From a phage: DNA of 64,000 nt. Location of the stretch: NCBI GenBank assembly GCA_017822615.1, contig GCA_017822615.1_4530.1. One strand, given 5' to 3'. Every line of letters begins with the position of its first letter. Positions within the stretch are counted from its first letter, which is position 1. Of the stretch, positions 1 through 64,000 are shown one piece after another. Under the pieces are notes generated by a model, which was given only the letters and a program-made list of their open reading frames with translations, did not search any database and had not been told where the DNA came from. Made by a program: the position numbers and the translations under genes.

Positions 1-296
1 AAAAAAACTTTAAATACTGTGGGCGCGCAAAATTTTTAAAATTTTCCTTGACTTTTGAGTTTTGTTTTGTATCTAACATTTTAAGATAATTTTCCTAAAC
101 TTTAAATTTTGGTTTTCAACTTTCACTTTTGTAAATTCTTAAAAAGTTTAAATAATTTGAGGGATTTTTGAGATAAAAGATAGTGGGAATTTGATATAAC
201 CTTTAATCTTATTGGTAAACCTTCAGGAACCCACTCAGATCGAATCCTAGTGATGCAAACTGAAAAAGACAAGGGTTTGTATAGGACAAAATAACA

Positions 297-332
297 GGCT
301 CTCTACGGTGCTGTAGGAGCCTTATTTCTGTG
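297..332. terminator. hairpin terminator at end of leftward early operon (possibly bidirectional)
   Basis: GGCTCTCTAC-ggtgct-GTAGGAGCC stem-loop (297-321, one bulge) followed by TTATTTCTGTG; lies just past the stop of the 378..920 gene. Confidence 0.45.
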
Positions 333-377
333 CTACAAAGTGACACCTTTGTTCTAAAAATGAAAAAAGTTAAAATA

Positions 378-920
378 TCACAAATATCGTCTTTGCGGTA
401 TTTTGTCTGGGAAAAGTATTTCGATCAGTTTATTATGATATTTGCCTAAAAGATTCTGCCCTTTCCAGGTAGCAGGGTTTAGCACCCCTGGTTCATACAT
501 TCCCATTCCAATACCGTAAACCTTATCGTAAGGACTTGCTTCAACAAACGTTTTGTATTGGTAAAGGTGTAAGTCTGCATACAAATCTGGATTCTGTACA
601 TATTTCAAGCATAAGCCTCGCATAACAATACGCTCACGGTTCTCTTCCCACATATCATTATTAAAACCAGATACCGCTCGACCCATACGTTTGTAGTATG
701 CTTGTTTCCTCTCGTTGTCACGTATAGTTGAGTGATCAAGGATAGCTGCTGCAATCGCATGATCCTTGAACAGCAAAGCCTTACGCCACATCATATATTG
801 CTCAACACAACAGAAAGTCTCATTGTAACCTGGTTCAGTTTCTGTAAAGGGTGCAATATACCAATTACTAAACACATCTTTATGTGAAAAGAAGAATACA
901 TATTCATCAGTTATTCTCAT
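378..920 (-). CDS. NADAR-domain protein (YbiA-like, DUF1768)
   Basis: 180 aa ORF; N-terminal FFFSHKDVFSNWY...PFT and central EQYMMWRKALLF resemble the conserved NADAR/YbiA core by eye; last gene of leftward operon. Confidence 0.6.
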   Translation of the reverse strand: MRITDEYVFFFSHKDVFSNWYIAPFTETEPGYNETFCCVEQYMMWRKALLFKDHAIAAAILDHSTIRDNERKQAYYKRMGRAVSGFNNDMWEENRERIVMRGLCLKYVQNPDLYADLHLYQYKTFVEASPYDKVYGIGMGMYEPGVLNPATWKGQNLLGKYHNKLIEILFPDKIPQRRYL

Positions 921-1132
921 TTTTTCATGCCTTCTAAAACTTTAGCTTGCCCGTCTTGAAAAGCTTTCATCAGAACTATCTTAAGATTGACTTCCAAACG
1001 TTCTTCATCCTCTCTATAACAATCCAACACTGCTTTAAGTTCATCATAGTGGTTCAGAATAGGTTTAAAGATTTCATGATCTGCTAAACGTGCCATAGTT
1101 TCTCCTTTGTTAGTCCATCCACCAGTAGCCAT
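917..1132 (-). CDS. hypothetical protein
   Basis: 71 aa ORF, 4-nt overlap with downstream gene (translational coupling), same strand as operon. Confidence 0.4.
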   Translation of the reverse strand: MATGGWTNKGETMARLADHEIFKPILNHYDELKAVLDCYREDEERLEVNLKIVLMKAFQDGQAKVLEGMKK

Positions 1133-1475
1133 AAACTGCGTCTGCGTCGATGAGTTTGTGTTTGTTGTTCCGCATGTAGTCTAAGATAAGTAGACGTTTA
1201 TTGTATCTGGAGAGATTATGACCCTCTTTTCCGCCATAGTCAAAATATTTTGCAAGATCTTTACACTCAAACAAAATCAGTTCGGGAGTTTCTTCACACT
1301 GGTCTGTCTGGTACACTTGACGAATGATCATGTATACATCGTCGTCTTCCGCTAAATGCTCTACTGGTCCACATCCAGCAGGAACAAATTCATAGTCCCA
1401 TCTGATCAGATGTTTCTCTACTGCTTCAAAGAAGTCCATTCTTTCGTTGCGCATAATTTGAACGTCAACTAACAT
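1110..1475 (-). CDS. hypothetical protein
   Basis: 121 aa ORF in leftward operon; start may lie downstream of the track start. Confidence 0.4.
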   Translation of the reverse strand: MLVDVQIMRNERMDFFEAVEKHLIRWDYEFVPAGCGPVEHLAEDDDVYMIIRQVYQTDQCEETPELILFECKDLAKYFDYGGKEGHNLSRYNKRLLILDYMRNNKHKLIDADAVYGYWWMD

Positions 1476-2929
1476 GTTTCCTCCTCTCTCATTATTCCAC
1501 CTGCTTGGTTGATAGCACTTAAGACGATAGCCAAATCCTCGCGCAGGAAGGTTTCACTATGACCATCTTTCATGTGCAAGCGTTCTACACAGCCAATAGA
1601 CGGTAGAATCTGATCAGTCTTAGACTTTAGCTTACTCTCTAACGCCCTGCAAGCTTGGTAGGACGGCAGATCGAACAATGCTATACGGCGCATAGAGTAA
1701 TTGTTGTTTGCATTCTGCCCTTTGATCCTGATATCACTGTCCTTTGCAATCCCCAACTTGTAAGCTCCCGTGTCTTCTCCGTACTCATCAAGAATAATAT
1801 TGATGTAAAATTCTTGCATATTTCTGTTCTTACAGCCTGGACAACCTTTCCCATTGAGATAATCGGTAGGTGTGATCGTTTGCTCTCCATGCTCCCTACA
1901 TAGATATTTAAACTTGCTGTTATTGCTTACCTTATCAATGAATCCTATAAATTGATCCCCTCGTTCCTGGCAAGCTTTGGTCATACGGTAGGCCCATTGT
2001 TCAGGAGTGTAATGATAATATTTAGAACAACGGCAAGGAAGGCCACCCCTTTTCAAATGACTCATCTTCATCTCAAATTTATTATCGCATAAGCCTTCTT
2101 TACAATAATCATCCTCTGCACATATAGGACATTCTACAATCCAGTAAACCTGACGACCTAATCTATCTACTCTATCGCTACGATAATATTTACGCTCTAC
2201 ATTATCAGGACAAGCTTTTATAAAATCTTCAACATGTTGTTTATCCTCCATTGTATTCCTTTGTTTCGTCATTTCTCTTTGACAACTGTAGCATCCAGTC
2301 CCTTGTTTAGCACTGTTTACAGTGGTAGTGCACCATTGACCATGAACCTTACACTCACAAATCAACTTAGTGCGGGAACCGTTCCACGGTTCCACATAGC
2401 CTCTAACAATCCAGGGTTTTTCTTTATAAGCTTCTTCTACTTCTTCTTTATGTTTCTCCCATGCAATCGATGTTCTTTCTCTGTTTGCTTCTCCCATACA
2501 CTTCCTGCATCCACTCCCGTTTTTCGCAGAAGATATAGAAGTAGATCTCCACTCCCCATGTAAAGCACAACAACAAACCAGTTTAGTATTCCATCCTTTC
2601 CATTCTCCGTGCCATCCTGTAACAGTCCAAAACTTACCTGCCTGATTGTAAGTGGTTTGCACTTCTTCTTTATATTGCTCCCAGGTTTTTGATTTGTTTA
2701 TAGATACTGCTTTACTTATAATCTCCCTACCGCATTCTGGACAACCCCTCCCTAGTTTAGCGGTATTTATGCTTGTTGTTTTCCATTCTCCATGCAGAGC
2801 ACAGATGCATCTAAGTTTAGTTTTATTGCCGTTCCACGGCTCAATATAATCTACAACAGTCCAAGACTTACCTTGATAAGCTTGTTTTATATCTGTTTTA
2901 TATTGTTCCCAAGTGACTATTTTTGGCAC
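1469..2929 (-). CDS. Cys-rich protein with three tandem ~60-aa zinc-ribbon-like repeats
   Basis: 486 aa; three repeats of W-x-YK...EPWNG-x-KTKL-x-C-x-CALHGEW-x-TT/S-I...AK-x-G-x-GC-x-x-C in the N-terminal ~210 aa, then further CxxC pairs (CPICAEDDYC, CPGCKN). Confidence 0.5.
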   Translation of the reverse strand: MPKIVTWEQYKTDIKQAYQGKSWTVVDYIEPWNGNKTKLRCICALHGEWKTTSINTAKLGRGCPECGREIISKAVSINKSKTWEQYKEEVQTTYNQAGKFWTVTGWHGEWKGWNTKLVCCCALHGEWRSTSISSAKNGSGCRKCMGEANRERTSIAWEKHKEEVEEAYKEKPWIVRGYVEPWNGSRTKLICECKVHGQWCTTTVNSAKQGTGCYSCQREMTKQRNTMEDKQHVEDFIKACPDNVERKYYRSDRVDRLGRQVYWIVECPICAEDDYCKEGLCDNKFEMKMSHLKRGGLPCRCSKYYHYTPEQWAYRMTKACQERGDQFIGFIDKVSNNSKFKYLCREHGEQTITPTDYLNGKGCPGCKNRNMQEFYINIILDEYGEDTGAYKLGIAKDSDIRIKGQNANNNYSMRRIALFDLPSYQACRALESKLKSKTDQILPSIGCVERLHMKDGHSETFLREDLAIVLSAINQAGGIMREEETC

Positions 2930-2979
2930 ACCTCCCCCTTTAGCTATTAGTGCGAGCCTACAACAAAAGAATAACTAAA

Positions 2980-3013
2980 ATCCCTCCATAACAAATGCCC
3001 CTTGCGGGGCATC
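2980..3013 (-). terminator. intra-operon hairpin (ATGCCCC-ttgc-GGGGCAT)
   Basis: perfect 7-bp GC-rich stem at 2995-3012, U-rich on the minus-strand RNA downstream (rc of AACAAA); between ATPase gene and repeat-protein gene. Confidence 0.45.
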
Positions 3014-3017
3014 TTTA

Positions 3018-4157
3018 TTAGAACACGCTACCAAGTGTAGTGGAACGTTGTGTTACAGGCTCCAGCACCACTCGCAAAGTGTTTCCTGGTGTAGTGCTCA
3101 TAACCAGAATCTTACCACCTTCAATCAGATCACAAGTTAGACCATCAGCCGTTGCACATAGATCAATATGTGGATCACCATCTTCATCCAGGATAACATA
3201 ACTGTTGGTTTCCATTGCTTCCACTTCATCATCTTTCAAACTTTGTAGATAGATGTTCAGGGAACAAGCACCCGACAAAAACTTAGTAGGGGTGAAGTCG
3301 TGCCAGTTATTGATCCAATTCACCTTCAAGGTTTTGCCATTAGCTACGATAGAAGCCACATTCCATTTAGCATCGTTCCCTAAAGAAATACCCATCATTT
3401 CAAGACATTCTTTAAAAGTCATTTTTGGATAGAAATTCAATTCTTCTACAATGCCTTGAATAACATCGAAAGACAACTCTGTGCTAACATCCCATAAACG
3501 TTGGAAGTTATCTACGTGCTTTTTATTTACCAAGTTCTTATCCAAGTAATCTAACATAGTTTCACTAGACAGTTTATCGTAATTGAAACTGTAGTAGATA
3601 CGACTAGGACGGTTTACAAAATATTCCGAGATATAACCACTATTTTTAGTGAGGATGTAAAGTTTATTCCCACTTCCTGTTCCATCCAACAAGGTCAACA
3701 GTGCTTCCTGATCTTCTTTCTTAGCGTACACTTTATCAAATTCGTCAAATAAAACAACAGCACGATCTGTAATTTTACTCATAAATTCTAAGAAGCCAGC
3801 ATCTGTGTAAGGCTGTGTAACCAAAATGGTTGGAATACCTAAACCTTCTGTGGACATTAGAGACATGCTAATTAGTTTAGCTAACATCGTCTTACCACTG
3901 CCTTTTGTCCCTGTCAGTAACACCCCAGTATTTTTACCTTCTTTACTACGACGAGCAAATGTTTTAATAACATGTGCGGCGCGATCTTTAGTTTCCCCAT
4001 AAAGAGTGTTCGGAAGAGAGAAACTTTCACCACGCACTAAAGAGTAGTTACCGTGCGGATCGCAGTTGACAACCCAAACTCCAGCAGGAAGTTTATTAGC
4101 TTCAACGCCATATTCCTTATTTACAACAGCTACATCTCCAAAAATAGTGTATTTCAT
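3018..4157 (-). CDS. P-loop NTPase (AAA-type ATPase-like)
   Basis: 379 aa; Walker A GTKGSGKT and Walker B-like VVLFDEFD. Confidence 0.55.
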   Translation of the reverse strand: MKYTIFGDVAVVNKEYGVEANKLPAGVWVVNCDPHGNYSLVRGESFSLPNTLYGETKDRAAHVIKTFARRSKEGKNTGVLLTGTKGSGKTMLAKLISMSLMSTEGLGIPTILVTQPYTDAGFLEFMSKITDRAVVLFDEFDKVYAKKEDQEALLTLLDGTGSGNKLYILTKNSGYISEYFVNRPSRIYYSFNYDKLSSETMLDYLDKNLVNKKHVDNFQRLWDVSTELSFDVIQGIVEELNFYPKMTFKECLEMMGISLGNDAKWNVASIVANGKTLKVNWINNWHDFTPTKFLSGACSLNIYLQSLKDDEVEAMETNSYVILDEDGDPHIDLCATADGLTCDLIEGGKILVMSTTPGNTLRVVLEPVTQRSTTLGSVF

Positions 4158-4513
4158 TAGAACGTTTCTCCTTTTAAAATAATTACTGTAAACTTTGCAG
4201 TTTTTTCACTCTTAATATTCTTGACTAATAAGTATTCTCCTCCAGGGGCATCTTTGTATTGTTTAATAGCTACTATTTCATTTTTGCAAGTAGCTATAAT
4301 CGAATAAAAAGGACGTTCCGTGTTATCTTCTTTTCCCGTATATGCCTCAACATCTTTACACTCTTCTAGAACACCATTCCCAGGTGTATAGTAAAACTTG
4401 TTGCCTGTGATCACAACATCTTTACCAATATCTGTTTTAACTGCTACAAATTTTTGAGCGTAAGTGGTGAAGCTTACGGTAGCCAGCAATGTGGCTAAGA
4501 TTAGTTTTTTCAT
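4157..4513 (-). CDS. secreted/periplasmic protein with signal peptide
   Basis: start moved to MKKLILATLLATVSFTTYAQK (cat at 4511-4513) preceded by GGAGG RBS; classical signal peptide. Confidence 0.5.
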   Translation of the reverse strand: MKKLILATLLATVSFTTYAQKFVAVKTDIGKDVVITGNKFYYTPGNGVLEECKDVEAYTGKEDNTERPFYSIIATCKNEIVAIKQYKDAPGGEYLLVKNIKSEKTAKFTVIILKGETF

Positions 4514-4524
4514 AAACTTCCCTC

Positions 4525-4689
4525 CTATTCCCACAACATACAAATCGCAGCGACAAACATATTAGCAATAGCCGCACCAAGAACTATAAACATCGCCAGT
4601 TCAGAACAATATTCACCAACCAAAGGGGATACTATTGCACAGAGTAACCCCAATGTCAAACACAAGTTGATGATGAAGTTTAAAATCAT
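4525..4689 (-). CDS. small hydrophobic membrane protein (54 aa)
   Basis: not in ORF track (<60 aa); MILNFIINLCLTLGLLCAIVSPLVGEYCSELAMFIVLGAAIANMFVAAICMLWE, AAGGAG RBS, fills the gap between flanking genes. Confidence 0.4.
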   Translation of the reverse strand: MILNFIINLCLTLGLLCAIVSPLVGEYCSELAMFIVLGAAIANMFVAAICMLWE

Positions 4690-4698
4690 ATTCTCTCC

Positions 4699-4890
4699 TT
4701 ACAACCAACCTTTTGCCTGATAGCCTTTAGAAAATCCATCTTCCCATTCTTCGAATTCCTTTTTGTGTGTCATTGGACAATATGGATTTACTTTATTAAA
4801 CATACCAAACTTGAACCCTGCGGTATACCCCTTCTTAAAAGCTATTGATTCTAAAGAGATCATATTCTTTCTCCTCTTAGAACTCGACAA
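4699..4890 (-). CDS. hypothetical protein
   Basis: 63 aa ORF in operon. Confidence 0.35.
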   Translation of the reverse strand: MSSSKRRKNMISLESIAFKKGYTAGFKFGMFNKVNPYCPMTHKKEFEEWEDGFSKGYQAKGWL

Positions 4891-5128
4891 TGATTTTGTC
4901 TAAGTGTTCTGCTTCAACTTGGGATAATGTTAACACCTGCACCAAACCTCTGTCAATACCAATTTTAATGACTTGCAAATAATCACCAAAAAGATCTGAT
5001 AAAGAAATAGCATGTTCCGTAACTACAATAACTTCATTACCTTTAGTGTATTCTTTCCACACCCGACTACATTTATAAATGTAATCTTTTTGATCTTCAG
5101 TAATCATTTTAGGTTTGATACTTAACAT
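4877..5128 (-). CDS. hypothetical protein
   Basis: 83 aa ORF, tightly packed in operon. Confidence 0.4.
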   Translation of the reverse strand: MLSIKPKMITEDQKDYIYKCSRVWKEYTKGNEVIVVTEHAISLSDLFGDYLQVIKIGIDRGLVQVLTLSQVEAEHLDKIIVEF

Positions 5129-5493
5129 TACATACTCCCGTATTCTGGTTCAATATTATGTTTACGACAAATGGTATCCCAACGTTCATTACCAAAACTT
5201 CTTCCATGTAGAGCGTTAAATGCGAAATGCTCTGCCAACCACAATACTACATCATCAGGATCTGTGTCAAGAGGAATTCTAAACTCTCGATCATAACGCA
5301 TACGCAGAATAAAATCCTTATCATCTTCAAGGAGATACATGTGACTTTTAGCCCGTGATGCCAAATCAAAGAAAGGAGGCTCATCTTTCCAAACGTGACG
5401 CTCAACTTCAACACCATGATCTACTACCAGAGTAGCGATCACCTCTCTCATTTCTTTACTAAACATATTACCTCCATTAACCAATGAGTTCAA
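5128..5493 (-). CDS. hypothetical protein
   Basis: 121 aa ORF, start/stop overlap with neighbours. Confidence 0.4.
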   Translation of the reverse strand: MNSLVNGGNMFSKEMREVIATLVVDHGVEVERHVWKDEPPFFDLASRAKSHMYLLEDDKDFILRMRYDREFRIPLDTDPDDVVLWLAEHFAFNALHGRSFGNERWDTICRKHNIEPEYGSM

Positions 5494-5665
5494 CTGCTTT
5501 GCAGATGTAGATCCAAACCGGAGTGAGCATAAGAGCTATACCGAATGCACAATTCCACTTAATTCCCATTTCCTCTATTAGAGACATGATTAAGCCAACA
5601 GCACTAATAATCAGATAGATCCCTAAGAAAGCCATTGTGAAGAATTCAGACATATTTAGCTCCAA
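5477..5665 (-). CDS. small membrane protein
   Basis: 62 aa, two hydrophobic segments. Confidence 0.4.
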   Translation of the reverse strand: MELNMSEFFTMAFLGIYLIISAVGLIMSLIEEMGIKWNCAFGIALMLTPVWIYICKAVELIG

Positions 5666-6012
5666 AGATTATCAAAATAACTAGCGAATAAAAGACGGCC
5701 CTCTAACCGTGCCTTCCTTTGATCTTCAGCATACACGATTTCTGGATTACCACTATCAATAAAAGCATTCTCCATCTTTTCTAAAATATTTAACCACTCT
5801 CTTCTACCTGTCTCCTCTTCTTCATCTGTATACGGCGCACTTCTATTTGGATACAAAACACGCATCAGTTTAGTGGGGATCATGACAAACGTGCTATTGT
5901 TTGCCTTCTCACGGAAGGCTTTAATTCCTGCATAGATTACCTTCCCCAAAGCTGCATCCAAATCCATCAGGTCACTTTCTTCTATTTGAATTTCATCGTG
6001 TACAATTTTCAT
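5656..6012 (-). CDS. hypothetical protein
   Basis: 118 aa ORF in operon. Confidence 0.4.
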   Translation of the reverse strand: MKIVHDEIQIEESDLMDLDAALGKVIYAGIKAFREKANNSTFVMIPTKLMRVLYPNRSAPYTDEEEETGRREWLNILEKMENAFIDSGNPEIVYAEDQRKARLEGRLLFASYFDNLWS

Positions 6013-6296
6013 CGTGCCTTCTCCCGATCTGCGTCCAATTTCAACAAGAAGGTTGCATACTCTTCTGAGCCTTGATGCAAGAACATACGATAAGAACTTA
6101 CCAGTTTCTTGGTCGTTGTATAACGTTCCATTTCCCCAACAACACCTCCACCCAGGGTGTAGAGCACAACACCCTCAAACCCAACATGAGTTACTACTTC
6201 AACCAAGTCTGTGTTATCCCAATGGTAGTTAGGTGACACAATAAGATCGCCAACTGCCAGTTTAATGTTTGCTACTTCATTTTGTGAATAATACAT
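6009..6296 (-). CDS. hypothetical protein
   Basis: 95 aa ORF, ATGA overlap with downstream gene. Confidence 0.4.
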   Translation of the reverse strand: MYYSQNEVANIKLAVGDLIVSPNYHWDNTDLVEVVTHVGFEGVVLYTLGGGVVGEMERYTTTKKLVSSYRMFLHQGSEEYATFLLKLDADREKAR

Positions 6297-6308
6297 TTGG
6301 TTCTCCTC

Positions 6309-6602
6309 TCACATTAAGACACGTTTTGTATCGATGGGTGCATTATCAAACATGTTAAGAACATTGTCAAGCAGTTTTACTAATTCATTTGTAATTTGTT
6401 CTTTTGAACGGGAGGAAGTGAGCACTTTGCTTTCACCAACGATATGCATAACTTTTATAGGAGCATCTAAAATAATGTTGTGCTGACGATCCTCTTCAAA
6501 AGAAGCCAACCATTTCTCGTTGTTACCGTGTAAGGCTACAATGACACCAAAACCGTTAATTGTCTCAGAAATATTCTTAGTTGCTAAAGTAATGTTCATC
6601 AT
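6309..6602 (-). CDS. hypothetical protein (first gene of leftward operon)
   Basis: 97 aa ORF directly downstream of the divergent promoter region. Confidence 0.4.
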   Translation of the reverse strand: MMNITLATKNISETINGFGVIVALHGNNEKWLASFEEDRQHNIILDAPIKVMHIVGESKVLTSSRSKEQITNELVKLLDNVLNMFDNAPIDTKRVLM

Positions 6603-6627
6603 CTACCTCTCTTGTTAATGTTCATAT

Positions 6628-6655
6628 ATGATACCTGAAAATAATTTCAGATCAA
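6628..6655 (-). promoter_or_regulatory. sigma70-like promoter for leftward operon
   Basis: on minus strand TTGATC (-35, 6650-6655) N16 TATCAT (-10, 6628-6633). Confidence 0.4.
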
Positions 6656-6658
6656 GTA

Positions 6659-6686
6659 TTGACATGCTTTTTAGTCCTGTTAAGAT
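6659..6686 (+). promoter_or_regulatory. sigma70-like promoter for rightward operon
   Basis: TTGACA (6659-6664) N16 TAAGAT (6681-6686); AGGAG RBS and ATG at 6717 follow. Confidence 0.5.
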
Positions 6687-6716
6687 CAACTCATACAAAA
6701 CAAGAGGAGAAAACAA

Positions 6717-7151
6717 ATGCAAAACATCAAACTGACTTGGACCGAAGCTAAAGAAGCAATGAAGGAAGGTAGACGTGTTGAGCACAGTTATTTTTGCGGT
6801 GGTGAATGGTTTGAGATGCGAGATGGTGTTATTCTCGACGAACAAGGTTATAACATGGAAACTTGGTTCAGAGGGGAAGCTTGGCAGGAAGAGGGTTGGT
6901 CTGTAATTGAAAAAGAAGACAGTAAGGAAGAAGGCGTGTTGTCTAATGTAGAACGCAAGATGAGGGAAACAAAGATACCTGCTTTGGATTTTGTATACCT
7001 GGAAGAACTTGTGGCAGCATCTTTTGTAGCAGGAAATCTTTGGAATACACCTGTTAGCCGACTGGAGAACCAAAATAACCCATCTGCTCGTAATCACAAG
7101 CTTTATAAGGGTAAAGGTCACAACAAATTAAAGAAAGGAAAGAAGAAATGA
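6717..7151 (+). CDS. DUF2829-like protein (family that includes Thoeris anti-defence Tad2)
   Basis: 144 aa; N-terminal LTWTEAKEAMKEGRRVEH and later ETWFRGEAWQEEGWSV resemble the DUF2829 pattern by eye; Lys-rich tail. Confidence 0.4.
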   Translation: MQNIKLTWTEAKEAMKEGRRVEHSYFCGGEWFEMRDGVILDEQGYNMETWFRGEAWQEEGWSVIEKEDSKEEGVLSNVERKMRETKIPALDFVYLEELVAASFVAGNLWNTPVSRLENQNNPSARNHKLYKGKGHNKLKKGKKK

Positions 7152-7294
7152 TCTACAAAAACAAGTTCACTGGTTGTCTCCGTAAATTTATCGATAAGAA
7201 AGGGTATGTTTCTCTTGACAACGGGGTTACATGGACAGAGAATGGCACTTCAGAACAGCTGATCAAAGCTTTGCCTTACTACGAGGAGGTTTAA
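7148..7294 (+). CDS. small hypothetical protein (48 aa)
   Basis: not in track; ATGA overlap with upstream stop and TAAATG junction with the next gene. Confidence 0.3.
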   Translation: MIYKNKFTGCLRKFIDKKGYVSLDNGVTWTENGTSEQLIKALPYYEEV

Positions 7295-7618
7295 ATGTCA
7301 AACAGTTTGTTTAGCGTGTCAATTGCACCACGTGTCAACATCCGTTGTCAGTTTGTTACTTTACCTGGTGTAACGCATATCACATTAGAATACGATCCTC
7401 GCTCACGAGACAACCCAATCACAGGGAAAATTGATTGTGCTTATGGAGACTTTGTTATGGATCACCAAACCCTCTTATGCTGTGTGCAACGCTTACAGGC
7501 AGGATCTTTATACATCTTTAAGAAAACAGTGTTCCAAGAGATTGCTCAAGCAGTTGAAAGCGGTATGGAGACTCTTAACGTTATGATTGAAGCAGCCAAC
7601 CAGAAGGAGGTTTTATGA
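7295..7618 (+). CDS. hypothetical protein
   Basis: 107 aa, GAGGAGG RBS. Confidence 0.45.
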   Translation: MSNSLFSVSIAPRVNIRCQFVTLPGVTHITLEYDPRSRDNPITGKIDCAYGDFVMDHQTLLCCVQRLQAGSLYIFKKTVFQEIAQAVESGMETLNVMIEAANQKEVL

Positions 7619-7872
7619 CACTTTATCACGTAACCACTGAAGGCGATACCGAAGGTCGTACTACGAAAGATTTAGGGTATGTTGAAGCAGATTCCCCTGA
7701 ACACGCAATTAAGTATTTGCATTCCATCGGTAAATATGCGACTTATGAATATACTATCTACAAGGTTGAAGTTAGCCCTATACAAGTGGCAACTCCTATG
7801 GTAGAGTTGAAACATCTTAAGGCAAAAGTAAGACCTGGTATAGTGTCCGATTACAAAGGGGAGGTAAAGTGA
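7615..7872 (+). CDS. hypothetical protein
   Basis: 85 aa, ATGA overlap. Confidence 0.45.
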   Translation: MTLYHVTTEGDTEGRTTKDLGYVEADSPEHAIKYLHSIGKYATYEYTIYKVEVSPIQVATPMVELKHLKAKVRPGIVSDYKGEVK

Positions 7873-8081
7873 GTGGATGGATTAAAGTATCTGGTACCGA
7901 GGATGTTCCTATCGGAGAGTGGCTTGTAATCATGGCAAACGGCAAGAAGGGATTCTGTGAAGTTAACAAAACACGCAATGGCACGATAGCTGTTATCAAT
8001 GGTCATTTTTATTTTGACTTGGCACCTGTGATCGCATACCATGCACTACCAACATATGAAGAGGAGATTAACAATGGCTAA
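7869..8081 (+). CDS. hypothetical protein
   Basis: 70 aa, GTGA overlap with upstream gene. Confidence 0.4.
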   Translation: MSGWIKVSGTEDVPIGEWLVIMANGKKGFCEVNKTRNGTIAVINGHFYFDLAPVIAYHALPTYEEEINNG

Positions 8082-8397
8082 CAAAGAACCACATGTATAC
8101 ACTGCACTGGTAAAGCACTTGAACAAAGAACGTAACAAGATCATTGCAGATTATCGTAAATTTAAACGTAGTAGTCTAAATCGTAAATACATGCCACATG
8201 CAGCTTTTGACGCTACACGTGCAGTGTTTCGTGCAAAGATTGCAGAAATGGATAATCTGCTTAAGCTTGCACGATTATCTATTCAGGCATCCAAAGTAAC
8301 AGGAGTCACTCACTTCTTTGACTTCGATACTAAAGCACTATATGCACCAGAAGCAGGTGAACAATTGATTTATCTACTTACCAAAAATAAGTGTTGA
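8074..8397 (+). CDS. hypothetical protein
   Basis: start moved to ATG 8074 (MANKEPH...) with GAGGAG RBS at 8061-8066. Confidence 0.45.
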   Translation: MANKEPHVYTALVKHLNKERNKIIADYRKFKRSSLNRKYMPHAAFDATRAVFRAKIAEMDNLLKLARLSIQASKVTGVTHFFDFDTKALYAPEAGEQLIYLLTKNKC

Positions 8398-8422
8398 CTT
8401 TTTTCAAAAAATATGCTACCCT
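8394..8422 (+). promoter_or_regulatory. sigma70-like promoter
   Basis: TTGACT (8394-8399) N17 TACCCT (8417-8422), start of a 170-bp non-coding leader. Confidence 0.4.
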
Positions 8423-8566
8423 AACCCCGAAGGGTCGAGCGATAGCGAGTATAGATTATGTAATAGATTAATCTCTATCGTTAGATGTTCGAAGAACAGA
8501 GATTTAAGTACTTGTTCTTATCGGTAGATGATCGTAAGATCAAGAACAATAATAGGAGAGTGTGTT

Positions 8567-8764
8567 ATGTTAGTCAGTGAAATACTACCTGACTCTAATG
8601 GTAATCAGATCACTATTGATTGGTTTCCTGGTACTGGTACACTAGATCTAACTGCTGAATGGTCTGGTGATATTTATGGAGAAGGTGTGTTATCATTGTC
8701 TACAGAACAAATGATCATCCTTCGTGACTTCTTAATTAGTTTAGATCTAGGAGAAAACAAATGA
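8567..8764 (+). CDS. hypothetical protein
   Basis: start moved to ATG 8567 (MLVSEIL...) after AGGAG RBS. Confidence 0.4.
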   Translation: MLVSEILPDSNGNQITIDWFPGTGTLDLTAEWSGDIYGEGVLSLSTEQMIILRDFLISLDLGENK

Positions 8765-9030
8765 GTAAAACTTCTGTTGAGTTTATCGAGAAATCCCCTG
8801 TTCCAAAGTTATACCGTTTATCTGAAATTGAACCTATGTCTGTTTTCTATTACTACAACTCAGAAGTAAATGAACAAGAACGGGACTACTACTTAGCTAC
8901 AGATACAGGTGCAGTTTGCTTAACAGGTTCTCGTGCAGGAGAATACATTGCAAATAGTCGTTTTAATGAAGCAGATTCCTGTTGGGCTAAGGTTGAAACT
9001 AAGATCGTCATCAACATCATCAATCATTAA
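8761..9030 (+). CDS. hypothetical protein
   Basis: 89 aa, ATGA overlap. Confidence 0.45.
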   Translation: MSKTSVEFIEKSPVPKLYRLSEIEPMSVFYYYNSEVNEQERDYYLATDTGAVCLTGSRAGEYIANSRFNEADSCWAKVETKIVINIINH

Positions 9031-9052
9031 GATTAATCTCACAAAGAGTTAC

Positions 9053-9082
9053 TTGACATGTGCAAAGCTCTTTGTGTAGAAT
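9053..9082 (+). promoter_or_regulatory. sigma70-like promoter flanked by 9-bp inverted repeat
   Basis: TTGACA (9053-9058) N18 TAGAAT (9077-9082); CACAAAGAG (9040-9048) and CTCTTTGTG (9068-9076) bracket the -35. Confidence 0.5.
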
Positions 9083-9112
9083 AAAGATTCACTTACTAAG
9101 GAGACTTTATAA

Positions 9113-9310
9113 ATGGCTACAAAGAAACAGAAAATGAAATGTCTTACTCTTACTGAACTGGGTCAAGCTTCCAACTGCGTTACTGTTGGTAAGATTTATT
9201 CTACAGTTCTTGATAAAGACAACAACAGTTTTACTTTCAAAGATGATAACGGAAACCCTCAAGTTGGAATCTACCCTTCCTGTGCTTTTGGTACTTGGGA
9301 AAAAGTGTAA
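9113..9310 (+). CDS. hypothetical protein
   Basis: 65 aa, AAGGAG RBS. Confidence 0.4.
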   Translation: MATKKQKMKCLTLTELGQASNCVTVGKIYSTVLDKDNNSFTFKDDNGNPQVGIYPSCAFGTWEKV

Positions 9311-9353
9311 CTAATTAGAGGGTATACTTGTAAACAAGATTAAGGAGGCATTT

Positions 9354-9527
9354 ATGGGAGATAAACAAAGTAACATCCGTTACGCGCTTTATGGAAGAAT
9401 GGGTGCAGATTGTGAATGGATGCTTCTGTCGCAACGTATACCCTCTTACAAAGAGGCTCTTGAAAAAAGAGACTATTATAAACAAACATGGCGTTTTGTC
9501 ATTTGTAAACACTATTTGGAGGCGTGA
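9354..9527 (+). CDS. small hypothetical protein (57 aa)
   Basis: not in track; AAGGAGG RBS at 9342-9348, ATG 9354, TGATG junction with next gene; replaces minus-strand shadow ORF 9315..9542. Confidence 0.35.
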   Translation: MGDKQSNIRYALYGRMGADCEWMLLSQRIPSYKEALEKRDYYKQTWRFVICKHYLEA

Positions 9528-9835
9528 TGAGTACATTATCATTAGCAGTTATGGTACATCAACAGTATGAAGAAGCTGTGAAAGATTCAGAAAACCCTTC
9601 TACATTGGTGTTTGAAGATCGGACTGGTCTTAAATGGGTAGAATCTTGTGGTGAACTTTACTTTTGGTATCCACAAGGTTGCACAAGTAATTCTAATCTG
9701 TATAGTTATGAATTGGAGTATCGTGCGCCTGTAGACGAAGATGATAATTACATCATGTATTATGTTAATAATGGTTGCGGTGAAATGTTTAATGTAGTAT
9801 TCTCTAAAGCCTTGAAGTCCGACGAGGAGATGTGA
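9527..9835 (+). CDS. hypothetical protein
   Basis: ATG at 9527 preferred over GTG 9524 because of GGAGG spacing. Confidence 0.45.
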   Translation: MSTLSLAVMVHQQYEEAVKDSENPSTLVFEDRTGLKWVESCGELYFWYPQGCTSNSNLYSYELEYRAPVDEDDNYIMYYVNNGCGEMFNVVFSKALKSDEEM

Positions 9836-10194
9836 TGAGAAAAGTGCTGTTTGCCTTGCTGTTATTAGCCTCTACTGGTGTTTTTGCTCGTGACGGCTTT
9901 AAGGTTGGGGCAGATCGCACTAAATTCTTCACATGGTTCGGAGGTGAAGCACTTTACCAAGACGGTAAAGATAAAATAAAATGTAAGTATGTAGAAACAT
10001 TAAAAGGTGTGGATGATTGGGGCGATGCTTATCAAGCAACAGGCTTCTCTTGTAAGAAACACCTTTACATTGTAGTAAAAGAGTTTCAAGATATAAATAA
10101 ACAACTTTTTATTTTAGTAGATCCTAGTAAATTTAATGAACGGGCAGCTTATGAAGTTGACATGTTCTTAGAATACAAGAAGGAGGAAAAATGA
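9832..10194 (+). CDS. secreted protein with signal peptide
   Basis: MMRKVLFALLLLASTGVFA signal peptide. Confidence 0.45.
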   Translation: MMRKVLFALLLLASTGVFARDGFKVGADRTKFFTWFGGEALYQDGKDKIKCKYVETLKGVDDWGDAYQATGFSCKKHLYIVVKEFQDINKQLFILVDPSKFNERAAYEVDMFLEYKKEEK

Positions 10195-10553
10195 GAGAAA
10201 CGATTGTAGATGTTGTTATTAATGGTCAACGTTATGTGCCTGTTGTAGATAAAGCTGAACCAGATGCTTTAGATGTTGTTTTTGAAGACGATGATCTTGG
10301 CACTGTTACTGTGCGTGAATATTTCAGACGACTGCTCTCTACACTTTGGGAAGAAGAAGACAGTTTCAGTGGAAAACGTCCTTTCGGTAATTCTTGTTGG
10401 CAGTTCGATTTGATTATTGGTTTGATCGATGCTGGGTACCTGGAAGGTAAAGTTTATCGTGACGAAGATGGTGGTATAGAAGATACCGACTATGATCGAG
10501 AAGAAGCAGATAAACTAATTCAAGGTCTGATCGCACGTATGTGTTTAGGTTAA
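10191..10553 (+). CDS. acidic hypothetical protein
   Basis: 120 aa, D/E-rich. Confidence 0.45.
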   Translation: MRETIVDVVINGQRYVPVVDKAEPDALDVVFEDDDLGTVTVREYFRRLLSTLWEEEDSFSGKRPFGNSCWQFDLIIGLIDAGYLEGKVYRDEDGGIEDTDYDREEADKLIQGLIARMCLG

Positions 10554-10554
10554 T

Positions 10555-10923
10555 ATGAAGGTATTAAACTTTTACCATTTAGGCAAAACAATCCCAGAAG
10601 GTGCTGTTTATATTGGTAGAGCAATGCCACACATGGGACTAAAAGCCTCCAAGTTTGCAAACCCTTTTAAGTTAAAAGATGATGAACCACGAGGATCAAC
10701 TATACAAAGGTATAAAGAGTGGTTGTGGGAGCAAATTCGTTGTGGTAAGATCACTCTTGAAGATTTATTAGAGCTAGAAGGGAAAGATTTAGTTTGCTTC
10801 TGCTCCCCTCAACCTTGTCATGGAGATGTATTGATAGCAGCCGTGGCTTGGGCTAGAAAAGAGTGGGACAAAAGGCATCCTACTTATGTAGACAATTATT
10901 GGATTTGGGAGGAGAATTTTTGA
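10555..10923 (+). CDS. DUF4326-like protein
   Basis: 122 aa; YIGR...FANPF...Y..WL...L..L.GK.L.C.C.P.PCHGDVL pattern recalled for DUF4326. Confidence 0.4.
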   Translation: MKVLNFYHLGKTIPEGAVYIGRAMPHMGLKASKFANPFKLKDDEPRGSTIQRYKEWLWEQIRCGKITLEDLLELEGKDLVCFCSPQPCHGDVLIAAVAWARKEWDKRHPTYVDNYWIWEENF

Positions 10924-11273
10924 AAAATATTATTGATGTAGATGTGTTTGGTATCACAACACTACAAGACAAACAAGCAACACTGTATTATCATAAAAAA
11001 GAGGACCAAGCTTACATCTACATCGGGGCAGAAAAGTTTGGTGTTGGAGATATGGTTTTAAATGTTGAAGGAGATCTTCCTTTAGAACAAAAGTTGAAAG
11101 TTTTTCGTTTCACAGGAGATGTTAAACTAGACGGCGTTATCGCAATCCTACAAGAAGACCATTATTATATGGTAACTTTCGTTACTCCTGCTTTCTCTGG
11201 CCTTAATGGAGAAGAAGCCCTTAACGATGTTATTATCTTAAAGATTGGTAATGCTCTAAACGATGTAAACTAA
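10920..11273 (+). CDS. hypothetical protein
   Basis: TTG start at 10920 after GGGAGGAG RBS; the track's 10863 start would overlap upstream gene by 60 nt. Confidence 0.35.
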   Translation: MKNIIDVDVFGITTLQDKQATLYYHKKEDQAYIYIGAEKFGVGDMVLNVEGDLPLEQKLKVFRFTGDVKLDGVIAILQEDHYYMVTFVTPAFSGLNGEEALNDVIILKIGNALNDVN

Positions 11274-11283
11274 AGGAGGGAGT

Positions 11284-11793
11284 ATGTTCTTTGATGCAAA
11301 TTCTCTTTTTGTATCTACAGCAGGGCAATCTGCTGTTAATGCAGAATTTGAGGAAAGAGAAGAATGGATTGATAATCACAACTATGATCCAAGTAATTTA
11401 AACTGGTGCAGTTTGGATGTTGGTAATCTTAGTAGAGATAATGCACTTAGAGCATACTACTCTGTATATACTGTTGACAATCTTTATCAATACTATGTGT
11501 TTCGTAGTCTTATTGTTAATCTTAATTTAGCTGGACGTTTAAAGAACAATAAGGCATTCACATTGGGACATTATATTCCCTTCCGTAAAGGTGGTGTGCA
11601 TTTTCCATGTAATTGGATTATTCAAACACGAAAAGAAAACAGTTTAGCAGGAGATACCATGCCAAGATTTAAAGATAAGTGGACATGGGAAAAACAAATG
11701 GGATACATTAATGCACATTTGCCACCTAATCTAAAAGAACCTTATGCCAGCAGAGCTAAGGAAATGATGAGGATTGTCAAGAGTTTTTATTAA
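11284..11793 (+). CDS. hypothetical protein
   Basis: 169 aa, GGAGGGAG RBS. Confidence 0.45.
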   Translation: MFFDANSLFVSTAGQSAVNAEFEEREEWIDNHNYDPSNLNWCSLDVGNLSRDNALRAYYSVYTVDNLYQYYVFRSLIVNLNLAGRLKNNKAFTLGHYIPFRKGGVHFPCNWIIQTRKENSLAGDTMPRFKDKWTWEKQMGYINAHLPPNLKEPYASRAKEMMRIVKSFY

Positions 11794-11807
11794 GAGAGGA
11801 GAAATAC

Positions 11808-13400
11808 GTGTCTACACAGTTGAGTTTTACACCTACCGACGAACAATACGCTATTGAAAGTGGGTATCAAGAAAATCGTTTCGTTACAATTCAAGCTAAA
11901 TCCGGGTCAGGTAAAACGTCAACACTGTATATGTTGGCTAATGGCACAAATGATAGTATTCTATACTTGGCGTTTAACAAAAGTATGGCAGAGGAAGCTC
12001 GACGTAAAATGCCGCCTAATGTTATGTGCCGAACGCTACATTCAATCTGTTACCAGCGTCTTCCACAAAACCTTCGACACAAATTGTCTCGTCCAGAAGG
12101 TCAATATGTTAACGTAGCTGGAACTGGTAGTGAGATTGCCAAAAAATTCAAGATTCAGAATTTGATTGATAAGAATGGTAAAGTGCTACTGACTCGTGCA
12201 ATGATCGGGTTAATGGTAAAACAAACTTTAGCTAAATATGAGTTTTCTGACGATGAACATATTGGACATAAACATTTTCCTAAAGTGCATATGTCAGATC
12301 TTAAACGTAAGAACATCAACGAACAAAAACTTATTAATGAAGTTGTTAAATATGCGAAGCAACTTTGGCGTGAGCGTATTGATCCTAAATCAGAAACCAT
12401 TATGACTCATGACACCTATGTGAAACTCTTTGAATTGAGTAAAGAAGATTTAGGATACGATATTATTTTTGGAGATGAATTCCAGGATGTTAACCCTGCA
12501 TTCCTGTCTATCCTTCGCAATGCTAAATCGGCTAAACGTATTGTTGTTGTGGGTGATGAATTTCAGAGTATTTATCAGTTCCGTGGAAGCCAGAACATGA
12601 TGAAGCAAACGGCTACATATGGGGTTGAGTTGCCTCTGACAGCTTGTTTTCGCTTTGGTCCTAAAGTTGCGGACATTGCCAATGCGATCCTTTCTGATCG
12701 CTCACCTCTGAAGCATCCGCTGGTAGGCAAAGGTTATGATACTGTCACTGGAAGTTTTCATTCTGATGTGGTAGATTATAGTAAACCTTACACCATTATT
12801 TTCCGTAAGAATTTGACCCTGTTGCTCGAAGCTATGGATCGAATCGCTAACGGAGAAGAGATTATTATTAACGTAGATACCAAAGATTTCATTTCTATGG
12901 TTGATAGTGTTAATGCTTTACGTAGAGGTGATTTGGACAAAGTTAAGCATGAGACAGTTCTACCTTACACTTCTTGGGAAGAATTTGTAGAGTGTGCAGA
13001 ATCAGATCCTGATGCAAAACGACTTTTAAACATTGTTGTTTCTGGTAAAGCTAATAATATTGCATACACTTTACGTATGCACCGTAACTCTCCAACGGCT
13101 AAAGTTACTTTAACTACAGCCCACAAATCAAAAGGTTTGGAATGGGATCAGGTTATTGTTGCAAATGACTTCCCTTCTAATTACGATAAGAAGGGTGAGT
13201 GGGTAGGTCTTGAAGAATCAGAACGAAATCTTCTGTATGTTGCACATACACGTTGTATTAAATGTCTGCAATGGAACCGAACTGTTCAAGAGATTTTAGA
13301 CATGCATCGTTTAGGTAAGAGCACGGCTCCTGTATCTGAAGAAGATAAGCTTATAGCTGCCCTTGCTCGTAAGATTAATCAAATCAGAGAGGATCGTTAA
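11808..13400 (+). CDS. SF1 DNA helicase (UvrD/Rep-like)
   Basis: Walker A AKSGSGKTST, motif II FGDEFQD, motif III VVVGDEFQSIYQFRG, C-terminal TAHKSKGLEWDQVIV. Confidence 0.75.
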   Translation: MSTQLSFTPTDEQYAIESGYQENRFVTIQAKSGSGKTSTLYMLANGTNDSILYLAFNKSMAEEARRKMPPNVMCRTLHSICYQRLPQNLRHKLSRPEGQYVNVAGTGSEIAKKFKIQNLIDKNGKVLLTRAMIGLMVKQTLAKYEFSDDEHIGHKHFPKVHMSDLKRKNINEQKLINEVVKYAKQLWRERIDPKSETIMTHDTYVKLFELSKEDLGYDIIFGDEFQDVNPAFLSILRNAKSAKRIVVVGDEFQSIYQFRGSQNMMKQTATYGVELPLTACFRFGPKVADIANAILSDRSPLKHPLVGKGYDTVTGSFHSDVVDYSKPYTIIFRKNLTLLLEAMDRIANGEEIIINVDTKDFISMVDSVNALRRGDLDKVKHETVLPYTSWEEFVECAESDPDAKRLLNIVVSGKANNIAYTLRMHRNSPTAKVTLTTAHKSKGLEWDQVIVANDFPSNYDKKGEWVGLEESERNLLYVAHTRCIKCLQWNRTVQEILDMHRLGKSTAPVSEEDKLIAALARKINQIREDR

Positions 13401-13652
13401 ATGGCAGGGTATCACATAACAGACATTAAGAAACAACCTTATGGCAGCATAGAAAAGATTAAAGAGGAAGTAGAAGAACTTTTTGATGCTGTTGAGCAGG
13501 ATTGCAAAATAATGCAACTTGTTGAATTGTCAGATATTATAGGGGCTGTCGAGGGAGTTTTAGAACAACAGTTCCCAGATATGACTTTACAAGATTTAAT
13601 CATTATGTCCAACATTACTAAACGCGCTTTCCGCACAGGAGGAAGGTCATGA
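13401..13652 (+). CDS. MazG-like NTP pyrophosphohydrolase (small)
   Basis: 83 aa; EKIKEEVEELFDAVEQD resembles the MazG E-x-x-E-x-x-E-x-x-D metal-binding helix. Confidence 0.35.
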   Translation: MAGYHITDIKKQPYGSIEKIKEEVEELFDAVEQDCKIMQLVELSDIIGAVEGVLEQQFPDMTLQDLIIMSNITKRAFRTGGRS

Positions 13653-14206
13653 ACACAGGTGTGATTGCCGAAGCCATCCAGAGTTATGGACGCTTTGCTG
13701 AAATGTTAGATGTTCCTTATTTAGTGGATGCAGATATTTTGGCATTCACACTGCCACCTGGCAAAGAAGATGCTCCTTTGGGGCATCCTAATGGGAAGTT
13801 TTATGTTGCCAGTGCCGAGCAATCATTCTTGCAAATGGAAAAGGATGGCTACGAGTTTATCGCTGGTCATCCCTACATGGCCCTGACACCATGTTACCGC
13901 ACAGAGGAAGTGTTGGATGATTCTCACTTCAACATCTTCTTGAAGCTGGAGTTGATTGAGTTCTATCCCAGCTTTGGTGAAGTGAAAGAGTATGCCGAAG
14001 AAATGCGATACTTCTTCTGGACCTACTACAAAGTCCAAACAAGAATTGTAGAAACAGAAATAGGGCTTGACGTGGAAGACATGAATGGTTTAGAATTAGG
14101 GTCATTCGGAACAAGATTGTCCCCACAAGGTCATCCATATATTTATGCAACAGCCATAGCCGAACCTCGTGCATCTATGGCAATTAACAGGAGGAATCAT
14201 GATTAA
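13649..14206 (+). CDS. hypothetical protein
   Basis: 185 aa. Confidence 0.45.
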   Translation: MNTGVIAEAIQSYGRFAEMLDVPYLVDADILAFTLPPGKEDAPLGHPNGKFYVASAEQSFLQMEKDGYEFIAGHPYMALTPCYRTEEVLDDSHFNIFLKLELIEFYPSFGEVKEYAEEMRYFFWTYYKVQTRIVETEIGLDVEDMNGLELGSFGTRLSPQGHPYIYATAIAEPRASMAINRRNHD

Positions 14207-15584
14207 TAAATTTGCCCGTAAACAGGAAGTTGCTGAAGCAGCACGTCGCGCTGGTGTGTATGACAAATTGTGTGAAGGTATTGTGAAGGTGTATGGCTGG
14301 GAGGGAGAAGATGATCCAACCTGTTCAGGTGATTTTGCAATGAACGATATGACCTTCCCATATATTTCCTACAATGCCTCCACTGGTGAAATAAACGGTG
14401 TAACCAGCACCAGTGTTGATCGTTATCCAGACGCAGAACAAACCACAGGAGGTTACATGTTAGATTTGATTCTTAAGAAATCAGGGTTATTGGGAATCGA
14501 AGACGTTTTCGTAGATGCAGATAGTTTATCATTAGGAGATGTTGTTAAACTACTGGTAGACTTTAGATTTGCAACAGGTAAAAGCTTCTGGAAGCCAGAA
14601 GATGCTGAACGTTTGAAGACAATCGATCCAAGTATGTATGAACTGCCACAATATAAAGATAAACAATTCCGCAAGGTTATCTTCTTTGATCGTCAAGCAG
14701 GCTTAGATGCAATGCATATTGAAGTTGGGGATTTACCACGCCCACACTCTGCTGCTACTGGTGATCGCGGCCTTGTAGAAGTCACGGCTCAAGAATTTAA
14801 AAATATGTTTGCTGCGAAATACGATGAAGCTGCGCCTGTGCCAAGTATTGAGGAGCAAGAGGAAGAACAGTTTGTAGCGGAAGATACTGCATTTGAATAT
14901 CTGCCGAACACAGGTGTTATGCCTTCGGAAGATTTCGTGCAGGTTCGCTTCAACAATGGTCAAACAGATGTTGCTAAGGGAACAGTATTCACTTGGAATA
15001 TCGACAATCTGGAAGAGTGGGCGATTAAAGAATACTTCATTCTCCCGCGCACGGCAAAATACAACTATAATAATGGTGGACACCGCCCTTGTGGTGGTCA
15101 CGTAGAAGTTCTCTTTCGTGACGGAACTACGGATAGTGGATCGGCTACGCATTTCACTTGGGGTCATGTTGGATATGATCGGGATATTGTTGGTTGGCTT
15201 CCAACTAACAACCCTAAACCACGTTACCGTAAGCCTCGTAAGAAGCCTCCGGTAGGTAAGAAGAGTGTCGTTCGTGTCCTCTACACTACGCAACAGACCT
15301 ACACATTTAAAAATGTGGTAGACGTGCAAGTAACCGAGGAGCGAGTTTATATCCAATATGATCGTGAAGTTACAGAGGGTATCAAAGAATCGGTTACTAC
15401 CGAAATTGAAAATAAGCTTGTTATGGCAATCATTGTGGAAGAAAGTAAAGTAGAGAACGGTAAAGCCTATACTGTTCGTGATAGCTTCTTGCGTAATATC
15501 GATGGAACCTGGGATTACAATGGACACGATGGGACCGCTGTGAAGAACGGTAAGATCATGGGAAGACAATTCCTCTCCAAATGA
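14199..15584 (+). CDS. hypothetical protein
   Basis: start moved to ATG 14199 (MINKFARKQ...) after AGGAGG; 461 aa, no recognised motif. Confidence 0.45.
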   Translation: MINKFARKQEVAEAARRAGVYDKLCEGIVKVYGWEGEDDPTCSGDFAMNDMTFPYISYNASTGEINGVTSTSVDRYPDAEQTTGGYMLDLILKKSGLLGIEDVFVDADSLSLGDVVKLLVDFRFATGKSFWKPEDAERLKTIDPSMYELPQYKDKQFRKVIFFDRQAGLDAMHIEVGDLPRPHSAATGDRGLVEVTAQEFKNMFAAKYDEAAPVPSIEEQEEEQFVAEDTAFEYLPNTGVMPSEDFVQVRFNNGQTDVAKGTVFTWNIDNLEEWAIKEYFILPRTAKYNYNNGGHRPCGGHVEVLFRDGTTDSGSATHFTWGHVGYDRDIVGWLPTNNPKPRYRKPRKKPPVGKKSVVRVLYTTQQTYTFKNVVDVQVTEERVYIQYDREVTEGIKESVTTEIENKLVMAIIVEESKVENGKAYTVRDSFLRNIDGTWDYNGHDGTAVKNGKIMGRQFLSK

Positions 15585-15592
15585 TAAAACTT

Positions 15593-15617
15593 AAAGGCGC
15601 ACTTTGCGCCTTTTTTG
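15593..15617 (+). terminator. rho-independent terminator
   Basis: AAAGGCGCA-ctt-TGCGCCTTT then TTTTTT. Confidence 0.6.
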
Positions 15618-15687
15618 ATTTCCCTCAAAGCTTTTTTCGGTTGAAAGAGGTAGAATAATAGTTCTACTCACAAAATAAGGATTAATA

Positions 15688-17502
15688 ATGAAAGATTTGT
15701 ACCAAGATGTTTTTTCTTTTTTAGATCGCACTTCAGAAACATACACTAGAGAGAATGCAAACAAACCTTCCCACCTTGTTAACACGCACAGGGATCTCTT
15801 GGCGGGGATTTTAAGCAAACATATGGCAATGACACAGATACTGCCAAAAAACTTGTCAGAATGGCATACAGAAGGTTTTGGACATATTCACGACTTGGAT
15901 TATCTGCTCTCTCCTCTTACAAACTGTTGTCTTGTTAATTATCAAGATATGTTAGAGAATGGTTTTAAGATCGGTGCTGCACAGATAGAAAAACCAAAAT
16001 CTATTGGAGTAGCTACTACAGTGCTAACTCAAATCATCCAAGCTGTTGCCTCCAGTCAGTATGGAGGTCAGACGTGTGCGCACATTGATAAAGGTCTTAG
16101 TCCTTATGTTGAAGCCAGTTTCCTTAAAAACATGGAGATAACCAAACGTCGCTACGGTTGTTATGCAAGGAAAGAAGCCCTAGAAATGACCGAACAAGAT
16201 GTATATGACGCTATGCAAACTCTTTTGTATCAGGTTAACACTTTAATGAGTGTTAATGGACAATCTCCTTTTATTACAATCAGTATGGGTCTGGATACCT
16301 CTGTTTTTGGCAGAATGATCACAGCTAACTATCTTAAAGTGCATAGTAACGGTCTAGGTAAAGATCATGTAACGCCTGTATTCCCTAAAGTTATTTTCTT
16401 TTTACAAGAAGGTGTTAACATGAAACCTAGTGATCCTAACTACGACCTTAAGCAACAAGCTTTGGCATGTTGTGCTGATCGTATTTATCCAGATTTTATT
16501 TCTGTTCCTTTGAACAAAGAAGTTACGGGATCAGCAGATGGTACCGTTACGAGTATGGGTTGTCGTTCCTTTTTGTCGTACTATGCCACCGAACAAGGAG
16601 AAAAATATGATGGACGATTCAACCTTGGAGTAGTTTCTATCAACTTGCCTCTGATTGCTGCGGAAGCGAGAAGTAAAGGAGAATCTTTCACCGATCTTCT
16701 TAATAAACATATGGAGATAGCCTACGATGCTCACATGCTACGTGTAAACCGTATCAGACATACCAAAGCATCTGAAAACCCTATTCTTTTCATGGAAGGG
16801 GCTTTAGCGCGTTTAAATGCCAACGATGAAATTGGTGCTTTGTTTGAAGGTGGTTATGCTTCTATTAGTATTGGTTATGTAGGTCTTGCCGAAGCTTTGG
16901 AAATCCTTTATCCAGAGGAAAAAGATAAAAAGGAACTAGGTAAAAACATTCTGCAACATATGAAAGATGTGTGTGCTGTGTTTAAAGAACGATCTAAGTT
17001 GGCATTTAGTCTTTATGGAACTCCAGCAGAATCCTTGTGCTATAAATTTGCAACAGCTTTAAATGAAAAATATCCAGGTCTGGTAGAAAGAGACTATCTT
17101 ACTAATTCTTTTCATCAACCTGTATGGTTGGTAACAAATCCTTTTGAAAAATGGGATTATGAAGCAGGTTTTGCACAGATTAGCAATGGTGGTAACATAA
17201 GTTATGTCGAAACACCAAACTTAAAGAATAACTTAGAAGCTTTGGAGACTTTAGTAGACTACGCTTATGAACATATTCACTATTTTGGTATTAATCAGCC
17301 CGTGGATCAATGCTTTAAGTGTGGTTTTCATGGAGAATTTAAGGCAACGGCTAAAGGGTTTGAGTGTCCTAATTGTGGCAACCATGAAGAAGAAACTATT
17401 TCTGTAGTTAGACGTGTATCAGGGTATCTTTCTGCCCCTAATTCACGGCCTTATAACAAAGGTAAAATGCAGGAAGTTTTGCAAAGGGAGAAACATCTTT
17501 GA
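15688..17502 (+). CDS. nrdD: anaerobic ribonucleoside-triphosphate reductase
   Basis: 604 aa; C-terminal Zn ribbon CFKCG...CPNCG followed by glycyl-radical motif RRVSGYL. Confidence 0.85.
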   Translation: MKDLYQDVFSFLDRTSETYTRENANKPSHLVNTHRDLLAGILSKHMAMTQILPKNLSEWHTEGFGHIHDLDYLLSPLTNCCLVNYQDMLENGFKIGAAQIEKPKSIGVATTVLTQIIQAVASSQYGGQTCAHIDKGLSPYVEASFLKNMEITKRRYGCYARKEALEMTEQDVYDAMQTLLYQVNTLMSVNGQSPFITISMGLDTSVFGRMITANYLKVHSNGLGKDHVTPVFPKVIFFLQEGVNMKPSDPNYDLKQQALACCADRIYPDFISVPLNKEVTGSADGTVTSMGCRSFLSYYATEQGEKYDGRFNLGVVSINLPLIAAEARSKGESFTDLLNKHMEIAYDAHMLRVNRIRHTKASENPILFMEGALARLNANDEIGALFEGGYASISIGYVGLAEALEILYPEEKDKKELGKNILQHMKDVCAVFKERSKLAFSLYGTPAESLCYKFATALNEKYPGLVERDYLTNSFHQPVWLVTNPFEKWDYEAGFAQISNGGNISYVETPNLKNNLEALETLVDYAYEHIHYFGINQPVDQCFKCGFHGEFKATAKGFECPNCGNHEEETISVVRRVSGYLSAPNSRPYNKGKMQEVLQREKHL

Positions 17503-17969
17503 ATTTTGCAGGATATGAACCTGTAGATCTTATTAATGGTGAGGGAGTTAGGTGCTCCCTCTGGGTTAGTGGTTGTAGCCACGGTTGTCGTGGCTGTTTT
17601 AACCAGAAAGCCTGGTCTTATTCTTATGGGAAACCGTTCACTAACGAAAATGTAGAGCAAGTTTTAAAAGATTTGTCAAGACCGTTTGTAAAAGGTTTAA
17701 CAATTTTAGGAGGAGAACCATTAGATCCGCAGAATATTTACAATGTTAAAAACCTTATAGAAAAGGTTAGAGACGTTTATGGGTCAAGCAAAGATATAAT
17801 GGTGTATACAGGATATACTTTTGAGGAAGTGCCTTTGTATATTAAAAATCTTGTTGACATTATTGTAGACGGAAAGTATGAAATAAACAATCCAACCACA
17901 AAACCTTTCAGAGGGTCAGATAATCAAAGATTATGGACCAAAACGGCGAGTGGTTGGCAATCAGATTAG
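17499..17969 (+). CDS. nrdG: anaerobic RNR activating enzyme (radical SAM)
   Basis: CSLWVSGCSHGCRGCFN cysteine cluster; ATGA overlap with nrdD. Confidence 0.8.
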   Translation: MNFAGYEPVDLINGEGVRCSLWVSGCSHGCRGCFNQKAWSYSYGKPFTNENVEQVLKDLSRPFVKGLTILGGEPLDPQNIYNVKNLIEKVRDVYGSSKDIMVYTGYTFEEVPLYIKNLVDIIVDGKYEINNPTTKPFRGSDNQRLWTKTASGWQSD

Positions 17970-17982
17970 CGTAGGAGGTTTT

Positions 17983-18174
17983 ATGGTTACATATTTTGCT
18001 GTAGGAGATAGGGTAGGGACGGCAGGAGAACTTTTGAAGAACAGTGATCGGGACGTTAAGGACATTCTTGCAACCCTTGTGGATATTTTACAAAGAAAAG
18101 AGTTGCTTTCTGATCGAGATGTTGCTAAATTACTTGATATCGGAGGAGATGAACTTCAAAGACTTCCATTTTAA
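17983..18174 (+). CDS. hypothetical protein
   Basis: start moved to ATG 17983 after GTAGGAGG RBS. Confidence 0.35.
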   Translation: MVTYFAVGDRVGTAGELLKNSDRDVKDILATLVDILQRKELLSDRDVAKLLDIGGDELQRLPF

Positions 18175-18189
18175 GTGAGGAGATAAGTA

Positions 18190-18795
18190 ATGCAACATAG
18201 TGTAGTAGTCAACATGCCGAATAGTGGGGATAAATCTTTTGGTGTCCCTGCTAAAAAAGTGTGGAAAGCCCATTTTCATCTTACTTTATCTAACGTTAGT
18301 TCTGAAGAGTTGATGAAAGCAGCTAAGATCATTGGTGCCAAATGCACAACAATTGATTTACATCGGGATACAAAGTCTCAACGTGATCGTATGTTAACAA
18401 AGTATCAAAGCGATCTCGACACTACGTTAATGTTGCAATGTGTAGAAAAACTTGAGAACGCAGGTTTCAATGTTGTTCGTTACAAACTGGAACGAATGTT
18501 TAAACATGTTGCCTGTGTTCTTTTCATGGATCTAAGCAAAGAAAATTACGGAGAAGTTCACATTAAAACTTCAGCAAGTGATCCTGAAGTAGAAACAAAC
18601 TTCTTCCGTATTTCTTCTAATGCTGAAGAACTTGATTACCGATTTTACAATGCTCGCTTATATTCCGCAGAAGATAAGTTGCGTTTCAATGAAGCATATG
18701 ATATGCTCTTGAACAGTGGGATACAGATAAAAGGCTACCACATAGAACAAGTTGTGGTAGACAGTAACTTAAATCTTGATGCGTGGTGGGCCTAG
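18190..18795 (+). CDS. hypothetical protein
   Basis: 201 aa, GAGGAG RBS. Confidence 0.45.
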   Translation: MQHSVVVNMPNSGDKSFGVPAKKVWKAHFHLTLSNVSSEELMKAAKIIGAKCTTIDLHRDTKSQRDRMLTKYQSDLDTTLMLQCVEKLENAGFNVVRYKLERMFKHVACVLFMDLSKENYGEVHIKTSASDPEVETNFFRISSNAEELDYRFYNARLYSAEDKLRFNEAYDMLLNSGIQIKGYHIEQVVVDSNLNLDAWWA

Positions 18796-18796
18796 T

Positions 18797-19453
18797 ATGA
18801 CAATAAAACATATTTCTTTTGATGTATGGAATACTCTTATTTCTGCCAATCAAAACTATGCAGATGCACGTACGCACACTATTGCTACATATGGTAGAAT
18901 GTCTGAACGTGCGGCAAAAGAAGCATATAAAGATGCCAAAGAAATTATGGATAATGCTGCACTAAATGGGTGTGCAGAAGGTGTAGCATATGCATGGAAT
19001 ATGTTGGGAAGAAAGATAGGTTTAACCCCTGTAGAATCTGCACAAATGCGTTTTGAGTGTGAGCAATGGTTTCTTAAATTTCCTCCACATATCGCTTTAG
19101 ATTTGCCAGTTTGTTTGCTATACTTGTCTGGTAAATATGATCTTAGTATTAAAAGCAATACTAATTTTATATCTGGGAATATTTTGCGTCGTGCTTGTAT
19201 GTTCGACAGTTGGAATTGTTTTGAATTTATGCATTTTTCAGACGAACATCTGTTATGTAAACCAGATCCTAGATTCTTTGTTAGGACCGCCACATATTCA
19301 AGCATTCCTTTGAAGGCTGAAGAGATTTTACATGTTGGGGACAGCGAAGAATTTGATGGTAAATGTGTTGACATAGGGATTAACTTCTGTCATATTAAGA
19401 ACCCTAACGATTTACTAGAGAAACTTAAAAGAGGAGAAATTGTAAATGCGTAA
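18797..19453 (+). CDS. HAD-superfamily hydrolase (phosphatase/nucleotidase-like)
   Basis: N-terminal FDVWNTL (HAD motif I DxDxT-like) and C-terminal HVGDSEEFD (motif IV). Confidence 0.5.
   Translation: MTIKHISFDVWNTLISANQNYADARTHTIATYGRMSERAAKEAYKDAKEIMDNAALNGCAEGVAYAWNMLGRKIGLTPVESAQMRFECEQWFLKFPPHIALDLPVCLLYLSGKYDLSIKSNTNFISGNILRRACMFDSWNCFEFMHFSDEHLLCKPDPRFFVRTATYSSIPLKAEEILHVGDSEEFDGKCVDIGINFCHIKNPNDLLEKLKRGEIVNA
19368..19396 (+). promoter_or_regulatory. sigma70-like promoter inside 3' end of HAD gene
   Basis: TTGACA (19368-19373) N17 CATATT. Confidence 0.3.
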
Positions 19454-20273
19454 TCAAACTCAAATTTTTGCAAATAAATTTGATGACCTGGAAACTGCTA
19501 CTTTTGATATCAAAGACTATTCAAAATTGAAATTTGGTAGTAACCAAGCTGCGCGTCGTATGGGTAAAGAATTGGCACTTCAGTTTTTTGCTCAAGTGGC
19601 AATGAAACATATTGGGGAACAATTTGTTATCATCCCTTCTCCTTATAACCATGTGCACAATGCTGCAACAATGATGACAGATCATTTTATTAATTACTTT
19701 AATATGTTGCAAGCACAATATGATCAAGGTCGTTCAGCAGAACTGGATATTATTCATCGTAAAGTTAGCTATATCAACGATTATGGTTTCTTGGATAAAG
19801 CTAGTCGTAAGAAACTTATTGATGGGGATACATTCTACTGCAACAAAGAATTCTGGGGTGATAAGAAGCTTGTGTTCATTGATGATGTAAATATCACCGG
19901 AACTCATGAAGACAAACTGATTGAGATTCTTGATGAAAATCAAGTTAAAAATGATGTTTACTTCTTGTATTTTGCAAAATATGAAGGTAATCAAGCAGAT
20001 ACTGAAGCTAAACTGAATTTTAACTACATCAATACACCAGAAGCGTTTGTTAAAATGATTAATGAAGAACGTGATGCACAGTGTCTTGTTCGTCCTATTA
20101 AGTATCTTATGGGCCAAAATCACGAAGACTTCAAAATCATTCTTAGCCAATTGCCACACTACTATGTAGAGCAACTTTTCTTCGGATGTTTGGGAGAAGG
20201 TTACAACCGAATTTCAAAGTATGCTGAAAACTTTGAATTCTTGGATCGTTACACAAAACAACACATTCTGTAA
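19446..20273 (+). CDS. phosphoribosyltransferase (PRTase)-like protein
   Basis: KKLVFIDDVNITGTHED matches the type I PRTase PRPP-binding loop pattern. Confidence 0.5.
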   Translation: MRNQTQIFANKFDDLETATFDIKDYSKLKFGSNQAARRMGKELALQFFAQVAMKHIGEQFVIIPSPYNHVHNAATMMTDHFINYFNMLQAQYDQGRSAELDIIHRKVSYINDYGFLDKASRKKLIDGDTFYCNKEFWGDKKLVFIDDVNITGTHEDKLIEILDENQVKNDVYFLYFAKYEGNQADTEAKLNFNYINTPEAFVKMINEERDAQCLVRPIKYLMGQNHEDFKIILSQLPHYYVEQLFFGCLGEGYNRISKYAENFEFLDRYTKQHIL

Positions 20274-20286
20274 TAAGGAGCTAAAA

Positions 20287-20760
20287 ATGCTTAAAATGAA
20301 AACAGGTAATCTTATTGATGCCGCTAAAGCAGGTGAAGTAACTGTTATTGCTCATTGTTGCAATTGTATGTGTAATATGGGAGCAGGAATTGCTCCGCAA
20401 ATTAAACGAGCATTCCCTTATGCATATGCGGCAGATTTAGACACAATGGCTGGTGATCAAAGTAAGTTAGGTTCTTTTAGTTTAGGGGTGCCAGACGAAC
20501 AATCAGACCCTTTGGTATATAATCTATACGGGCAATACCGTTACGGATACAATGCTAAAGGTCGTCAGTTGGACTATGATGCACTTTACGATGCACTAAT
20601 AGCTATGGCTAATGATTTGCTTCTCCGTGACCAAAAATGTAAGATCGGTTTACCTATGATTGGAGCGGGACATGCCGGAGGTAATTGGGCTATCATCCAA
20701 GTGATGATTGAAGAAACTTTAGTAAAAACAGGTCACGATGTGACTATTTATAAACTTTAA
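20287..20760 (+). CDS. macro-domain protein (ADP-ribose binding/hydrolase)
   Basis: start moved to ATG 20287 after AAGGAG; VIAHCCNCMCNMGAGIAPQI and GLPMIGAGHAGGNW match macro-domain glycine-rich loops. Confidence 0.65.
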   Translation: MLKMKTGNLIDAAKAGEVTVIAHCCNCMCNMGAGIAPQIKRAFPYAYAADLDTMAGDQSKLGSFSLGVPDEQSDPLVYNLYGQYRYGYNAKGRQLDYDALYDALIAMANDLLLRDQKCKIGLPMIGAGHAGGNWAIIQVMIEETLVKTGHDVTIYKL

Positions 20761-20772
20761 GAGGAGATTAGT

Positions 20773-20994
20773 ATGGGTGTTTTTGCAGGTATTGTTGCAG
20801 TGGTAAGCTTTTTTGTTATTGCTTTTATGCTTAGTTTGATTCCAGCTTGGTTACTGTTGCTGGCTTACAACTATGTTGCTGAAGTTATGGGTCATGCAGA
20901 TATCACTGTCCCAGTAACCTTCTGGACCGTGGTTTGTGTTTCGTTTATTTTGGCGGTATTACGAGGAATCTTTTCCTCTCATTCAACAAAATAA
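20773..20994 (+). CDS. small membrane protein
   Basis: 73 aa, two hydrophobic helices. Confidence 0.45.
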   Translation: MGVFAGIVAVVSFFVIAFMLSLIPAWLLLLAYNYVAEVMGHADITVPVTFWTVVCVSFILAVLRGIFSSHSTK

Positions 20995-20997
20995 GTG

Positions 20998-21025
20998 TTG
21001 ACATAGTTCTTAAAAAGAGTAAGAT
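20998..21025 (+). promoter_or_regulatory. sigma70-like promoter upstream of terC
   Basis: TTGACA (20998-21003) N16 TAAGAT (21020-21025); leader contains GCGGGGA-atagt-TCCCCGC hairpin at 21038-21056. Confidence 0.5.
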
Positions 21026-21073
21026 ATATCACATGAAGCGGGGAATAGTTCCCCGCAAAGAGAGGAGAAAAGA

Positions 21074-22048
21074 ATGCAACTCGGTTTCCCAATTATTGAT
21101 GTAGTTGTTTTAGTTGGTATTTTAGCATTGTCTATTGGTATCGATTTCTTTGGTCATAAAGAGAATAAAGAAATTGGAATTAAATCTGCTTTGCTTTGGT
21201 CTGTTTTTTGGATTGCTTTAGCTTTAGGGTATTACGCATTCATTTGGGTAGAACATGGTAAAGAGTTTGCCGCGCTTTTCCTAAGTGGCTATGTGTTGGA
21301 AAAGAGTCTTTCTGTAGATAACCTAATGGTGTTCATGGCAATTTTTGCAAGCTTTGGAATTAAGAGCACACATCTCCAACATAAGATTCTACTTTGGGGG
21401 ATTGCAGGAGCCATTGTCTTCCGAGGTATTTTTGTTGCAGCAGGGACCGCTTTGTTTAACCTTCATTGGTCGGTCCAAGTGTTGTTCGGTTTGATTGTAG
21501 CTTGGTCTGCCGTGGCTATCATCAAAGGTGGTGACGAAGAAGAGGATATTGATTACTCTAAACATTGGGCTGTTCGTTTAGTAGGTAAAGTTATGCCTGT
21601 GCACAATGCACCGGATGGTGAAAAGTTCATCACCATTAAGAATGGTATTAAATATGCAACTCCTGCTCTTCTTTGTGTGTTTGTTATTGAGCTTACAGAT
21701 ATTGTCTTCTCTTTTGATTCAGTTCCGGCTGTGATCGGTGTGACACAAGAACCTCTGCTAGTTTATTCTGCAATGCTGATGGCTGTTCTTGGTTTACGTG
21801 CACTTTTCTTTGTGTTAAGTGTAGCTGTGAAATATCTGGTTCACTTAGAGAAAGCTGTTGCTGTGGTTCTGGTGTTTGTTGGTGCTAAACTTATGTATCA
21901 CCCGTTCGGTGAAACACTTCATGCCAAGTGGTCATTCCTCCCGCATGATATTTCCCCTAACGTAAGTCTGATGATTGTTCTAGGCACATTATCTCTTGGT
22001 GTTATTGCAAGCTTTATCTTCCCTGAAAAAGAAGAAGCTACTGTTTAA
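21074..22048 (+). CDS. terC: TerC-family integral membrane protein
   Basis: 324 aa polytopic membrane protein with the TerC signature EKSLSVDNLMVF. Confidence 0.8.
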   Translation: MQLGFPIIDVVVLVGILALSIGIDFFGHKENKEIGIKSALLWSVFWIALALGYYAFIWVEHGKEFAALFLSGYVLEKSLSVDNLMVFMAIFASFGIKSTHLQHKILLWGIAGAIVFRGIFVAAGTALFNLHWSVQVLFGLIVAWSAVAIIKGGDEEEDIDYSKHWAVRLVGKVMPVHNAPDGEKFITIKNGIKYATPALLCVFVIELTDIVFSFDSVPAVIGVTQEPLLVYSAMLMAVLGLRALFFVLSVAVKYLVHLEKAVAVVLVFVGAKLMYHPFGETLHAKWSFLPHDISPNVSLMIVLGTLSLGVIASFIFPEKEEATV

Positions 22049-22054
22049 TAAATG

Positions 22055-22080
22055 AGCCTCCTTCGGGAGGCTATTTTATA
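22055..22080 (+). terminator. rho-independent terminator
   Basis: AGCCTCC-ttcg-GGAGGCT then ATTTTAT. Confidence 0.6.
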
Positions 22081-22090
22081 GGAGAGACTT

Positions 22091-22441
22091 ATGAGTAATT
22101 TTGATGAAATTCAAGAACTTGTTTGGGATTTATCTGGTGATGTGGATTACGTTTTAGATTATCTTTCAAAAGTTTACCCTGGGGTAAGCGTTATGATCGT
22201 GACCAAAGATCCAATTAATTTGCCTCCTAATGTGGTAGCTTGTTGTGGGAGTGGTTCAGGGGAAGTGGAGCCTGTATCCCGTTGGGAATTAACTAAAGCT
22301 GTTTCAAAACGAAACGGTGAAGTTTTGAATATTGATATCGAGCAAATATGGACTTCTCCAGCAGCTAAATGGAATGATCCGAATGGTTGGGACTTGTTCT
22401 TCTGGGATAATGAAACTGATGATGAGGTATTTTTAAAATGA
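22091..22441 (+). CDS. hypothetical protein
   Basis: 116 aa. Confidence 0.45.
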   Translation: MSNFDEIQELVWDLSGDVDYVLDYLSKVYPGVSVMIVTKDPINLPPNVVACCGSGSGEVEPVSRWELTKAVSKRNGEVLNIDIEQIWTSPAAKWNDPNGWDLFFWDNETDDEVFLK

Positions 22442-22683
22442 AATACTTGTTGGTTGTGTTTGAAAATATTTGTTTTGCAATAGGGTTGTTTGTTGTAATT
22501 TTTGTATTGACAAGCGTAATCAACGGCAGTAAAGTGAGTTTATACCGAGATGGAGAGCAACTTTATTGCTTCTCTGGAGATTTCAAACACAGATGTATTA
22601 ATAGCCAAAACGAGGAAAGCAAATATGAAAAAACTAGCCCTGATTTTAATTGGTTGTATCTTTTTAACAGCTTGCGAGGATGA
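22438..22683 (+). CDS. possible small membrane protein (overlaps lipoprotein gene start)
   Basis: 81 aa, hydrophobic N-terminus; contains an internal promoter-like TTGACA-N17-TAAAGT at 22507-22535. Confidence 0.3.
   Translation: MKYLLVVFENICFAIGLFVVIFVLTSVINGSKVSLYRDGEQLYCFSGDFKHRCINSQNEESKYEKTSPDFNWLYLFNSLRG
22507..22535 (+). promoter_or_regulatory. sigma70-like promoter upstream of lipoprotein gene
   Basis: TTGACA N17 TAAAGT. Confidence 0.35.
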
Positions 22684-23062
22684 AACAAATCCTGCACAAT
22701 ACCAACAACCTCCTCAACAATACGCTCAACAAGGATCTGACGGAGATACAACTATTATCAACAATGGTGGCGGTTCTAGTAGTAGCGGTGTTGGTGAGTT
22801 TGCTACAGGTATGTTGTTAGGGCATATGATGAGTGGCGGTAGTAATCGTAGCAGTGGGGATTATAACGATAACAGAACGATTATTAATAAGCATTATAAT
22901 ACACCTAAACCGAAAACTAATTTTTATAGTAAGCCTAAACAAGAGATAAAAACTTATGAAAAGCCGAGACAAACTTTTAAAACAAATAGTAGCTATACAA
23001 CTCGTAAATCTTACAATAGCCCTTTAAGTAAAAAGAGTTCATCTCGTAGCAAGCGACGTTAA
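22625..23062 (+). CDS. lipoprotein (Q/S/N-rich)
   Basis: start moved to ATG 22625; MKKLALILIGCIFLTAC lipobox; low-complexity C-terminus. Confidence 0.55.
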   Translation: MKKLALILIGCIFLTACEDETNPAQYQQPPQQYAQQGSDGDTTIINNGGGSSSSGVGEFATGMLLGHMMSGGSNRSSGDYNDNRTIINKHYNTPKPKTNFYSKPKQEIKTYEKPRQTFKTNSSYTTRKSYNSPLSKKSSSRSKRR

Positions 23063-23076
23063 TAAGGAGAAAAACA

Positions 23077-23670
23077 ATGACAATTTCTATTCGTACTTCC
23101 ATCGTAGGTGTTAAAAGGTTGCCTAATGCTTTGCAAATCACACGCGCTTTGAGGGATACATTCTCTGCTGTGGACGAGCATAAGATGCTTGATAATCTTT
23201 CAAATTGGCCCTATTTCCATTATTTTAAAAATGAAGATGACGAGTTTATAGACGCTGTTTCTTATGGTTATGATTTCGGTAAGGAGGTTTCTGCTGAAGA
23301 ATTTGTAGCTATGGTGTTCCCAAACGGTTTGCCTACTCGCAGTAAACGTAAAAAAGGACCAAAAAACAAGAAACGTGCTACTAATAAAGCTACCATTTTC
23401 TTTACTGATGGCACACAATATACGATTAAAGATTTTGAAGAGGTATCTTATACAGCAGGTGGGAATCTTTCTTTCTACACCATCAAAAAACAAAACTCTA
23501 CGTTCAGCCATGTTTCTAACATGATTGAAATGTTAGTAGAAGATATTGAAAGCGTAGCTGTGTTAGGTATGCATAAAAGCTTTTTAATTACAAATATTTC
23601 AGATTTCAGTGCACGTTTATCTGGTCCTGATTTTGAAACCACGACCACGCATTTCACTTTTAAGGTGTAA
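23077..23670 (+). CDS. hypothetical protein
   Basis: 197 aa, basic patch SKRKKGPKNKKR. Confidence 0.45.
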   Translation: MTISIRTSIVGVKRLPNALQITRALRDTFSAVDEHKMLDNLSNWPYFHYFKNEDDEFIDAVSYGYDFGKEVSAEEFVAMVFPNGLPTRSKRKKGPKNKKRATNKATIFFTDGTQYTIKDFEEVSYTAGGNLSFYTIKKQNSTFSHVSNMIEMLVEDIESVAVLGMHKSFLITNISDFSARLSGPDFETTTTHFTFKV

Positions 23671-23673
23671 GTT

Positions 23674-24264
23674 ATGTATACCGAGAGAGACTTGCAACTC
23701 TTGTGGTGGGAAGTGATGCAGGAAATAAAAGAAGATTTTCCTGTTTACTACAACATGTTACGTGAAGCAGGATATAAAGCTTGTGTTAGAAACAAAGTGA
23801 ATAACTCTTTCGGTTGGTGCAACTACCGAGATAAAATTGTTGTTGTAAATTGGCACTTGCATAAGAACTCTACAAGAGATATGATCGTGGATACAATGAA
23901 GCACGAAATTGCTCATGCTATTGATGGTTGTATGGGTAAGTTTAGTAGACACGGTGCTCATTGGCAAAAACTGGCAGCAGAGTTAGGGGCTAATCCTAAA
24001 GCCACTTCCAAAGAGCCGTTGAACCACGAATATAAATATGTTCTTGTTCTGGTAGATAGGTTTGCGACAAGATGTGTTAGAGGTTATAATCGTAAACCTA
24101 ATCGCATGTACCCAGGTAAGCAACCTAATATGTGGTTGAAATCAGATAAAGAAGGGACCGAAGGAAAATTATGGTTGTATAAATGGGACGATTGGGTTAA
24201 AGTAGCTAAAGAGTACGGTGTTTCACCATATATAAGAGATGCAGAAGAGGAGAATGAAGAATGA
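23674..24264 (+). CDS. SprT-like zinc metallopeptidase
   Basis: HExxH motif in MKHEIAHAIDGC plus downstream His/Cys. Confidence 0.5.
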   Translation: MYTERDLQLLWWEVMQEIKEDFPVYYNMLREAGYKACVRNKVNNSFGWCNYRDKIVVVNWHLHKNSTRDMIVDTMKHEIAHAIDGCMGKFSRHGAHWQKLAAELGANPKATSKEPLNHEYKYVLVLVDRFATRCVRGYNRKPNRMYPGKQPNMWLKSDKEGTEGKLWLYKWDDWVKVAKEYGVSPYIRDAEEENEE

Positions 24265-25373
24265 CAAGTCCATTTTTAAAAGCAGCTACTGGCGGTCAGA
24301 AGAAGCCTGAAATGAGCGTATTTGCTGCAACAACAGATGCAAGTAAATCTGTATTCGCTCCAAGCGTGTTAGATGCCAGTCCTGTTTATGCACCAGCGGC
24401 ACCGCAAGAAGTTCCAGTTTTGCCTTCTATGACCCGACAAGAGATCGAAGAGATTGGGGCAGAGGCAGGAACAACCTTGCGTTCCTTGAATGCCGAGGTA
24501 TTAAAACATCAACGTAGTAATCAAGGCGATCAGATGAGTGAACGACTCACAGCTTTGATTAAACAGGCAAAACAACTTGATCCAAACTCTATTAAACAAA
24601 GCAAGGGTATTACTAAACTCATTAAAAAAGTTATGGGTATGAAAGAAGATCTGTTTGGGGAGTTTGATAATGTTAATAACCGTATTGAAGAGTTGGTAAA
24701 AAACCTTCAAATGGATATTCGCAAAGAAGAAGATTCCTTGGTATATCTTGAAAAGCTACATCAAGCTATTGGACAATATGCTGCAAGTTTGAACCGAGAT
24801 ATGCAGCTTCTAACAGCAACCTATGAAAAAGAAGAACAAGCTTTGGCTGCTCTTCCAGAAGATGCAGTAGAACAGCGACAAGTGATCCGAGATACTTTGG
24901 ATCTTCTGGAGATTCGTATTGCAGATTTAAAAGCATTGCGCCTACTGTGTGTCCAAATGGGACCGCGTGTACAAGGTATGCAAAAAGTTTCTGCAAGCTT
25001 AATGCGATCTGCGCGTAACATAGTAAATAATGTTATTCCTGCTTACTCTGCTAACTTCTCAATGTATATCGAGAGCTTACGTCAAATGAAAGCAGCAGAG
25101 ACGCAGAATAACGTTCTTGATGAATTTAACCTGGCAATTAAACTGGGTAGCGATCTTGCCACACAGAATCAGATCGAAGCAGCAGCACTGGCTAACCGTC
25201 AAGTGTTGGATATTGAAACTCTGCGTCACGATCAGGAAAACTTGGTTAAGATGTTGGAAGAAACTAACCGCATCAATACGGAAGCCCGTGCTGCTCGTGT
25301 TGATTATATTAATGAAGTTCAATCTTTGGAAGACGGGATGGTAGCTGCTGTGAAACGAGGGCTTGGTAAATGA
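24261..25373 (+). CDS. TelA-like (toxic anion resistance family) coiled-coil protein
   Basis: 370 aa largely helical; size, composition and ter-locus context suggest TelA; assignment by recollection only. Confidence 0.4.
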   Translation: MTSPFLKAATGGQKKPEMSVFAATTDASKSVFAPSVLDASPVYAPAAPQEVPVLPSMTRQEIEEIGAEAGTTLRSLNAEVLKHQRSNQGDQMSERLTALIKQAKQLDPNSIKQSKGITKLIKKVMGMKEDLFGEFDNVNNRIEELVKNLQMDIRKEEDSLVYLEKLHQAIGQYAASLNRDMQLLTATYEKEEQALAALPEDAVEQRQVIRDTLDLLEIRIADLKALRLLCVQMGPRVQGMQKVSASLMRSARNIVNNVIPAYSANFSMYIESLRQMKAAETQNNVLDEFNLAIKLGSDLATQNQIEAAALANRQVLDIETLRHDQENLVKMLEETNRINTEARAARVDYINEVQSLEDGMVAAVKRGLGK

Positions 25374-25570
25374 GAATCCGTATCTATATAATTGATGAGG
25401 ACATTGGTGTCCGTTATGATGACGAAAAACGATTCGCGCCGATGGGAGGCATATATCCCCCAAGTGTTCTAGCAGTTTGTCGTGATTGTTATATTTATGA
25501 AGGTTGTCGTAACTTCCGTAAATTCGAACTCCTTGCAGATATTGACTTCAATGAGGAGGAGGAGGAGTAA
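25370..25570 (+). CDS. hypothetical protein
   Basis: 66 aa, acidic C-terminus. Confidence 0.4.
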   Translation: MRIRIYIIDEDIGVRYDDEKRFAPMGGIYPPSVLAVCRDCYIYEGCRNFRKFELLADIDFNEEEEE

Positions 25571-25743
25571 TGAAAATATTACGAGTGAATATTGAAACTG
25601 CTTGGTGTGGATGCAATGAGGTTGTGGATATCGAAATTGAAGATGATATGTCTCAAGAGGATATAGAAGATCTTGCACACGAAACCTTTCAGGACTATTG
25701 TAATTACGGGTTCCATATTTTAGAGGAGGAAGAGGATGTTTAA
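25570..25743 (+). CDS. small hypothetical protein (57 aa)
   Basis: not in track; TAATG junction upstream and ATG overlap downstream. Confidence 0.35.
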   Translation: MKILRVNIETAWCGCNEVVDIEIEDDMSQEDIEDLAHETFQDYCNYGFHILEEEEDV

Positions 25744-25939
25744 CTACGATAACGACCCTAATATTATCCAGTTAACCCGACAAGAACTGATCACAATCAT
25801 TGAAGATGCTTTTATTGATGGCTGGAATACACAAGACAATGATTGGGGTGGACCCGAAGCTTTTCTGGAACATCATAAAGCTTATGGAGAATTTTGTGAA
25901 ACCACTGTAGCTCTTGATAATCTGAAGGAGGGTTTGTAA
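25736..25939 (+). CDS. hypothetical protein
   Basis: 67 aa. Confidence 0.4.
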   Translation: MFNYDNDPNIIQLTRQELITIIEDAFIDGWNTQDNDWGGPEAFLEHHKAYGEFCETTVALDNLKEGL

Positions 25940-26502
25940 TGGGTTGTTTTAGCTTTTTGTGCAAAGAATCGGGCAAAGCTGCCCTTTCTACTTCTTTCGA
26001 CGGATCACCTTGTTATCTCTTTCTTTTGAAGGACGGTGTTGTTATTGAAGAGATGTATGGCAACTATGATAGTTATGGTTGTGTTTTCTCTGGAAAGGAG
26101 GATGAAAATGGCGTTCGTGAACGGTTCGAATGGGCTATGGATTGGGGTAAGGTTTGTGATTTAATGCATTCCTCGAATCCAAGGGATGGTATCGCTATGG
26201 TGCTGGAAGAGTATTTTACAGGTGAAATCCCTACAGAACAATCTGACGGAGATCCTAACCAAGGTTGGGGTGATGGCGAAGAAGATCCAGATTGTTTTTT
26301 CAGCACAGAAAAGAATAAGTTTAAACGTGTTGACAACCCTTATCACAAAGTGCATAATACTCTCATTGAAACAGAAGATGACAAGATGGAAATTGAAGAA
26401 GATGATCCTCTTGTAACACTTCCTATAAGTGAGTTACAAAAGATCACTAAGGAAGCTTACGATTTGGGCTTCAAAATTGGTAGAGGAGGTATGCGTGTTT
26501 AG
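25939..26502 (+). CDS. acidic hypothetical protein
   Basis: 187 aa. Confidence 0.45.
   Translation: MGCFSFLCKESGKAALSTSFDGSPCYLFLLKDGVVIEEMYGNYDSYGCVFSGKEDENGVRERFEWAMDWGKVCDLMHSSNPRDGIAMVLEEYFTGEIPTEQSDGDPNQGWGDGEEDPDCFFSTEKNKFKRVDNPYHKVHNTLIETEDDKMEIEEDDPLVTLPISELQKITKEAYDLGFKIGRGGMRV
26330..26358 (+). promoter_or_regulatory. sigma70-like promoter (internal to preceding gene)
   Basis: TTGACA (26330-26335) N17 CATAAT (26353-26358). Confidence 0.4.
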
Positions 26503-26773
26503 ATTCAATATTCAAGAAGAAAAAAGTCAGGATTTACCTATTGCTTTCGAAGATCTTGACGTAGGGGCCACATTCATGTATTATGATGCCTATGAAGACG
26601 CAGGGTTGGATACCTACCGTAACTTGGTGTTCATTAAAAATTCCACAAACAGTGCGATTTGTATTAATGGATCACTAGCACAACGAGGCTATACTCATTG
26701 CATCCCACCAGATACAAATATGGTGGAAGTAGATTTAGAAGTTACCAATATTACACTTAAGAAGGAGAAATAA
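26495..26773 (+). CDS. small protein, paralog A of a duplicated family
   Basis: GTG start after GAGGAGG; shares FxIxEEK...DLDVGxTFxY...GLD...EVxLxVTxITLK with 27795..28064. Confidence 0.45.
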   Translation: MFRFNIQEEKSQDLPIAFEDLDVGATFMYYDAYEDAGLDTYRNLVFIKNSTNSAICINGSLAQRGYTHCIPPDTNMVEVDLEVTNITLKKEK

Positions 26774-26774
26774 T

Positions 26775-27569
26775 ATGTCCGAGAAAATCAGCCTGAAAAA
26801 ACGTCAAGAAAACCTTGCTTTCTCTCTGAAAAAGAATAAGAACCTGAATGAAGGTAAGATTGTTCTTCGTGTAGCATGTGCTCTAGATATTTCTGGTAGT
26901 ATGCATGGTCTATATTCTAGTGGGGTAGTGAGTGATTTTGTAGGTAAACTGCTTCCTTTTGGTATGCTGTTCGACGATAATCAACAAATTGATATGTGGG
27001 CCTTCAATACGAGTTCCCAAGAGCTTACTCCAGCAACAGCAGACGTTTACGATGACTATGTTGGTAAATGTATGCGTAATGTTCGTATCGGAGGTGGAAC
27101 AAATTACGCCCCTGTAATGGCAGATATCTACGATGAGTATTTTGGCACTGTTACCAAATATATTACCACTAAACAAGTGGTACAAGAGGAGGCTCCAAAG
27201 AAAGGCTTCTTTAATCGTCTGCTTGGTAAAACTGAAACAGTATCTGTAGAGCGTGAAAAGGTTGTAGCTGTGTCTGAACCAGGTGCTGACGTTACCCCTG
27301 GTGTTGTATTCTTCCAGACGGATGGTGAGAATGGTGATCCTAGTGCTGTTCGTCGTCTTATTGAAGAGAATAAGAATAAACCTATTTATTGGTTCATGGT
27401 TGGCGTTGGTAATGAGAAGTTTGGCTTCCTGAAAGAACTGGCAAATGCTTATGATAATGTTGGTTTTATTGGCATTAAAGATTTAGACTTGACAGATTCA
27501 GAGCTTTATGACAAACTCTTATCTGAAGAGTTCGGAGAGTGGGTTGTTAAAGTAGGTGCTAAAAAATGA
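26775..27569 (+). CDS. vWA-domain protein (TerY-like)
   Basis: MIDAS motif DISGSM with downstream GGTNYAP; N-terminus KISLKK...FSLKK resembles TerD N-terminus. Confidence 0.6.
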   Translation: MSEKISLKKRQENLAFSLKKNKNLNEGKIVLRVACALDISGSMHGLYSSGVVSDFVGKLLPFGMLFDDNQQIDMWAFNTSSQELTPATADVYDDYVGKCMRNVRIGGGTNYAPVMADIYDEYFGTVTKYITTKQVVQEEAPKKGFFNRLLGKTETVSVEREKVVAVSEPGADVTPGVVFFQTDGENGDPSAVRRLIEENKNKPIYWFMVGVGNEKFGFLKELANAYDNVGFIGIKDLDLTDSELYDKLLSEEFGEWVVKVGAKK

Positions 27570-27814
27570 TCGACGAGCTTGCCTCTCAAGTCATAGAAAA
27601 TTATTGGCGCGAGAGAGAAGCTTTCATTATGCGCAGTCTCAAAGAGTATTTCATTGGGACTGTGCGAATGGAAGATATTGTAAGTAGAGTAGAGATTCAT
27701 GTATGGCCTGATTATGAAGAATGGGTTGACAAAGAAAATGAAAATGCTATAATTCTTCGTATATACAAACCGGAGATAACATTAGGAGGAAGAAGTGTTA
27801 AACTTCGAAATTGA
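27566..27814 (+). CDS. hypothetical protein
   Basis: 82 aa, ATGA overlap. Confidence 0.4.
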   Translation: MIDELASQVIENYWREREAFIMRSLKEYFIGTVRMEDIVSRVEIHVWPDYEEWVDKENENAIILRIYKPEITLGGRSVKLRN

Positions 27815-28064
27815 TGAGCAAAAAGTAAATAAACGATGCCTTACCATTAAAGATTTGGATGTAGGAGATACTTTCGTCTATGAAAATGCATTTGACGAAA
27901 ATGGTTTAGACCTTAGTGAAATCATTGTTTATTTAAAAGTAGATGATGGGGAAAATGATTATTCTGCTGTAGAACTAAACCATCATGCACAATTAGTATC
28001 AATCCAAAACACATCTAAGCTTTTGGAAGTAGAATTGACTGTAACTGGTATTACACTTAAATAA
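27795..28064 (+). CDS. small protein, paralog B of a duplicated family
   Basis: GTG start after AGGAGG; see paralog A. Confidence 0.45.
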   Translation: MLNFEIDEQKVNKRCLTIKDLDVGDTFVYENAFDENGLDLSEIIVYLKVDDGENDYSAVELNHHAQLVSIQNTSKLLEVELTVTGITLK

Positions 28065-28079
28065 TAGAGGAGACAAAAG

Positions 28080-28682
28080 ATGACTGATAAAATTTCCCTG
28101 AAAAAAGGTTCTAGCGAAAAAATTTCCCTGAAGAAAGTTGCTCCGGCTCTGAAAGAACTGCGTCTGGAATTCTCTTGGAAATCTGATTCTAAACTGGATC
28201 TGGATGTAAGTGCACTGGTTTGTCGTCACAATGCCGCTGGCAATCCTGAAATGCTGTCTGCACGTCATCTGGTTTGCTATGCTAACAAGTTTGATCCTGA
28301 ACGTTCTACCTTCGCTGGTGACGATGTTCGTGATGGAACTGGCAGCATGGAGCAGATTGATATTACTCTGGCTAAAATCTCTCCTGATGCACAAGAGATT
28401 GCCTTTGTTCTGACCATTGAGGATGATACAGGTCTGAAACGTTTTGGTCATGCTTCTGAAGGTATGCTTAAAATCTTCGACTCCGAGCGCAATGTGGAAA
28501 TTCTGGATTTTGACTTCCTGGCTCCTGAAGTAGCTGGCAACACAATCTGCCACGTGGCTTCCCTGGTTCGTGAAGATGGAGAATGGAAGCTGAAAGCATA
28601 TGGTGTAGGTAAAGCTGGTCTGGATATTTGCGATGTGGTGATGGCCTTCGGTGGTAAAAAAGAATGGTATGAATGTCCATAA
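28080..28682 (+). CDS. terD: TerD-family protein
   Basis: 200 aa aligns end to end with canonical TerD: N-terminal ISLKKG..ISLKK, LDLDVSALV, GDDVRDGTG, DGEWKLKAYGVGKAGL. Confidence 0.85.
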   Translation: MTDKISLKKGSSEKISLKKVAPALKELRLEFSWKSDSKLDLDVSALVCRHNAAGNPEMLSARHLVCYANKFDPERSTFAGDDVRDGTGSMEQIDITLAKISPDAQEIAFVLTIEDDTGLKRFGHASEGMLKIFDSERNVEILDFDFLAPEVAGNTICHVASLVREDGEWKLKAYGVGKAGLDICDVVMAFGGKKEWYECP

Positions 28683-28698
28683 TAATTAACAAATGATT

Positions 28699-28718
28699 TT
28701 GAGGGGGAGAAGTCCCCC
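28699..28718 (+). terminator. GC-rich hairpin after terD (weak terminator)
   Basis: GAGGGGGA-gaag-TCCCCCTC; only TT following. Confidence 0.35.
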
Positions 28719-28781
28719 TCTTGCAATAAAGCCTCTATCGTGTTATACTAGAAGTTCGTTAACTTAAAAAGGAGGCAAAAT

Positions 28782-29588
28782 TTGCTGATAAAAAACTTTG
28801 TAACAGTTGCGTTACTATCCTTAACTGCTTTTACATTTACACCTGTTGTGGCGAAAGCCGAAGCTGCAAACGTAAAAACCGCTAAAGTAGTTCACAAATG
28901 TACAAAGCAATATAATGATAAAATTCTATTAGCTTGTGCAATTTACGCAGAAGGTCGCGGTCTGGGTAAAAAAGGAATGAATGCCGTTGGGAATGTGGTA
29001 ATCAACAGAAGAAATGATGCCTACTTCCCTAACACAGTCAAGGGAGTCTTGTTCCAGAAAGGGCAATTCTCATATGCGAAAACTTTTAACGTGACAGAGA
29101 AAGATAAGTGGCAGGAAGCAAAAGCAATAGCGGAGCGTTTACTTTATTTAGAGAAACATTTTCCTGAATTGCGGTCTGTTTTAGATGTTACTAAAGGTGC
29201 TCTATACTTCAAGAAACGGAATATAAGGACACACTGGGAGCGTGATATGCGTCTTGTTTATCGAGATAAAGTGCATGGTTTCTATCTACCAAAGGGAGTT
29301 AAAATGCAAGAAGATAATACTGTTGTTGTAGCAAGTTACCTGGTTGTCGGTCTTACCGAAGAGGACGTATACTACACCCGTAAACATTTGGAAGCATACG
29401 CTACTTTGTTTATGGAAGATGAAAAGGATGTAGATAAATATAGCATTGATATGATCAACGACAGTATTTATCCTTGTATGGTTCTTAAAGTAGATGCTGT
29501 GCTGTGGGAGCGTTTTGCAAGGACTCATGATGCTGTAGAATGCTCCGCAGTAATGTCTCAAAACAACATTTTAGGGGAGATTCACTGA
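28782..29588 (+). CDS. cell-wall hydrolase (SleB/CwlJ-like) with N-terminal signal/SAR segment
   Basis: TTG start after AAGGAGG; hydrophobic N-terminus then LLACAIYAEGRG...VGNVVINRR...QKGQFSY matching the SleB-type hydrolase core. Confidence 0.5.
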   Translation: MLIKNFVTVALLSLTAFTFTPVVAKAEAANVKTAKVVHKCTKQYNDKILLACAIYAEGRGLGKKGMNAVGNVVINRRNDAYFPNTVKGVLFQKGQFSYAKTFNVTEKDKWQEAKAIAERLLYLEKHFPELRSVLDVTKGALYFKKRNIRTHWERDMRLVYRDKVHGFYLPKGVKMQEDNTVVVASYLVVGLTEEDVYYTRKHLEAYATLFMEDEKDVDKYSIDMINDSIYPCMVLKVDAVLWERFARTHDAVECSAVMSQNNILGEIH

Positions 29589-29818
29589 TGGGAGAAGTCA
29601 TTGAAGTAAATTTTCGCACTAAACAAAAAGTGCAAAAATATGTTGTTATTAAAAACATTTGCGTTGTCTGCTTCAATACTGTAATATACGATTCACGACG
29701 CGGAGAAAACGAAAATGAACCTTACATTGAAATTTCTAAGAACAAAGGTCAATGTATTTGTAAGAACTGTGCAGTAGCTATTAAGGAGGTTGTAAATGAA
29801 AACGCTTGGGACCAATGA
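29588..29818 (+). CDS. small Zn-finger-like protein
   Basis: start moved to ATG 29588 (MGEVIEV...); CVVC...CKNC pairs. Confidence 0.4.
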   Translation: MGEVIEVNFRTKQKVQKYVVIKNICVVCFNTVIYDSRRGENENEPYIEISKNKGQCICKNCAVAIKEVVNENAWDQ

Positions 29819-29987
29819 AACTGGTGAGATCTCTCTTCAAGAAGTGACAAACGACAAGCTGATTAAACTACGGGATGTAGCTCGTGACCATCTCCAAGAA
29901 TCTTTTAAAGAATATATGGAAGCACGAGATCGTGTCATCCAAATCCAACAAGAAATGATTAAACGTGGGATTGTAGCTGACAGTTAA
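29796..29987 (+). CDS. hypothetical protein
   Basis: 63 aa. Confidence 0.35.
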   Translation: MKTLGTNETGEISLQEVTNDKLIKLRDVARDHLQESFKEYMEARDRVIQIQQEMIKRGIVADS

Positions 29988-30003
29988 TATAACGGAGGGG
30001 AGA

Positions 30004-30567
30004 ATGATTTATTATATTACTCCCTATCTGACAGGAAATATCGGCAAGGCTATCAATGAAGCTATTGCCGTTCTTCCAGATGATAGTTGGGTGTGCTTAA
30101 GAGATACCGATACAATGTTCCTCCTGCCTGATCAACCATCTATGCTTGAAGAGCTTATTATGTCAAACCCGCCTTTTGATGTAATAGGTGCAACTTGTAA
30201 CAGGTTAGGTAGTGGTTATCAGCTTTTCTCTAACCAAATTAACGATGATCCAAATATTCTAAACCATATAGAATATGCTAAGATTGCAAGAGAATATCAT
30301 AAAGTGAGTGTTGAAGAAGTTCCTTTCGGAACACCTCTGGCAGGTTTCTTTTTGCTTTTTAGAAAATCATTGTGGAATGAAATTCCTTTCGAAGAAAAAT
30401 CTATCCAATTCGACCTAATTTTCTCTCGCACTTTACATGAAAAAGGAAAAAGGTTAGGATTGATGCGGGGAATGTATCTGTTTCACATTTACAGATTAGG
30501 TCAAACAAATCCTCAACGGTCTATACATCATTTATTACACTGTCACGATCACAGTAAAACTATCTAG
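30004..30567 (+). CDS. putative glycosyltransferase
   Basis: 187 aa with DTD acidic motif; weak. Confidence 0.3.
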   Translation: MIYYITPYLTGNIGKAINEAIAVLPDDSWVCLRDTDTMFLLPDQPSMLEELIMSNPPFDVIGATCNRLGSGYQLFSNQINDDPNILNHIEYAKIAREYHKVSVEEVPFGTPLAGFFLLFRKSLWNEIPFEEKSIQFDLIFSRTLHEKGKRLGLMRGMYLFHIYRLGQTNPQRSIHHLLHCHDHSKTI

Positions 30568-30575
30568 GAGAGAAA

Positions 30576-31259
30576 ATGGAAAATATTAAAATCGGAGTGG
30601 GTGTTATCACTGTAGGTGTCCGTCCACTTAAAGACTATCTTGTAACAGATCCACATGCAGATTTTCGAGTATTCAACGATCCAGATCGTAAAGGTGTAGC
30701 TTACGCCAGGAATGAACTTATGCACCAGTTTTATGAAGAAGGTTATGATTATTGGTTTATTTTTGACGACGATTGCTACCCAATCATGGAGGGATGGGAA
30801 ACATATTTTGTAGATCAAGCTGTCTCTGGAGGATGGGATTTCTTTGGTATGCCGGAGTATTTCAAAGATAAAGTTGTTGGGAGTAAAGGAGAAGTTATTC
30901 TCTGGGAACTTGCAATGTGTCAATTTGCAATGTATTCTCGTGCCGTTGTTGAGAAGATGGGTTATTTCCGCCCTTACACTCACGGCTATGGTTTTGAAGA
31001 TGCTGAATGGGTACACCGTTTGAAAGCTGCTGGTTTGAATCAGGGCATTCAGGCAATACCTTGTCCACTTCGTATCATGGCTTATATCCACCCAGACGAT
31101 GTTTTTGGAAACAATCCTATGCCTTTTGCTAATCTGACAAAAGAAGAGAAAGAAGCTGCTATTGGCATTAACTGGGAAGAATATAAAGCGTCTTTAGAAG
31201 ATATTAAAAATGGGAAAATCCGAATTTCTTATGAGGAGGCACTGGCACATGTCAAATAA
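30576..31259 (+). CDS. glycosyltransferase, GT-A (family 2-like)
   Basis: GVAYARN and FIFDDDCYP (DxD) motifs. Confidence 0.5.
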   Translation: MENIKIGVGVITVGVRPLKDYLVTDPHADFRVFNDPDRKGVAYARNELMHQFYEEGYDYWFIFDDDCYPIMEGWETYFVDQAVSGGWDFFGMPEYFKDKVVGSKGEVILWELAMCQFAMYSRAVVEKMGYFRPYTHGYGFEDAEWVHRLKAAGLNQGIQAIPCPLRIMAYIHPDDVFGNNPMPFANLTKEEKEAAIGINWEEYKASLEDIKNGKIRISYEEALAHVK

Positions 31260-32196
31260 AAAATGGACTAAACTGAAAATTGATGCAAAACCTCACAGTG
31301 GTTGTGATTATCATCGTATTGTTATACCATTTAACAACAATAATTTTCAGCCTAAGAAAGATGTTGTCGTGTTTAACCGTATTCATTCTAAAGGGGCAGA
31401 ATATGTTCTGTCCCTGAAACGTCAAGGTGTTAAGATTGTTGTAGATTTAGATGATTTCTACCAACTTAATCCAGAACATTATTTAGCAAGTTTATATGAG
31501 TCAAACACTCATGCTATTGTAGCTATGGTTAAGCTTGCCGATGTGGTCATTGTGACTACGGAATATTTGGCATATAAGATCCGTCACTTAAATAGGAATG
31601 TTGTTGTGATCCGAAATGCACTTCCTTTTGATAGCGGACAATTCACTTTGTCAAATGATCGTTCATCCGGTACCCCTGTTGTATGGGCTGGCGGTGCTAG
31701 TCACGAACCCGATTTACGACTAGTCTCTAATACTTTCGATGATGAACTTCTTACTATTGCAGGATATGAAGCATCGCAGAGTATCACAGGGCAAGAGTGG
31801 ATTAAGATCCGTAGAAATTTACCAAATGCCAAATATAAAGCTGCTGTAAAAGATTTAGATAATTACATGAGTGTTTACGAAAGTCATGCTATTGCTATAG
31901 CTCCTTTGGTAGATAATGATTTTAATAATTGTAAAAGTAATCTCAAAATCCTTGAAGCTGGGGCAAAAGGTATTCCGATTGTTTGTTCTAAGGTATTACC
32001 TTATTTTAACCCTGTAGATGCTCGCGCTGTTGCTTATGCAGAGAATAAAGCAGAATGGCATTACGAAATTGTTAAGCTTCTTCGAAATCCGAACTATCGG
32101 GAAGATCGCGGCTTGTTCTTAGCGGAACATGTTCGAACACATTATAATCTGGCAGATGCAAACGAATTGCGACGCCAGGTTATTGAAAGTTTGTAG
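31249..32196 (+). CDS. glycosyltransferase (GT-B-like), paralog 1
   Basis: start moved to ATG 31249 after GAGGAGG; C-terminal NCKSNLKILEAGAKGIPIVCS. Confidence 0.5.
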   Translation: MSNKKWTKLKIDAKPHSGCDYHRIVIPFNNNNFQPKKDVVVFNRIHSKGAEYVLSLKRQGVKIVVDLDDFYQLNPEHYLASLYESNTHAIVAMVKLADVVIVTTEYLAYKIRHLNRNVVVIRNALPFDSGQFTLSNDRSSGTPVVWAGGASHEPDLRLVSNTFDDELLTIAGYEASQSITGQEWIKIRRNLPNAKYKAAVKDLDNYMSVYESHAIAIAPLVDNDFNNCKSNLKILEAGAKGIPIVCSKVLPYFNPVDARAVAYAENKAEWHYEIVKLLRNPNYREDRGLFLAEHVRTHYNLADANELRRQVIESL

Positions 32197-32203
32197 GTGA
32201 AGT

Positions 32204-33147
32204 ATGGGACAAATAATTCTTGACAATCGTAACGGAATCAATTATAGTGTCTGCGATTTCCATAGGGTAGTGCTGCCTTACTCAAGGCAGTTCTCTTCAC
32301 AACCTAAACACAACGTTTTCGTTTTTAACGGAGTGCCAACAAAAGGTAAAGAGGGCTTTTAGCCCTTAAAAACCTGGGCTTTAAAATGGTTATGGATTTG
32401 GATGACTCTTTAGTTATTCCAAAAGGACACATGTTAGAAGGTATTTTTGAATCAGGTATTCGTGAACATTTAAAATGGTTTTTAGAGCACAGTGATCTTG
32501 TTACAACTACGACACCTGCCTTGCAAGTTGAACTTTCACAATACAATGATAATGTGCACATAATCCCTAATGGACTTCCTTACGATGAAGGTCAATTTGT
32601 GTTGACCCGTGATCGCTACTCCAAAACTCCATTAGTCTGGGCTGGAAGTGAAACACATAAACAAGATTTGGCTATCTTGCCCGATTTTGGTAAAGATCTT
32701 ACAATATGTGGTTTTCGTAGGGATTCTGAAGTTTTAAGTAGTCGTGAATGGTCTTTAATCAGGGAAAATGTAGCACCAACTTGTGTTTATGAAGGTGTAA
32801 GACCATATGCCAACTACATGGAATCTTACGATGGTCATCAAATCAGTCTTGCACCATTGATCGATAACGTGTTTAATAATGCAAAAAGCAATCTTAAAAT
32901 TCTTGAGGCAGGTGCTAAGGGTTTACCTTTAATCTGCTCTCCTCGTGAGAATTATCATACACAAGAGTTTAAAGATTTGTTATTCTTTGCTGAAACACCT
33001 TCCGAGTGGAAAGATATTACGGAATACTTATTAAGTGCTCCCGATGTTTGCATGGAGAAAGGATTAGCATTAGCTAAGTATGTCAGGACTCATTATCACA
33101 TTGATGTGTTGAATGAGCGTCGTAGACTTTTATTTGAGGAGCTATAA
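32204..33147 (+). pseudogene. glycosyltransferase paralog 2, interrupted by an apparent -1 frameshift in a TTTT run
   Basis: 52-codon N-terminal ORF (32204-32362) aligns with paralog 1 N-terminus then hits TAG; C-terminal ORF from 32386 continues the alignment in the -1 frame; junction at GGC-TTTT-AG (32354-32362). Confidence 0.45.
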
Positions 33148-33425
33148 TGATTAACACTTTTGATTTTGAATACACCACTCGTAACGGGAAAGCCTTGGTC
33201 GTGGAGGTGGATTACTATTATGAAGAACCTAATCCACTTTCTCGTGAAAGCGATTGGGATTACCACGGAGGGCTTTTAATTGACGGTATTCGTTTTTATG
33301 AAGGATCTACAGAAGTTTTTGAAAAAGATTTAAATGTAACTGTAGCAGAAATTGCTTTCCAATTTAGAAAGCACATGGAAGAACTAGAAGCAGAATATAT
33401 GATGGAGACTAACGAACCATTTTAA
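33147..33425 (+). CDS. hypothetical protein
   Basis: 92 aa, ATGA overlap. Confidence 0.45.
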   Translation: MINTFDFEYTTRNGKALVVEVDYYYEEPNPLSRESDWDYHGGLLIDGIRFYEGSTEVFEKDLNVTVAEIAFQFRKHMEELEAEYMMETNEPF

Positions 33426-33437
33426 CAGGAGAACAAA

Positions 33438-35216
33438 GTGTCGCACATTATAACTAAATATGGATTTGATGTTGATCTTAGCAAGGAAGGGCATACAGGT
33501 TGTCCGCGCTGCATGAAAAATGGCAAGGATCGCTCTCGTAATAACCTGATGGTTTATGGATTAGATTCTAATGGAGAGCATAAAGGTGCTAAGTGCTTTG
33601 CGTGTGAATACACTATTCCTAGCGTAGAATGGTTACGAGAAAATGGTGAAGTTTTAGAAGAAGAGGAGGAGATTGTGGGTTCGGAATTTAATAAACAGAT
33701 TCATCGTAAAATTGTTCAAGAAACATCAACCAACCCACGTGGTTATCGAGGCATTAAAGAAAAAGTTTCATCTTTCTATGGTGTTCGTTATGAATACCGT
33801 CAGGAAGGGGATCAGATGGTAGTAGAAAGTTGTTTATATCCAACTACTATCGGTAAAGAATTGGTTGGTTTTAAGCGTCGTATTCATCCTAAAGATTTCA
33901 GTAAACCTATTGGTCAAGTAGGTAAAGATGTAGATCTTTTTGGACAAATTCGTTTTGCAGACCGTTCTCATACTGTGGTAATTACAGGTGGTGAACACGA
34001 TGCTCTGGCAGCTTATCAAATGCTGTCTGAAAACTTGGACAACAAATATGAACTTCCAGCAGTAGTTAGTGGCACAACTGGTGAAACCAGTATGTATAAA
34101 CAAGTTCAGGCACAATACCCTTTCTTTGAAAAATTTAAGAAGATTATTGTTTGCATGGATAATGACAAAGCAGGTAATGAGGCATTTGAAAATATTGTTA
34201 AGGTGCTGCCTCGTAACAAAGTCTACCGTATGCAGATGGATCTTAAGGATGCCAATCAGTATCTGGAAGAAGGTCGTGCAAAAGATTTCGTAAAAGCTTT
34301 TTGGAGTGCTCGTCTATACACCCCAGCAGGTGTTTATGCTTCTAATGTCTTGTATGAAGCTGCATTAGAATGCTTGGAATCCAAGATGATTACCTTGCCT
34401 CCTTTTATGCGTGTTGCTGCAAATATGCTGGGTGGTGGTTTAGTAGAGGAAGAGATTACAGTCATCCTGGCAAAGACCAGTATCGGTAAAACTTTGATGG
34501 TGAACGAGATCACCAAACATATTATTGTTGCGCACCCAGAACATACCCTAGGTATTCTGTCCTTGGAAGCAACTTATAAGAAATATTCTCGTAACCTGTT
34601 GTCCTCGTTCCTGCATATTCCTCTACACAGGAAAACACCGGAAGAGAAATTTCAAATCTTGGAAGAGAATAAAGAAAAAATCCTAGATTTTTACGAAAGA
34701 GAAGATGGATCACCACGTTTTTATGTGTGTGATGATCGTGGAGCAGATGTGGAGTCTATCAAAGAAAAAGTTTTGGAGATGATCATCTATTTTGGAGTAA
34801 CAATTCTTGTTATCGACCCTTATTCTGATTTGCTTTCTGGTATGGATGTTCAAGCCCAGGAAGAGTTAGCAACATGGTTGAAGCGCATCATGAAAGAGTA
34901 TGCTATAACTATTATCGTCATCTCACACGTTAAGAAATCGGCTAATGGTGGCAATGAACACTTAACAGAGGACGATGCAATGGGTAGTAGTTTCTTGGCT
35001 AAAGGTGCTGGTATTACCTTGGCTTTGGAACGAGATAAAGCCGCTGAAGACCCTGTAGAACGCAATACGACTCATTGCTTTATCCTAAAAAACCGTGAGT
35101 TCTCGGAAACTGGTCCGGCAGGGCAGTTTTACTATGACATTAGAACTGCAACTCTGCATGACAAAGAGCAGTATTTCAACAATCCTGCTAATTTGCCTAC
35201 GGATAGCAACTACTAA
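33438..35216 (+). CDS. bifunctional primase-helicase (Zn ribbon + TOPRIM + DnaB-like helicase)
   Basis: GTG start; CPRC...CFAC zinc ribbon, TOPRIM acidic motifs (GGEHD, CMDNDKAGNEA), Walker A AKTSIGKT, Walker B VLVIDPYSD. Confidence 0.8.
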   Translation: MSHIITKYGFDVDLSKEGHTGCPRCMKNGKDRSRNNLMVYGLDSNGEHKGAKCFACEYTIPSVEWLRENGEVLEEEEEIVGSEFNKQIHRKIVQETSTNPRGYRGIKEKVSSFYGVRYEYRQEGDQMVVESCLYPTTIGKELVGFKRRIHPKDFSKPIGQVGKDVDLFGQIRFADRSHTVVITGGEHDALAAYQMLSENLDNKYELPAVVSGTTGETSMYKQVQAQYPFFEKFKKIIVCMDNDKAGNEAFENIVKVLPRNKVYRMQMDLKDANQYLEEGRAKDFVKAFWSARLYTPAGVYASNVLYEAALECLESKMITLPPFMRVAANMLGGGLVEEEITVILAKTSIGKTLMVNEITKHIIVAHPEHTLGILSLEATYKKYSRNLLSSFLHIPLHRKTPEEKFQILEENKEKILDFYEREDGSPRFYVCDDRGADVESIKEKVLEMIIYFGVTILVIDPYSDLLSGMDVQAQEELATWLKRIMKEYAITIIVISHVKKSANGGNEHLTEDDAMGSSFLAKGAGITLALERDKAAEDPVERNTTHCFILKNREFSETGPAGQFYYDIRTATLHDKEQYFNNPANLPTDSNY

Positions 35217-35236
35217 GGGCTTCGGCCCTTTTATTA
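35216..35236 (+). terminator. short hairpin terminator
   Basis: AGGGC-ttcg-GCCCT then TTTATT. Confidence 0.45.
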
Positions 35237-35246
35237 AAAATACCTG

Positions 35247-35275
35247 TTGACAACTTTGCGGAAGGGACTTATACT
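35247..35275 (+). promoter_or_regulatory. sigma70-like promoter
   Basis: TTGACA N17 TATACT. Confidence 0.5.
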
Positions 35276-35308
35276 TGTCTCATCAACCAAACAAGAGGAG
35301 AAGTAAAA

Positions 35309-35740
35309 ATGCGTATGACAATCGATCTGAATGCAAAAGTTAAAGCTGCTGGTGCTCTGGGTGCTGGTGTTATTAAACACAAACAAGCGTTGGCATTTGC
35401 CATCCCACACATGATTGTTGAGGATCATCCTGAAGAGTTTGCTGTAAAAGTTGTTGAGAACAATGTCTCTGTTATTGAACATATCCCAACTGGACGTTCT
35501 TACCGTGTTGTTTCTTCTAAAGGTTTCCGTTTCGATGTAAGCCCTTCTTTCACAAAAGGTGCTGGTCGTAGTAAAGTGGGTATTCTTTCTTACAAATATT
35601 ATATCGATAAAGTTGCAGATGGTGTTGCATTCTGTCGTGTAAGTGAAGGTAAAGTAGATATCATCTTTAAAAATACCAAAAACATGGTTATTTCTGACGA
35701 TGGTAAAGTTGACCTCACTATTGAGTTCGCTAACAACTAA
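35309..35740 (+). CDS. hypothetical protein
   Basis: 143 aa, AGGAG RBS. Confidence 0.45.
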   Translation: MRMTIDLNAKVKAAGALGAGVIKHKQALAFAIPHMIVEDHPEEFAVKVVENNVSVIEHIPTGRSYRVVSSKGFRFDVSPSFTKGAGRSKVGILSYKYYIDKVADGVAFCRVSEGKVDIIFKNTKNMVISDDGKVDLTIEFANN

Positions 35741-35749
35741 GGAGGACTA

Positions 35750-36544
35750 TTGAGCAAGTTGAACACACTTGATCAATATTACACTAACCCCGCTTATGCG
35801 GGGTTCTTATGTGATAAGATCAAAGAAATTTTTGGAGAGGAAGCTAACTACGTAGAACCATCTGCGGGAGAAGGAGCTTTCTCTTCTTGTTTTAAAAACA
35901 TAACTTCTTTTGATATTGACCCTAAGTTTGAAGATTGTATTGAGGCAGATTTTTTAGCTCAATCTGTTGAGTCTGTTGGTAGTGTAACTGCTTTTGTCGG
36001 TAATCCTCCGTTTGGAAAAAATGCTAGTCTTGCCATTAAGTTCTTTAACCATTGTGCTGAAATGTTGGATAACGAAGGTGGTATTTGTTTTATCTTGCCT
36101 CGCACATTTCAAAAAATCTTTTTTGCACACAAACTAAATCCCCACATGCATCTTCTTTACGAAGAAGAATGTCCAAAAGGATCTTTTATTCTTCATGGAG
36201 AACCTTGGGATGTTCCTTGTGTATTCCAGATATGGATTAAACGCAACGAGAAGCGTTCTCCCGTTGTTTTAGGAGAGAATCGACTATTCGTATTAGGTAA
36301 CAGTAAAGACTACGATATAGCCGTTAGGAGAGCGGGAGCAAGTGCAGGTAAAGTGTTATCAGAAGAAGATTCTTTATCTGAAGCATCTACCTATTTTTTA
36401 AAAGCCTTGACTTCTGATCTTAAAACGCGTATCATTGAGGCTTACCCGTTACTTAAAGCTGAAGCTAGTAAAACTGCGGGAGTAAGAAGTTTAAGTTTAA
36501 AAGAACTTCAGTGGGTTCTGGAGAACATTAGAAAGGAGGAATAG
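35750..36544 (+). CDS. N6-adenine DNA methyltransferase (orphan)
   Basis: TTG start; SAM-binding EPSAGEGAF and catalytic NPPFG motif; no adjacent nuclease. Confidence 0.65.
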   Translation: MSKLNTLDQYYTNPAYAGFLCDKIKEIFGEEANYVEPSAGEGAFSSCFKNITSFDIDPKFEDCIEADFLAQSVESVGSVTAFVGNPPFGKNASLAIKFFNHCAEMLDNEGGICFILPRTFQKIFFAHKLNPHMHLLYEEECPKGSFILHGEPWDVPCVFQIWIKRNEKRSPVVLGENRLFVLGNSKDYDIAVRRAGASAGKVLSEEDSLSEASTYFLKALTSDLKTRIIEAYPLLKAEASKTAGVRSLSLKELQWVLENIRKEE

Positions 36545-39141
36545 TGAGTAAGTTTACATGGGATATTGAAGCAAACGGATTGTTGAATAATGACACTATT
36601 GATTATTTAGCTAGTCCTTATCGTCTCAAAGACACATTTCAAATGCACTGTATTGTCTTAGAGAACCATGAAACAGGAGAAATAGTAGCTTTCCACGATG
36701 GCCCTAAATACATCTTTGATGGGCGTCCTTATGAAGAGTCAGATGGTAAATACACATATGTTCTTAAAGAGTATGTGGCGCAAGATTACACGCATTTTCA
36801 ACTAAAAGATTTCCCAGACTTTATTAATCATGAAGGTTATTTTAAAGACAAGCCTGAATATCTGGTTGAAATGGCTGTGGCTCACAACGGTATCAACTAC
36901 GACTGGTTGGCTACAAAACTGTTTTATGGATTAGATTACAGTGTTAAATATAATACGTGGGGCAAAAATAAGGTAAAACTTATTGACTCCTTGATTTTGA
37001 GTAAAGTGTTAAACCCAGATCGAAAGATTGAGGGCAAATCAGGACATAGCTTGGCAGCACTTTCTCGAAAAGCAGGTGGTGATGTAAAAATAGATTTCCG
37101 TAAAGAGATTCCAGAAGAAGATCGATTTAAGACTTTTGCTGCGGATATGCTTTATTACTGTATCTATGACAACAAAGCCAATACTAGCGTATATAACTAC
37201 CTTATGGAAGAATGGGGTGATTATGATAAATGGGAAGGTCCATTTGAACTTGAACAACGTGTAGCAGACATTATCACACGCCAAGAACACCGTGGGTTTG
37301 CTTTTAACATGAAGCAAGCAGAAGAGAACCTTGCTTTTTTGGATGCAGAAATGGAGCGTCTTCGTTTACTCGTTGAGCCTATTTTGCCACCTAAACCAGC
37401 AACAAAAGGCTATCTTAAGGCTTTTATTCCACCTAAGTTGCAAATTAAAAAGAACTTAGAGCCAACTAACCATATGATCAATTTTGCTAAGAAACATGAT
37501 GGTCATTTGGAAGAGAGGGATGGCGATTGGTGGTTAGTTATGTTGGGGAAAGAGTGGAAACTGCCAGTTGCAGCAGATGAACCTCTATGTGATCCTAACA
37601 TCCCTGCAACATTGAACGATACAACCCATATTAAAAACTGGCTTGTAGGATTAGGTTGGGTACCGTCTGAATATAAAGATAAAGACTTAACTCTTAAATC
37701 TGGCACCAAGATTAAAAAGAGCGAGGAAGAACTTCAGAAAGGTATTCGAGCTTACGTTGAGCAAACTCTATCTTCTAATTTTTGTCAGGATCGTTGTGAT
37801 CATCTGGAGTGCACACCGGAAACCTTGGAAAGGAAGATTCAAGAGCGTATAGCAAAAGGTAAAGGTCGCGGTCTTAAAGTATTGACTAACCCATGTTTTA
37901 CCAAAGGTCAGGAAAAAGAAATCTGTCCTAACCTGCAAGCTTTGGGTGAGAAATTTCCTTATGCTACTCAGATTGTAGAATACTTAACGTATAAGCATCG
38001 TAGGAACTCTATTTTAGGTGGCGGTGCTGATTGGGAAGAAGATGAAGAAGATCAAGAATACGATAAAGGTTTCTTAGCCGCAGTAAGGGCGGATGGGCGT
38101 ATTCCTACACCAGCCGCTACATGTGATGCTGCAACCTCTCGTATGAAGCATAGGTCTGTAGCCAATATCCCTCGTGTCACATCTTTGTTTGGATGGGAGA
38201 TGCGTAACTTGTTTGGTGTAGAAGTTCCTAAATACTTCCAGATCGGTTATGACTTCGACTCTTTGGAAGCAAAGATTGAGTCGCATTATTGTTGGCGCTA
38301 CGAACCGGAGCCTCATGAATACTGTAACGCTCTCTTGTTAGAGAAGCCTAACGATGTTCATACCATGATGGCAAAACGTATTACAGATACTATTGGGCGT
38401 AAGTTTGAACGTAGTCCGGCGAAATCTGTTAAATACGGGATCACTTATGGTGCACAAGCAGACAAGGTTGCTAAAACAATTGGTAGCGATAAATACACAG
38501 GGCAACTGGTGTTCGATGCTTTCTGGGAAGCTGCATTCCCACTGGCGCGTCTTAAAGAACGTTTAAACGATTTCTGGGTTAAGACTGGTAAACAGTATGT
38601 TTTGGGTATTGACGGTCGTAAGGTTCCTACTCGTTCTGCTCACGCGATTCTTAACTCTCTGTTCCAAAGTGGTGGGGTTATCTGTGCTAAACGTGCAATG
38701 GTTATTTATGACGACATGATCGAAGAAGAAGGGCTAAGTGTTGACTTCTTTAAAGATGACTGGAAGAATAAAGACTTCGTGCAACAAATGATTGCATATC
38801 ACGATGAAGCCCAGCTTGAAGTTTCTCGTAACCTTGTAGAATTCAAATGGTTTTCACCTGAATCATTAGGTTGGAAGAAAGTAGACGATCCTGAAGAACA
38901 AAAGAAAATTGATAAAGAATGCCTTGCTAAAGTTGAAGAATGGAAGCATAATAAGGAAAAAGAGACAGGGCAAATTTGGGCTAACATTCATGAATCTCCC
39001 AAAGGTGGATGGTTTACAGCCTATAGTCGGGCAGGTGAACTTGCTGCTTTAGCTGTTACTAAGGCTGGAGAATTTTACAATCTTAATGTTCAGCTTACTG
39101 CCGGATATGATGTGGGTAACTCCTGGGCGTCCTGTCACTAG
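36544..39141 (+). CDS. DNA polymerase, family A, with 3'-5' exonuclease domain
   Basis: GTG start; Exo I WDIEANGL; polymerase motif B KSVKYGITYGA and motif C YHDEAQLEV. Confidence 0.85.
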   Translation: MSKFTWDIEANGLLNNDTIDYLASPYRLKDTFQMHCIVLENHETGEIVAFHDGPKYIFDGRPYEESDGKYTYVLKEYVAQDYTHFQLKDFPDFINHEGYFKDKPEYLVEMAVAHNGINYDWLATKLFYGLDYSVKYNTWGKNKVKLIDSLILSKVLNPDRKIEGKSGHSLAALSRKAGGDVKIDFRKEIPEEDRFKTFAADMLYYCIYDNKANTSVYNYLMEEWGDYDKWEGPFELEQRVADIITRQEHRGFAFNMKQAEENLAFLDAEMERLRLLVEPILPPKPATKGYLKAFIPPKLQIKKNLEPTNHMINFAKKHDGHLEERDGDWWLVMLGKEWKLPVAADEPLCDPNIPATLNDTTHIKNWLVGLGWVPSEYKDKDLTLKSGTKIKKSEEELQKGIRAYVEQTLSSNFCQDRCDHLECTPETLERKIQERIAKGKGRGLKVLTNPCFTKGQEKEICPNLQALGEKFPYATQIVEYLTYKHRRNSILGGGADWEEDEEDQEYDKGFLAAVRADGRIPTPAATCDAATSRMKHRSVANIPRVTSLFGWEMRNLFGVEVPKYFQIGYDFDSLEAKIESHYCWRYEPEPHEYCNALLLEKPNDVHTMMAKRITDTIGRKFERSPAKSVKYGITYGAQADKVAKTIGSDKYTGQLVFDAFWEAAFPLARLKERLNDFWVKTGKQYVLGIDGRKVPTRSAHAILNSLFQSGGVICAKRAMVIYDDMIEEEGLSVDFFKDDWKNKDFVQQMIAYHDEAQLEVSRNLVEFKWFSPESLGWKKVDDPEEQKKIDKECLAKVEEWKHNKEKETGQIWANIHESPKGGWFTAYSRAGELAALAVTKAGEFYNLNVQLTAGYDVGNSWASCH

Positions 39142-39158
39142 TTAACTCATTGTTTTAT

Positions 39159-39180
39159 AAGGGGCTTCTGCCCCTTTATA
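39159..39180 (+). terminator. rho-independent terminator
   Basis: AAGGGGC-ttct-GCCCCTT then TATA. Confidence 0.5.
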
Positions 39181-39189
39181 GGAGGAGAT

Positions 39190-39381
39190 ATGCATTACGA
39201 TTTAGATTGTCTTGGTATGCCTTACCTACCAGATGAATTTGAAGGTGAAGAAGAACGTGAATGGGACGATGGGGATATCCGTTGTTGGTCTTGTGGTAAA
39301 GATATGTCCTATGAACAACATATGCACAATGATGGTTTCTGCATACATTGTTATAATGAAATTGATCTGGAGGAAGATTAA
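39190..39381 (+). CDS. small C4 zinc-finger protein
   Basis: 63 aa; CWSCGK...CIHCY. Confidence 0.45.
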   Translation: MHYDLDCLGMPYLPDEFEGEEEREWDDGDIRCWSCGKDMSYEQHMHNDGFCIHCYNEIDLEED

Positions 39382-39548
39382 TGGGAAATGGTATCATGAT
39401 TTGCTATAAAATTGTGCATATTGTCGGAGACGAAGTTATCACTCGGTATTTTATGATAGAGTCTCAAACCGATGAGGTTTACAATGACTGGCTTGAAAAA
39501 GGTGGATACGATTTTGTATCTAAAGAAACTTTCCGTTTAGAAGTATAA
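39381..39548 (+). CDS. small hypothetical protein (55 aa)
   Basis: not in track; TAATG junction with upstream stop. Confidence 0.3.
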   Translation: MGNGIMICYKIVHIVGDEVITRYFMIESQTDEVYNDWLEKGGYDFVSKETFRLEV

Positions 39549-39558
39549 GGAGAAAACA

Positions 39559-39777
39559 ATGCGTAAATTAGTGAGCTTTAATGTTTCAATTCTTGTTGAT
39601 GAACAAAATGAAGATGTTATTAAAGGTCTTGCAAATAAGATTGCAGGCGGAATGACGGAAGCTGAAGTGTGGGAAGAATGTGCTCGACTTTATGAGGAAG
39701 GTGTTATTGAGGTCTTGGGGGATGAGATTAATATGGACGATGTTGTAAAAGTAACTGTGGAGCGTATCCATGACTAA
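39559..39777 (+). CDS. hypothetical protein
   Basis: 72 aa, AAGGAG RBS. Confidence 0.45.
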   Translation: MRKLVSFNVSILVDEQNEDVIKGLANKIAGGMTEAEVWEECARLYEEGVIEVLGDEINMDDVVKVTVERIHD

Positions 39778-40363
39778 ATCAAAACAAATCAATATTGCCA
39801 AAGAAATTCTTACCGTATTAAAGATTGCTGATCCTAATTCTGTCTTGGCTGGCGGCGCTGTTCGTGATTGGCGTATTCTTGATATTGCTGGACGTGATCT
39901 GGATTTTTACACGTCTCTTCCTGCACATCGATCAGAAGAGCAAATACAAGAATTGATTGCATCTGCTTTGATGGGAACTAATGTTCGTAAATTAGGAAAC
40001 AAAGAAGCTTCGGATAACTACGAGGGTGTTACTGGTCTTAAACACGTTTTTGAGTTTGAACGTGATGGTCAGCTTTGCAACCTTATGATTATGGAACCAA
40101 GCGTAATGACAACCTTTCTAAATGAGTTTGATCTGTCCATCTGCCAGGCTGCATTTGATGGGAAGGATTGTTATTACTCTAAAGATTTTGAAACAACTTT
40201 GGAAACAGGGATCTGCTTCTTGCACAAAGATGTTAGAGAAGATGCCAAACACGTTATTAAAATTGCTACACGTTTCCCATATCTTCGTTTTGTGAAAGAG
40301 GTTAAGGTTCCACGTCCACCTCAAGTAGATACCAGATTGGAAGAAGATGATATTCCTTGGTAA
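39770..40363 (+). CDS. hypothetical protein with acidic SSB-like C-terminal tip (EEDDIPW)
   Basis: 197 aa, last residues LEEDDIPW. Confidence 0.45.
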   Translation: MTKSKQINIAKEILTVLKIADPNSVLAGGAVRDWRILDIAGRDLDFYTSLPAHRSEEQIQELIASALMGTNVRKLGNKEASDNYEGVTGLKHVFEFERDGQLCNLMIMEPSVMTTFLNEFDLSICQAAFDGKDCYYSKDFETTLETGICFLHKDVREDAKHVIKIATRFPYLRFVKEVKVPRPPQVDTRLEEDDIPW

Positions 40364-40370
40364 TTAAAGC

Positions 40371-40400
40371 TTGACAATATTAAACATTTTATGATAGGAT
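40371..40400 (+). promoter_or_regulatory. sigma70-like promoter
   Basis: TTGACA N18 TAGGAT. Confidence 0.4.
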
Positions 40401-40408
40401 AGCATTCA

Positions 40409-40801
40409 ATGACTGAACGTTCTAAGATAGCTGTTGAAACTGTTTATGGAAACTACACCAGTTTGACACTAGTTGAGAAAAATGTTGTAGGTCTTGACAA
40501 CTCTTTTTATTTTCAAATTTTGGTTATTCAAGGTGGAAACAAGAAGCTAACTGCTCGTGTCGAAACATCTGAAATAATTGAAACCACTGTTACAAACAAA
40601 GAATTCATTTCACTGCAAGATACAATCCGAAACGTTATAGACGAAGAAGGCAAAGCTGCCACAATTAAACTCGGAGGTTTCCCAGTGCAAATAGTTCATT
40701 TTCCTAATGGTGAAATTGGAGTTGGAATAGGTAAAGGTAAATACCTGTTAGAGCAAGATGATATGGAAAGACTCCGCTCTTTCTGTGCAAAATTAATGTA
40801 A
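40409..40801 (+). CDS. hypothetical protein
   Basis: 130 aa. Confidence 0.45.
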   Translation: MTERSKIAVETVYGNYTSLTLVEKNVVGLDNSFYFQILVIQGGNKKLTARVETSEIIETTVTNKEFISLQDTIRNVIDEEGKAATIKLGGFPVQIVHFPNGEIGVGIGKGKYLLEQDDMERLRSFCAKLM

Positions 40802-40817
40802 TGTAGAGGAGATAATA

Positions 40818-41705
40818 ATGTCCGTAATTAATACTGAAACTGATCGTAAAGGCAAAACCGTAACTTATGCAACTGGTATCGTAGACTACGTTAAACTGGA
40901 TAAATTCGCTGAACCTAAAACTTTTCATTGGGAAGGAAAAACGATTGTTTCAACTCACCGAGCCTCTCTTGTTCTGAAAGAGAAAGGTGCTAAACCAGAT
41001 GAGAAAGGTGTTTGGATTTCTCTTGGTGACATTGAACTGAAAGAAGGTTATGAAAACCTGCAAGTCAAAGAAGGTGATAATTGGATCACTATTGAAAAAG
41101 GTGTAGAAGTAAGTATTGATATTGATCGCGTTGATAATAAAGGCGGTAAAACTTACTACAATACTAAAAAATCTCGTATTACAGTATTGTCTACCGATGG
41201 TGTTCAGAAGTCTAACAAATCTTCTGGCAATAAAGGTTCCAACGATGCTGCTCCTAAGCAGTCCTATAAAAAACGTGATACTGTAGGTCTGGAAACTGGT
41301 CACGCAGTAAATGGTGCACTGGAACTGATTCGTAATGGTGTTAAAGGTGATGCTTTCGATATCGCTGGGGTTGTTCAATCTGCAACTGTCACGCTGAAAT
41401 CGGAAATTGCTGAATCTCGTGGCGTTGATATTAATGATTATGATCTTGGGGCATCTGTTGGTCACGCTATTCTCAATGCTTGTAAAGACCATACCATTAA
41501 GACTGTATCTGTAGAAGATCTGATTGACTCTGCTCGTAAAGTTCTAGCTCTGTCTGATAAAGTTGCTGCTGCCATTCGTGGTTCCGCAGAACAACCTAAG
41601 AAAGAAGAGAAGAAAGAAGTTAAGAAACCTGAACCACAACCAGAACCAACTCCAAGCAATCAAGAAGAACCTCCAATGGACTTCGATGATGATATTCCGT
41701 TCTGA
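40818..41705 (+). CDS. ssb: single-stranded DNA-binding protein with E. coli SSB-type C-terminal tip
   Basis: 295 aa; flexible G/S/K-rich linker and terminal PPMDFDDDIPF, which matches the C-terminus of E. coli SSB as I recall it; the N-terminal domain does not resemble E. coli SSB. Confidence 0.6.
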   Translation: MSVINTETDRKGKTVTYATGIVDYVKLDKFAEPKTFHWEGKTIVSTHRASLVLKEKGAKPDEKGVWISLGDIELKEGYENLQVKEGDNWITIEKGVEVSIDIDRVDNKGGKTYYNTKKSRITVLSTDGVQKSNKSSGNKGSNDAAPKQSYKKRDTVGLETGHAVNGALELIRNGVKGDAFDIAGVVQSATVTLKSEIAESRGVDINDYDLGASVGHAILNACKDHTIKTVSVEDLIDSARKVLALSDKVAAAIRGSAEQPKKEEKKEVKKPEPQPEPTPSNQEEPPMDFDDDIPF

Positions 41706-41730
41706 TCTTATTGATTTATAAAGAGTTTTT

Positions 41731-41768
41731 ATAAAAGAAAAGGGAACCTTTGCGGGTTCCCTTTTTAT
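41731..41768. terminator. bidirectional terminator at convergent junction
   Basis: GGGAACC-tttgcg-GGTTCCC flanked by A-run upstream and TTTTTATT downstream; between stop of ssb (+) and stop of 41768..44443 (-). Confidence 0.65.
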
Positions 41769-44443
41769 TAGTCGTAATATTTCAAACCTGTAATGAACTT
41801 CGATCCCCAATCCGCACTTGCGGCGGTGAACGTCAACATCCAAGTTGTAGCTGTACCAGTGAAGACCTCTCGTTGCACAGTACCATCAGTGTGGTAAATG
41901 TCCACGCCAGTATGTCCATTCTTAGGAATAGTGAAGGTAACAGCACTGGTAGTGTCTCGTGCATAAGAACAAACAAATGGTGTCCCAGCCCAAACTGGAT
42001 TTGTCATATCACCCATCTCAAGCTGTGGAACCCAAGCAATAAGACCTGCCGTACCATCTCCTGCGAAAGTGTCTGATCCACTTGCATTCAAAGCTATAAT
42101 CTCATAGGTTATAGATGCTTGTTTGGCAACTGTCACTTTGTGTAGAATTACACGATACCAACCATTCCCCATATCGATTATGTTTGCATCTGCACCTGTA
42201 AATGTTCCAGCTACAAGATCATAAGTCCCTTCGTTAATCTCATCTCCTGAAGTCAATTTGAGTTTCACTTTAGTGATCCCGTCTGGCTTCAAGAATACGG
42301 ATGCCGCCCAGTGCTTACCTGCTGTAATATCAGAAGCTGTATTCACTGCTGATAAAATATGTTGTCCTGAAGTTGTAGAAGGTGTTAACTTGTAAGTGTT
42401 AGCTGTAGTTCCAACCGGAGAGTTGATTGTTGATGCCGTGACTGTCAAGTTCGTCTTCAACCACGGGGAAGCTGTTGTCAAGTTATTGTTGATAAAGATA
42501 TGTGTACGGTTGGCTGCTACAACACGTCTACCTTGTGGAGTTGTACCAACATATTCTAAAGGTGCTACGGGAGCAGAACTCTCTGTAGGTACAAGGATAT
42601 CTCCAGAAGCCCTGGCATAACGGTTACTCCTGTTGACCTTTACATCCGCCGGAATAGTTTCTTGCGTCAAATCATAATCCATCACAATCACCACAGCATT
42701 CACTGTGAGATAAGAACTATCTTCGGCAGTTACCACACCTTGATAAGTTGCTCTACAACCGATACGACAACCTCCATCAGCAACCGCTGTAATAACGCCT
42801 GTAACGGGGTCAACTGTTGCTACCGTAGGGTCATTAGAGAAATACTCAACAACCATACCAGGTAAGCTTGCTGCTCCTGTTGGCGTTATTTCTGCTACCA
42901 TTGTTTGTGTTGTTCCTACATCCATCGCAGATAAGCTAGGGGTGTAAACACTCAATGTTGAAGCATATCCTCCAGAGGTATCTGATAAAGTTGTTCCTTC
43001 AGCGTTTAAGGCTGTCATACCTGCATCAAAACCACCTTCTGCATGGAAAGTCATTAAACCAGTAGATGATATTGTCATGTTTGCAGGGGCAGAAGAAGTG
43101 TATTTAATATTGAAAAGTTTGCCTCCTTCTGGGCTAACAGAATGTGTCAACTGTTTAGTTCCACCTACAATACAAATTCCTAAAGAATCTGTAGTTAAGC
43201 CTGTTGCCAGAATATCGCCCGTAATCACGGAGCTTGCTATTGGTGTGAATTTATTATAGTTTAGACCACTATTGAACAGATACGAGGCTTTCCCATCTTT
43301 CCAAATACCGGAATAATACATATCTCCATTATAAACGAAAAAGGTTCCTTGATAACCTAATTGGTTAGTAACATCCATATTCAGCGTATGAACGCTTGTG
43401 AGCTTGTTTATATCCCAAGAACCCACTCCTTCAGGTTTAACTGGTTTTCCCACTTGGAGTGGATCTCCGCTCGCAGAATCATACCCCAAACCTAAGTTTG
43501 CAGTGTAGTTCTTACCAATAGCCCACAAGGAATTATTGATCCCAACGAAAAAAGAGTGGCGGCTTGGTGGAAACTTCCATGTTGAGAAACCTGCTGCAAA
43601 GGTATCCAGTTTAGTGTAGGTTGTTTCTGTATTAGATCTAACATATAAGTAGTTTACTGTACCCGTGCCACCGGAGGTATCTCCTACAACTATTGTCTGG
43701 GAAACTGTATTGATGTAATCTTTGACATACACTGTTTCAGTAGTGGATATTGTGGCATTGACAAAAGCTGTTGTTGTGTTATTATTACCTGCTAAACCTT
43801 TACTAGCTCCACAAACACGCAAGGTTCCCACATTGTTGACATAAGAGCATTGGTTGTAACCTGCATCAAAAGCAACTGCTGCGCTTGTTATCTGACGAGG
43901 AGTAGAAACTTCGTTAGTAGTGCTTGCACCTAAACTACCTACTGTGTTTTGACCCGATCCATAAAGAACACCACTATTCATTAACCAGAGAGTATTGTTA
44001 TACCCTCCTTTAACCTCTTTAAGATTGGCTAAAGAAATAGTCCCTGTTATTACAGATGGAAAGCTGGTCCAGGTAGTTACACATGCATCCGTACCACCTG
44101 CTGCTATAGATCCTACCAACCCTGCTGTCAATCCTGAATATTGCCATCCCCCACTGTTAGTTTTAATAACAAAACAACGATCTGCGGTAAACACATCCGC
44201 TACTACAGTAGAAGCTAAGTGGAAATTATTGAATCGTGCACTACGAGTTCCATCTGCAATCTCACCAAAGAGGTTTGCGCCTTGAGTAAACAATCTACCA
44301 TCATTAAGCAAAATTGCTAAACTGCTGTTAGAATTACCAGCGTTATCTGGGTAATCTAAAGTGATTACTTTTTTAACAATACCTGCTGGCAGAGGAACGA
44401 CACCAGTGCTGGTCATAATAGTAAATATTGGAATTGGAAACAT
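41768..44443 (-). CDS. tail fibre-like structural protein
   Basis: 891 aa, G/S/T/N-rich, distal end of structural operon. Confidence 0.45.
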   Translation of the reverse strand: MFPIPIFTIMTSTGVVPLPAGIVKKVITLDYPDNAGNSNSSLAILLNDGRLFTQGANLFGEIADGTRSARFNNFHLASTVVADVFTADRCFVIKTNSGGWQYSGLTAGLVGSIAAGGTDACVTTWTSFPSVITGTISLANLKEVKGGYNNTLWLMNSGVLYGSGQNTVGSLGASTTNEVSTPRQITSAAVAFDAGYNQCSYVNNVGTLRVCGASKGLAGNNNTTTAFVNATISTTETVYVKDYINTVSQTIVVGDTSGGTGTVNYLYVRSNTETTYTKLDTFAAGFSTWKFPPSRHSFFVGINNSLWAIGKNYTANLGLGYDSASGDPLQVGKPVKPEGVGSWDINKLTSVHTLNMDVTNQLGYQGTFFVYNGDMYYSGIWKDGKASYLFNSGLNYNKFTPIASSVITGDILATGLTTDSLGICIVGGTKQLTHSVSPEGGKLFNIKYTSSAPANMTISSTGLMTFHAEGGFDAGMTALNAEGTTLSDTSGGYASTLSVYTPSLSAMDVGTTQTMVAEITPTGAASLPGMVVEYFSNDPTVATVDPVTGVITAVADGGCRIGCRATYQGVVTAEDSSYLTVNAVVIVMDYDLTQETIPADVKVNRSNRYARASGDILVPTESSAPVAPLEYVGTTPQGRRVVAANRTHIFINNNLTTASPWLKTNLTVTASTINSPVGTTANTYKLTPSTTSGQHILSAVNTASDITAGKHWAASVFLKPDGITKVKLKLTSGDEINEGTYDLVAGTFTGADANIIDMGNGWYRVILHKVTVAKQASITYEIIALNASGSDTFAGDGTAGLIAWVPQLEMGDMTNPVWAGTPFVCSYARDTTSAVTFTIPKNGHTGVDIYHTDGTVQREVFTGTATTWMLTFTAASADWGSKFITGLKYYD

Positions 44444-44452
44444 TTAAACCCT

Positions 44453-44481
44453 CCATAAAAAGAAAGCCCCTTTCGGGGCTT
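44453..44481 (-). terminator. hairpin terminator/attenuator between tail fibre genes
   Basis: AAGCCCC-tttc-GGGGCTT with U-run on minus-strand RNA (rc of CCATAAAAAGAA). Confidence 0.5.
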
Positions 44482-44484
44482 CTG

Positions 44485-46509
44485 TTATCGTGTTACAACA
44501 ACCATGTCCACGATATCACCCACACCAGGATACGTTAATTGCAAAATTGTTACTGCGTTAGCAGTAGTTGCTATTTCTGTATCATTTAGTGCTCCATAAG
44601 ACGCATCTAGTGTAACCGTGTGTCCCGTTGTATCTTGAATCAAATAAATCATTGCTGAAAACGCTTTAGGTTTTGTAGAGCCAGTGACACCAGGCCATGC
44701 TCCAACTGTCAGAGCGTCAGTTACTGTAACAAAATACATATTGGAAGTTCCAGAAGGAGTCCAAGATGCTCCAGAGTTGGCAGTAGTTGTTTCAAGTTCC
44801 ATGAAACCTGCTGTAACTCTAGTTGGTGTTATAGCTTCCGTAGGATCTGATCCTGATATTTCGATCCAATTTCCATCAGACCTACCATACGTCAAGCCGT
44901 CTTGAGGGGCTTCTGGTATACTAGGAAGAGTGCCTATAAGCGTCCACGTAGAAGAATCTGTTTTCTTAAACACTGCTCCAGTGGTAGTATTGAAGGCGTA
45001 ATCATTGATAACACCGTCTCCTGCGACTGGATTAGTTGTTGCTACAAACCACTGTGCGCCGTCCTTACCGTTGGTCCCATCAGTACCGTTGGTTCCGTTT
45101 GTTCCAGGATCACCCTTATCTCCTTTATCCCCTTTTTCACCTTTGTCGCCTTTAATACTTCCCATGTCAACAAAAGATGCGGAATTGGTGTCTTGATCGT
45201 AGGTATAGATGTAAAGATTACTAGTGTCTTCAGTTAAGTAAGCATCACCATAGTTATTGTAAACAGGGAGAGCTTCACTGTTCGGAACATGACCTTTAGC
45301 TGTAATTGATGTTCCTCCAAGACTGCCAACATTCATCCATTCCGTAGCATCTTGGACCCAAACATATAAATCATTATTAATTTTATATGCGTCACCTACT
45401 TCTCCAGTCGGAGGAAGTTCAGCTTCGCTGTTCAGAACCCCGATAATCTCTAAGCCTGATCCTGTTGCACCCACTGGTCCTTGTGGACCTAGTTCACCTT
45501 GTGGACCTCGCTCTCCTTGATCACCCTTGTCTCCTTTTGGACCTTTAAGTGAGGCAATAAAATCTACTTCTGTCCCTTCATTACCAGCATCCAGCCAACT
45601 TTGATATGCAGATTTCCCTTCATCTCCATCTGTTCCATCTAGACCGTCTTTTCCTGCCTCGCCTTGTGGACCTTGAGGACCAACAATATTACCCATGTTG
45701 ACCCAAGCTGTCCCATTAGAGACATAAAGATTACCATTGATAGAATAAGCTTGGCTTACGTTTTCAGAGGTAGGTTGTGGTAAGTTACTTGTAGAAGGCA
45801 AATCTCCACGATAATCAAAACCGTTGGCGTTAACACCAGGTGCTCCCTGTGGCCCTGTAGGACCAACATCGCCTTTATCACCTTTTATAGAGGTAAGGAA
45901 ATCATAAACAGATCCTGTATTACCATCTGCCAACCATACCTCGTAAGCTGATTTACCTTCTGGCCCAAGAGAAGAAATAAGTTTCCAAACAGAACCATCC
46001 CAAGCGTAGATTACATCACCTACGATATAACCATCCCCTGCAACGTTACCTGTGGATGGTAGTTCACTAGTACTTGCTAATGATCCTTTAATATTAAGTT
46101 GAGCACCAGTATCCCCTTTCAAAGAGGCAAGCCACTGTGCTTCTGTTCCAACAAAACCATTATCAAGTGCGATCTGATAAGCCGATTTACCAGCTTCAGG
46201 TATTGTTTCCGACAGATCATCAATTTGTTGCTGCATTGCCGTAAACTTGGCATTGATAATTGCTATATCATCAGCGGTCCCAACACTTTGCCATGCAAGG
46301 GAAGAAATACCACCTGTGGTGGCTGGCGTAGAGTTTGCTGGAACCACTTTAGGAAAAGTTCCTTTCCATTGGTAATAATTCCCTTCTGCTGCTAACAGCA
46401 AAACTTCACGGGAATTACGTAATGTAAAACCTGCCTCAAAGCTGCGACGTTTTCGATAAGTAGCTTCTACCAGATCGGCTATCGCACTATTAGGTCTTGT
46501 TAAATTCAT
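44485..46509 (-). CDS. tail fibre protein with collagen-like Gly-X-Y repeats
   Basis: 674 aa; GDKGDVGPTGPQGAPG, GPQGPQGEAGKDGLDGTDG, KGPKGDKGDQGERGPQGELGPQGPVGATG, KGDKGEKGDKGDKGDPGTNGTNGTDG; three repeats of GKSAYQ/E..W...G....DF..S.KG. Confidence 0.6.
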   Translation of the reverse strand: MNLTRPNSAIADLVEATYRKRRSFEAGFTLRNSREVLLLAAEGNYYQWKGTFPKVVPANSTPATTGGISSLAWQSVGTADDIAIINAKFTAMQQQIDDLSETIPEAGKSAYQIALDNGFVGTEAQWLASLKGDTGAQLNIKGSLASTSELPSTGNVAGDGYIVGDVIYAWDGSVWKLISSLGPEGKSAYEVWLADGNTGSVYDFLTSIKGDKGDVGPTGPQGAPGVNANGFDYRGDLPSTSNLPQPTSENVSQAYSINGNLYVSNGTAWVNMGNIVGPQGPQGEAGKDGLDGTDGDEGKSAYQSWLDAGNEGTEVDFIASLKGPKGDKGDQGERGPQGELGPQGPVGATGSGLEIIGVLNSEAELPPTGEVGDAYKINNDLYVWVQDATEWMNVGSLGGTSITAKGHVPNSEALPVYNNYGDAYLTEDTSNLYIYTYDQDTNSASFVDMGSIKGDKGEKGDKGDKGDPGTNGTNGTDGTNGKDGAQWFVATTNPVAGDGVINDYAFNTTTGAVFKKTDSSTWTLIGTLPSIPEAPQDGLTYGRSDGNWIEISGSDPTEAITPTRVTAGFMELETTTANSGASWTPSGTSNMYFVTVTDALTVGAWPGVTGSTKPKAFSAMIYLIQDTTGHTVTLDASYGALNDTEIATTANAVTILQLTYPGVGDIVDMVVVTR

Positions 46510-46571
46510 TTATCTCTCCTATCATTAGACCATTCTATTGGAAGAAGAGGGGGAATCCCCCCTCTATTCCA

Positions 46572-49500
46572 TTAGGTTGTTGGCACATCTACTACTGGCG
46601 TTGGGCGAATAACCGCAGTATTACCTACAGAAACATTACTGGAATCATTAGGTATGGTTTTAATTCTAACTCCAGCACTTGTAGGCGTTACAATTGGATC
46701 TGCAATGTCTATTTTAACTGGGTTAGTCCACGTATCATTATCTTGATAAGGTGCACGAGTAATAACTGTGTCCAAATCTGCTCCACCTACGCCAGCACCA
46801 GGAATACGGATACGTGTCCCTGCTGACAGAGGGTAATGATACAACCAAGAAGCATTTGTTGCTGTCCCGTTAGGAGTCAAGTTCTGTGTCAGGAAGGTAT
46901 CTCCTGCCTGTGTAGCTCGAATACCGAAAGCTGGGATATCTGGAATATATGCCCCACTTGTTGTTACAAGGAAGAACGTATTATCCGCTTTGACTATCAT
47001 ATCACCTTTGTCAAACTCTTTCCCTGTTGGGAAATGCATTCCATCAATGTTTCGACTAGGATTAGGCTCTAAGTAATAAACTTTGCCCGTTGTCCCTACA
47101 ATAGCTCCAATACCACCTGCGATATTGGTATACATATTAGCTTCAACATTACAGTTGACACGATGAATATCCGAGTAACGGCAACGGCTCCACTGTGGAC
47201 GACCAGTAACCATCGTCTTGCCATCTGGGTAACAGTTTACGTTAACCATTTCAAGAACAGATTTTTCTCTACGGAAGAATCCATCATAAAATGTCCCTGG
47301 ACCAGATTCAGGTTGACCAACACAATCGAAGATATTACAGGTGATGTTAGACATTGAAAGCCAAGAAGCTATACCGAACAACTGCAATGCAGCGCAACGA
47401 ATATTTTCAAAGCTAACTCTGTTTTCATAACCTGGCCCAGCGGAAACTCCCGCAAAAACACGCCCAGTTTTGGTGTGAATGTTACGAACAGAATAGTTAA
47501 AGCATGGATTTGAAGGTCTGCCCTGTGCCGGAACTACCGGATTACCCTCTTCGTCCAGAACTGCGTTAGTTCCCCACTCCAAGTAAATCATACGGATATT
47601 ACTTGCAAGTGTGCTACCGTCTGTTTTAGGCTCTCCATAAACACCATCAATCGTAAAGTCTTTACTTCCATACATTACAACTGCGCCAGTTGCCAAACCT
47701 GTCCCAACAGATACGGTTTGATCTGGATCGCCATGAATGTTTTCGATAGAAATATTACGACCAACTTCTACGTGGACAATCTGACGGCAACGTTTTGCAA
47801 AAACGTTACGAATTGTAATGTTCTTACAATATTGATCATCAGGGATTCCGTAACCATATGGTCCTTTACCAGCTACACCGATACCGATACCCCAGTTCGA
47901 CAGAGGAATAGGAGCATTAGTTCCATCGATATTAGACAGGTAAATATTCTCAATCACACAACCATCGTCATAATGTTTATTGATGACGTTCAGTTCTATT
48001 GCATCACCTTGCATGTCCATGAAGGTAAGGTTACGGAAGACACCACGTGTTACTGGTTCCCCTGTTCCTTGTTGAAGGATGCCGTATAACCCATTTTTAA
48101 AAGTACAATTATCAATTTCAAAAGTACCTGATATTGGGTTGCCTTGGAATACCAAGCTACCAACTTGACCCGCGCGAGGAGCACCGTCCCACAAACAATC
48201 GAACATGCGCACAGCACCACCCCAATACATAACACGAGAGTTACGGAAAGTTGTGCCTTCTACTGTAGCATTTTGCACACGATAGTCGCGTTGACCACGG
48301 AACACACCCCCACGCAAAGTGATACCTTGAATATCAAAAGAGCTTGTCGTGAAAGTCATATCGCAACCGTAAGCATCGAGAATCTTGCTTTTCGAAGCTT
48401 TTGCTGCTAACAGTGCCGCTTGGAAAGCTGCTTCTGGTGTGGTATATGCTGTTGTGTTGTTAGCAAATTCTGACAAGTAGACAACATCGAATAAATCGTT
48501 GTATGTTCCACCACGAGGGGTTAACAGTCCTTCTGTATTGGTCAGAACCCATGCATTTGGACCTAATCCACCGCTTGTCTCCAATGTATCGGAGGCCAAA
48601 ATACTTTTTGGTAAACTTCCAGCCCAACGATAACGACCAGCGCCACGTCCAATCGTCTGATTTTTAGCTGTCAGAGTTACATTATTACCAAAGCTTGTAG
48701 GCAAATGAACAAACTGTCCACGCTCAACAGCCAGTGCAGAAAGGTCTACAGATCCTCCAGAATAAGTCATTACTCCAGAAACAGACAAGGATGTTAAAGT
48801 GCCTGTAATGTTAGGAGGTAATGTGTAGGAAGACTGCGCTACCGGATCATACAGAGCTTTAATCCCTGTTAACGATTGACCTGCTGTTGCGTAAGCCACC
48901 TCATCATCTAACAAACCATACTTACGAGCAATAGTTTGCAGAGGGACTTTATCCATGCTTTCTGTTAGTTCTTCCGTTTTTGTTTCTAAACTAACAAGAC
49001 GGTTCTCTAGATTAGGATCTGTATCTGCTGAAGCTACGATTTTGCCAATATAAGCAAAAAGTTTGTTTGGCAGTCCTGTTGCAGGATCGTGTCCCAAAGG
49101 TTCAGATAAGATGATCTTACTATCTTCTATACGGAAAGCTTCCCCCAGAACCTGAATAACACCATTGATCGTAACAATAGCACTATCAAAGATGTAAGGA
49201 GGACTAATTACTGTTTCATAACCAGTTGCACCAGAATATACCCAAGGGGTGACTTCTGTTGCCAATTGTTCTGTCTTCAGTCCCCACAATACCCAGTTGT
49301 TATCTCCTACTGGAGTCCCTTGCATAGGGATTGGGTTAACCAATGTAGCGTTAGGGGCATAGTAATAACCGCTCAATACTCCATTCTGGAAATAACGAAG
49401 TTGGTTAAAAACTGTTTCGTTTGTGCCTTGCGCCCAATCCAATGGGCTTTTAAAGAAAAAGTTGTCAACAAGGGCTTTTCTCAGGGTTGGTATCAACCCT

Positions 49501-49625
49501 GATTCTGTTTCAATACTCTCTGTAGCACTTCCATTAATAACATCATGGAGTTGGTTAGATGAGAAAATAACCAGGTCTACGCCCTGTTCGAGAGACGTTG
49601 CTGGATATGTTGGGAATGTTGCCAT
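46572..49625 (-). CDS. tail fibre/tailspike with beta-helix-like (pectate-lyase-type) central region
   Basis: 1017 aa; repeated short segments such as NITIRNV...ISIENIHG...FTIDGVYG typical of right-handed beta-helix. Confidence 0.5.
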   Translation of the reverse strand: MATFPTYPATSLEQGVDLVIFSSNQLHDVINGSATESIETESGLIPTLRKALVDNFFFKSPLDWAQGTNETVFNQLRYFQNGVLSGYYYAPNATLVNPIPMQGTPVGDNNWVLWGLKTEQLATEVTPWVYSGATGYETVISPPYIFDSAIVTINGVIQVLGEAFRIEDSKIILSEPLGHDPATGLPNKLFAYIGKIVASADTDPNLENRLVSLETKTEELTESMDKVPLQTIARKYGLLDDEVAYATAGQSLTGIKALYDPVAQSSYTLPPNITGTLTSLSVSGVMTYSGGSVDLSALAVERGQFVHLPTSFGNNVTLTAKNQTIGRGAGRYRWAGSLPKSILASDTLETSGGLGPNAWVLTNTEGLLTPRGGTYNDLFDVVYLSEFANNTTAYTTPEAAFQAALLAAKASKSKILDAYGCDMTFTTSSFDIQGITLRGGVFRGQRDYRVQNATVEGTTFRNSRVMYWGGAVRMFDCLWDGAPRAGQVGSLVFQGNPISGTFEIDNCTFKNGLYGILQQGTGEPVTRGVFRNLTFMDMQGDAIELNVINKHYDDGCVIENIYLSNIDGTNAPIPLSNWGIGIGVAGKGPYGYGIPDDQYCKNITIRNVFAKRCRQIVHVEVGRNISIENIHGDPDQTVSVGTGLATGAVVMYGSKDFTIDGVYGEPKTDGSTLASNIRMIYLEWGTNAVLDEEGNPVVPAQGRPSNPCFNYSVRNIHTKTGRVFAGVSAGPGYENRVSFENIRCAALQLFGIASWLSMSNITCNIFDCVGQPESGPGTFYDGFFRREKSVLEMVNVNCYPDGKTMVTGRPQWSRCRYSDIHRVNCNVEANMYTNIAGGIGAIVGTTGKVYYLEPNPSRNIDGMHFPTGKEFDKGDMIVKADNTFFLVTTSGAYIPDIPAFGIRATQAGDTFLTQNLTPNGTATNASWLYHYPLSAGTRIRIPGAGVGGADLDTVITRAPYQDNDTWTNPVKIDIADPIVTPTSAGVRIKTIPNDSSNVSVGNTAVIRPTPVVDVPTT

Positions 49626-49628
49626 TAA

Positions 49629-49964
49629 TTACCCCTTATTCTGTGTACGTTTAACTATGTCATCTAGCATCATTTGGATAGTCGCATTCTTGAGGTCCAT
49701 AATCTTTTCAATTTTTTGCTCAAGGGTGTTATTATTTGCCATTAATGTAGAGTTAATTTGATTTAGCATCTGGGTAAGTTCGGCTTTAGTTGCATAAGTT
49801 GATTCAACAAAGACCAACTTCTTCTCTAGCTCTCGACTTTTCTCCTCCATTTCCTCAAGATCAGAGCCGAATTTATCCATTTTTTGTTTGAAAAAGAACC
49901 AGATGACTCCGATTAAAGGGATTATTGCATCCTTTGCAAGTCCCCATGCTTCTTGAAATTCCAT
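49629..49964 (-). CDS. small membrane-anchored coiled-coil protein
   Basis: 111 aa; N-terminal hydrophobic segment then coiled-coil heptads. Confidence 0.4.
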   Translation of the reverse strand: MEFQEAWGLAKDAIIPLIGVIWFFFKQKMDKFGSDLEEMEEKSRELEKKLVFVESTYATKAELTQMLNQINSTLMANNNTLEQKIEKIMDLKNATIQMMLDDIVKRTQNKG

Positions 49965-49973
49965 AGTGATCCC

Positions 49974-50519
49974 TTATTCTGTCGGTAATGTAGGCCAATC
50001 TATAGCGTAAGGATAGTCTTTTTGAAGCGGAACACGATTTAGTTTAACTACATAAACTTGAAGATTTTTAAGATAAGCTAATTCGTCTTCAGTAGCCATT
50101 TCTAAATCTTTAGCATACTGTAAAGGTGTTATAAGTGCTACCGCTGTTTCTTGTAAAGAGCGAATTTTTGCACTAGCTTGTGTCATCAACTCTTCACGGG
50201 AATACTCTTTATCCTTAAGAGTTAAGGTTTCTAAATCCAGAACCTTGTTCCTAATATCCTCAAAAGTATCTATATTAAAGTCTACTTGTGCTATAGAAAG
50301 ATCTTCAGGGCAAAGCAGTGTAGGATCAGTATTCCAAAACACAATACGATTTTGATCATCAAAAACGACTTTCATTTTATCGTTATTGAATTCTGTGCTA
50401 CGTAAATCATACCAATCGTAACCTTGATCGCAACGAAGAAAAAGAATGTTCTCTGCTTCTACCAATTCTTTTAGTTCAGGGTCTTCAGGAATATATTTTT
50501 TAAAGTTTGTAAATATCAT
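49974..50519 (-). CDS. hypothetical protein (possible tail fibre assembly factor)
   Basis: 181 aa immediately downstream of a fibre gene; by position only. Confidence 0.35.
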   Translation of the reverse strand: MIFTNFKKYIPEDPELKELVEAENILFLRCDQGYDWYDLRSTEFNNDKMKVVFDDQNRIVFWNTDPTLLCPEDLSIAQVDFNIDTFEDIRNKVLDLETLTLKDKEYSREELMTQASAKIRSLQETAVALITPLQYAKDLEMATEDELAYLKNLQVYVVKLNRVPLQKDYPYAIDWPTLPTE

Positions 50520-51581
50520 TTAGCCTCCAATATCGTACCAGTTTCCGTTAACGTTGCGCTGGAGGCGTTTGAAGTAAACCCCACCGATGTTATCCGCAGA
50601 GCTACGTCCTGTTTCCTGTACGATAATACCAGAAAGAACATAACCAGAAGAACAGATATAAGTCCAAGAAACCTCGTTCCCTGGTGGATAATACACACCT
50701 TGGCTAGTATAACGAATATCTCTTACAAAGGTTCCGTTAGCATAGTTGTAGTTATTTGTAATCTGACTTTGATGATTACTTTCTACATTGTTTATACGAG
50801 AAGAGAGGTTGTTGTTAACATTATTCAAGTTGTTTTGAACAGTGTTAATATTCGTCTGCAATGTGTTCTGAAGGGAAGTCAAACGAGAGTTCAGATAATC
50901 TAAACGAACTAAAGCATTTCCGTTAGAAGTATCTTGTCCACTGTTTGATCTTGGATTATCTATTAGAACATAACCTGCGTCATATAAACGAATACCTGCC
51001 GATACACTACCTGTGCTAGGATTTCTACGATAGATGTAAAGCTGACCTCCGCTTTGATACTCGGCAGAAATCTCACCATTTGTTTGTCCTGCAAAGTTTT
51101 TGAAGAACAGTGTTGCAGGATCTGTTGTGGAAGTACCGTTAACATAAACATCGCCACCATAAATAGCACCACCCGCATCACGTTTTACCAGCACGTTTGG
51201 TGTTACTGTTGAACTAGTGGCATCTGTAATGTTTGCCGACAAGTGATTATGACTGTTATCTTGAACTTGGATAGATAAAGTAACTTCTTTGTTACCGTTC
51301 CAAGTAGCCTCACCAGTAGCATCACCTGCCATTGTAATCTTAGTTCCCACTAAAGGCAAGTAGGTATTAGGTAAAGTTGGAAGAAAGTCATCCACCAAAT
51401 AGCGAATCCATAAACCGATATTATTAAGAATCCAGTTCATTTCTTCGCAAGTCATGATTTGACCATAATCCATACCAACTGTGCGGATGGTTTCTTTAGG
51501 TCTAATTTTGTTTGTGTTTAAAGTTCCTGGGAGCGTTACAGTTTGTGTAGCCCAGTCAGGATAATATATTGGCTTCGCCAT
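50520..51581 (-). CDS. tail fibre protein
   Basis: 353 aa, N/T/S/G-rich with NLNNVNNNLSSRINNVESN repeat. Confidence 0.45.
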   Translation of the reverse strand: MAKPIYYPDWATQTVTLPGTLNTNKIRPKETIRTVGMDYGQIMTCEEMNWILNNIGLWIRYLVDDFLPTLPNTYLPLVGTKITMAGDATGEATWNGNKEVTLSIQVQDNSHNHLSANITDATSSTVTPNVLVKRDAGGAIYGGDVYVNGTSTTDPATLFFKNFAGQTNGEISAEYQSGGQLYIYRRNPSTGSVSAGIRLYDAGYVLIDNPRSNSGQDTSNGNALVRLDYLNSRLTSLQNTLQTNINTVQNNLNNVNNNLSSRINNVESNHQSQITNNYNYANGTFVRDIRYTSQGVYYPPGNEVSWTYICSSGYVLSGIIVQETGRSSADNIGGVYFKRLQRNVNGNWYDIGG

Positions 51582-51590
51582 TTAAACTCC

Positions 51591-52220
51591 TTAATCTATT
51601 TGCTTGAGAAGCGTACACATGCGTCCTGTTTCATCCCCAGTAGATTCCATGTACAGGGAACCTAAACCACCAATACCATGAGGCGGTTTGGTAGCATAAT
51701 AAGAACTAAAACCAAAAGCTGATCCTGCTTTTGCTCCAAGACGGTAGCTACTAATAATAGGGAAAACACTTAGCAACTGCTCTAAAGCTTGATCAGATTG
51801 AAGACACAGGTTGTAGAAAAACACATCAAAGGTTTTATTCAAACCTACGTAAGTATTAAGCGTTTCACGCTCTGTTCCTGTGAAACGGGCGAAGATATCA
51901 ATTATGTCACCACGAGTCCCCGATGAGGCTACGCGGTAAGCCCTGATTTTTAATATTGTTCTATACTCTTCATCATCAGAGCCATTACGTTCGATCCCCA
52001 TTTCTTCCCCTAGAATATCTAGGTATTTGCCTGTGGCTGTAGAGATCAAGCGGTGTTTAGCAAGATAGATCATTGCCTGATCTATCTTTTGCTTTTCACT
52101 GGATACGATGTAGAGGAGCTTGACAATGTTAGGAGAAGATTTAAAATCTTCAATCAGAAGGTTTTTAACGTCTTCATTGATACTGGCCCAAGTTGTTACA
52201 TGGTCAACACTCACTGCCAT
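51591..52220 (-). CDS. baseplate protein (gpI/XkdU-like)
   Basis: 209 aa; position after J-like gene and weak pattern similarity. Confidence 0.4.
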   Translation of the reverse strand: MAVSVDHVTTWASINEDVKNLLIEDFKSSPNIVKLLYIVSSEKQKIDQAMIYLAKHRLISTATGKYLDILGEEMGIERNGSDDEEYRTILKIRAYRVASSGTRGDIIDIFARFTGTERETLNTYVGLNKTFDVFFYNLCLQSDQALEQLLSVFPIISSYRLGAKAGSAFGFSSYYATKPPHGIGGLGSLYMESTGDETGRMCTLLKQID

Positions 52221-52222
52221 TT

Positions 52223-53710
52223 TTACACTCCATACTCGTAAGAAATGTTATCAAGGTCAAAAGAAGGGACAACATTATAAGCAGGAACTATATTATTCTC
52301 TGTATATTTACTGTCATCCTCAGTATTAAGTTTAACATAAACACGAAGAGAAGTCAAGCGTCCAAAAGCAAGTGCTGCATAAATAACACCTTTGATTTGA
52401 TCGTTCGTTACTGAAGAACCTAATTCAAAGTAAGCTTGCAGGTTTTGTAAAGCTTCTACGATGTTTTGTTTTTCTGTTCCACTTAAAGTTGTTCCGTTGA
52501 CAGTTTGATAAACAAGTTTTACAGAATACATAGCAGAAGCACCAGGAGAGAAGCGAATAATTTCTTGTCCTCCATCTTCTGTTGTAACTGTTATGTTAGT
52601 TGTTCCGTGTGTCAAAGTGTTGATTGGTTTGGTTTTATAAATAACATTTGCAATTTCTTCTGCACTGCCACCATAAACTATAGTCTGGAAAGTCATAGCT
52701 GGAGCGTGTTCTTGATCATGTAACGTAGGGTTATCATAAATCTTCACCTTAGTAACACCATCTGTAAGCAACAGAGCTTTCACAATAGCTGCTCGTGTCC
52801 CTGCGTTAGCTTCATCAACGTTGTCATTGAAACGAGAGCGGAATTCTGCGTCTGTCTCAACATCTCGACCAGGAGAAAATGAATAGAAGTTACCACTGTC
52901 AAGATAACCTGTAAAGGTAGAAGATATCCCTGTAATAGACTCCACACCAACAGGATTGTATCCTTTCTCTGCTGCAACTACCGGAATCTCACTCCATTTG
53001 GTTCCAACCGGAACACTAGCATAAAATTTAATAGGAGTTACCAGCCCCACTGGAGTATCACTGGTTAAAGAAGTAAAACCAATTGATAAGTTACCTGAAT
53101 CAGAAAATACAAGACTACGATCAGCTTCTGTTAAATTTGCCTTGATAAAAGTTTCAAGATCGGTTATAAATGTAGAAGAACCAGGTGCAAGTGTTTTACT
53201 GTTTAGTCCTCCATCGACCGCACTTTGTGCATAAAAAGTAATATTTGGAACACCTGTAGCAGTTGCATTAGCACGAGAGATTTGATAAGCTGCAATCTTA
53301 GCATTCAACATAGTTGGTGTGCTAACATAGTAGTTCATATCACTATCAGAGTTGAAATAAATATCTGTGCCTAGCTCATAAGTCCAAGCTGCTTTGTTAT
53401 TACTCTTAACATATGCATAACCTGTACTTGCTGCTGCACCTGCTCGATAGAAACCGCGTTTAGAAAAGATTTCATCAAGATAAATACCTTCTGCACCATC
53501 CAGTGTTTGAGTATTATAAACACCTTGCATACCTTCCCACAATGTGTAATCTGTGTATGCAATTATTCTAAACAGTTGTCCGATCACAGTATCTTCCGAA
53601 GTGGCTGCATCTGCACCAAATGTGTTTTTTACTGCTGTCATGTAGTTGTTTAAAACATCGTCAAAAGTCGGGATTACAAATCCCGCATCTGTCAAACCAT
53701 ATTCGTCCAT
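52223..53710 (-). CDS. baseplate wedge protein (gpJ-like)
   Basis: 495 aa; N-terminal PTFDDVLNNY...GQLFRIIAYTDYTLWEGMQGVYN pattern resembles Baseplate_J family. Confidence 0.45.
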   Translation of the reverse strand: MDEYGLTDAGFVIPTFDDVLNNYMTAVKNTFGADAATSEDTVIGQLFRIIAYTDYTLWEGMQGVYNTQTLDGAEGIYLDEIFSKRGFYRAGAAASTGYAYVKSNNKAAWTYELGTDIYFNSDSDMNYYVSTPTMLNAKIAAYQISRANATATGVPNITFYAQSAVDGGLNSKTLAPGSSTFITDLETFIKANLTEADRSLVFSDSGNLSIGFTSLTSDTPVGLVTPIKFYASVPVGTKWSEIPVVAAEKGYNPVGVESITGISSTFTGYLDSGNFYSFSPGRDVETDAEFRSRFNDNVDEANAGTRAAIVKALLLTDGVTKVKIYDNPTLHDQEHAPAMTFQTIVYGGSAEEIANVIYKTKPINTLTHGTTNITVTTEDGGQEIIRFSPGASAMYSVKLVYQTVNGTTLSGTEKQNIVEALQNLQAYFELGSSVTNDQIKGVIYAALAFGRLTSLRVYVKLNTEDDSKYTENNIVPAYNVVPSFDLDNISYEYGV

Positions 53711-53952
53711 TAGTCATCCTCTTTGGTAGATTGTGATCTGCCCCAGCGTAAATCAATAAGATTTTTCATGAGGCGAGAAGGAGTTATCATGAAAACAAAA
53801 GCCCAACCCATCCATTCAGGAATTTCTTTTTCTATTCCTAAAAAGATAAACATGCCTGTCATAACCGACATGCCTACAGCGTTCCAGACTTTCGTAGAAC
53901 TGACTTTATTATCAGGATATGTACAGAACATACCTATTAAAAATTTTCTCAT
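53710..53952 (-). CDS. small membrane protein
   Basis: 80 aa, two TM segments. Confidence 0.4.
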   Translation of the reverse strand: MRKFLIGMFCTYPDNKVSSTKVWNAVGMSVMTGMFIFLGIEKEIPEWMGWAFVFMITPSRLMKNLIDLRWGRSQSTKEDD

Positions 53953-54098
53953 AGTGCGTTCTCATTACTTTTTAAATCACGATATGCAGCTAATTCCCCA
54001 AGGTCTACAGAACCCGCTGAATGCACAAGTACAGCAGCACTAAGACTAATGGCAGTAGTACCTGGGGCAATACCGCCTTGGGAGAACATTTCGTTCAT
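53949..54098 (-). CDS. small hypothetical protein (49 aa)
   Basis: not in track; AGAGG RBS, ATGA overlap with downstream gene. Confidence 0.3.
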   Translation of the reverse strand: MNEMFSQGGIAPGTTAISLSAAVLVHSAGSVDLGELAAYRDLKSNENAL

Positions 54099-54148
54099 AA
54101 GTACCTCTTTGTTTTTCTAAGAAACCCCCTCCGAAGAGGGGTTTGTTA

Positions 54149-56131
54149 TTAAGATCCTGAAGACTTAACCCATGTAAAGGTGTCTCCACGATAAATAACT
54201 TCGTATCCGAGAGTAGTGTCGAAATACTTTTGCCATGCGTAAGGCTGGCTAGGTCTATTGGCTGTAGTACCGCCTTCGTTTAGCCCGTAACTGAAGCGTC
54301 CGGTGCCGTTTGCGCTAAAGAACTCACCTCGCACGGTATCGATACTCCAAGTATTTAATAGCTTCTTGCAAATCATCTTACCTGTGGCAGTGCTACGCAC
54401 TTCAGTAGTACGCGCCTCCAACATATCAGTAAAGATGAAATTCATCTGATTGCCTGATGTGTTGTAGCAGGTAAATTGCATTTCATCTGTACCATAACCA
54501 GCCTGAATAGTTACGGCAATAGGCCTGGTTGCATTGGTATTACGCACCTCATTACACCAGCGCGAGTTAGTAACTGTACCTGATGCAGTGAACTCCTGGT
54601 ATATCTTAGAGTTCGTGCGAATGCCTGCTGCTGCCGGGTTATGAATCTCAGGGTAAGTAAACTTACTACGGTCATACGTTATGTTGTTGAAAGTATAATT
54701 GCCGACATCTCCCGATATATTGTTTGTAATGGCAATAGGGTGAGTAAGCGTAGTACTACGGTTAATGATGTTTAGGTTATCAATTGTGATACCACCTGCA
54801 GTACCCCCTGCATAGTTATTGTAAATACCAATAGCTACACCATACGGGGAACTGGTATCACCTACCTGGTTACAGTTCAAACTTGTCATATTACGGATAT
54901 GGAACTTACAATCATCTCGCCACTTAACAGTTTGCAGTTCCTGATTCTTACTGTTACGCCCATAAACGGAATCAATAGTAATATTGCCGGACACGCCCCC
55001 GTCACCACGGATTTCTATACAACGTTGGCATCCAATAGATGATACGGACCCTACGGTAACGTTTATAGGTTGTGATACACCAGTAAGTTGGTGTACTGCA
55101 AACAGGAGTGCAGGCCCAGCGTTATTAACACCTCGTACAGAACCTATTACTAAATCAATGATAAATTCAGAAGATACGTCAGGCTCCACGTCAATAGTAG
55201 CCCACGGACCTGCCGAAGCTCCTTGAATACTAACTCCTACACTATCTTCGATATATAAACCACGGCATGAGATAACACTTATACCTTGTCTACGAGAACG
55301 GGTGTATACACCAGTACCGGTAATTGCACCTCCGTACTGTTGGTCGTCGTTAACGAACCAAAGGATACTATCGCCCCAACAATAACTGATGTTTGGTGAA
55401 TCAATCACAAGGTTGCTACTGTTGAAGTTGCGAATACCATAACCCCATTCACCTGTAGTCCCTGTATGTGTTTCAACATCACCAACAATAACAGGGTTAA
55501 TTATTTTTGAGTTATGAGCATAGTAAGCGTCTATGATGACATATCGCCCTGATTCTACTGCATCCATTTTTAAAGACGCACCAGCAGAAAATTCGATGTC
55601 TATATTTTGGCGGGTCATTCTCAGCCCCATAGGATATGTTTCACTCCTGACAGGGTCCAAAGTATCCACGAGAACAATTCTATGCTCTCCTGGCGGAATG
55701 GTTACTTTATTAGGGGTCAATTCATATGCGGTTTTCAGAAGAGGCATGATGTCGTCTCCGCTTTTTACAGCCCCCCAATTTCTTAAATCGTCGATATCAA
55801 ATCCATTAAGTAATCCAACGCACTGCCACGAGTCGTCAGGGGAGGAACCGGCACCTACAGTTATAGTGCCGTATTTGGGTGTGTAATAATAACCGTTTGT
55901 TGTGTTTTTTAGAGCTGATACACCCTCAGTTGCGCTTCCTCCTGATAAGAAAGATCCTTCAGACTTAACTAATTGGAGTGGTTTTAGTGTATTATTAGCC
56001 CAGCTTCCAACCGTGTCAGTAAGAAAGTTGGAAACTGTGCTTTTAACAGTCTTATCAGGTTGGTCTAAAACCAGGTAATCAGAACCATTAACTTTTGATG
56101 TTTCGGGTAAATTAGTAATTGTAGTTGACAT
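54149..56131 (-). CDS. tailspike-like protein with beta-helix signatures
   Basis: 660 aa; IDLVIGSVRGVNN...INVTVGSVSSIG...ITIDSVYGRN repeats. Confidence 0.5.
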   Translation of the reverse strand: MSTTITNLPETSKVNGSDYLVLDQPDKTVKSTVSNFLTDTVGSWANNTLKPLQLVKSEGSFLSGGSATEGVSALKNTTNGYYYTPKYGTITVGAGSSPDDSWQCVGLLNGFDIDDLRNWGAVKSGDDIMPLLKTAYELTPNKVTIPPGEHRIVLVDTLDPVRSETYPMGLRMTRQNIDIEFSAGASLKMDAVESGRYVIIDAYYAHNSKIINPVIVGDVETHTGTTGEWGYGIRNFNSSNLVIDSPNISYCWGDSILWFVNDDQQYGGAITGTGVYTRSRRQGISVISCRGLYIEDSVGVSIQGASAGPWATIDVEPDVSSEFIIDLVIGSVRGVNNAGPALLFAVHQLTGVSQPINVTVGSVSSIGCQRCIEIRGDGGVSGNITIDSVYGRNSKNQELQTVKWRDDCKFHIRNMTSLNCNQVGDTSSPYGVAIGIYNNYAGGTAGGITIDNLNIINRSTTLTHPIAITNNISGDVGNYTFNNITYDRSKFTYPEIHNPAAAGIRTNSKIYQEFTASGTVTNSRWCNEVRNTNATRPIAVTIQAGYGTDEMQFTCYNTSGNQMNFIFTDMLEARTTEVRSTATGKMICKKLLNTWSIDTVRGEFFSANGTGRFSYGLNEGGTTANRPSQPYAWQKYFDTTLGYEVIYRGDTFTWVKSSGS

Positions 56132-56139
56132 TTTTACTC

Positions 56140-58293
56140 CTATATATAAAATTTTTGTGTTGTTACCAAATCTTCTCCAGATTTAGTAGCTAATGTAATT
56201 CCACTTATGGTAGCAATCTCAACATTTGCTTGTTTAAGAGTGATATCTTGCAAATAACAATTCAAAGGCACATTACCCATATAGAAAACTTGGGATTGAG
56301 AATTAACTACCGTGATGGAATCATGCATTATTTGAGGATAGGCCCATATATATTGTGTAAGCCCATTGAACTTATTGGCGTTCAACACTATATTACCTAT
56401 AATCATCTTCCAAAGATATGTGCGGTAGTTTGATTTAGGATCAAAGCCATACAAAGGTGCAAGAGTAGCATCTGGAACAAAACCTGAAAGGTAGTGAATA
56501 TCAGAATATTCAAAACCTAATTTTTCATGTGGTATAGTAATTGCATCAAATGCTTTCATCATCTTACCTTCCAGAAGCCAGTCATAACACTCTGAACAGT
56601 AAAAATCAAAAGCTTCAGGAATGTAGTAATCAGACGGGAAGTTAACTTTCTCCATCAAACCGTTGCCGATAATTGATGGCAAGAACGGAAGCAATGTTAC
56701 CTTGGCTCCTGGGTAAGTTGCTCTAGTATCTGTTGCAAACTTTGTAACTCTTAATCCTAGTTTACGAGACAAAAATGCATAATATTCGTCAAACGGCGTT
56801 CCTGTTTTATAATTATCTATTGTTCCTGCATCTTGTGCAAATAAACCTGTTTCTGTGTTGAATGCCAGTTTGGTAGTGTAATCATATATGCAAGGCATTT
56901 TACTTGCTGTATTATACCACCACCAAGGCTCACCAATTTGAATGACAACTGGAATATTATTAGCTTGCGAAATAGATGCTATTTTATTAATAACATTTTG
57001 CAAATATTCCATACCTTCGTCAATAGTTGGAGACAACACATAACTAGGAGGTTCATACCCTGTTGCTGCAAGAGCATCGTTCCAATCATGCTGGACCCAT
57101 TCTACAGGACAAACTGTGCTCATCAATTCAAAACTTAAAGAGTTCATTATTGTGTAGCCCTTCTCGTTTGCTATAGAATGGAAGCTGTTAAGCCAAGCTT
57201 CTGTAGCCGGATTCAGGAAAACAGATTTATTTAAAGCCCAAGATGTTCCATTCCATGAGAACTCATAATAGTGAGACATTCCGTTATAATGGTTAATCAT
57301 CCCACGATAACCTAGTGCATATGTATTATAAATAACTCTCTCTGGAGTCAGGTTATACATATCATCATAAGATGTGCACATGCGAATATCATGTTCAGGC
57401 TGGACAAGGTTGCTGACTTTCATCATACTGTAACCAGAGGTAGGTTCAAGAAGAGTGAAAGTAAACCAAGCCTCTTGACTGTCAATAGGTACAACCTCTT
57501 CTATTTCTTCATACCTTGCTGTAATCAAAGAGAAGAAAATATTATCTACAGCACTCATATCCAAAGGAATATCATTATTAGGGCCAGAAAAGATATTACC
57601 AAAATCTAACTTGATTGTAGCTGTTTTACCATCTTCTGAAATATCTGAAGCGTAGAATCCTAAACTGACATAATGAACACTTTTATCCAGGAGAGTTACA
57701 GTCAAAGTCGGCACCAAAGGTTCTTCTTTAAAACCTGGCATGTTTTGACTAATTTCCATTTTAAACCAAAGTTTCTCTGAACTTAAATCTGTGTGGGGTA
57801 AATACCCAACACCTTTATGGTCATATTTGTCAACTGTGCTCCAGATAACCCCTGCCAAACCTGCTGTTGTTCTGTTTACAAATCTTGCAGTAAAAGAGTC
57901 TCCATGAGATACAATAGAACAACTTTCCGTTGCTTGAGAATCTATTGTCCAATACATAGGAGAGAACATTTTAACGTCTTTTGTAGTCCAAGTTATTGGA
58001 GTAGTATTTTCTTGGATAGTAGTTATAATACAATTGATGGTTGTTTCAACCATCATGTTATTTTGACTAATCCCTGAAACTTGGAGGGAGAAGTTAAGAT
58101 CTATTGAGTTCTTTGGTCGTTCAAATACTTCAACCACAATGGTAGCAGAATCAGCATCATCAGGGAACACAAGTGTTCCCGATTTTGCAATATAATCTCT
58201 ACCAGCGACTGCTGTTCCATCAACAGTCGTGTAGTTAAATGAACTCGCATTTACTCTCTTGTCTCGCGTGACAGTAAATATAGCTTGTTTCAT
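56140..58293 (-). CDS. large structural/tail-associated protein
   Basis: 717 aa, aromatic-rich, within structural operon. Confidence 0.4.
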   Translation of the reverse strand: MKQAIFTVTRDKRVNASSFNYTTVDGTAVAGRDYIAKSGTLVFPDDADSATIVVEVFERPKNSIDLNFSLQVSGISQNNMMVETTINCIITTIQENTTPITWTTKDVKMFSPMYWTIDSQATESCSIVSHGDSFTARFVNRTTAGLAGVIWSTVDKYDHKGVGYLPHTDLSSEKLWFKMEISQNMPGFKEEPLVPTLTVTLLDKSVHYVSLGFYASDISEDGKTATIKLDFGNIFSGPNNDIPLDMSAVDNIFFSLITARYEEIEEVVPIDSQEAWFTFTLLEPTSGYSMMKVSNLVQPEHDIRMCTSYDDMYNLTPERVIYNTYALGYRGMINHYNGMSHYYEFSWNGTSWALNKSVFLNPATEAWLNSFHSIANEKGYTIMNSLSFELMSTVCPVEWVQHDWNDALAATGYEPPSYVLSPTIDEGMEYLQNVINKIASISQANNIPVVIQIGEPWWWYNTASKMPCIYDYTTKLAFNTETGLFAQDAGTIDNYKTGTPFDEYYAFLSRKLGLRVTKFATDTRATYPGAKVTLLPFLPSIIGNGLMEKVNFPSDYYIPEAFDFYCSECYDWLLEGKMMKAFDAITIPHEKLGFEYSDIHYLSGFVPDATLAPLYGFDPKSNYRTYLWKMIIGNIVLNANKFNGLTQYIWAYPQIMHDSITVVNSQSQVFYMGNVPLNCYLQDITLKQANVEIATISGITLATKSGEDLVTTQKFYI

Positions 58294-58301
58294 TTTACCC
58301 C

Positions 58302-61178
58302 TTACTCGGTAACGTCCACACTAATGTTTGCCATTGTCAAAACAGTAAGTGCAGGAATATTGCTCGAATCCAAAACAGGTAATGCATTTTGGGGATTAAG
58401 TTTTTTGTATAAGGCATACAACCCAAAACCACGTAACAACTCTCCGGCGTGGAAGCCAAAGAAGACTCCGTTATCACTGTCTGGTCTAGGAGCAGCACTC
58501 CAACAACCATTCATAACGTGATTAGGACCAAGAACAATATAATTTTCCTGAATAAGTTCAAAACAGCGATCTGCTACTATTTTAATGTTAGGAATTTCTG
58601 AATCATATCCAGCCATCCCCATTATAGCACATCCCGCCATAAAGAGCGCAGACATGTGACTTGTAAAGTCATCTACAGGCGCAGCCACTTCTCCGTTGGG
58701 ATAAAATATTGTTGGTGTTCTTCCTTCGTTGTTATCTTGGAACCACTTCAGATAATTGATCCAGTTTTTACAAACTGTTAAAAGTTTTGCAGGAACTTCT
58801 GCTCCTCGTTGCTTCAGTTCGTATACTGTATGACACGCACAGAAGAATGCTCGTGCTTCATAACCATCCCAAGCTTTATCGTTCCAATGATACATTGTGA
58901 ACTCATTCTTGTTTCCATATTTATGAGCATCCCAACGATCCCAAACATAAGCTTGTGCCATTGGCCCAGGCATCACAGGGGCAAACTTATTATAAAACCA
59001 CATTTGTGAATCATATAAAAAGTCTATACTGTTGTTCATACGAACCCAGTCAATATCTCTCCCTTTAAAACAATATAAGGATGGGTATTGATAACCTGGG
59101 TAAGGAATACCACGCCAACCATCATACAATGCTGTGTTAGGATCACTAATATTGGAAAATGGAATGATTCCTGGAGTATAATTCAAACTATCAAGTTTGT
59201 AGTCCAGTATCGTACAATCTCCAAGTTTTGCTGTATAAGGCTTTTCAGACGAAACTGTAACCCTGAAGTACATTGTGTAGTCATCGCCAGTGGCTGAAGA
59301 ATACAAAGATGGGATATCGTTAACGCAATAAAAGTCGATTGCCCCTGTCAAACCATTTGCAGGTTCAGAATCCAATGCAATGTTAATCTGATCAACAGTA
59401 GTCAGGTTTATTGACGAAGGTTTTGTCTCTGTGTCATTGTGATTAGGTTGCCAAGTACTTAATTTGAAATCAGCAGGACTTAAAGCTTTAGTAACCCATG
59501 CAGAATTTGTTTTTTCTAACATGGCCCACCATCTCCAACCTGCGGAATCCGTAATAGTGATGTTAAAATCATCTGCGTATGAACGATACGTAATAGATTT
59601 TAAATTGGTTGTTTTAGTTGGTGTTAACCAAAACCCAATAGTAAAACCACCATCTGAATCCATATTAGCAGAAACTATCTGATCACTATTTGTCCCAGCA
59701 ATACCAGTTGCATATTTATATTGTATCACAGTATTGCTTCCCCAGTCAACAATGATTCTAGGTTCAGCAATAATATATACACCACCTCCAGGAGGTTCAG
59801 TGCGCATAAAACTGGATAAAGGTATATCCATCTTAGTCATATTAGCTGCACCAAGAGGTAAGCCACAACGATATGTCACTGTGTCTGTTTCACTCTTAGT
59901 CTTGCTTAATTCTAACTCTGGACGGAAAAGAACACCTTCCCCTGCATCATCTACGCCTTGAAACTCAATACGCAGTTTTGAATTCTGATCCACTCTGAAC
60001 CAAACTGCTTGTTGTTCTAGAGTTGTTTGTGCTGCAACATCTTGGCGAATTACTGTGTATCCTAACTCGTCACGAGAATATTTAGGTATTGCTGTAGATG
60101 GGTATGAGTAATCATACGAGATACCATCTGTAAAAGGAATTATTGCTGTCGTAGATCTACGGAAGAATTTATCAAACATATCGATGTTTGAGTAGTCTTG
60201 ACACAACAATAAAGAAGATTGCCAGCAAAGCCAGTATTTTCTCTCTCCTGTGATTTGATACATCAAGTAGTTTGCATCACACCACCACGTTTCAGCATCG
60301 GAAGCATTATCTTGATAACCTAACTCTACCGGAACGTTTACAGGACGGTTATGCCACATCTCATTACGCTTAAGCAGATATCCACCGTGTTCTACAGGAT
60401 TGCATGTAGCGTAGTTGAATTTATAGTCCCCGTTCACAGAAGCATTTTTAAGTTGCACTGTTCCATATTCTGCGAAGCTGTGCCCTGTAGATAAAATGTT
60501 ACCGTCCCAATCAACTTTACGTCCTAGACGATCTATAATCCATTCAACGTCCCACTGATCTCCATATTCTTTCCAGTTGGTTGAACCATCTGGGTTAGTT
60601 GCATAAACTGTTGCGTTAACGGAGTTCCAACCAAGATTGCCATTGAAAGCAAACCAAGCTTTATCTAAGTATTCCCCCCAATGCGGTGCACCTTTAGGAA
60701 TAACAGTCCTTCCGTTAATCCAAGTCATCATGCTACCTTTGAACCCGCCGTGCGTAGGATACCCATCATCTGTGAGAGGGTAATGTGCTAAACGTGGTTC
60801 TTTACCATTGATGATCCAGTTGGGACGATATTTAGCTGGAGGATCAGGAATAGGTTGGCCCCCGAAGAAGTGATCTATATAGGCTTGCCAATACTTCTCG
60901 GCAGATTCAAGATATTTTTTATCCCCTGTAGCCAAATATGCATAAGCAAAACCAGTGATAAGCACAGATTGACCTTCGGTAGTAGCGTCACCGTTTGGTT
61001 GCCCTTCCTGCGCTGTCCAGTTAATAAAGTGTCTGTTGTTCGCCAATACGTTTTGTGGGTTGATAATGTAATGCTGAACCGTAGGATCTATGGTAAGCCC
61101 AGTATTTCTTTCCAAAAACTGAACCAACCCTTCAATCAACTGAAACGTGTTGTCAATATTGTGCTTAACTCTTGACAT
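58302..61178 (-). CDS. large tail-associated protein, Trp/Tyr-rich (possible carbohydrate-active domain)
   Basis: 958 aa with many W/Y and acidic residues; no motif assigned. Confidence 0.35.
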   Translation of the reverse strand: MSRVKHNIDNTFQLIEGLVQFLERNTGLTIDPTVQHYIINPQNVLANNRHFINWTAQEGQPNGDATTEGQSVLITGFAYAYLATGDKKYLESAEKYWQAYIDHFFGGQPIPDPPAKYRPNWIINGKEPRLAHYPLTDDGYPTHGGFKGSMMTWINGRTVIPKGAPHWGEYLDKAWFAFNGNLGWNSVNATVYATNPDGSTNWKEYGDQWDVEWIIDRLGRKVDWDGNILSTGHSFAEYGTVQLKNASVNGDYKFNYATCNPVEHGGYLLKRNEMWHNRPVNVPVELGYQDNASDAETWWCDANYLMYQITGERKYWLCWQSSLLLCQDYSNIDMFDKFFRRSTTAIIPFTDGISYDYSYPSTAIPKYSRDELGYTVIRQDVAAQTTLEQQAVWFRVDQNSKLRIEFQGVDDAGEGVLFRPELELSKTKSETDTVTYRCGLPLGAANMTKMDIPLSSFMRTEPPGGGVYIIAEPRIIVDWGSNTVIQYKYATGIAGTNSDQIVSANMDSDGGFTIGFWLTPTKTTNLKSITYRSYADDFNITITDSAGWRWWAMLEKTNSAWVTKALSPADFKLSTWQPNHNDTETKPSSINLTTVDQINIALDSEPANGLTGAIDFYCVNDIPSLYSSATGDDYTMYFRVTVSSEKPYTAKLGDCTILDYKLDSLNYTPGIIPFSNISDPNTALYDGWRGIPYPGYQYPSLYCFKGRDIDWVRMNNSIDFLYDSQMWFYNKFAPVMPGPMAQAYVWDRWDAHKYGNKNEFTMYHWNDKAWDGYEARAFFCACHTVYELKQRGAEVPAKLLTVCKNWINYLKWFQDNNEGRTPTIFYPNGEVAAPVDDFTSHMSALFMAGCAIMGMAGYDSEIPNIKIVADRCFELIQENYIVLGPNHVMNGCWSAAPRPDSDNGVFFGFHAGELLRGFGLYALYKKLNPQNALPVLDSSNIPALTVLTMANISVDVTE

Positions 61179-61651
61179 TAAATAACTCCTGCTAAAACTA
61201 AGCTACCTGTCCAAGTTGCTCCATTATCATAACTGATAAACTCAAAAGTGTCTGTTGCACCTTGACGATAACTCAAAACTGGGGAACGACCAAAACTCCA
61301 TTTTACAGAAGAAGGCCATACGACTTTATTTGCACCACTTCCTTGACGCAAAGCTAAAGTAAAGTTTAAAACTGCATTTGTTGCTACTGGAATATTAGTA
61401 AAACTAATTGTGCACGTTGCAGAAGATAAAGTTGCTGAAAAATATTCTGCCGAACTAATATCTAATGCTAGGGTGCTAGTTACTGTTCCCCGTGCATTCA
61501 GACGGTTTCTAGTTACCCCTGCACCACTCAACAGCACTTTCAAAGAAGTTTTCTTTGTTATTCCAGCCTGATCTGTTACAAAGAAATCTGTATCAGACAC
61601 AGAGGTTGTTTGGGTAAGATCAGAAACTTTGATCGTAGTTAAATCTGCCAT
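61178..61651 (-). CDS. structural protein
   Basis: 157 aa, S/T-rich beta-type composition. Confidence 0.4.
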   Translation of the reverse strand: MADLTTIKVSDLTQTTSVSDTDFFVTDQAGITKKTSLKVLLSGAGVTRNRLNARGTVTSTLALDISSAEYFSATLSSATCTISFTNIPVATNAVLNFTLALRQGSGANKVVWPSSVKWSFGRSPVLSYRQGATDTFEFISYDNGATWTGSLVLAGVI

Positions 61652-62277
61652 TACTCTTCTACTCCTGTCATAGCTGTTATACCGAAATTATTGTTTGTAG
61701 CTAATGCATCACCTTTTTCGTTAACCATGATTCTTTCCACTGCTGACTCTGTAGACCATTCATTCCACCAAGTAGAGTAGGTATCACGTGGCAAACCAAC
61801 AAAGTTGATAAAGCGATAAAGTCTATTCGAATTCTCAACAATACTGTAAGCTTCGCAAGTGATCGCTGCATTGTCTTCACCAGCTTCAGGGTAAATAAAC
61901 TCTTCAGAAGGTTGAGTATTGAATATAGATGTTACTGTATCTGCTCCAACTGTGACCATAACTGTCATTGAGTAATAACGTTGATCCATGTCATACGCAG
62001 ATTTATAACTGTTTATTGTATCAATGTAAACGTTTTTGGCAATCTCTGCTAAAAATATTCTGTCTACAATATCTTTCTTTCTGGCAACACCAATAATCTC
62101 TTGTAAGTAAGGAACACCGAAGTTAGTATTTAAAAACCACTCCCCACGATACGTGTTCAGAGTTATCCCAAGAGTTTGTGCTGCAATTTCTGTTCTGGTT
62201 GTAGTGAGGACCAAATCCCCATCATCCATGATGAGGTCGTTGTTTGGTCCAAGCTTTAAGTCAAAAGGGATTCCCAT
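61651..62277 (-). CDS. baseplate protein (gpW/XkdS-like?)
   Basis: 208 aa; position after spike gene. Confidence 0.35.
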   Translation of the reverse strand: MGIPFDLKLGPNNDLIMDDGDLVLTTTRTEIAAQTLGITLNTYRGEWFLNTNFGVPYLQEIIGVARKKDIVDRIFLAEIAKNVYIDTINSYKSAYDMDQRYYSMTVMVTVGADTVTSIFNTQPSEEFIYPEAGEDNAAITCEAYSIVENSNRLYRFINFVGLPRDTYSTWWNEWSTESAVERIMVNEKGDALATNNNFGITAMTGVEE

Positions 62278-62278
62278 G

Positions 62279-63013
62279 TTAGGCTCCTGTTGGTTTTAAG
62301 GACTCGGCACTTGAGCTACCGCTCTGAATGTTACGAACCGTGTGCGTGTGAGTATGGAATCCGATGCCATTACCATCTGTCATCAAACCGTTCTGATCTA
62401 TTTTAAGACCATTGATATCTGCCACGCCGCCTTTGAAAGTTAAATTACCACCTTTTAGATCCAAAGTCCCTGTGCCATCTGTAATAGTAATACCAGAGGT
62501 AGTAATATCTATTTTCATCCCTTGACTATTCCATATTGAAATATTACCTGTAGGGTCGAAAGAAGCGTACGTGTTTTTGTTGTTAGAAATAACTACCTTT
62601 TCAGAATCTACAGCTTCTGTTGAATCTGTTCCTGTAGCTATTTTGGGAATAAAACAAATAGGGTATAATCCACAAGGCTGCATAAAAGTGGATGATGAAG
62701 AGGTTTCTCCACTAGTTTGCAGTGCATTAGAAGGATCTCTTTCAGAAAATATAACAGTTCCTAAATCGCCAGCTTTAATAGGGAATGAGATTCTTCCTGT
62801 CCCACCACCATTAACCATAAAAGGAACATCTTCAAAAGTAGGGTAATCTATTTCATCTTCGCTAGATCGTGTGTTTTTAACAATAGATTCTAAGGTGACA
62901 GTCTTAGCACCATAATTAACGCCAGTCACACGGACTGGCAGGGCTGTATGGACTTCTGCTAATTGTTCTGTCATTAAGCCACGCATTGCTGTGACAAAAT
63001 TTAATGCATCCAT
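62279..63013 (-). CDS. baseplate central spike-like protein with HTHTHT metal-binding motif
   Basis: 244 aa; C-terminal GIGFHTHTHTV resembles HxH apex motifs of gpV-type spikes. Confidence 0.4.
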   Translation of the reverse strand: MDALNFVTAMRGLMTEQLAEVHTALPVRVTGVNYGAKTVTLESIVKNTRSSEDEIDYPTFEDVPFMVNGGGTGRISFPIKAGDLGTVIFSERDPSNALQTSGETSSSSTFMQPCGLYPICFIPKIATGTDSTEAVDSEKVVISNNKNTYASFDPTGNISIWNSQGMKIDITTSGITITDGTGTLDLKGGNLTFKGGVADINGLKIDQNGLMTDGNGIGFHTHTHTVRNIQSGSSSAESLKPTGA

Positions 63014-64000
63014 TATTTCTCCTTAGTCATTATTTCAGACACGGATACACACTCCACTTCAGTAACCCACTCTTTACCCTCTTTATCACCATTGTGAGAA
63101 ACAGAAACAACTTTAAATGGACCATCATAATCTCGGCTTTTTAACCAGATTGTTTTTTCTGGTAATATTGCACCATTCATTTGACATTTGAATTTAACAC
63201 CATCTGTAGGTTTCTTTGCCTTCTTAGAGGACTTGGTAACTTTTTTAGTAGGTTTTATATCGTTGTGGAATGGTTCTGGACTTCCTATCAGACCAGTTTC
63301 AGGGCTAATATAGGCGCTACGTGCACTAGACATTTGTGAACGAGGCGTGACATAAACAGATCCATCTTGTATTGACACATTGTGATCAATACTTTTACAA
63401 ATATGTTCTAGGTAATGTGAAGTGTTTCCACACATAGCTGTTGCTGAAGATAAGGTTTGATCATTATCTACGTGTATATTACCTTCTGTAGTTCCTAAAT
63501 CCTTTACCAAATCTGTCACAACACGTTTTATTTTAGTTCCTTTTGGATAACTGCGACTTGTTCTTGCTTCTGCAATGTTAATACCGCCATCTAAACAGTG
63601 TAAAGTGGTTTTCCTGTCTACCGAGTCAAAAGTATCACTAACCCACTGGATAGTTCCTTTGAAGATCATAACCAACTCTTCACCTTCGTATCCTACCGCT
63701 AAAGCAACAGCCAAGTTATTTCGGATACCACGGTTTATATAGTTAACAGTATCATCCGAAAGGTTATAAACTACAATCTCTGCTTGGTTAGGATCTTTGT
63801 TATTATCTTTCTTAATACTGAAGGTTATTTGATGGTCTTGCAACAAATACAAATTAGAAGAGGATTTTTCTGTTGTCCCTAACTTGGTATCCAAATCTAC
63901 TGTAGATTTAAATGCCGAGTTCTTAGTTCTCTTCTGTATTGTGTTTGTGGCAGAACCAATTAATAATTTGTATGCCCTGTTTAAATTAGGGGCAGGAGCT
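63013..64000 (-). CDS. structural protein, 5' end beyond window
   Basis: reading frame stays open upstream of the track's TTG start through position 64000; gene is truncated by the window edge. Confidence 0.45.
   Translation of the reverse strand, partial: APAPNLNRAYKLLIGSATNTIQKRTKNSAFKSTVDLDTKLGTTEKSSSNLYLLQDHQITFSIKKDNNKDPNQAEIVVYNLSDDTVNYINRGIRNNLAVALAVGYEGEELVMIFKGTIQWVSDTFDSVDRKTTLHCLDGGINIAEARTSRSYPKGTKIKRVVTDLVKDLGTTEGNIHVDNDQTLSSATAMCGNTSHYLEHICKSIDHNVSIQDGSVYVTPRSQMSSARSAYISPETGLIGSPEPFHNDIKPTKKVTKSSKKAKKPTDGVKFKCQMNGAILPEKTIWLKSRDYDGPFKVVSVSHNGDKEGKEWVTEVECVSVSEIMTKEK

What the first reader, a model, noticed from the sequence alone, without database searches (positions are those of the whole stretch)
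18797..28682. Tellurite-resistance-type Ter-domain module on a virulent phage
Within 10 kb of one operon lie a TerD protein (28080-28682, aligns end to end with canonical TerD), a TerC membrane protein (21074-22048, EKSLSVDN motif), a vWA protein with a DxSGS MIDAS motif and a TerD-like KISLKK N-terminus (TerY-like), a TelA-like coiled-coil protein, a PRTase-like enzyme and a HAD hydrolase, plus a macro domain, a lipoprotein and a SprT-like peptidase. In bacteria TerD, TerC, TelA, vWA, PRTase and HAD co-occur in ter loci linked to tellurite, phage and colicin resistance and predicted to make a nucleoside-like metabolite. A near-complete module inside a lytic phage replication region suggests the phage supplies its own Ter system during infection.
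Basis: partly seen in the sequence, partly recalled or inferred. Interest (0 to 1): 0.85.

Follow-up and report, generated by a model that had tools for sequence, protein, structure and literature searches.

The report
Known Ter gene block in phAPEC8-like phage
The window comes from a phAPEC8-like (Phapecoctavirus) E. coli phage and does carry TerC, TelA, a TerF-type vWA protein, TerD and a HAD–phosphoribosyltransferase pair, but the same block is present, annotated and already discussed in over a hundred related phages, so it is real and untested rather than new.

Summary
Observation confirmed. Profile searches recover PRTase_3 (6e-42), TerC (1e-40), TelA (3e-33), vWA-TerF-like (2e-37), TerD (4e-28), SprT-like, a macro domain, a weaker HAD, and a lipoprotein (true start probably 22625).

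The window is 99.9% identical to Escherichia phage ESCO13. The 9.9-kb block is found at 95% identity or more in about 61 phage records. All the Ter-type genes recur in the same order in Justusliebigvirus.

The idea is already published. The ZCKP1 paper describes a phage with a 98.4% identical block and proposes colicin resistance and superinfection exclusion. Iyer et al. 2021 describe phage Ter systems that include PRTase and HAD.

Refinements from this work:
- It is not one operon: a strong terminator follows terC.
- The vWA protein is TerF-C-like, not TerY-like.
- The TerD Ca2+-binding loop is degenerate.
- HAD–PRTase_3 is an autonomous, translationally coupled two-gene cassette, also found without Ter genes in Rhizobium phages and rhizobial plasmids.
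- TelA–vWA–TerC–TerD is a separate compact core in unrelated phages.
- The macro domain is TARG1/DarG-like and probably a separate counter-defence gene.

Function is inferred: envelope protection or superinfection exclusion. Low novelty.

The parts
18797..19453 (+). HAD-superfamily hydrolase with motif I FDVWNTL (Asp+2 replaced by Trp). It overlaps the PRTase start by 8 nt.
   Evidence: Pfam Hydrolase 1.4e-3, below the gathering score. NCBIfam HAD-IA REG-2-like 1.2e-8. PHROG 14393 'hydrolase'. PDB 2om6 carries the identical FDVWNTL. Motifs I-IV are conserved in all PRTase_3-linked homologues.
19446..20273 (+). Type-I phosphoribosyltransferase of the Ter-associated ComF-like family (PRTase_3), with an intact PRPP loop VFIDDVNITGTHE.
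   Evidence: PF15610 6.1e-42, full length. D146, D147, T151 and G152 are invariant in alignment A1. dN/dS 0.07 against phiWec190.
20287..20760 (+). Stand-alone macro domain of the TARG1/DarG/SCO6735 type. Probably an ADP-ribosyl hydrolase and a neighbour rather than a Ter component.
   Evidence: Pfam Macro 9.6e-5. PDB 5e3b 1e-12, DarG 5m31 9e-7, TARG1 4e-6. NCBIfam DarG 4.5e-9. PADLOC DarG 1.6e-10. 41% identical to a gene next to Prs/Nampt in phiPsa397.
20773..20994 (+). 73-aa hydrophobic (membrane) protein between macro and terC.
   Evidence: Translation. Conserved in Justusliebigvirus at 60%. No Pfam hit.
21074..22048 (+). TerC/Alx-family integral membrane protein. Both signature motifs are intact (EKSLSVDN and DxxFxxDSVPA).
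   Evidence: PF03741 1.2e-40. TIGR03718 at 318 bits against a cut-off of 246. 47% identical over its full length to IncHI2 plasmid terC.
22055..22072 (+). Intrinsic terminator-like hairpin (AGCCTCCTTCGGGAGGCT followed by a T-run) directly after terC. It splits the block into at least two transcription units.
22625..23062 (+). Predicted lipoprotein (MKKLALILIGCIFLTAC..., lipobox LTAC) with a Gly/Ser-rich and basic tail.
   Evidence: Lipobox and RBS analysis. Homologues in Justusliebigvirus and Klebsiella phage 05F01. PHROG 21570 matches a longer form.
23674..24264 (+). SprT-like zinc metallopeptidase (HEIAH). Its stop overlaps the telA start.
   Evidence: PF10263 4.2e-9. 43% identical homologue in Klebsiella phage 05F01. 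dN/dS 0.06.
24261..25373 (+). TelA-family protein.
   Evidence: PF05816 3.2e-33, residues 59-361. Homologues in 225 phage records. dN/dS 0.03.
26495..26773 (+). 92-aa protein of unknown function directly upstream of the vWA gene. It is a paralogue of 27795-28064, which lies directly upstream of terD.
   Evidence: BLASTP 34% identity, 2e-14. Conserved before the vWA gene in three Stephanstirmvirinae lineages.
26775..27569 (+). vWA domain protein of the TerF C-terminal type with complete MIDAS residues.
   Evidence: PF10138 1.6e-37. 28% identity, 2e-20, to the C-terminal half of IncHI2 TerF, against only 0.07 to TerY. dN/dS 0.06.
27726..27753 (+). Perfect sigma-70 consensus (TTGACA, 16-nt spacer, TG-TATAAT) upstream of 27795-28064 and terD.
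   Evidence: This is a consensus match only.
28080..28682 (+). Single TerD-domain protein with a duplicated N-terminal KISLKK motif and a degenerate Ca2+-binding loop (GDDVRDGTGSMEQ instead of GDNxTGxGDGDDE).
   Evidence: PF02342 4.4e-28. PDB 2kxt 1.2e-15. Loop comparison. dN/dS 0.07.

Best explanation
This is the conserved accessory 'Ter block' of Stephanstirmvirinae phages (Phapecoctavirus, Justusliebigvirus and relatives). It consists of two separable parts that sit side by side in the early/middle region, between the anaerobic ribonucleotide reductase genes and the endolysin.

Part 1 is the membrane-associated core: TerC, TelA, the TerF-type vWA protein and TerD. The same four genes form a compact operon in unrelated phages.

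Part 2 is a translationally coupled HAD–PRTase_3 pair. It probably makes a phosphoribosylated small molecule and perhaps dephosphorylates it.

The identities of these proteins are shown here. The function is inferred, as follows. During infection, TerC (a TerC/Alx-type divalent-cation transporter) alters the inner membrane together with small membrane proteins and a lipoprotein. TelA, the MIDAS-containing vWA protein and TerD assemble beneath the membrane. The infected cell thereby becomes refractory to membrane-directed insults, namely DNA injection by superinfecting phages and pore-forming colicins. This mirrors the phage-inhibition and colicin-resistance phenotypes of plasmid ter loci. The HAD–PRTase product may act as a ligand or signal for this assembly, but the link between the two parts is the weakest step.
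For: Identity:
- Pfam and NCBIfam hits with E-values from 1e-28 to 1e-42.
- TerC is 47% identical to plasmid terC, and the vWA protein matches the TerF C-terminus.

The genes are maintained by selection:
- The block is present in at least 65 Phapecoctavirus records.
- It is syntenic in Justusliebigvirus.
- It is partly conserved in Klebsiella phage 05F01.
- dN/dS is 0.03-0.14.

The core is a functional unit: TelA–vWA–TerC–TerD are adjacent in Otagovirus phiPsa397 and in Brevundimonas phage Kabachok. TerD–vWA–TerC are adjacent in a Neobacillus prophage-like element.

The region has an envelope theme. TerC, two small hydrophobic proteins, a lipoprotein, a signal-peptide endolysin and four glycosyltransferases lie within 14 kb.

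The literature gives the phenotype basis and the same hypothesis (PMC6141743; PMC7824862; PMC9796965; PMC8386662). terD operons are transcribed in gut jumbo phages (PMC12880540).
Against: - No experiment on any phage Ter gene was found in the searchable literature.
- The HAD–PRTase_3 pair occurs without nearby Ter genes in Rhizobium phages, in Xanthomonas phage XaC1 and on rhizobial plasmids. It lies about 37 kb from the Ter core in Brevundimonas phage Kabachok.
- The TerD Ca2+ loop is degenerate, so metal-dependent models taken from Klebsiella TerD may not transfer.
- The HAD lacks the general-acid Asp, so the phosphatase step is uncertain.
- A terminator separates terC from telA, the vWA gene and terD.
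- The neighbours (a DarG-like macro domain here; NAD-salvage and RNA-repair genes in other phages) fit a counter-defence island equally well.
Confidence: 0.45

Rival explanations
1. The region holds two unrelated cassettes. HAD–PRTase_3, perhaps with the adjacent macro domain, is an independent nucleotide, PRPP or ADP-ribose related module, either metabolic or counter-defence. It happens to lie next to the Ter core in this phage subfamily and does not feed it a ligand.
For: - The pair is always HAD followed by PRTase with overlapping reading frames. It moves as a unit: 157 phage records include Rhizobium phages with no detectable TerD or TelA.
- It is found in Rhizobiaceae genomes and plasmids with varying neighbours and no Ter genes within 10 kb.
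- It is about 37 kb from the Ter core in Kabachok.
- Klebsiella phage 05F01 keeps TelA, vWA and TerD but has no HAD, PRTase or macro gene nearby.
- Otagovirus has the Ter core and a 41% identical macro domain but no PRTase_3.
Against: - Pfam defines PRTase_3 from Ter-linked neighbourhoods.
- Two Bacteroidota genomes in the scan do have TerD or TerC within 2-7 kb of the pair.
- In the window, the pair appears to share a transcription unit with terC.
- Brevundimonas and Caulobacter jumbo phages carry both parts.
Confidence: 0.35
2. The Ter core is a counter-defence device. It keeps the inner membrane intact and energised against host abortive-infection effectors that depolarise or permeabilise it. 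Its main role is not to exclude competitors.
For: - The neighbours are of counter-defence type. Here it is a DarG/TARG1-like macro domain and an AbiEi-model hit for 18190-18795.
- Prs-like plus Nampt genes (NAD reconstitution type) lie next to the Ter core in phiPsa397 and in the Neobacillus element.
- RtcB lies next to the Ter core in Kabachok.
Against: - This rests on guilt by association only.
- Early regions of large phages pack many unrelated accessory genes.
- The AbiEi hit is not backed by Pfam or by fold.
- The window has no Nampt or Prs gene.
Confidence: 0.2
3. The block serves metal homeostasis for the phage. TerC/Alx exports or redistributes Mn2+, Zn2+ or Ca2+ during infection to suit phage metalloenzymes such as the adjacent ribonucleotide reductases. 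TerD and vWA act as metal buffers.
For: - TerC belongs to the TerC/Alx metal-homeostasis family, above the curated cut-off.
- K. pneumoniae terC contributes to zinc resistance (PMC12054061, title and abstract).
- The block lies directly downstream of nrdD and nrdG.
- Jug phages pair terD operons with a Ca2+-ATPase.
Against: - The TerD Ca2+ loop is degenerate in this lineage.
- There is no Mn riboswitch or other Rfam element.
- Klebsiella phage 05F01 swaps TerC for a DUF475 protein but keeps TelA, vWA and TerD.
- This model gives no role to TelA.
Confidence: 0.1

Closest known systems
The same block in published Phapecoctavirus genomes (phAPEC8, ESCO13, ZCKP1, SF1-1 and others)
   Same: Identity is 95-99.9% over the whole 9.9 kb, with the same gene order. 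GenBank and RefSeq already label TelA, TerC, TerD/TerE, macro domain, VWA, hydrolase and 'orotate phosphoribosyltransferase'. The ZCKP1 paper notes four tellurite-related genes and proposes colicin resistance and superinfection exclusion.
   Different: Nothing substantive differs. Relative to ESCO13, the window has a few point differences and single-base homopolymer deletions outside the Ter genes.
Phage Ter systems described by Iyer, Anantharaman, Krishnan, Burroughs and Aravind 2021 (jumbo phages; PMC7824862)
   Same: The component list is the same: PRTase and HAD for biosynthesis, TerD as ligand binder, TerC in the membrane, and TelA with a TerF-type vWA protein as sub-membrane parts. The proposed role in competition with superinfecting phages is also the same. 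The authors mention 'related smaller tailed phages'.
   Different: That paper names Acinetobacter phage ME3 and the Caulobacter jumbo phages, not the 150-kb Stephanstirmvirinae. The PRTase here is PRTase_3. Its HAD partner has a DxW motif I, and the TerD has a degenerate Ca2+ loop.
Compact TelA–vWA–TerC–TerD operons of Otagovirus (phiPsa374/397) and Brevundimonas/Caulobacter jumbo phages
   Same: The same four families are present. TelA is 22-24% identical, vWA 26-32% and TerD 23-30%. TerC is 44% identical in Kabachok.
   Different: In those phages the four genes are contiguous. Here they are spread over 7.6 kb with about 14 unrelated genes inserted and terC in a different transcription unit. 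Kabachok TerD keeps the canonical GDNLTGDGDGDDE loop.
terZABCDEF plus the terWXY/biosynthetic locus of IncHI2 plasmids (R478 type) and E. coli O157
   Same: TerC is 47% identical. The vWA protein matches the TerF C-terminal domain. TerD is a family member, 25-31% identical to TerD, TerE and TerX. [quoted passage not shown]
   Different: The phage lacks TerZ, TerA, TerB, TerE, TerW, TerY, TerY-C, PP2C, the kinase, the ATP-grasp, the HpcH-type lyase and StiP. The plasmid locus lacks TelA and has no detectable PRTase_3 or matching HAD (E > 0.1).
Bacillus subtilis yceCDEFGH-type loci (TerD paralogues, TerC, TelA)
   Same: The combination of TerD, TerC and TelA in one locus resembles the phage set more than the enterobacterial ter operon does. 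This rests on my own knowledge and was not tested here.
   Different: As far as I recall, that locus has multiple TerD paralogues and no vWA or PRTase/HAD genes. This was not checked with tools.

Membership tests
Ter stress-response system in the sense of Anantharaman, Iyer and Aravind (hub plus biosynthetic arm) | TerD-domain protein | tested here: met
   PF02342 4.4e-28; PDB TerD 2kxt 1.2e-15.
Ter stress-response system in the sense of Anantharaman, Iyer and Aravind (hub plus biosynthetic arm) | TerC integral membrane protein | tested here: met
   PF03741 1.2e-40; TIGR03718 above its cut-off; 47% identical to plasmid terC.
Ter stress-response system in the sense of Anantharaman, Iyer and Aravind (hub plus biosynthetic arm) | TelA protein | tested here: met
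   PF05816 3.2e-33.
Ter stress-response system in the sense of Anantharaman, Iyer and Aravind (hub plus biosynthetic arm) | TerF-type vWA domain with MIDAS | tested here: met
   PF10138 1.6e-37. DISGS, T and TDG are present in the translation. Matches the TerF C-terminus at 2e-20.
Ter stress-response system in the sense of Anantharaman, Iyer and Aravind (hub plus biosynthetic arm) | Ter-associated PRTase with an intact PRPP-binding loop | tested here: met
   PF15610 6.1e-42; invariant DDVxITGxH.
Ter stress-response system in the sense of Anantharaman, Iyer and Aravind (hub plus biosynthetic arm) | HAD phosphoesterase partner of the PRTase | tested here: inconclusive
   The HAD fold and motifs I-IV are present, and the gene is always adjacent to PRTase_3. 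However, the Pfam score is below the gathering score and the general-acid Asp+2 is Trp, so phosphatase activity is not assured.
Ter stress-response system in the sense of Anantharaman, Iyer and Aravind (hub plus biosynthetic arm) | TerB domain, ATP-grasp and C-C-bond lyase of the full biosynthetic arm | tested here: not met
   No such Pfam hits among the listed + strand ORFs of 50 aa or more between 18190 and 29588. These genes are present in the IncHI2 comparison locus.
Ter stress-response system in the sense of Anantharaman, Iyer and Aravind (hub plus biosynthetic arm) | Confers tellurite, phage or colicin resistance; makes a nucleoside-like metabolite | not testable with these tools
   Needs genetics and metabolomics.
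terZABCDEF operon (IncHI2 / E. coli O157) | Gene complement TerZ-A-B-C-D-E(-F) in one operon | tested here: not met
   Only TerC, one TerD and a TerF-C-like vWA protein have counterparts.
terZABCDEF operon (IncHI2 / E. coli O157) | Canonical TerD Ca2+-binding loop GDNxTGxGDGDDE | tested here: not met
   The window has GDDVRDGTGSMEQ. The loop is intact in IncHI2 TerD, TerE, TerZ and TerX and in Kabachok TerD.
TerY-P defence triad (TerY vWA + PP2C phosphatase + Ser/Thr kinase) | TerY-type vWA protein with an adjacent PP2C phosphatase and kinase | tested here: not met
   The vWA protein is TerF-like, with E = 0.07 to TerY. There is no PP2C or kinase hit and no PADLOC hit for the vWA protein.
DarTG toxin-antitoxin (DarG) | Macro domain plus a C-terminal DarT-binding domain, next to DarT | tested here: not met
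   The 157-aa protein matches only positions 1-147 of the 338-position DarG model and scores 36 bits against a cut-off of 250. No DarT-like neighbour was found.

The most novel reading that the evidence does not exclude
The phage Ter core (TelA–vWA–TerC–TerD) may be functionally coupled to PRPP- or ADP-ribose-derived small-molecule metabolism. It sits next to HAD–PRTase_3 and a TARG1/DarG-like macro domain here. It sits next to Prs-like plus Nampt (NAD-reconstitution-type) genes in Otagovirus and in a Neobacillus prophage-like element. Under this reading it acts as a phage counter-defence that senses or buffers nucleotide-derived signals at the membrane, rather than as a simple exclusion device. 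A tractable E. coli phage would then offer a way to find out what Ter systems actually do.
Probability: 0.12. Interest if true: 0.65.

Novelty: already known. Interest (0 to 1): 0.27.

Why it matters
The biochemical function of Ter systems is still unresolved decades after tellurite resistance was described. A compact, strongly conserved version on a virulent, easily grown E. coli phage is a convenient model for testing that function. As a discovery, though, the finding repeats what database annotations and at least two papers already state. Its value lies in the refinements made here:
- The block has two separable parts.
- The TerD Ca2+ loop is degenerate.
- The HAD is atypical.
- The vWA protein is TerF-type rather than TerY-type.
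- Several neighbours, such as the macro domain, are probably unrelated.

Tried and rejected

2. I suspected 25939-26502, conserved between telA and the vWA gene, was a new Ter component. Its homologues lie in unrelated phage contigs without Ter genes. I rejected it as Ter-specific.

3. I looked for a yybP-ykoY Mn riboswitch before terC. There are no Rfam hits in the window.

4. I tested whether the phage PRTase and HAD are orthologous to those of the IncHI2 ter locus. There is no significant match.

5. I examined the rhizobial neighbourhoods of HAD–PRTase_3 for a pathway clue. One plasmid has UbiA, GMC oxidoreductase, an epimerase, SMR and glycosyltransferase genes. Another genome has amino-acid metabolism, LysE and ClpP-like genes. 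There is no conserved context.

6. I looked for Nampt or Prs genes in the window, to match the Otagovirus and Neobacillus pattern. None were found.

7. I tried to read Anantharaman et al. 2012. The paper is not held.

8. Sequence searches of PDB with the vWA protein, TelA and the PRTase_3 profile gave no hits.

Full report
**What the window is.** The 9.9-kb region matches Escherichia phage ESCO13 (Stephanstirmvirinae, Phapecoctavirus) at 99.9% identity. 61 phage records match at 95% or more, and 65 records cover at least 80% of the region. RefSeq and GenBank already label several of the genes 'tellurite resistance', 'integral membrane protein TerC', 'tellurium resistance protein (TerE)', 'TelA-like', 'macro domain', 'VWA domain-containing' and 'putative orotate phosphoribosyltransferase'. 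The block lies between nrdD/nrdG upstream and an endolysin, four glycosyltransferases and a primase/helicase downstream.

**Check of the observation.** All genes are on the + strand with short or overlapping junctions. The Pfam results are:
- PRTase_3, 6e-42
- TerC, 1e-40
- TelA, 3e-33
- vWA-TerF-like, 2e-37
- TerD, 4e-28
- SprT-like, 4e-9
- Macro, 1e-4
- HAD, 1.4e-3 (below the gathering score)

TerC also passes the curated cut-off of NCBIfam TerC/Alx. It is 47% identical over its full length to the terC of IncHI2 plasmids. TerD aligns end to end with the solved Klebsiella TerD.

The HAD assignment is rescued by four lines of evidence. NCBIfam HAD-IA subfamilies hit at 1e-8. A PHROG 'hydrolase' family matches. 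PDB 2om6 shares the identical motif FDVWNTL. An alignment shows motifs I-IV.

The lipoprotein is real. A start at ATG 22625 with a good RBS gives MKKLALILIGCIFLTAC with an LTAC lipobox. The RefSeq start at an ATT codon looks wrong.

Three corrections follow.
- The vWA protein is of the TerF C-terminal type, not TerY. It scores 2e-20 to the TerF C-terminus and 0.07 to TerY.
- The block is not a single operon. A strong hairpin plus T-run follows terC at 22055-22072. A perfect sigma-70 consensus lies at 27726-27753 before terD.
- Macro, SprT and the lipoprotein are not recognised Ter components.

**Is it routine in relatives?** Yes. tblastn finds PRTase_3 in 157 phage records, TelA in 225 and TerD in 148. 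The identity bands match for about 70 Phapecoctavirus and about 61-67 more distant relatives, the sampled ones being mostly Justusliebigvirus-like phages. Justusliebigvirus PaulScherrer (Bas60) has HAD, PRTase, macro, the small membrane protein, TerC, the lipoprotein, TelA, the 187-aa and 92-aa unknowns, vWA, TerD and the endolysin in the same order. Against the divergent Phapecoctavirus phiWec190, dN/dS is 0.03-0.14 for TelA, TerD, vWA, PRTase_3, macro and TerC. dS is near saturation, so these values are approximate. The genes are kept by selection and are not decaying passengers.

**Is it already described?** Yes, at the computational level.
- The ZCKP1 paper describes a phage whose block is 98.4% identical. 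[quoted passage not shown]
- Iyer et al. 2021 describe phage Ter systems with exactly these parts: PRTase and HAD for biosynthesis, TerD as ligand binder, TerC in the membrane, and TelA with a TerF-type vWA protein beneath it. They propose competition with superinfecting phages and mention smaller tailed phages (PMC7824862).
- Similar clusters are noted for phiPsa374 and phiKp34.
- terD operons are transcribed in gut jumbo phages.

I found no experimental test of any phage Ter gene.

**Anatomy: two separable parts.**

*Part 1, the Ter core.* TelA, vWA, TerC and TerD are contiguous in Otagovirus phiPsa397 and in Brevundimonas phage Kabachok. TerD, vWA and TerC are contiguous in a prophage-like element of Neobacillus vireti, which holds the closest vWA homologue that carries a bacterial name in the search. 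In the window the same four genes are spread over 7.6 kb with unrelated insertions.

*Part 2, HAD–PRTase_3.* In every locus examined the HAD gene lies immediately upstream of the PRTase, usually overlapping it (8 nt in the window). The pair travels alone. This is seen in Rhizobium phages, in Xanthomonas phage XaC1, about 37 kb from the Ter core in Kabachok, and in Rhizobiaceae genomes and plasmids with varying neighbours and no Ter genes within 10 kb. Two Bacteroidota genomes do have TerD or TerC close by. The IncHI2 ter locus has no counterpart of this PRTase, of this HAD or of TelA. Klebsiella phage 05F01, of the same subfamily, keeps TelA, vWA and TerD. It has a DUF475 protein in place of TerC and no HAD, PRTase or macro gene nearby.

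**Sequence-level details that bear on mechanism.**
- The PRTase keeps the PRPP loop (VFIDDVNITGTHE; D146, D147, T151 and G152 are invariant).
- The partner HAD family always has D-x-W in motif I instead of D-x-D. It therefore lacks the usual general acid of HAD phosphatases, and the 'dephosphorylation to a nucleoside' step is an assumption.
- The vWA protein has a full MIDAS.
- TerC keeps both signature motifs.
- The TerD of this phage subfamily has a shortened loop, GDDVRDGTGSMEQ, in place of the Ca2+-binding GDNxTGxGDGDDE. That canonical loop is intact in IncHI2 TerD, TerE, TerZ and TerX and in the Kabachok phage TerD. Metal-binding behaviour may therefore differ.
- There is no riboswitch or other Rfam element in the window.

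**The macro domain.** It belongs to the TARG1/DarG/SCO6735 group (PDB 5e3b 1e-12, DarG 9e-7, TARG1 4e-6; NCBIfam and PADLOC DarG models). It lacks the DarG C-terminal half and any DarT partner. A 41% identical homologue in phiPsa397 sits between a Nampt gene and the Ter core, downstream of a Prs-like gene. It is most simply an ADP-ribosyl hydrolase used for counter-defence, and not part of the Ter function.

**Most likely mechanism (inferred).** Early or middle in infection the phage makes TerC, small membrane proteins and a lipoprotein. It also makes a sub-membrane set consisting of TelA, the MIDAS vWA protein and TerD. By analogy with plasmid ter loci, whose phage-inhibition and colicin-resistance phenotypes are cited, this assembly would make the infected cell's envelope refractory to superinfecting phages and pore-formers. 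The HAD–PRTase_3 product may be a ligand for it, but the comparative data make that link the weakest step. The rivals are: two unrelated cassettes; a counter-defence role against membrane-targeting abortive infection; and metal homeostasis for phage enzymes. None can be excluded without experiments.

**Verdict.** Novelty: already known. Interest is low to moderate, mainly as a tractable model for the unsolved function of Ter systems.

Noticed in passing
[not shown]
   Followed up: yes
[not shown]
   Followed up: yes
L025 (phiPsa397) 1-10337; L032 (Neobacillus vireti) 8404-12928: In two unrelated elements the Ter core sits next to a Prs-like gene and a Nampt gene, which resembles a phage NAD+-reconstitution pair. 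In phiPsa397 a macro domain 41% identical to the window's lies between them. The window itself has no Nampt or Prs gene.
   Followed up: partly
window 28702, 29293, 29996, 32356: The window has single-base deletions in homopolymer runs relative to ESCO13. The deletion at 29293 fuses the endolysin (about 28782-29303) to the next ORF, giving a 268-aa ORF. The deletion at 32356 splits a glycosyltransferase gene (32204-33147) into ORFs of 52 and 253 aa. These are probably assembly or sequencing errors, or recent frameshifts.
   Followed up: partly
window 26495-26773 and 27795-28064 (+): These two small ORFs (92 and 89 aa) are paralogues (34% identity, 2e-14). One lies immediately upstream of the vWA gene and the other immediately upstream of terD. 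Both end in ...ITLK(K), echoing the (K)ISLKK start of the vWA and TerD proteins. Function is unknown. They evolve fast (44-53% amino-acid identity to phiWec190; dN/dS about 0.36 for the 92-aa ORF).
   Followed up: partly
window 22754 versus 22625: RefSeq ESCO13 annotates the lipoprotein gene from a position that is an ATT codon in the window. ATG 22625, with RBS GAGGAAAG, gives a canonical lipoprotein signal peptide and is the more likely start.
   Followed up: yes
L002 (Sinorhizobium garamanticum plasmid) 2492-18780: One rhizobial copy of the HAD–PRTase_3 pair lies among glycosyltransferase, radical SAM, NAD-dependent epimerase, SMR transporter, GMC oxidoreductase and UbiA prenyltransferase genes. 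This set is reminiscent of polyprenyl-phospho-pentose pathways. The context is not conserved in S. kostiense (L011).
   Followed up: partly
window 30004-33147 (+): A run of four glycosyltransferase-like genes lies just downstream of the endolysin. One has a weak hit to TET-associated glycosyltransferase (1.3e-3, below the cut-off). The ZCKP1 paper suggests surface-polysaccharide modification to impede superinfection.
   Followed up: no
L008 (MAG 'Proteobacteria bacterium' JAEZZU010000022.1): A 13-kb contig binned as a bacterial MAG encodes proteins 99.5-99.6% identical to this phage's 201-aa protein, HAD and PRTase. This is phage sequence mis-binned into a bacterial genome.
   Followed up: no

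Follow-up and report, generated by a model that had tools for sequence, protein, structure and literature searches.

A stand-alone macrodomain protein of a phAPEC8-like Escherichia coli phage as a putative AdfM-type ADP-ribosylglycohydrolase

The macrodomain gene found in the window, by which we mean the whole 64,000-nucleotide stretch of phage DNA analysed here, probably encodes a stand-alone ADP-ribosylglycohydrolase, that is, an AdfM-type orphan “antitoxin” that would act on phage DNA modified by DarT2. The gene, the fold of its product, its family membership, and the conservation of its active site are established in the present study. From the homology with T4 Tk.4/AdfM, for which the evidence is genetic, and with SCO6735, for which it is biochemical, we infer that the substrate would be thymidine-linked ADP-ribose (ADPr) on single-stranded DNA and that the protein would counteract DarTG2. 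With its function read in this way from relatives, the product appears to be an ordinary member of a known phage anti-defence family. The first-pass annotation, which had been made from the DNA letters and had raised a possible link of the gene to its Ter neighbours, overlooked this more specific and better supported reading, in which a Tk.4/AdfM homologue is accompanied by an AdfN counterpart.

The gene and its predicted fold

The ORF that starts with the ATG at 20287 and ends with the last stop-codon base at 20760 is a real gene with its own ribosome-binding site (Table 1). Phage DE16, which is 98.5% identical, has the same 474-nt CDS, labelled in GenBank as “macro domain-containing protein”. 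A longer version starting at 20221 was considered and rejected: it would overlap the phosphoribosyltransferase (PRTase) gene, neither a ribosome-binding site nor a homologue N-terminus favours it, and the N-termini of the homologues, MLK or MIKY..G, argue against it. The source phage is a Phapecoctavirus, a phAPEC8-like E. coli phage. The family is common in large phages and the gene is already annotated as a macrodomain, while the names given to it in GenBank vary between “macro domain-containing protein” and “phosphatase”.

Table 1. Positions in the window of the macrodomain gene, its motifs, and the neighbouring or related features.
Feature	Position	Strand	Basis or remark
NADAR-domain gene, 180 aa	378..920	-	PF08719, E 3.4e-35
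HAD-family hydrolase	18797..19453	+	weak PF00702, NCBIfam HAD-IA; phrog_14393; start from the DE16 GenBank CDS
ComF-like phosphoribosyltransferase (PRTase_3), directly upstream of the macrodomain gene	19446..20273	+	PF15610, E 6.1e-42
Shine-Dalgarno sequence AAGGAG	20276..20281	+	5 nt upstream of ATG 20287; read from sequence
Macrodomain gene	20287..20760	+	157 aa + stop; ORF call, Pfam, PHROG, PDB, AlphaFold2
First active-site loop H23-C-C-N26-C-M-C-N-M-G-A-G-I-A-P-Q-I39	20353..20403	+	alignments
N79-L-Y-G-Q83 motif, then long basic “mobile loop” (R85, K91, R93)	20521..20568	+	alignments
Phosphate-binding loop I125-G-A-G-H-A-G-G-N-W134	20659..20688	+	alignments
73-aa hydrophobic membrane ORF in the macrodomain-TerC gap	20773..20994	+	phrog_16065, E 6e-43
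TerC-family membrane protein	21074..22048	+	PF03741, E 1.2e-40
Terminator-like hairpin directly after TerC	22055..22072	+	consensus scan; pattern match only

The identification as a macrodomain, as judged from sequence comparison and the predicted model, goes well beyond chance. The Pfam Macro profile (PF01661) is matched over positions 2–112 of 118; the score of 23.0 bits (E 7.9e-5) exceeds the cut-off of 22 by a small margin, which is backed by matches to PDB proteins reaching 1e-12 with the single sequence and 2e-22 with the family profile. PHROG 335 is matched with an E value of 1e-55. In phmmer searches against the PDB, the protein hit SCO6735 (1.1e-12), BT1257 (1.7e-8), DarG (9e-7), and TARG1 (3.5e-6), and a family profile built from 42 sequences hit BT1257 (2e-22), SCO6735 (2.7e-20), and TARG1 (2e-18), and more weakly DarG (3e-11) and Poa1p (2.6e-10). 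Macrodomains are characterized by a three-layer alpha/beta/alpha architecture with a central mixed sheet and by an ADP-ribose cleft formed from two Gly-rich loops. The AlphaFold2 model (pLDDT 93.2, pTM 0.90), which comprises six strands and five helices, has this architecture. Its top Foldseek matches in the PDB, namely TARG1 (4.5e-12), BT1257, TaqDarG, Poa1p, and SCO6735, are all macrodomains, as are those in BFVD, and the TM scores reach 0.87 and 0.93 in the respective databases. The first-pass annotation had proposed a macrodomain on the basis of two Gly-rich stretches, NMGAGIAPQI and IGAGHAGGNW. Both are present, as residues 30–39 (nt 20374–20403) and 125–134 (nt 20659–20688), they represent the two loops with which macrodomains bind substrate and phosphate, and the proposal is borne out by Pfam, the PDB, the family profile, and AlphaFold2/Foldseek. 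A different fold, the outcome it had named as counterevidence, did not emerge from any profile or fold search; all of them led to macrodomains. The protein belongs by sequence to the ALC1/TARG1-like class and, within it, to the SCO6735/BT1257 “Gln” subclass. Relationships in the family were ranked by graded HMM scores, as sequences of 150 aa with 20–50% identity would give a poorly resolved tree.

Active-site residues and related macrodomains

The alignments place H23 and N26 of the phage protein at H24 and N27 of SCO6735, and G126 and G128 at the SCO6735 residues of the same numbers, while Q83 stands where TARG1 has its catalytic Lys84, DarG its Lys80, and SCO6735 its Gln85. H23, N26, G34, and A36 in the first loop and N79, Y81, and Q83 in the second motif are invariant in 42 homologues. 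A census of loci by HMM and phmmer, which covered the 80 closest viral macrodomain relatives (44 clusters at 70% identity) and the 80 closest bacterial ones, found the NxY[GST]Q motif in 77 members of each set. Proteins of the Gln subclass have a positively charged mobile loop about five residues longer than that of TARG1 or DarG. In the phage protein, the stretch QYRYGYNAKGRQ aligns without gaps with SCO6735 and BT1257, and a 6-residue gap opens in TARG1, DarG, and the PhiKZ protein, the positive charge being supplied by R85, K91, and R93; both the replacement of Lys by Gln together with a loop-1 Asn (Q83 and N26) and the extended basic loop that mark the subclass are, accordingly, found here.

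For SCO6735, cleavage of ADPr from DNA thymidines and protection of E. coli against DarT have been demonstrated; its Q85A mutant is inactive, its N27S mutant is nearly so (PMC9411070), and its K34 is important for DNA binding. Besides the equal-length mobile loop, SCO6735 and BT1257 share with the phage protein the His-x-x-Asn, Asn-x-x-Gly-Gln, and GxGLAGGxW motifs, and all three are encoded by orphan genes without an adjacent DarT. However, their identity to the phage protein is only 26–27%, their loop 1 reads GGWGKG and includes the DNA-binding Lys34 where the phage protein has MGAGIA, and they are cellular proteins (of Streptomyces coelicolor and Bacteroides thetaiotaomicron, respectively) rather than viral ones. 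According to the alignment, Val25 and Lys34 of SCO6735 are replaced by Cys24 and Ala33. Cys24 may be able to substitute for Val25, whose role in holding the catalytic water is mediated by the backbone, while the loss of the Lys34 equivalent could lower the affinity for DNA.

The invariance of the catalytic residues in the 42 homologues speaks for catalytic activity and against a role limited to binding. It is true that macrodomains can be pure readers and that the ThsA macrodomain binds His-ADPR, from which one might suppose that the phage protein is a non-catalytic “sponge” for an ADPr-containing immune signal. Such a role is the least credible of the alternatives considered here, because the catalytic residues of SCO6735 (the Asn, the Gln, and the Gly-Gly loop) are not only invariant in those homologues but also nearly so in 154 of 160 further relatives, and because the homologue Tk.4 counters an enzyme toxin and not a signalling system. 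As to phage counterparts of ThsA, a preprint on Migulavirinae and Thoeris II mentions only the host ThsA macrodomain and no phage one, and so has no bearing on the present protein.

The top structural match is human TARG1/OARD1 (E 4.5e-12, TM 0.78–0.87), which has the same MGAGIA sequence in loop 1 and also removes thymidine-ADPr from DNA. This likeness, together with the facts that SCO6735 also hydrolyses protein ADPr and that U-ADPr on RNA is reversed by SCO6735 and TARG1 alike, raises the possibility of a de-ADP-ribosylase for proteins (Glu/Asp-linked) or RNA (uracil-ADPr or phosphate-linked), which would erase marks left by host ART toxins or phage transferases. We regard it as rather unlikely that this is the main function. 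The Lys84/Asp125 dyad with which TARG1 cleaves Glu-ADPr is absent, Gln83 and Ala130 standing in its place, and the mobile loop of TARG1 is shorter; assignment of the phage protein to TARG1/OARD1 was rejected owing to the missing dyad. In addition, a gene for an ART did not turn up among those ORFs of the window that were scanned, no bacterial defence is known that involves macrodomain-reversible ADP-ribosylation of RNA bases, and the adenine-ADPr made by CmdT is described as irreversible. All the same, the phage macrodomain may have further substrates besides DNA, and DNA may not be the principal one, considering that SCO6735 and TARG1 act on protein-Glu-ADPr and RNA uracil-ADPr as well.

Searches of the PADLOC defence library and of NCBIfam gave a single match for the protein, to the macrodomain part of DarG: the PADLOC DarG model is hit with 1.6e-10 over positions 1–144 of 329, and the NCBIfam model NF048014, whose cut-off is 250 bits, with 36 bits over positions 2–147 of 338. 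DarG from T. aquaticus and M. tuberculosis, as well as gp104 of phage PhiKZ, has the same macrodomain fold and likewise belongs to the ALC1/TARG1-like class, and the reaction of DarG, the removal of ADPr from thymidine in single-stranded DNA, is the same as that proposed here for the phage protein. Unlike DarG, though, the phage protein lacks the catalytic Lys of the FPTK motif as well as a C-terminal DarT-binding domain, and its gene has no DarT neighbour. DarG proper was rejected as an assignment on the grounds that the score falls below the cut-off, that the protein ends after the macrodomain, that K80 of TaqDarG is replaced by Gln83, and that a DarT neighbour is lacking. PhiKZ gp104 is a true DarG-type protein with the catalytic Lys (9e-25 to MtbDarG) and is distant from the present family, scoring 24.5 bits against its HMM.

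Kinship with T4 Tk.4 and the proposed role against DarTG2

The closest characterized relative is Tk.4 of T4-type phages, with 37% identity over 124 aa by BLASTP (E 7e-21). Tk.4 scores 111.6 bits (1.9e-33) against the family HMM, above every PDB protein, and PHROG 335 is the best match for both Tk.4 and the macrodomain studied here. When HIDEN-SEQ was applied on a DarTG2 host, tk.4 was the only gene to emerge, and its clean deletion, in experiments done at 30 °C, sensitised T4 to DarTG2, on which genetic evidence, published as a preprint, it was named adfM (bioRxiv 10.1101/2025.11.20.689424). PhiKZ gp104, an independent phage macrodomain that is also called AdfM, strips DNA in vitro of the ADP-ribose added by DarT2 and relieves the toxicity of DarT2 (PMC13309987). 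Protection from DarTG2 or neutralisation of DarT2 is documented for these two proteins only, T4 Tk.4 (bioRxiv 10.1101/2025.11.20.689424) and PhiKZ gp104 (PMC13309987); the published DarTG2 assays depend on slowed growth, for which another study uses sub-MIC chloramphenicol (PMC11825919). AdfB of ICP1, a non-enzymatic DarT binder, has no bearing on the present macrodomain.

Tk.4 and the phage protein are both stand-alone macrodomains of about 155 aa from lytic E. coli myoviruses, have in common NLY[GT]Q, whose Gln takes the catalytic position, AH.CNC, and IGAG..GNW, and are encoded in genomes that also carry a NADAR (AdfN). On the other hand, the identity is 32–37%, the mobile loop of Tk.4 is six residues shorter and without basic residues, MKAGVA and GIGKG are found in Tk.4 where MGAGIA and GHAGG are found here, and the tk-vs region that holds tk.4 contrasts with the Ter cluster around the present gene. 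The specificity could differ from that of Tk.4 in view of this identity and the shorter, non-basic loop.

In the proposed reaction, a DarT2-type toxin would ADP-ribosylate thymidines in single-stranded phage DNA, and the macrodomain would bind the ADP-ribose between its two Gly-rich loops. The bond between the ribose and N3 of thymine would be cut by a lysine-independent mechanism of the SCO6735 type, in which Gln83, held by Asn26, would position the distal ribose and water would be the catalyst. Free ADP-ribose would be released and the DNA would become replicable again. Together with the NADAR protein, which would be AdfN-type and specific for guanine-ADPr, the phage might be covered against both DarTG2 and DarTG1.

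The first-pass annotation was right that the NADAR gene, which lies on the minus strand, constitutes a second and independent ADP-ribose-processing module unrelated to the macrodomain. Its product is 57% identical to bas60_0111 of phage Bas60 (BLASTP 9e-68), and the genes are syntenic. We take bas60_0111 to be AdfN(Bas60), as the part of Bas60 that was read has no other annotated NADAR-type gene and the gene order matches. The Bas60 orthologue of the macrodomain gene is bas60_0070. AdfN(Bas60) neutralises DarT1, not DarT2 (PMC11825919). Among other phages, 16 loci hold both a NADAR gene and a macrodomain gene of this family, and in 14 of them the two are immediate neighbours.

A DarT2 neighbour was found in none of the 80 closest bacterial relatives, in none of the 80 viral loci, and nowhere in the window, when searched by phmmer with the single DarT2 of P. 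aeruginosa 505, a query that distant DarTs could escape. The lack of DarT2 beside the bacterial relatives, which counts against the AdfM reading, leaves descent of the family from a DarTG operon unsupported within the limited sensitivity of this single-sequence query.

Iyer et al. favour soluble ADPr derivatives as the main targets of phage macrodomains (PMC9503650). The enzyme might, for instance, hydrolyse ADP-ribose-1''-phosphate, O-acetyl-ADP-ribose, the cyclic ADPR isomers of TIR/Thoeris systems, or His-ADPR, and thereby detoxify or silence NAD-derived immune signals. Many homologues are automatically named “O-acetyl-ADP-ribose deacetylase”, and Poa1p, an ADPr-1''-phosphatase that is the source of the “phosphatase” label, is among both the sequence and fold matches and shares the loop-1 His. 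One large group of relatives, moreover, has the gene in an NAD/ADPr island of the order NUDIX-NAMPT-NADAR-Macro-HAD_SAK_2-SIR2-Prs. Hydrolysis of soluble derivatives nevertheless seems unlikely to be the principal activity, even if it is the alternative to which we give most credit. The database names are automatic transfers and not tests, and Poa1p matches the family profile far more weakly than BT1257, SCO6735, and TARG1 do (2.6e-10 versus 2e-22 for BT1257). The invariant Gln83 and Asn26 and the long basic loop match SCO6735, which is active on nucleic acids, and Tk.4, the closest characterized phage relative, has a DarTG2 phenotype. The NAD island, although it accounts for 28 of 80 loci in the raw count, shrinks to 1–6 of the 44 clusters after de-duplication, and the window has no homologue of its NAMPT, Prs, SIR2, or NUDIX. 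A link to NAD reconstitution (NARP) was also considered and rejected, given that the NARP3 paper deals with PnuC and NadR, which are unrelated, and that the NAD island has no counterpart in the window.

The Ter neighbourhood

The macrodomain gene is physically inside a near-complete phage Ter cluster. The first-pass annotation had put it between the PRTase and TerC genes, and this order holds on the plus strand, except that an additional 73-aa transmembrane ORF precedes TerC; the same ORF is present in five of six Ter-bearing viral loci. Two hairpins picked up by the consensus scan, at 15593–15613 and 22055–22072, bracket the genes nrdD-nrdG-...-HAD-PRTase-macro-TerC. This stretch likely forms one transcription unit, and the macrodomain gene is probably co-transcribed with those for HAD, PRTase, and TerC.

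The annotation had further raised the idea that a ribosylated product of the Ter module could be the substrate of the macrodomain. In a developed form, the macrodomain would have been recruited into the Ter system of Stephanstirmvirinae phages, and the HAD-PRTase-macro-(TM)-TerC block would make and turn over an ADP-ribose-related or nucleoside-like signal. The genes are indeed tightly spaced, with an 8-nt overlap between HAD and PRTase, 13 nt between PRTase and macrodomain, and 12 nt between macrodomain and the transmembrane ORF, and no strong terminator lies between nrdD and TerC. The HAD-PRTase-macro-TerC order is kept in both Phapecoctavirus and Justusliebigvirus, though their macrodomain proteins are only 49% identical, and it recurs in five of six Ter-bearing metagenomic relatives. 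If such recruitment were true, the long-hypothesised “Ter metabolite” would for the first time become accessible through an enzyme.

The wider comparison, which took in the contexts in phiTE, PHB05, Bas60, XaC1, Rhizobium and Brevundimonas phages, and three metagenomic relatives as well as the census, makes this recruitment very improbable. In the Xanthomonas (XaC1), Rhizobium, and Brevundimonas phages, HAD and PRTase_3 form a stand-alone pair, and no macrodomain gene lies closer to it than 6 kb. Conversely, PRTase_3 occurs within 10 kb of only five of the 80 closest viral macrodomain relatives (three of 44 clusters) and of none of the 80 bacterial ones, and the phiTE macrodomain gene, whose product has 51% identity, has no PRTase or TerC nearby. 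Even where Ter genes are present, the macrodomain gene can lie away from HAD and PRTase (locus L016), and in another case an extra gene sits between PRTase and macrodomain (L010). The published components of phage Ter systems, namely PRTase, HAD, TerB/TerD, TerC, TelA, and vWA-TerF, do not include a macrodomain (PMC7824862), and, by the established chemistry of type I PRTases, a PRTase together with a phosphatase would yield a nucleoside and not an ADP-ribose conjugate. Membership in the Ter system as defined by Anantharaman 2012 and Iyer 2021 was rejected as well, because the macrodomain is not a listed component and the linkage is not kept across lineages. The linkage is confined to one lineage, Stephanstirmvirinae, and most family members are found in other contexts; with HAD-PRTase pairs occurring without a macrodomain, the proposal of a Ter-derived substrate was rejected as the main explanation. 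We read the place of the gene in the nrdD...TerC unit as lineage-specific gene order and not as functional coupling.

The practical gain from the present analysis is modest, as the family is known and the macrodomain annotation already exists, but misleading public labels are corrected, by which the macrodomain is called “phosphatase”, NADAR “GTP cyclohydrolase II”, and PRTase_3 “orotate phosphoribosyltransferase”. If the proposed action on DarT2-modified DNA is true, the protein would represent a third sequence type of AdfM, Gln-type with a long basic loop and nearest to bacterial orphan macrodomains, next to the Gln-type with a short loop (T4 Tk.4) and the Lys-type resembling DarG (PhiKZ gp104). 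The phAPEC8-like therapeutic E. coli phages would then hold two DNA de-ADP-ribosylases that match each other, with the macrodomain directed at thymidine-ADPr (DarTG2) and NADAR at guanosine-ADPr (DarTG1), and this pair would help to explain and predict the host range of these phages on clinical strains bearing DarTG.

The macrodomain gene and the fold of its product

Homologue N-termini in our alignment, all of the form M-[LI]-K-x-x-x-G, coincide with position 20287 of the window. The start at ATG 20221 given by a mechanical ORF list was rejected because it falls within the PRTase coding sequence upstream and because the homologues begin at the 20287 position; GenBank annotates the same CDS in a phage of 98.5% identity. 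Escherichia phage vB_EcoM_ESCO25 matches the region at 99.9% identity, and each of the 25 listed phAPEC8-type records (Phapecoctavirus, Stephanstirmvirinae), among 128 with a match, does so at 94.5% or more. In phAPEC8-type records, the gene is labeled "hypothetical protein", "putative phosphatase" or "macro domain-containing protein". Near-identical genomes are annotated inconsistently, with NADAR as "GTP cyclohydrolase II", the macrodomain as "phosphatase" and, in public records, PRTase_3 as "orotate phosphoribosyltransferase" or even, in FKP3, as "Zot-like toxin", and several E. coli-type phage records were deposited under Campylobacter, Acinetobacter or Pseudomonas phage names.

The 157-aa product (the macro protein) barely exceeds the Pfam Macro threshold (23 bits vs a gathering score of 22, E 7.9e-5) and matches PHROG 335, named "phosphatase" (1e-55), which is the best match for both this protein and T4-type Tk.4. 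A phmmer search of the PDB retrieved macrodomains only, the best being SCO6735 (1.1e-12) and BT1257 (1.7e-8), followed more weakly by T. aquaticus DarG (TaqDarG; 9e-7), human TARG1 (3.5e-6) and yeast Poa1p (2e-3). The family profile, an alignment of 42 homologues, matched BT1257 (2e-22), SCO6735 (2.7e-20), TARG1 (2e-18), DarG (3e-11) and Poa1p (2.6e-10). The AlphaFold2 model built from that alignment is confident (pLDDT 93.2, pTM 0.90), and its best Foldseek matches in the PDB are TARG1 (4.5e-12), BT1257, TaqDarG, Poa1p and SCO6735, while those in a viral structure library are phage macrodomain proteins, T4-type Tk.4 among them. Because the Pfam, PDB profile and Foldseek matches are macrodomains and no profile search assigned another fold, the macrodomain proposed in the first-pass annotation stands, and both motifs quoted there are present, NMGAGIAPQI as residues 30-39 and IGAGHAGGNW as residues 125-134. 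By tblastn, 2930 phage records contain the family, T4 tk.4 being one member, and it is among the most widespread in large phages; a Macro domain is encoded by 41% of myoviruses (PMC9503650).

The length of the proteins varies. Those of two Justusliebigvirus loci (L004 4734-5450; L175 4833-5567) have 238-244 aa, with an N-terminal extension of ~85 aa that is absent from the macro protein; several phage macro proteins in BFVD have 218-260 aa, and ~222-aa forms are common in metagenomes. A separate 184-aa ORF takes the position of the extension, between the PRTase and macro genes, in a metagenomic relative (L010 4457-5011). The annotated start of phiTE_035 (phiTE locus L003, 5088-5516) falls within the macrodomain, leaving out the AH.CNC strand and loop, and is probably too far downstream because the frame open from 4926 spans the entire domain.

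Active site and probable reaction

A MAFFT alignment with characterised macrodomains, together with HMMER alignments, aligns the invariant Gln83 (motif N79-L-Y-G-Q83) with the catalytic lysines, Lys84 in TARG1 and Lys80 in DarG, and Ala130 with TARG1 Asp125. Gln is common to this position in SCO6735 (Gln85), BT1257 and T4-type Tk.4 (NLYTQ), and the Gln-type subclass has been defined by Hlousek-Kasun et al. (PMC9411070). In that study, SCO6735, despite lacking the Lys/Asp residues, efficiently cleaved thymidine-linked ADP-ribose from DNA and rescued E. coli from DarT; Q85A was inactive, N27S was nearly inactive because Gln85 is held in position by Asn27, and Gly128 was important. Its mobile loop, which exceeds that of TARG1/DarG by five residues, provided basic residues that aid DNA binding (PMC9411070). 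The macro protein has His23, Asn26, Gln83, Gly126 and Gly128 at equivalent positions and a mobile loop of equal length with Arg85, Lys91 and Arg93. It differs from SCO6735 in loop 1, which is MGAGIA, identical to TARG1, rather than GGWGKG and therefore lacks Lys34, and in having Cys24 in place of Val25; its phosphate loop has His129 instead of the usual Leu. H23, N26, G34, A36, N79, Y81, Q83, G126, G132 and W134 are invariant in the 42 homologues, and, among 80 viral and 80 bacterial relatives, NxY[GST]Q occurs in 77 of each set. Such conservation is that of an enzyme, and a non-catalytic binder is hardly to be expected.

The closest characterised relative is T4-type Tk.4 (phage AR1; 37% identity over 124 residues, E 7e-21), which scores 111.6 bits with the family HMM, followed by BT1257 (82.8 bits), SCO6735 (75.7 bits), TARG1 (68.7 bits), TaqDarG (43.8 bits), MtbDarG (36.6 bits) and PhiKZ gp104 (24.5 bits); bacterial orphan macrodomains, at 39-47% identity, are closer to the phapecoctavirus protein than Tk.4 is. 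In the HIDEN-SEQ preprint, tk.4 alone among the T4 genes was depleted on a host with DarTG2, its clean deletion made T4 DarTG2-sensitive, and the gene was named adfM (10.1101/2025.11.20.689424). The PhiKZ gp104 macrodomain, likewise named AdfM, strips DarT2-made ADP-ribose off DNA and neutralises DarT2 (Morgan et al., PMC13309987), but with its FPTK motif and its match to MtbDarG (9e-25) it belongs to the DarG type proper, and the macro protein is only distantly related to it. DarG was the sole match in defence-system libraries, with its macrodomain part only (PADLOC 1.6e-10, positions 1-144 of 329), and the score with the NCBIfam DarG equivalog, 36 bits, was below its cut-off of 250. The macro protein was rejected as a DarG because it lacks the catalytic Lys and the DarT-binding domain at the C-terminus and because a phmmer search with one DarT2 sequence found no DarT gene beside its own; judging from its sequence, it seems to be an orphan member of the enzyme class that includes the DarG macrodomain.

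Whereas the gene, its fold, its subclass and the conservation of its residues are shown here, as to substrate and biological role we infer that the macro protein probably reverses DarT2 DNA ADP-ribosylation by an SCO6735-type mechanism, giving escape from DarTG2. Acting as an ADP-ribosylglycohydrolase on single-stranded phage DNA, it would grip ADP-ribose with loop 1 (30-39) on one side and the phosphate loop (125-134) on the other, clamp the DNA with its basic mobile loop and cleave the C1''-N3(thymine) bond by a Lys-independent route, in which Gln83, itself fixed by Asn26, would position the distal ribose and a water molecule would act. The DarT2 modification would thereby be reversed. SCO6735 and TARG1 also process Glu-ADPr and U-ADPr, and removal of ADP-ribose from protein or RNA is a quite unlikely reading for the macro protein; action on soluble ADPr derivatives is also unlikely.

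The Ter cluster and other neighbourhoods

A near-complete phage Ter system occupies 18190-28682 on one strand (+) of the window. The phage Ter components were listed by Iyer et al., who proposed superinfection exclusion, with no macrodomain in the list (PMC7824862). Terminator-like hairpins (pattern match; 15593-15613 and 22055-22072) flank the stretch from nrdD to TerC, so the macro gene probably shares a transcript with nrdDG, HAD, PRTase and TerC. The 201-aa protein, without a match in Pfam or NCBIfam, accompanies HAD-PRTase in four of the six viral loci that have Ter genes, and the module may thus include it as a third component. The HAD-PRTase-macro-TerC order recurs in metagenomic relatives and in Justusliebigvirus (PHB05 and Bas60, in which the macro gene is already annotated "putative macrodomain protein"). 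Three successive glycosyltransferase-like ORFs (30576-33147, +) may have to do with modifying DNA or the surface; the first weakly matches TET-associated glycosyltransferase (PF20691, E 1.3e-3).

Features of the window and of loci from other phages
Feature	Sequence	Position	Strand	Remark
NADAR	window	378-920	-	PF08719, 3.4e-35
CapR-domain protein	window	1469-2929	-	five CapR-homology repeats, 486 aa; precedes NADAR gene
AAA/FtsH-like ATPase	window	3018-4157	-	precedes CapR protein and NADAR
Conserved 201-aa protein	window	18190-18795	+	phrog_22504; directly upstream of HAD-PRTase
HAD	window	18797-19453	+	
PRTase_3	window	19446-20273	+	
AAGGAG	window	20276-20281	+	5 nt upstream of macro ATG
Macro gene	window	20287-20760	+	474 nt; ATG 20287, stop codon end 20760
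TM ORF	window	20773-20994	+	73 aa
TerC	window	21074-22048	+	
SprT-like metalloprotease	window	23674-24264	+	
TelA	window	24261-25373	+	
vWA-TerF	window	26775-27569	+	
TerD	window	28080-28682	+	
SleB-type cell-wall hydrolase	window	28782-29588	+	after TerD
HAD-PRTase_3 pair	L005 (XaC1)	5333-6816		without TerC or macrodomain
HAD-PRTase_3 pair	L006 (RHph_TM21B)	4308-5613		without TerC or macrodomain
HAD-PRTase_3 pair	L007 (Gurke)	5342-6846		without TerC or macrodomain
NAD/ADPr island	L012	366-10029		~80-kb phage contigs; also L013, L022, L023, L030 and others

The suggestion that the macro protein acts on a ribosylated metabolite made by the Ter module is not supported, since the macro-Ter linkage stops short of phiTE, two other relatives (L016/L008) and the bacterial loci, and a Ter-linked role seems very improbable. 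In phiTE (Certrevirus; macro 51% identity), neither PRTase nor TerC is near the macro gene; L016 and L008 have Ter genes, with macro among small unknown ORFs and HAD ~10 kb distant; and PRTase_3 is present in none of the 80 closest bacterial macro loci. Among the 80 closest viral macro loci, five have PRTase_3 within 10 kb (3 of 44 clusters at 70% identity) and six have Ter components (4 of 44). HAD-PRTase_3 is a portable two-gene cassette of unrelated phages, being present alone in Xanthomonas phage XaC1, Rhizobium phage RHph_TM21B and Brevundimonas phage Gurke, where an HMM search found no macro family member within 6 kb. It adjoins an NMN adenylyltransferase/Nudix gene in the Rhizobium phage and lies near RNA ligase, CCA-adding enzyme and Nudix genes in XaC1.

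The macrodomain is a mobile stand-alone gene of many auxiliary-gene neighbourhoods. An NAD/ADPr island (NUDIX-NAMPT-NADAR-Macro-HAD_SAK_2-SIR2-Prs) accounts for 28 of the 80 loci but at most 6 of the 44 clusters, and was rejected as the commonest macro context, most such loci being near-duplicates; counterparts of its NUDIX, NAMPT, SIR2 and Prs genes were not found in the window. In the ~80-kb contigs, the island also has a Glu_synthase-like gene between NUDIX and NAMPT, its last gene is Prs-like, and NADAR ends 2-3 nt ahead of the macro start. Its NAMPT and Prs-like gene presumably resemble the NARP1 NAD-reconstitution pair.

The NADAR partner

The NADAR protein, named beforehand as a second ADP-ribose module, is indeed encoded in the window, and the PADLOC candidate-defence model PDC-M42C also matches it (3.6e-35). 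It shares 57% identity (9e-68) with bas60_0111 of phage PaulScherrer/Bas60, a Justusliebigvirus, the sister genus of Phapecoctavirus, and the order AAA/FtsH-like, CapR-domain protein, NADAR is common to window 378-4157 and bas60_0109-0111. AdfN(Bas60), reported without a locus tag, neutralises DarT1 and lets DarTG1-sensitive phages plate again, but not on DarTG2 (PMC11825919); we infer that it is bas60_0111 because this is the sole NADAR-type gene annotated in the Bas60 stretch examined. In other phages, NADAR and macro are directly adjacent in 14 of 16 loci holding both within 10 kb. Since the NADAR protein is like AdfN and the macro protein like AdfM, the phage would have the AdfN and AdfM pairing of T4. 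Macrodomain identity is already in public annotation and papers on T4 and PhiKZ describe the anti-DarTG2 role of AdfM; within the macro family, the phapecoctavirus protein is a fairly divergent member whose active site is of the Gln type and whose basic loop is long.

Follow-up and report, generated by a model that had tools for sequence, protein, structure and literature searches.

A SleB-like hydrolase gene with a predicted signal peptide in a Phapecoctavirus, most likely fused to its downstream neighbour by a homopolymer error

The TTG-initiated, 268-aa open reading frame (ORF) that a program-made ORF list placed at exactly 28782..29588 (+) of a 64,000-nt stretch of phage DNA (the whole stretch analysed, hereafter the window) was best explained as two genes. 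The first would encode a Sec-exported, accessory periplasmic hydrolase, and its fusion to the second would most likely be an error. We give this explanation a probability of about 70%. Judged by comparison with related genomes, the locus consists of two Phapecoctavirus genes that appear to have been joined in the window by the loss of a single G. The 268-aa ORF should not be mistaken for a novel lysin with two domains, being most probably a homopolymer artefact, and at least one other gene of the window is broken likewise.

Megablast searches assigned the window to Phapecoctavirus, the phAPEC8-like 150-kb myoviruses of E. coli. Identity to ESCO25, AV125, and ESCO13 was 99.8% over 2.6 kb, and identity to nieznany was 98.9% in the aligned block. 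In ESCO13, phAPEC8_ev052, nieznany, ESCO25, and VEcB of the sister genus, the annotation of the region shows two genes, one encoding a hydrolase of 169–173 aa and the other a separate protein of 92–94 aa. The 173-aa hydrolase of ESCO13 ends with YLPKGS, and the next gene (MQEDNTV) begins one base past the stop codon. In the alignment, the sole difference at the gene junction was a run of GGG in the window where the relatives had GGGG (Table 1). Of 65 phage records, not one matched an 81-nt probe carrying the GGG version at ≥99% (all of them aligned to it over 82 nt with one gap), whereas 63 matched the 82-nt GGGG version at that level.

Protein comparisons gave the same division. Residues 31–181 of the ORF matched phrog_938 ("endolysin") in PHROGs, and residues 177–268 were a full-length match (1–92 of 92, E = 4e-57) to the stand-alone family phrog_16257. 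In a collection of 5.8 billion proteins, all 20 hydrolase homologue clusters were 144–181 aa long, and the full-length homologues of the C-terminal part were all stand-alone proteins of 92–94 aa with no Hydrolase_2 domain. No fused homologue was present among 36 homologous protein clusters, and an exact look-up across 153 billion gene positions did not return the 268-aa fusion protein. Exact-pattern scans of IMG/VR matched neither the GGG nor the GGGG version and hence did not discriminate between them. An earlier reading of the window, made from the sequence alone, had taken the whole ORF as one gene. This was not upheld: the last 96 codons are foreign to the hydrolase, and the 3' third belongs to another gene. 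The other elements of that reading, namely the ORF, its TTG start, its hydrophobic N-terminus (MLIKNFVTVALLSLTAFTFTPVVAKA, identical to the segment then quoted), and its SleB-like core, were all real according to the ORF list, Pfam, and hydropathy. The hydrolase gene is conserved far beyond chance (98–99% in 65 phage records and 58–79% in further clusters), and it is already known, being annotated in more than 60 phage genomes.

Three one-base homopolymer contractions that nieznany and ESCO25 lack were found in the window, at 29294 (G4 to G3), 32357 (T5 to T4), and 41762 (T6 to T5). None of 63 records shared the contraction at 32357, and none of 53 that at 41762; both were private to the window. 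The contraction at 32357 splits the fourth glycosyltransferase gene (32204..33147) into ORFs of 52 and 253 aa, compared to 314 aa in nieznany, and in all, two of the three private contractions break conserved genes. Because all three private changes are homopolymer contractions and two of them break conserved genes, under-calling of homopolymers in the source assembly would be the most likely cause of the fusion, at about two-thirds versus about one-third for a real private mutation. The window otherwise shows few indels relative to nieznany and ESCO25, which counts for a real mutation. The contraction at 41762 is located between the convergent blocks for replication and tail fibres, in a site that carries a terminator annotation in phAPEC8. 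A G4 run shared by the window (near 31960) and nieznany is G5 in ESCO25, whose third glycosyltransferase gene is annotated as truncated; homopolymer frameshifts therefore occur in other deposited genomes of the genus too.

It is unlikely that the 268-aa fusion is biologically meaningful, whether as a genuine fusion of this isolate or through a programmed +1 frameshift at the G-run of the relatives. A +1 slip at GGG-G within the GGGG sequence would yield exactly the fused protein of the window, and the low number of indels in the assembly also speaks for a meaningful fusion. However, none of the 65 relatives carries the fusion, no fused protein was seen in the 36 clusters, and the downstream 94-aa gene retains its own Shine-Dalgarno sequence and ATG. 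Of the two other window-unique contractions, one breaks a conserved gene, which likewise argues against it. In VEcB, the two genes are parted by TAA and 10 nt with no G-run, and there is thus no conserved slippery site. Programmed +1 frameshifting at the G-run was rejected on this arrangement in VEcB together with the lack of any fused homologue.

The downstream 94-aa protein is acidic (pI 4.4), has no transmembrane (TM) segment, and matched no Pfam or NCBIfam family. Its AlphaFold model (pLDDT 78) had a beta-alpha-beta-beta-alpha fold, for which Foldseek found no match in the PDB below E = 0.27. Homologues were confined to Stephanstirmvirinae-like phages. The 94-aa gene is followed by a gene for a 76-aa protein (29588..29818; phrog_15360) with two CxxC pairs that looks zinc-ribbon-like by eye; the ORF list extends this protein upstream to 29540.

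Upstream of the hydrolase gene, a GC-rich hairpin overlaps a promoter-like site, and a strong Shine-Dalgarno sequence precedes the TTG start (Table 1). The arm lengths of the hairpin differ among relatives, and the length of its G/C runs varies relative to nieznany and ESCO25. The hairpin has no T-tail, and a terminator scan did not call it as an intrinsic terminator. The Justusliebigvirus VEcB has the same hairpin-plus-promoter layout, with an equivalent site TTGCAA-17-TACAAT preceded by the extended TG, and its hydrolase gene also has AGGAGG and a TTG start. Phapecoctavirus and Justusliebigvirus hence share, 5' of the hydrolase, a GC-rich hairpin that overlaps a near-consensus sigma-70 promoter with an extended -10. 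More GC-rich hairpins occur in the window near 32350, 41750, and 46555.

Table 1 Features of the hydrolase locus and its downstream gene in the window.
Feature	Position	Strand	Basis or remark
GC-rich hairpin GAGGGGGAGAAGTCCCCCTC	28703..28722	+	After the TerD gene; last two bases overlap the -35 hexamer of the promoter-like site
Sigma-70-type promoter-like site, TTGCAA-17 nt-TATACT, extended -10 TG	28721..28749	+	From sequence; putative function
Shine-Dalgarno sequence AAGGAGG	28769..28775	+	6 nt 5' of the TTG start
Predicted Sec signal peptide, aa 1-26 or 1-28	28782..28865	+	Hydropathy and homologue alignment
Predicted mature hydrolase, ~17 kDa, pI ~9.9	28866..29302	+	Frame of the relatives used after 29296
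Glu57 codon GAA, motif AIYAEGRG, putative catalytic residue	28950..28952	+	Invariance and SleB alignment
Hydrolase_2 domain, aa 63-168	28968-29285	+	Pfam
G-run of 3 (4 in every relative)	29294..29296	+	Contraction creating the fused 268-aa ORF
Native hydrolase stop TAA, missing G restored	29300-29302	+	ESCO13 translation ends LPKGS
Separate downstream gene, 94 aa	29304..29588	+	Own GGAG 6 nt 5' of ATG; phrog_16257

The only Pfam domain in the ORF was Hydrolase_2 (PF07486), which scored 62.7 bits (E = 5.3e-17; gathering threshold, 27) and spanned positions 4–100 of the 100-position profile. Sequence matches in the PDB were limited to the SleB catalytic domains 4F55 and 4FET (E ~1e-7). The AlphaFold model of the hydrolase, built with 18 sequences, was poor (pLDDT 59); with this poor model, 4FET and 4F55 were the only plausible Foldseek hits, with a probability of 1.00, marginal E values of 2e-3 to 1e-2, and TM-scores of 0.53–0.57 by target length. 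Glu57 was invariant in 18 homologues and aligned with the Glu within YGESRGE in 4F55 and 4FET, reported in the SleB structure papers as the catalytic residue of SleB. With a domain match above threshold, a conserved Glu57, and matches to SleB catalytic domains, the name "SleB-like cell-wall hydrolase" given in the sequence-only reading was well chosen.

The hydrolase is not SleB proper, as judged from its sequence: it scored below the cut-off of the spore_SleB equivalog TIGR02869, and Pfam found no N-terminal PG_binding_1 domain in it. SleB itself prefers the muramic-delta-lactam cortex, and E. coli has no such cortex, so substrate recognition must differ from that of SleB. Muralytic activity and bond specificity of the phage hydrolase are predicted from homology. 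For Hydrolase_2 proteins from phages of Gram-negative hosts, the searchable literature yielded genome descriptions but neither biochemical nor genetic studies.

The N-terminus of the hydrolase has the n-h-c layout with small residues at -3 and -1 that is known from Lys44-type signal-peptide endolysins, as seen by inspection and from conservation. It consists of the n-region MLIK, the h-region NFVTVALLSLTAFTFT, an invariant Pro21, and the c-region VVAKAEA. Hydropathy in a 19-residue Kyte-Doolittle window peaked at 1.94 at aa 6, and cleavage is predicted between AKA and EA or between AEA and AN, that is, after Ala26 or Ala28. The h-region ALLSLTAFTFTP was conserved across homologues of 56–98% identity. 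The residues of the c-region varied among homologues, and a small-x-small motif before (A/V/K)NVK was always kept. A cleavable Sec signal peptide is more likely than a signal-anchor-release (SAR) segment, because the small-x-small motif is kept while nearby residues vary and Pro21 is invariant. The h-region contains no Gly, and 8 of its 20 residues are Thr, Ala, or Ser; this richness counts toward a SAR-type anchor, but the small-x-small motif and Pro21 favour cleavage. Secretion dependence was the best-supported part of the sequence-only reading, and of the two options raised there, a signal-peptide-like or a SAR-like segment, the conservation of the c-region and of Pro21 favours the former. 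Cys40 and Cys52 are near-invariant in the homologues and would fit a periplasmic disulfide.

Similar N-termini occur in homologues from other phages. Hydrolase_2 homologues were found by tblastn in 1223 phage records, mostly of large virulent phages of Gram-negative hosts, and the members seen in rV5-like phages, T5-like phages, and Pakpunavirus bear a signal peptide or are membrane-anchored. Signal peptides stand at the N-termini of the rV5 and T5-like homologues too, and a membrane anchor at that of the JG004 homologue. For the Certrevirus homologue CB7_83, both a signal peptide and toxicity on expression in E. coli were reported (PMC7344957). Papers have already remarked on the signal peptide and on the lack of an adjacent holin.

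The hydrolase gene lies within a long plus-strand block of nucleotide-metabolism, Ter-type, glycosyltransferase, and replication genes, and the structural genes are on the opposite strand, more than 12 kb away. Its neighbours encode TerD, the soluble 94-aa protein, the 76-aa Cys-rich (CxxC) protein, and glycosyltransferases. A Ter-type stress-response cluster (~19000–28700) lies immediately upstream and includes a phosphoribosyltransferase, a phosphatase, a 73-aa protein with two TM segments (20773..20994), a TerC-like membrane protein, a TelA-like protein, a vWA-TerF-like protein (26775..27569), and TerD (28080..28682). Elsewhere in the compared segment, an insertion of ~780 bp with gp168 (15790–16570 of the nieznany sequence) splits the gene for the large subunit of the anaerobic ribonucleotide reductase in nieznany. 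The insertion is probably a mobile element, and it is lacking in the window (16560–16570) and in ESCO25.

No small membrane protein was encoded within ~5.7 kb on either side of the hydrolase gene according to the ORF list and a TM scan, and no TM protein adjoins it that might serve as a pinholin. With soluble neighbours and a distance of more than 5.7 kb to the closest small TM ORF, the earlier remark that there is no obvious adjacent holin was confirmed. The only small, holin-like TM ORFs of the window were at 4525..4689, 5477..5665, 20773..20994, 22438..22683, and 53710..53952. Those at 4525..4689 (-), 5477..5665 (-), and 53710..53952 (-) encode proteins of 54, 62, and 80 aa with one or two predicted TM segments, and none of these three is near a muralytic gene. 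Holin candidates of class II with 61 and 81 residues have been described in the related phage BME3 (PMC12210895). The hydrolase does not have the features of a canonical holin-dependent endolysin: its N-terminus is hydrophobic (1.94 on the Kyte-Doolittle scale) and carries an AXA motif, and no holin is adjacent.

The whole genome of nieznany encodes further putative lysis proteins. The 166-aa gp046 matched T4 lysozyme over residues 7–165 (E ~3e-48) and has no signal peptide, and an i-spanin/o-spanin (Rz/Rz1) pair adjoins the terminase gene. The lysozyme and spanins were absent from the 64-kb window and were seen only in nieznany, where neither of the two lytic enzymes, the hydrolase or the T4-type lysozyme, is paired with a holin. 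An endolysin/holin pair elsewhere in the genome had been named in advance as evidence against the lysis role of the hydrolase; the enzyme half of this, together with spanins, was found in nieznany, but the paired holin was not. Published genomes agree with such a layout. Two lytic proteins, with PF00959 and PF07486, were described in a Phapecoctavirus genome paper (PMC10793346). In BME3, the lysozyme and the SleB-like hydrolase are in the replication module with no TM proteins beside them, the holin candidates are distant, and the spanins are separate (PMC12210895). T5-like phages have their SleB-like gene well away from the holin-linked M15 endolysin (PMC11180984; PMC3326045). The lysis cassette organisation, which had seemed unclear in the window, corresponds to the scattered placement already known for this phage group.

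From these comparisons, we infer the following for the first gene, including how its product is exported and cleaved, which bond it cuts, when it is expressed, and what it does in lysis. With the missing G restored, it would run from its TTG to the native TAA (Table 1) and encode a 173-aa pre-protein. Translation would start from a weak TTG behind a strong Shine-Dalgarno sequence, and transcription probably from its own host-type promoter. The product would most likely be exported by Sec, with signal peptidase I cutting it behind Ala26 or Ala28, which would give a basic, soluble periplasmic enzyme of ~17 kDa with a SleB-type Hydrolase_2 fold. Using Glu57, the enzyme may cut the glycan strands of peptidoglycan, probably as a lytic transglycosylase like SleB. 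It would provide an accessory, second muralytic activity that needs no holin, beside a T4-type cytoplasmic lysozyme and Rz/Rz1 spanins encoded elsewhere. The second gene would encode an unrelated, acidic, cytoplasmic protein of 94 aa. The accessory role is proposed because nieznany, at 98.9% identity, encodes the T4-type lysozyme and spanins elsewhere, and the hydrolase is probably not the sole endolysin.

One alternative is that the hydrolase is the principal endolysin, exported without a holin in the manner of Lys44 or of SAR endolysins and inactive until a distant holin or pinholin depolarises the membrane. RefSeq and PHROGs label the gene "endolysin", the protein has a predicted N-terminal export signal, and small proteins with two TM segments are encoded elsewhere in the window. 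The toxic Certrevirus homologue, whose gene overlaps that of a holin candidate with two TM segments, and Cronobacter CR3_087, said to be implicated in lysis (PMC7344957), also point in this direction. However, the T4-type soluble lysozyme of nieznany is full-length, and T5-like phages carry a hydrolase homologue alongside their holin-linked M15 endolysin. Because of this lysozyme and the T5 precedent, a role as principal endolysin is less likely than an accessory one, and we consider it doubtful. There is also no adjacent TM protein, the downstream partner being soluble and acidic; the conserved AXA motif, the invariant Pro, and the h-region with no Gly favour cleavage over a SAR anchor; and the gene is in a replication-module block behind a sigma-70-like promoter.

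That same location suggests another alternative, in which the hydrolase is not a lysis protein but an early or middle periplasmic factor that remodels peptidoglycan, common to T5-like, rV5-like, and phAPEC8-like phages. Such remodelling might change the sacculus for cell enlargement, serve envelope takeover, or exclude superinfecting phages. Genes for nucleotide metabolism, Ter-type proteins, glycosyltransferases, and replication surround the hydrolase gene, a host-type promoter of its own and a weak TTG/GTG start are kept across genera, and the 1223 phage records with homologues include phages that use other proteins as endolysins. However, the timing of expression in this alternative is read from the promoter consensus alone, and the lysis genes of T4 and T5 are also located outside late modules, which makes gene position weak evidence. 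The reported toxicity of the Certrevirus homologue fits a lytic role equally well. We therefore hold remodelling to be possible at best. An extension of this idea is equally tentative: the signal-peptide Hydrolase_2 proteins of phAPEC8-, rV5-, and T5-like phages may be not endolysins but a conserved class of weakly translated, host-promoter-driven remodellers of peptidoglycan that act before lysis, and in Stephanstirmvirinae the acidic 94-aa protein may be a dedicated cytoplasmic partner or inhibitor of the basic enzyme.

A virion-associated lysin for DNA injection, which the sequence-only reading had also offered and for which a muralytic domain in a large myovirus would speak, is very improbable: the predicted cleavable export signal is incompatible with virion assembly in the cytoplasm, the gene lies in a nucleotide-metabolism and replication block with a host-type promoter, far from the structural module and on the opposite strand, and the protein is small with no structural domain.

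The accessory hydrolase remains our preferred explanation. The routine label "endolysin" for this Hydrolase_2 family is putative. These phages carry a T4-type lysozyme as well, so either enzyme may be the one that brings about lysis.

Among known systems, the closest is the putative SleB cell-wall hydrolase, or "endolysin", of phAPEC8 and other Phapecoctavirus phages (ESCO13 YP_009786650.1, nieznany YP_009986313.1), which is the same gene at 98–99% protein identity. These relatives and the window share the TTG start, TerD upstream, and the 94-aa gene and glycosyltransferases downstream, but in the window one G of the terminal G4 run is gone and the ORF reads into the next gene. The same general build, with a signal peptide, a single Hydrolase_2 domain, a length of ~150–175 aa, and no adjacent holin, is found in Vequintavirinae (the rV5 SleB hydrolase, Certrevirus CB7_83, and Cronobacter CR3_087) and in T5-like phages (AKFV33 ORF81 and Stitch gp86). 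These rV5-like and T5-like phages also carry another endolysin, and their hydrolases are only ~35% identical to that of the window. The downstream partner differs as well, being rIIA in rV5, a holin candidate with two TM segments in Certrevirus, and a soluble acidic 94-aa protein in the window.

The Bacillus spore-cortex lytic transglycosylase SleB (4F55, 4FET; TIGR02869) has the catalytic-domain fold and the Glu motif in common with the phage hydrolase, whereas the latter has no N-terminal peptidoglycan-binding domain and reached 52.5 bits, far under the equivalog cut-off of 236.5 bits. Lys44 of the Oenococcus phage fOg44 and the SAR endolysins P1 Lyz and R21 of phage 21 are exported by Sec with no holin, and a holin or pinholin gene accompanies theirs in a lysis cassette. 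Their export is covered by references cited in PMC10282059. The likeness to the phage hydrolase lies in the holin-independent Sec export of a muralytic enzyme, predicted here for the hydrolase. The hydrolase differs from them in its catalytic family and in the position of its gene outside any holin or pinholin cassette, and its conserved AXA motif favours the Lys44 type over the SAR type.
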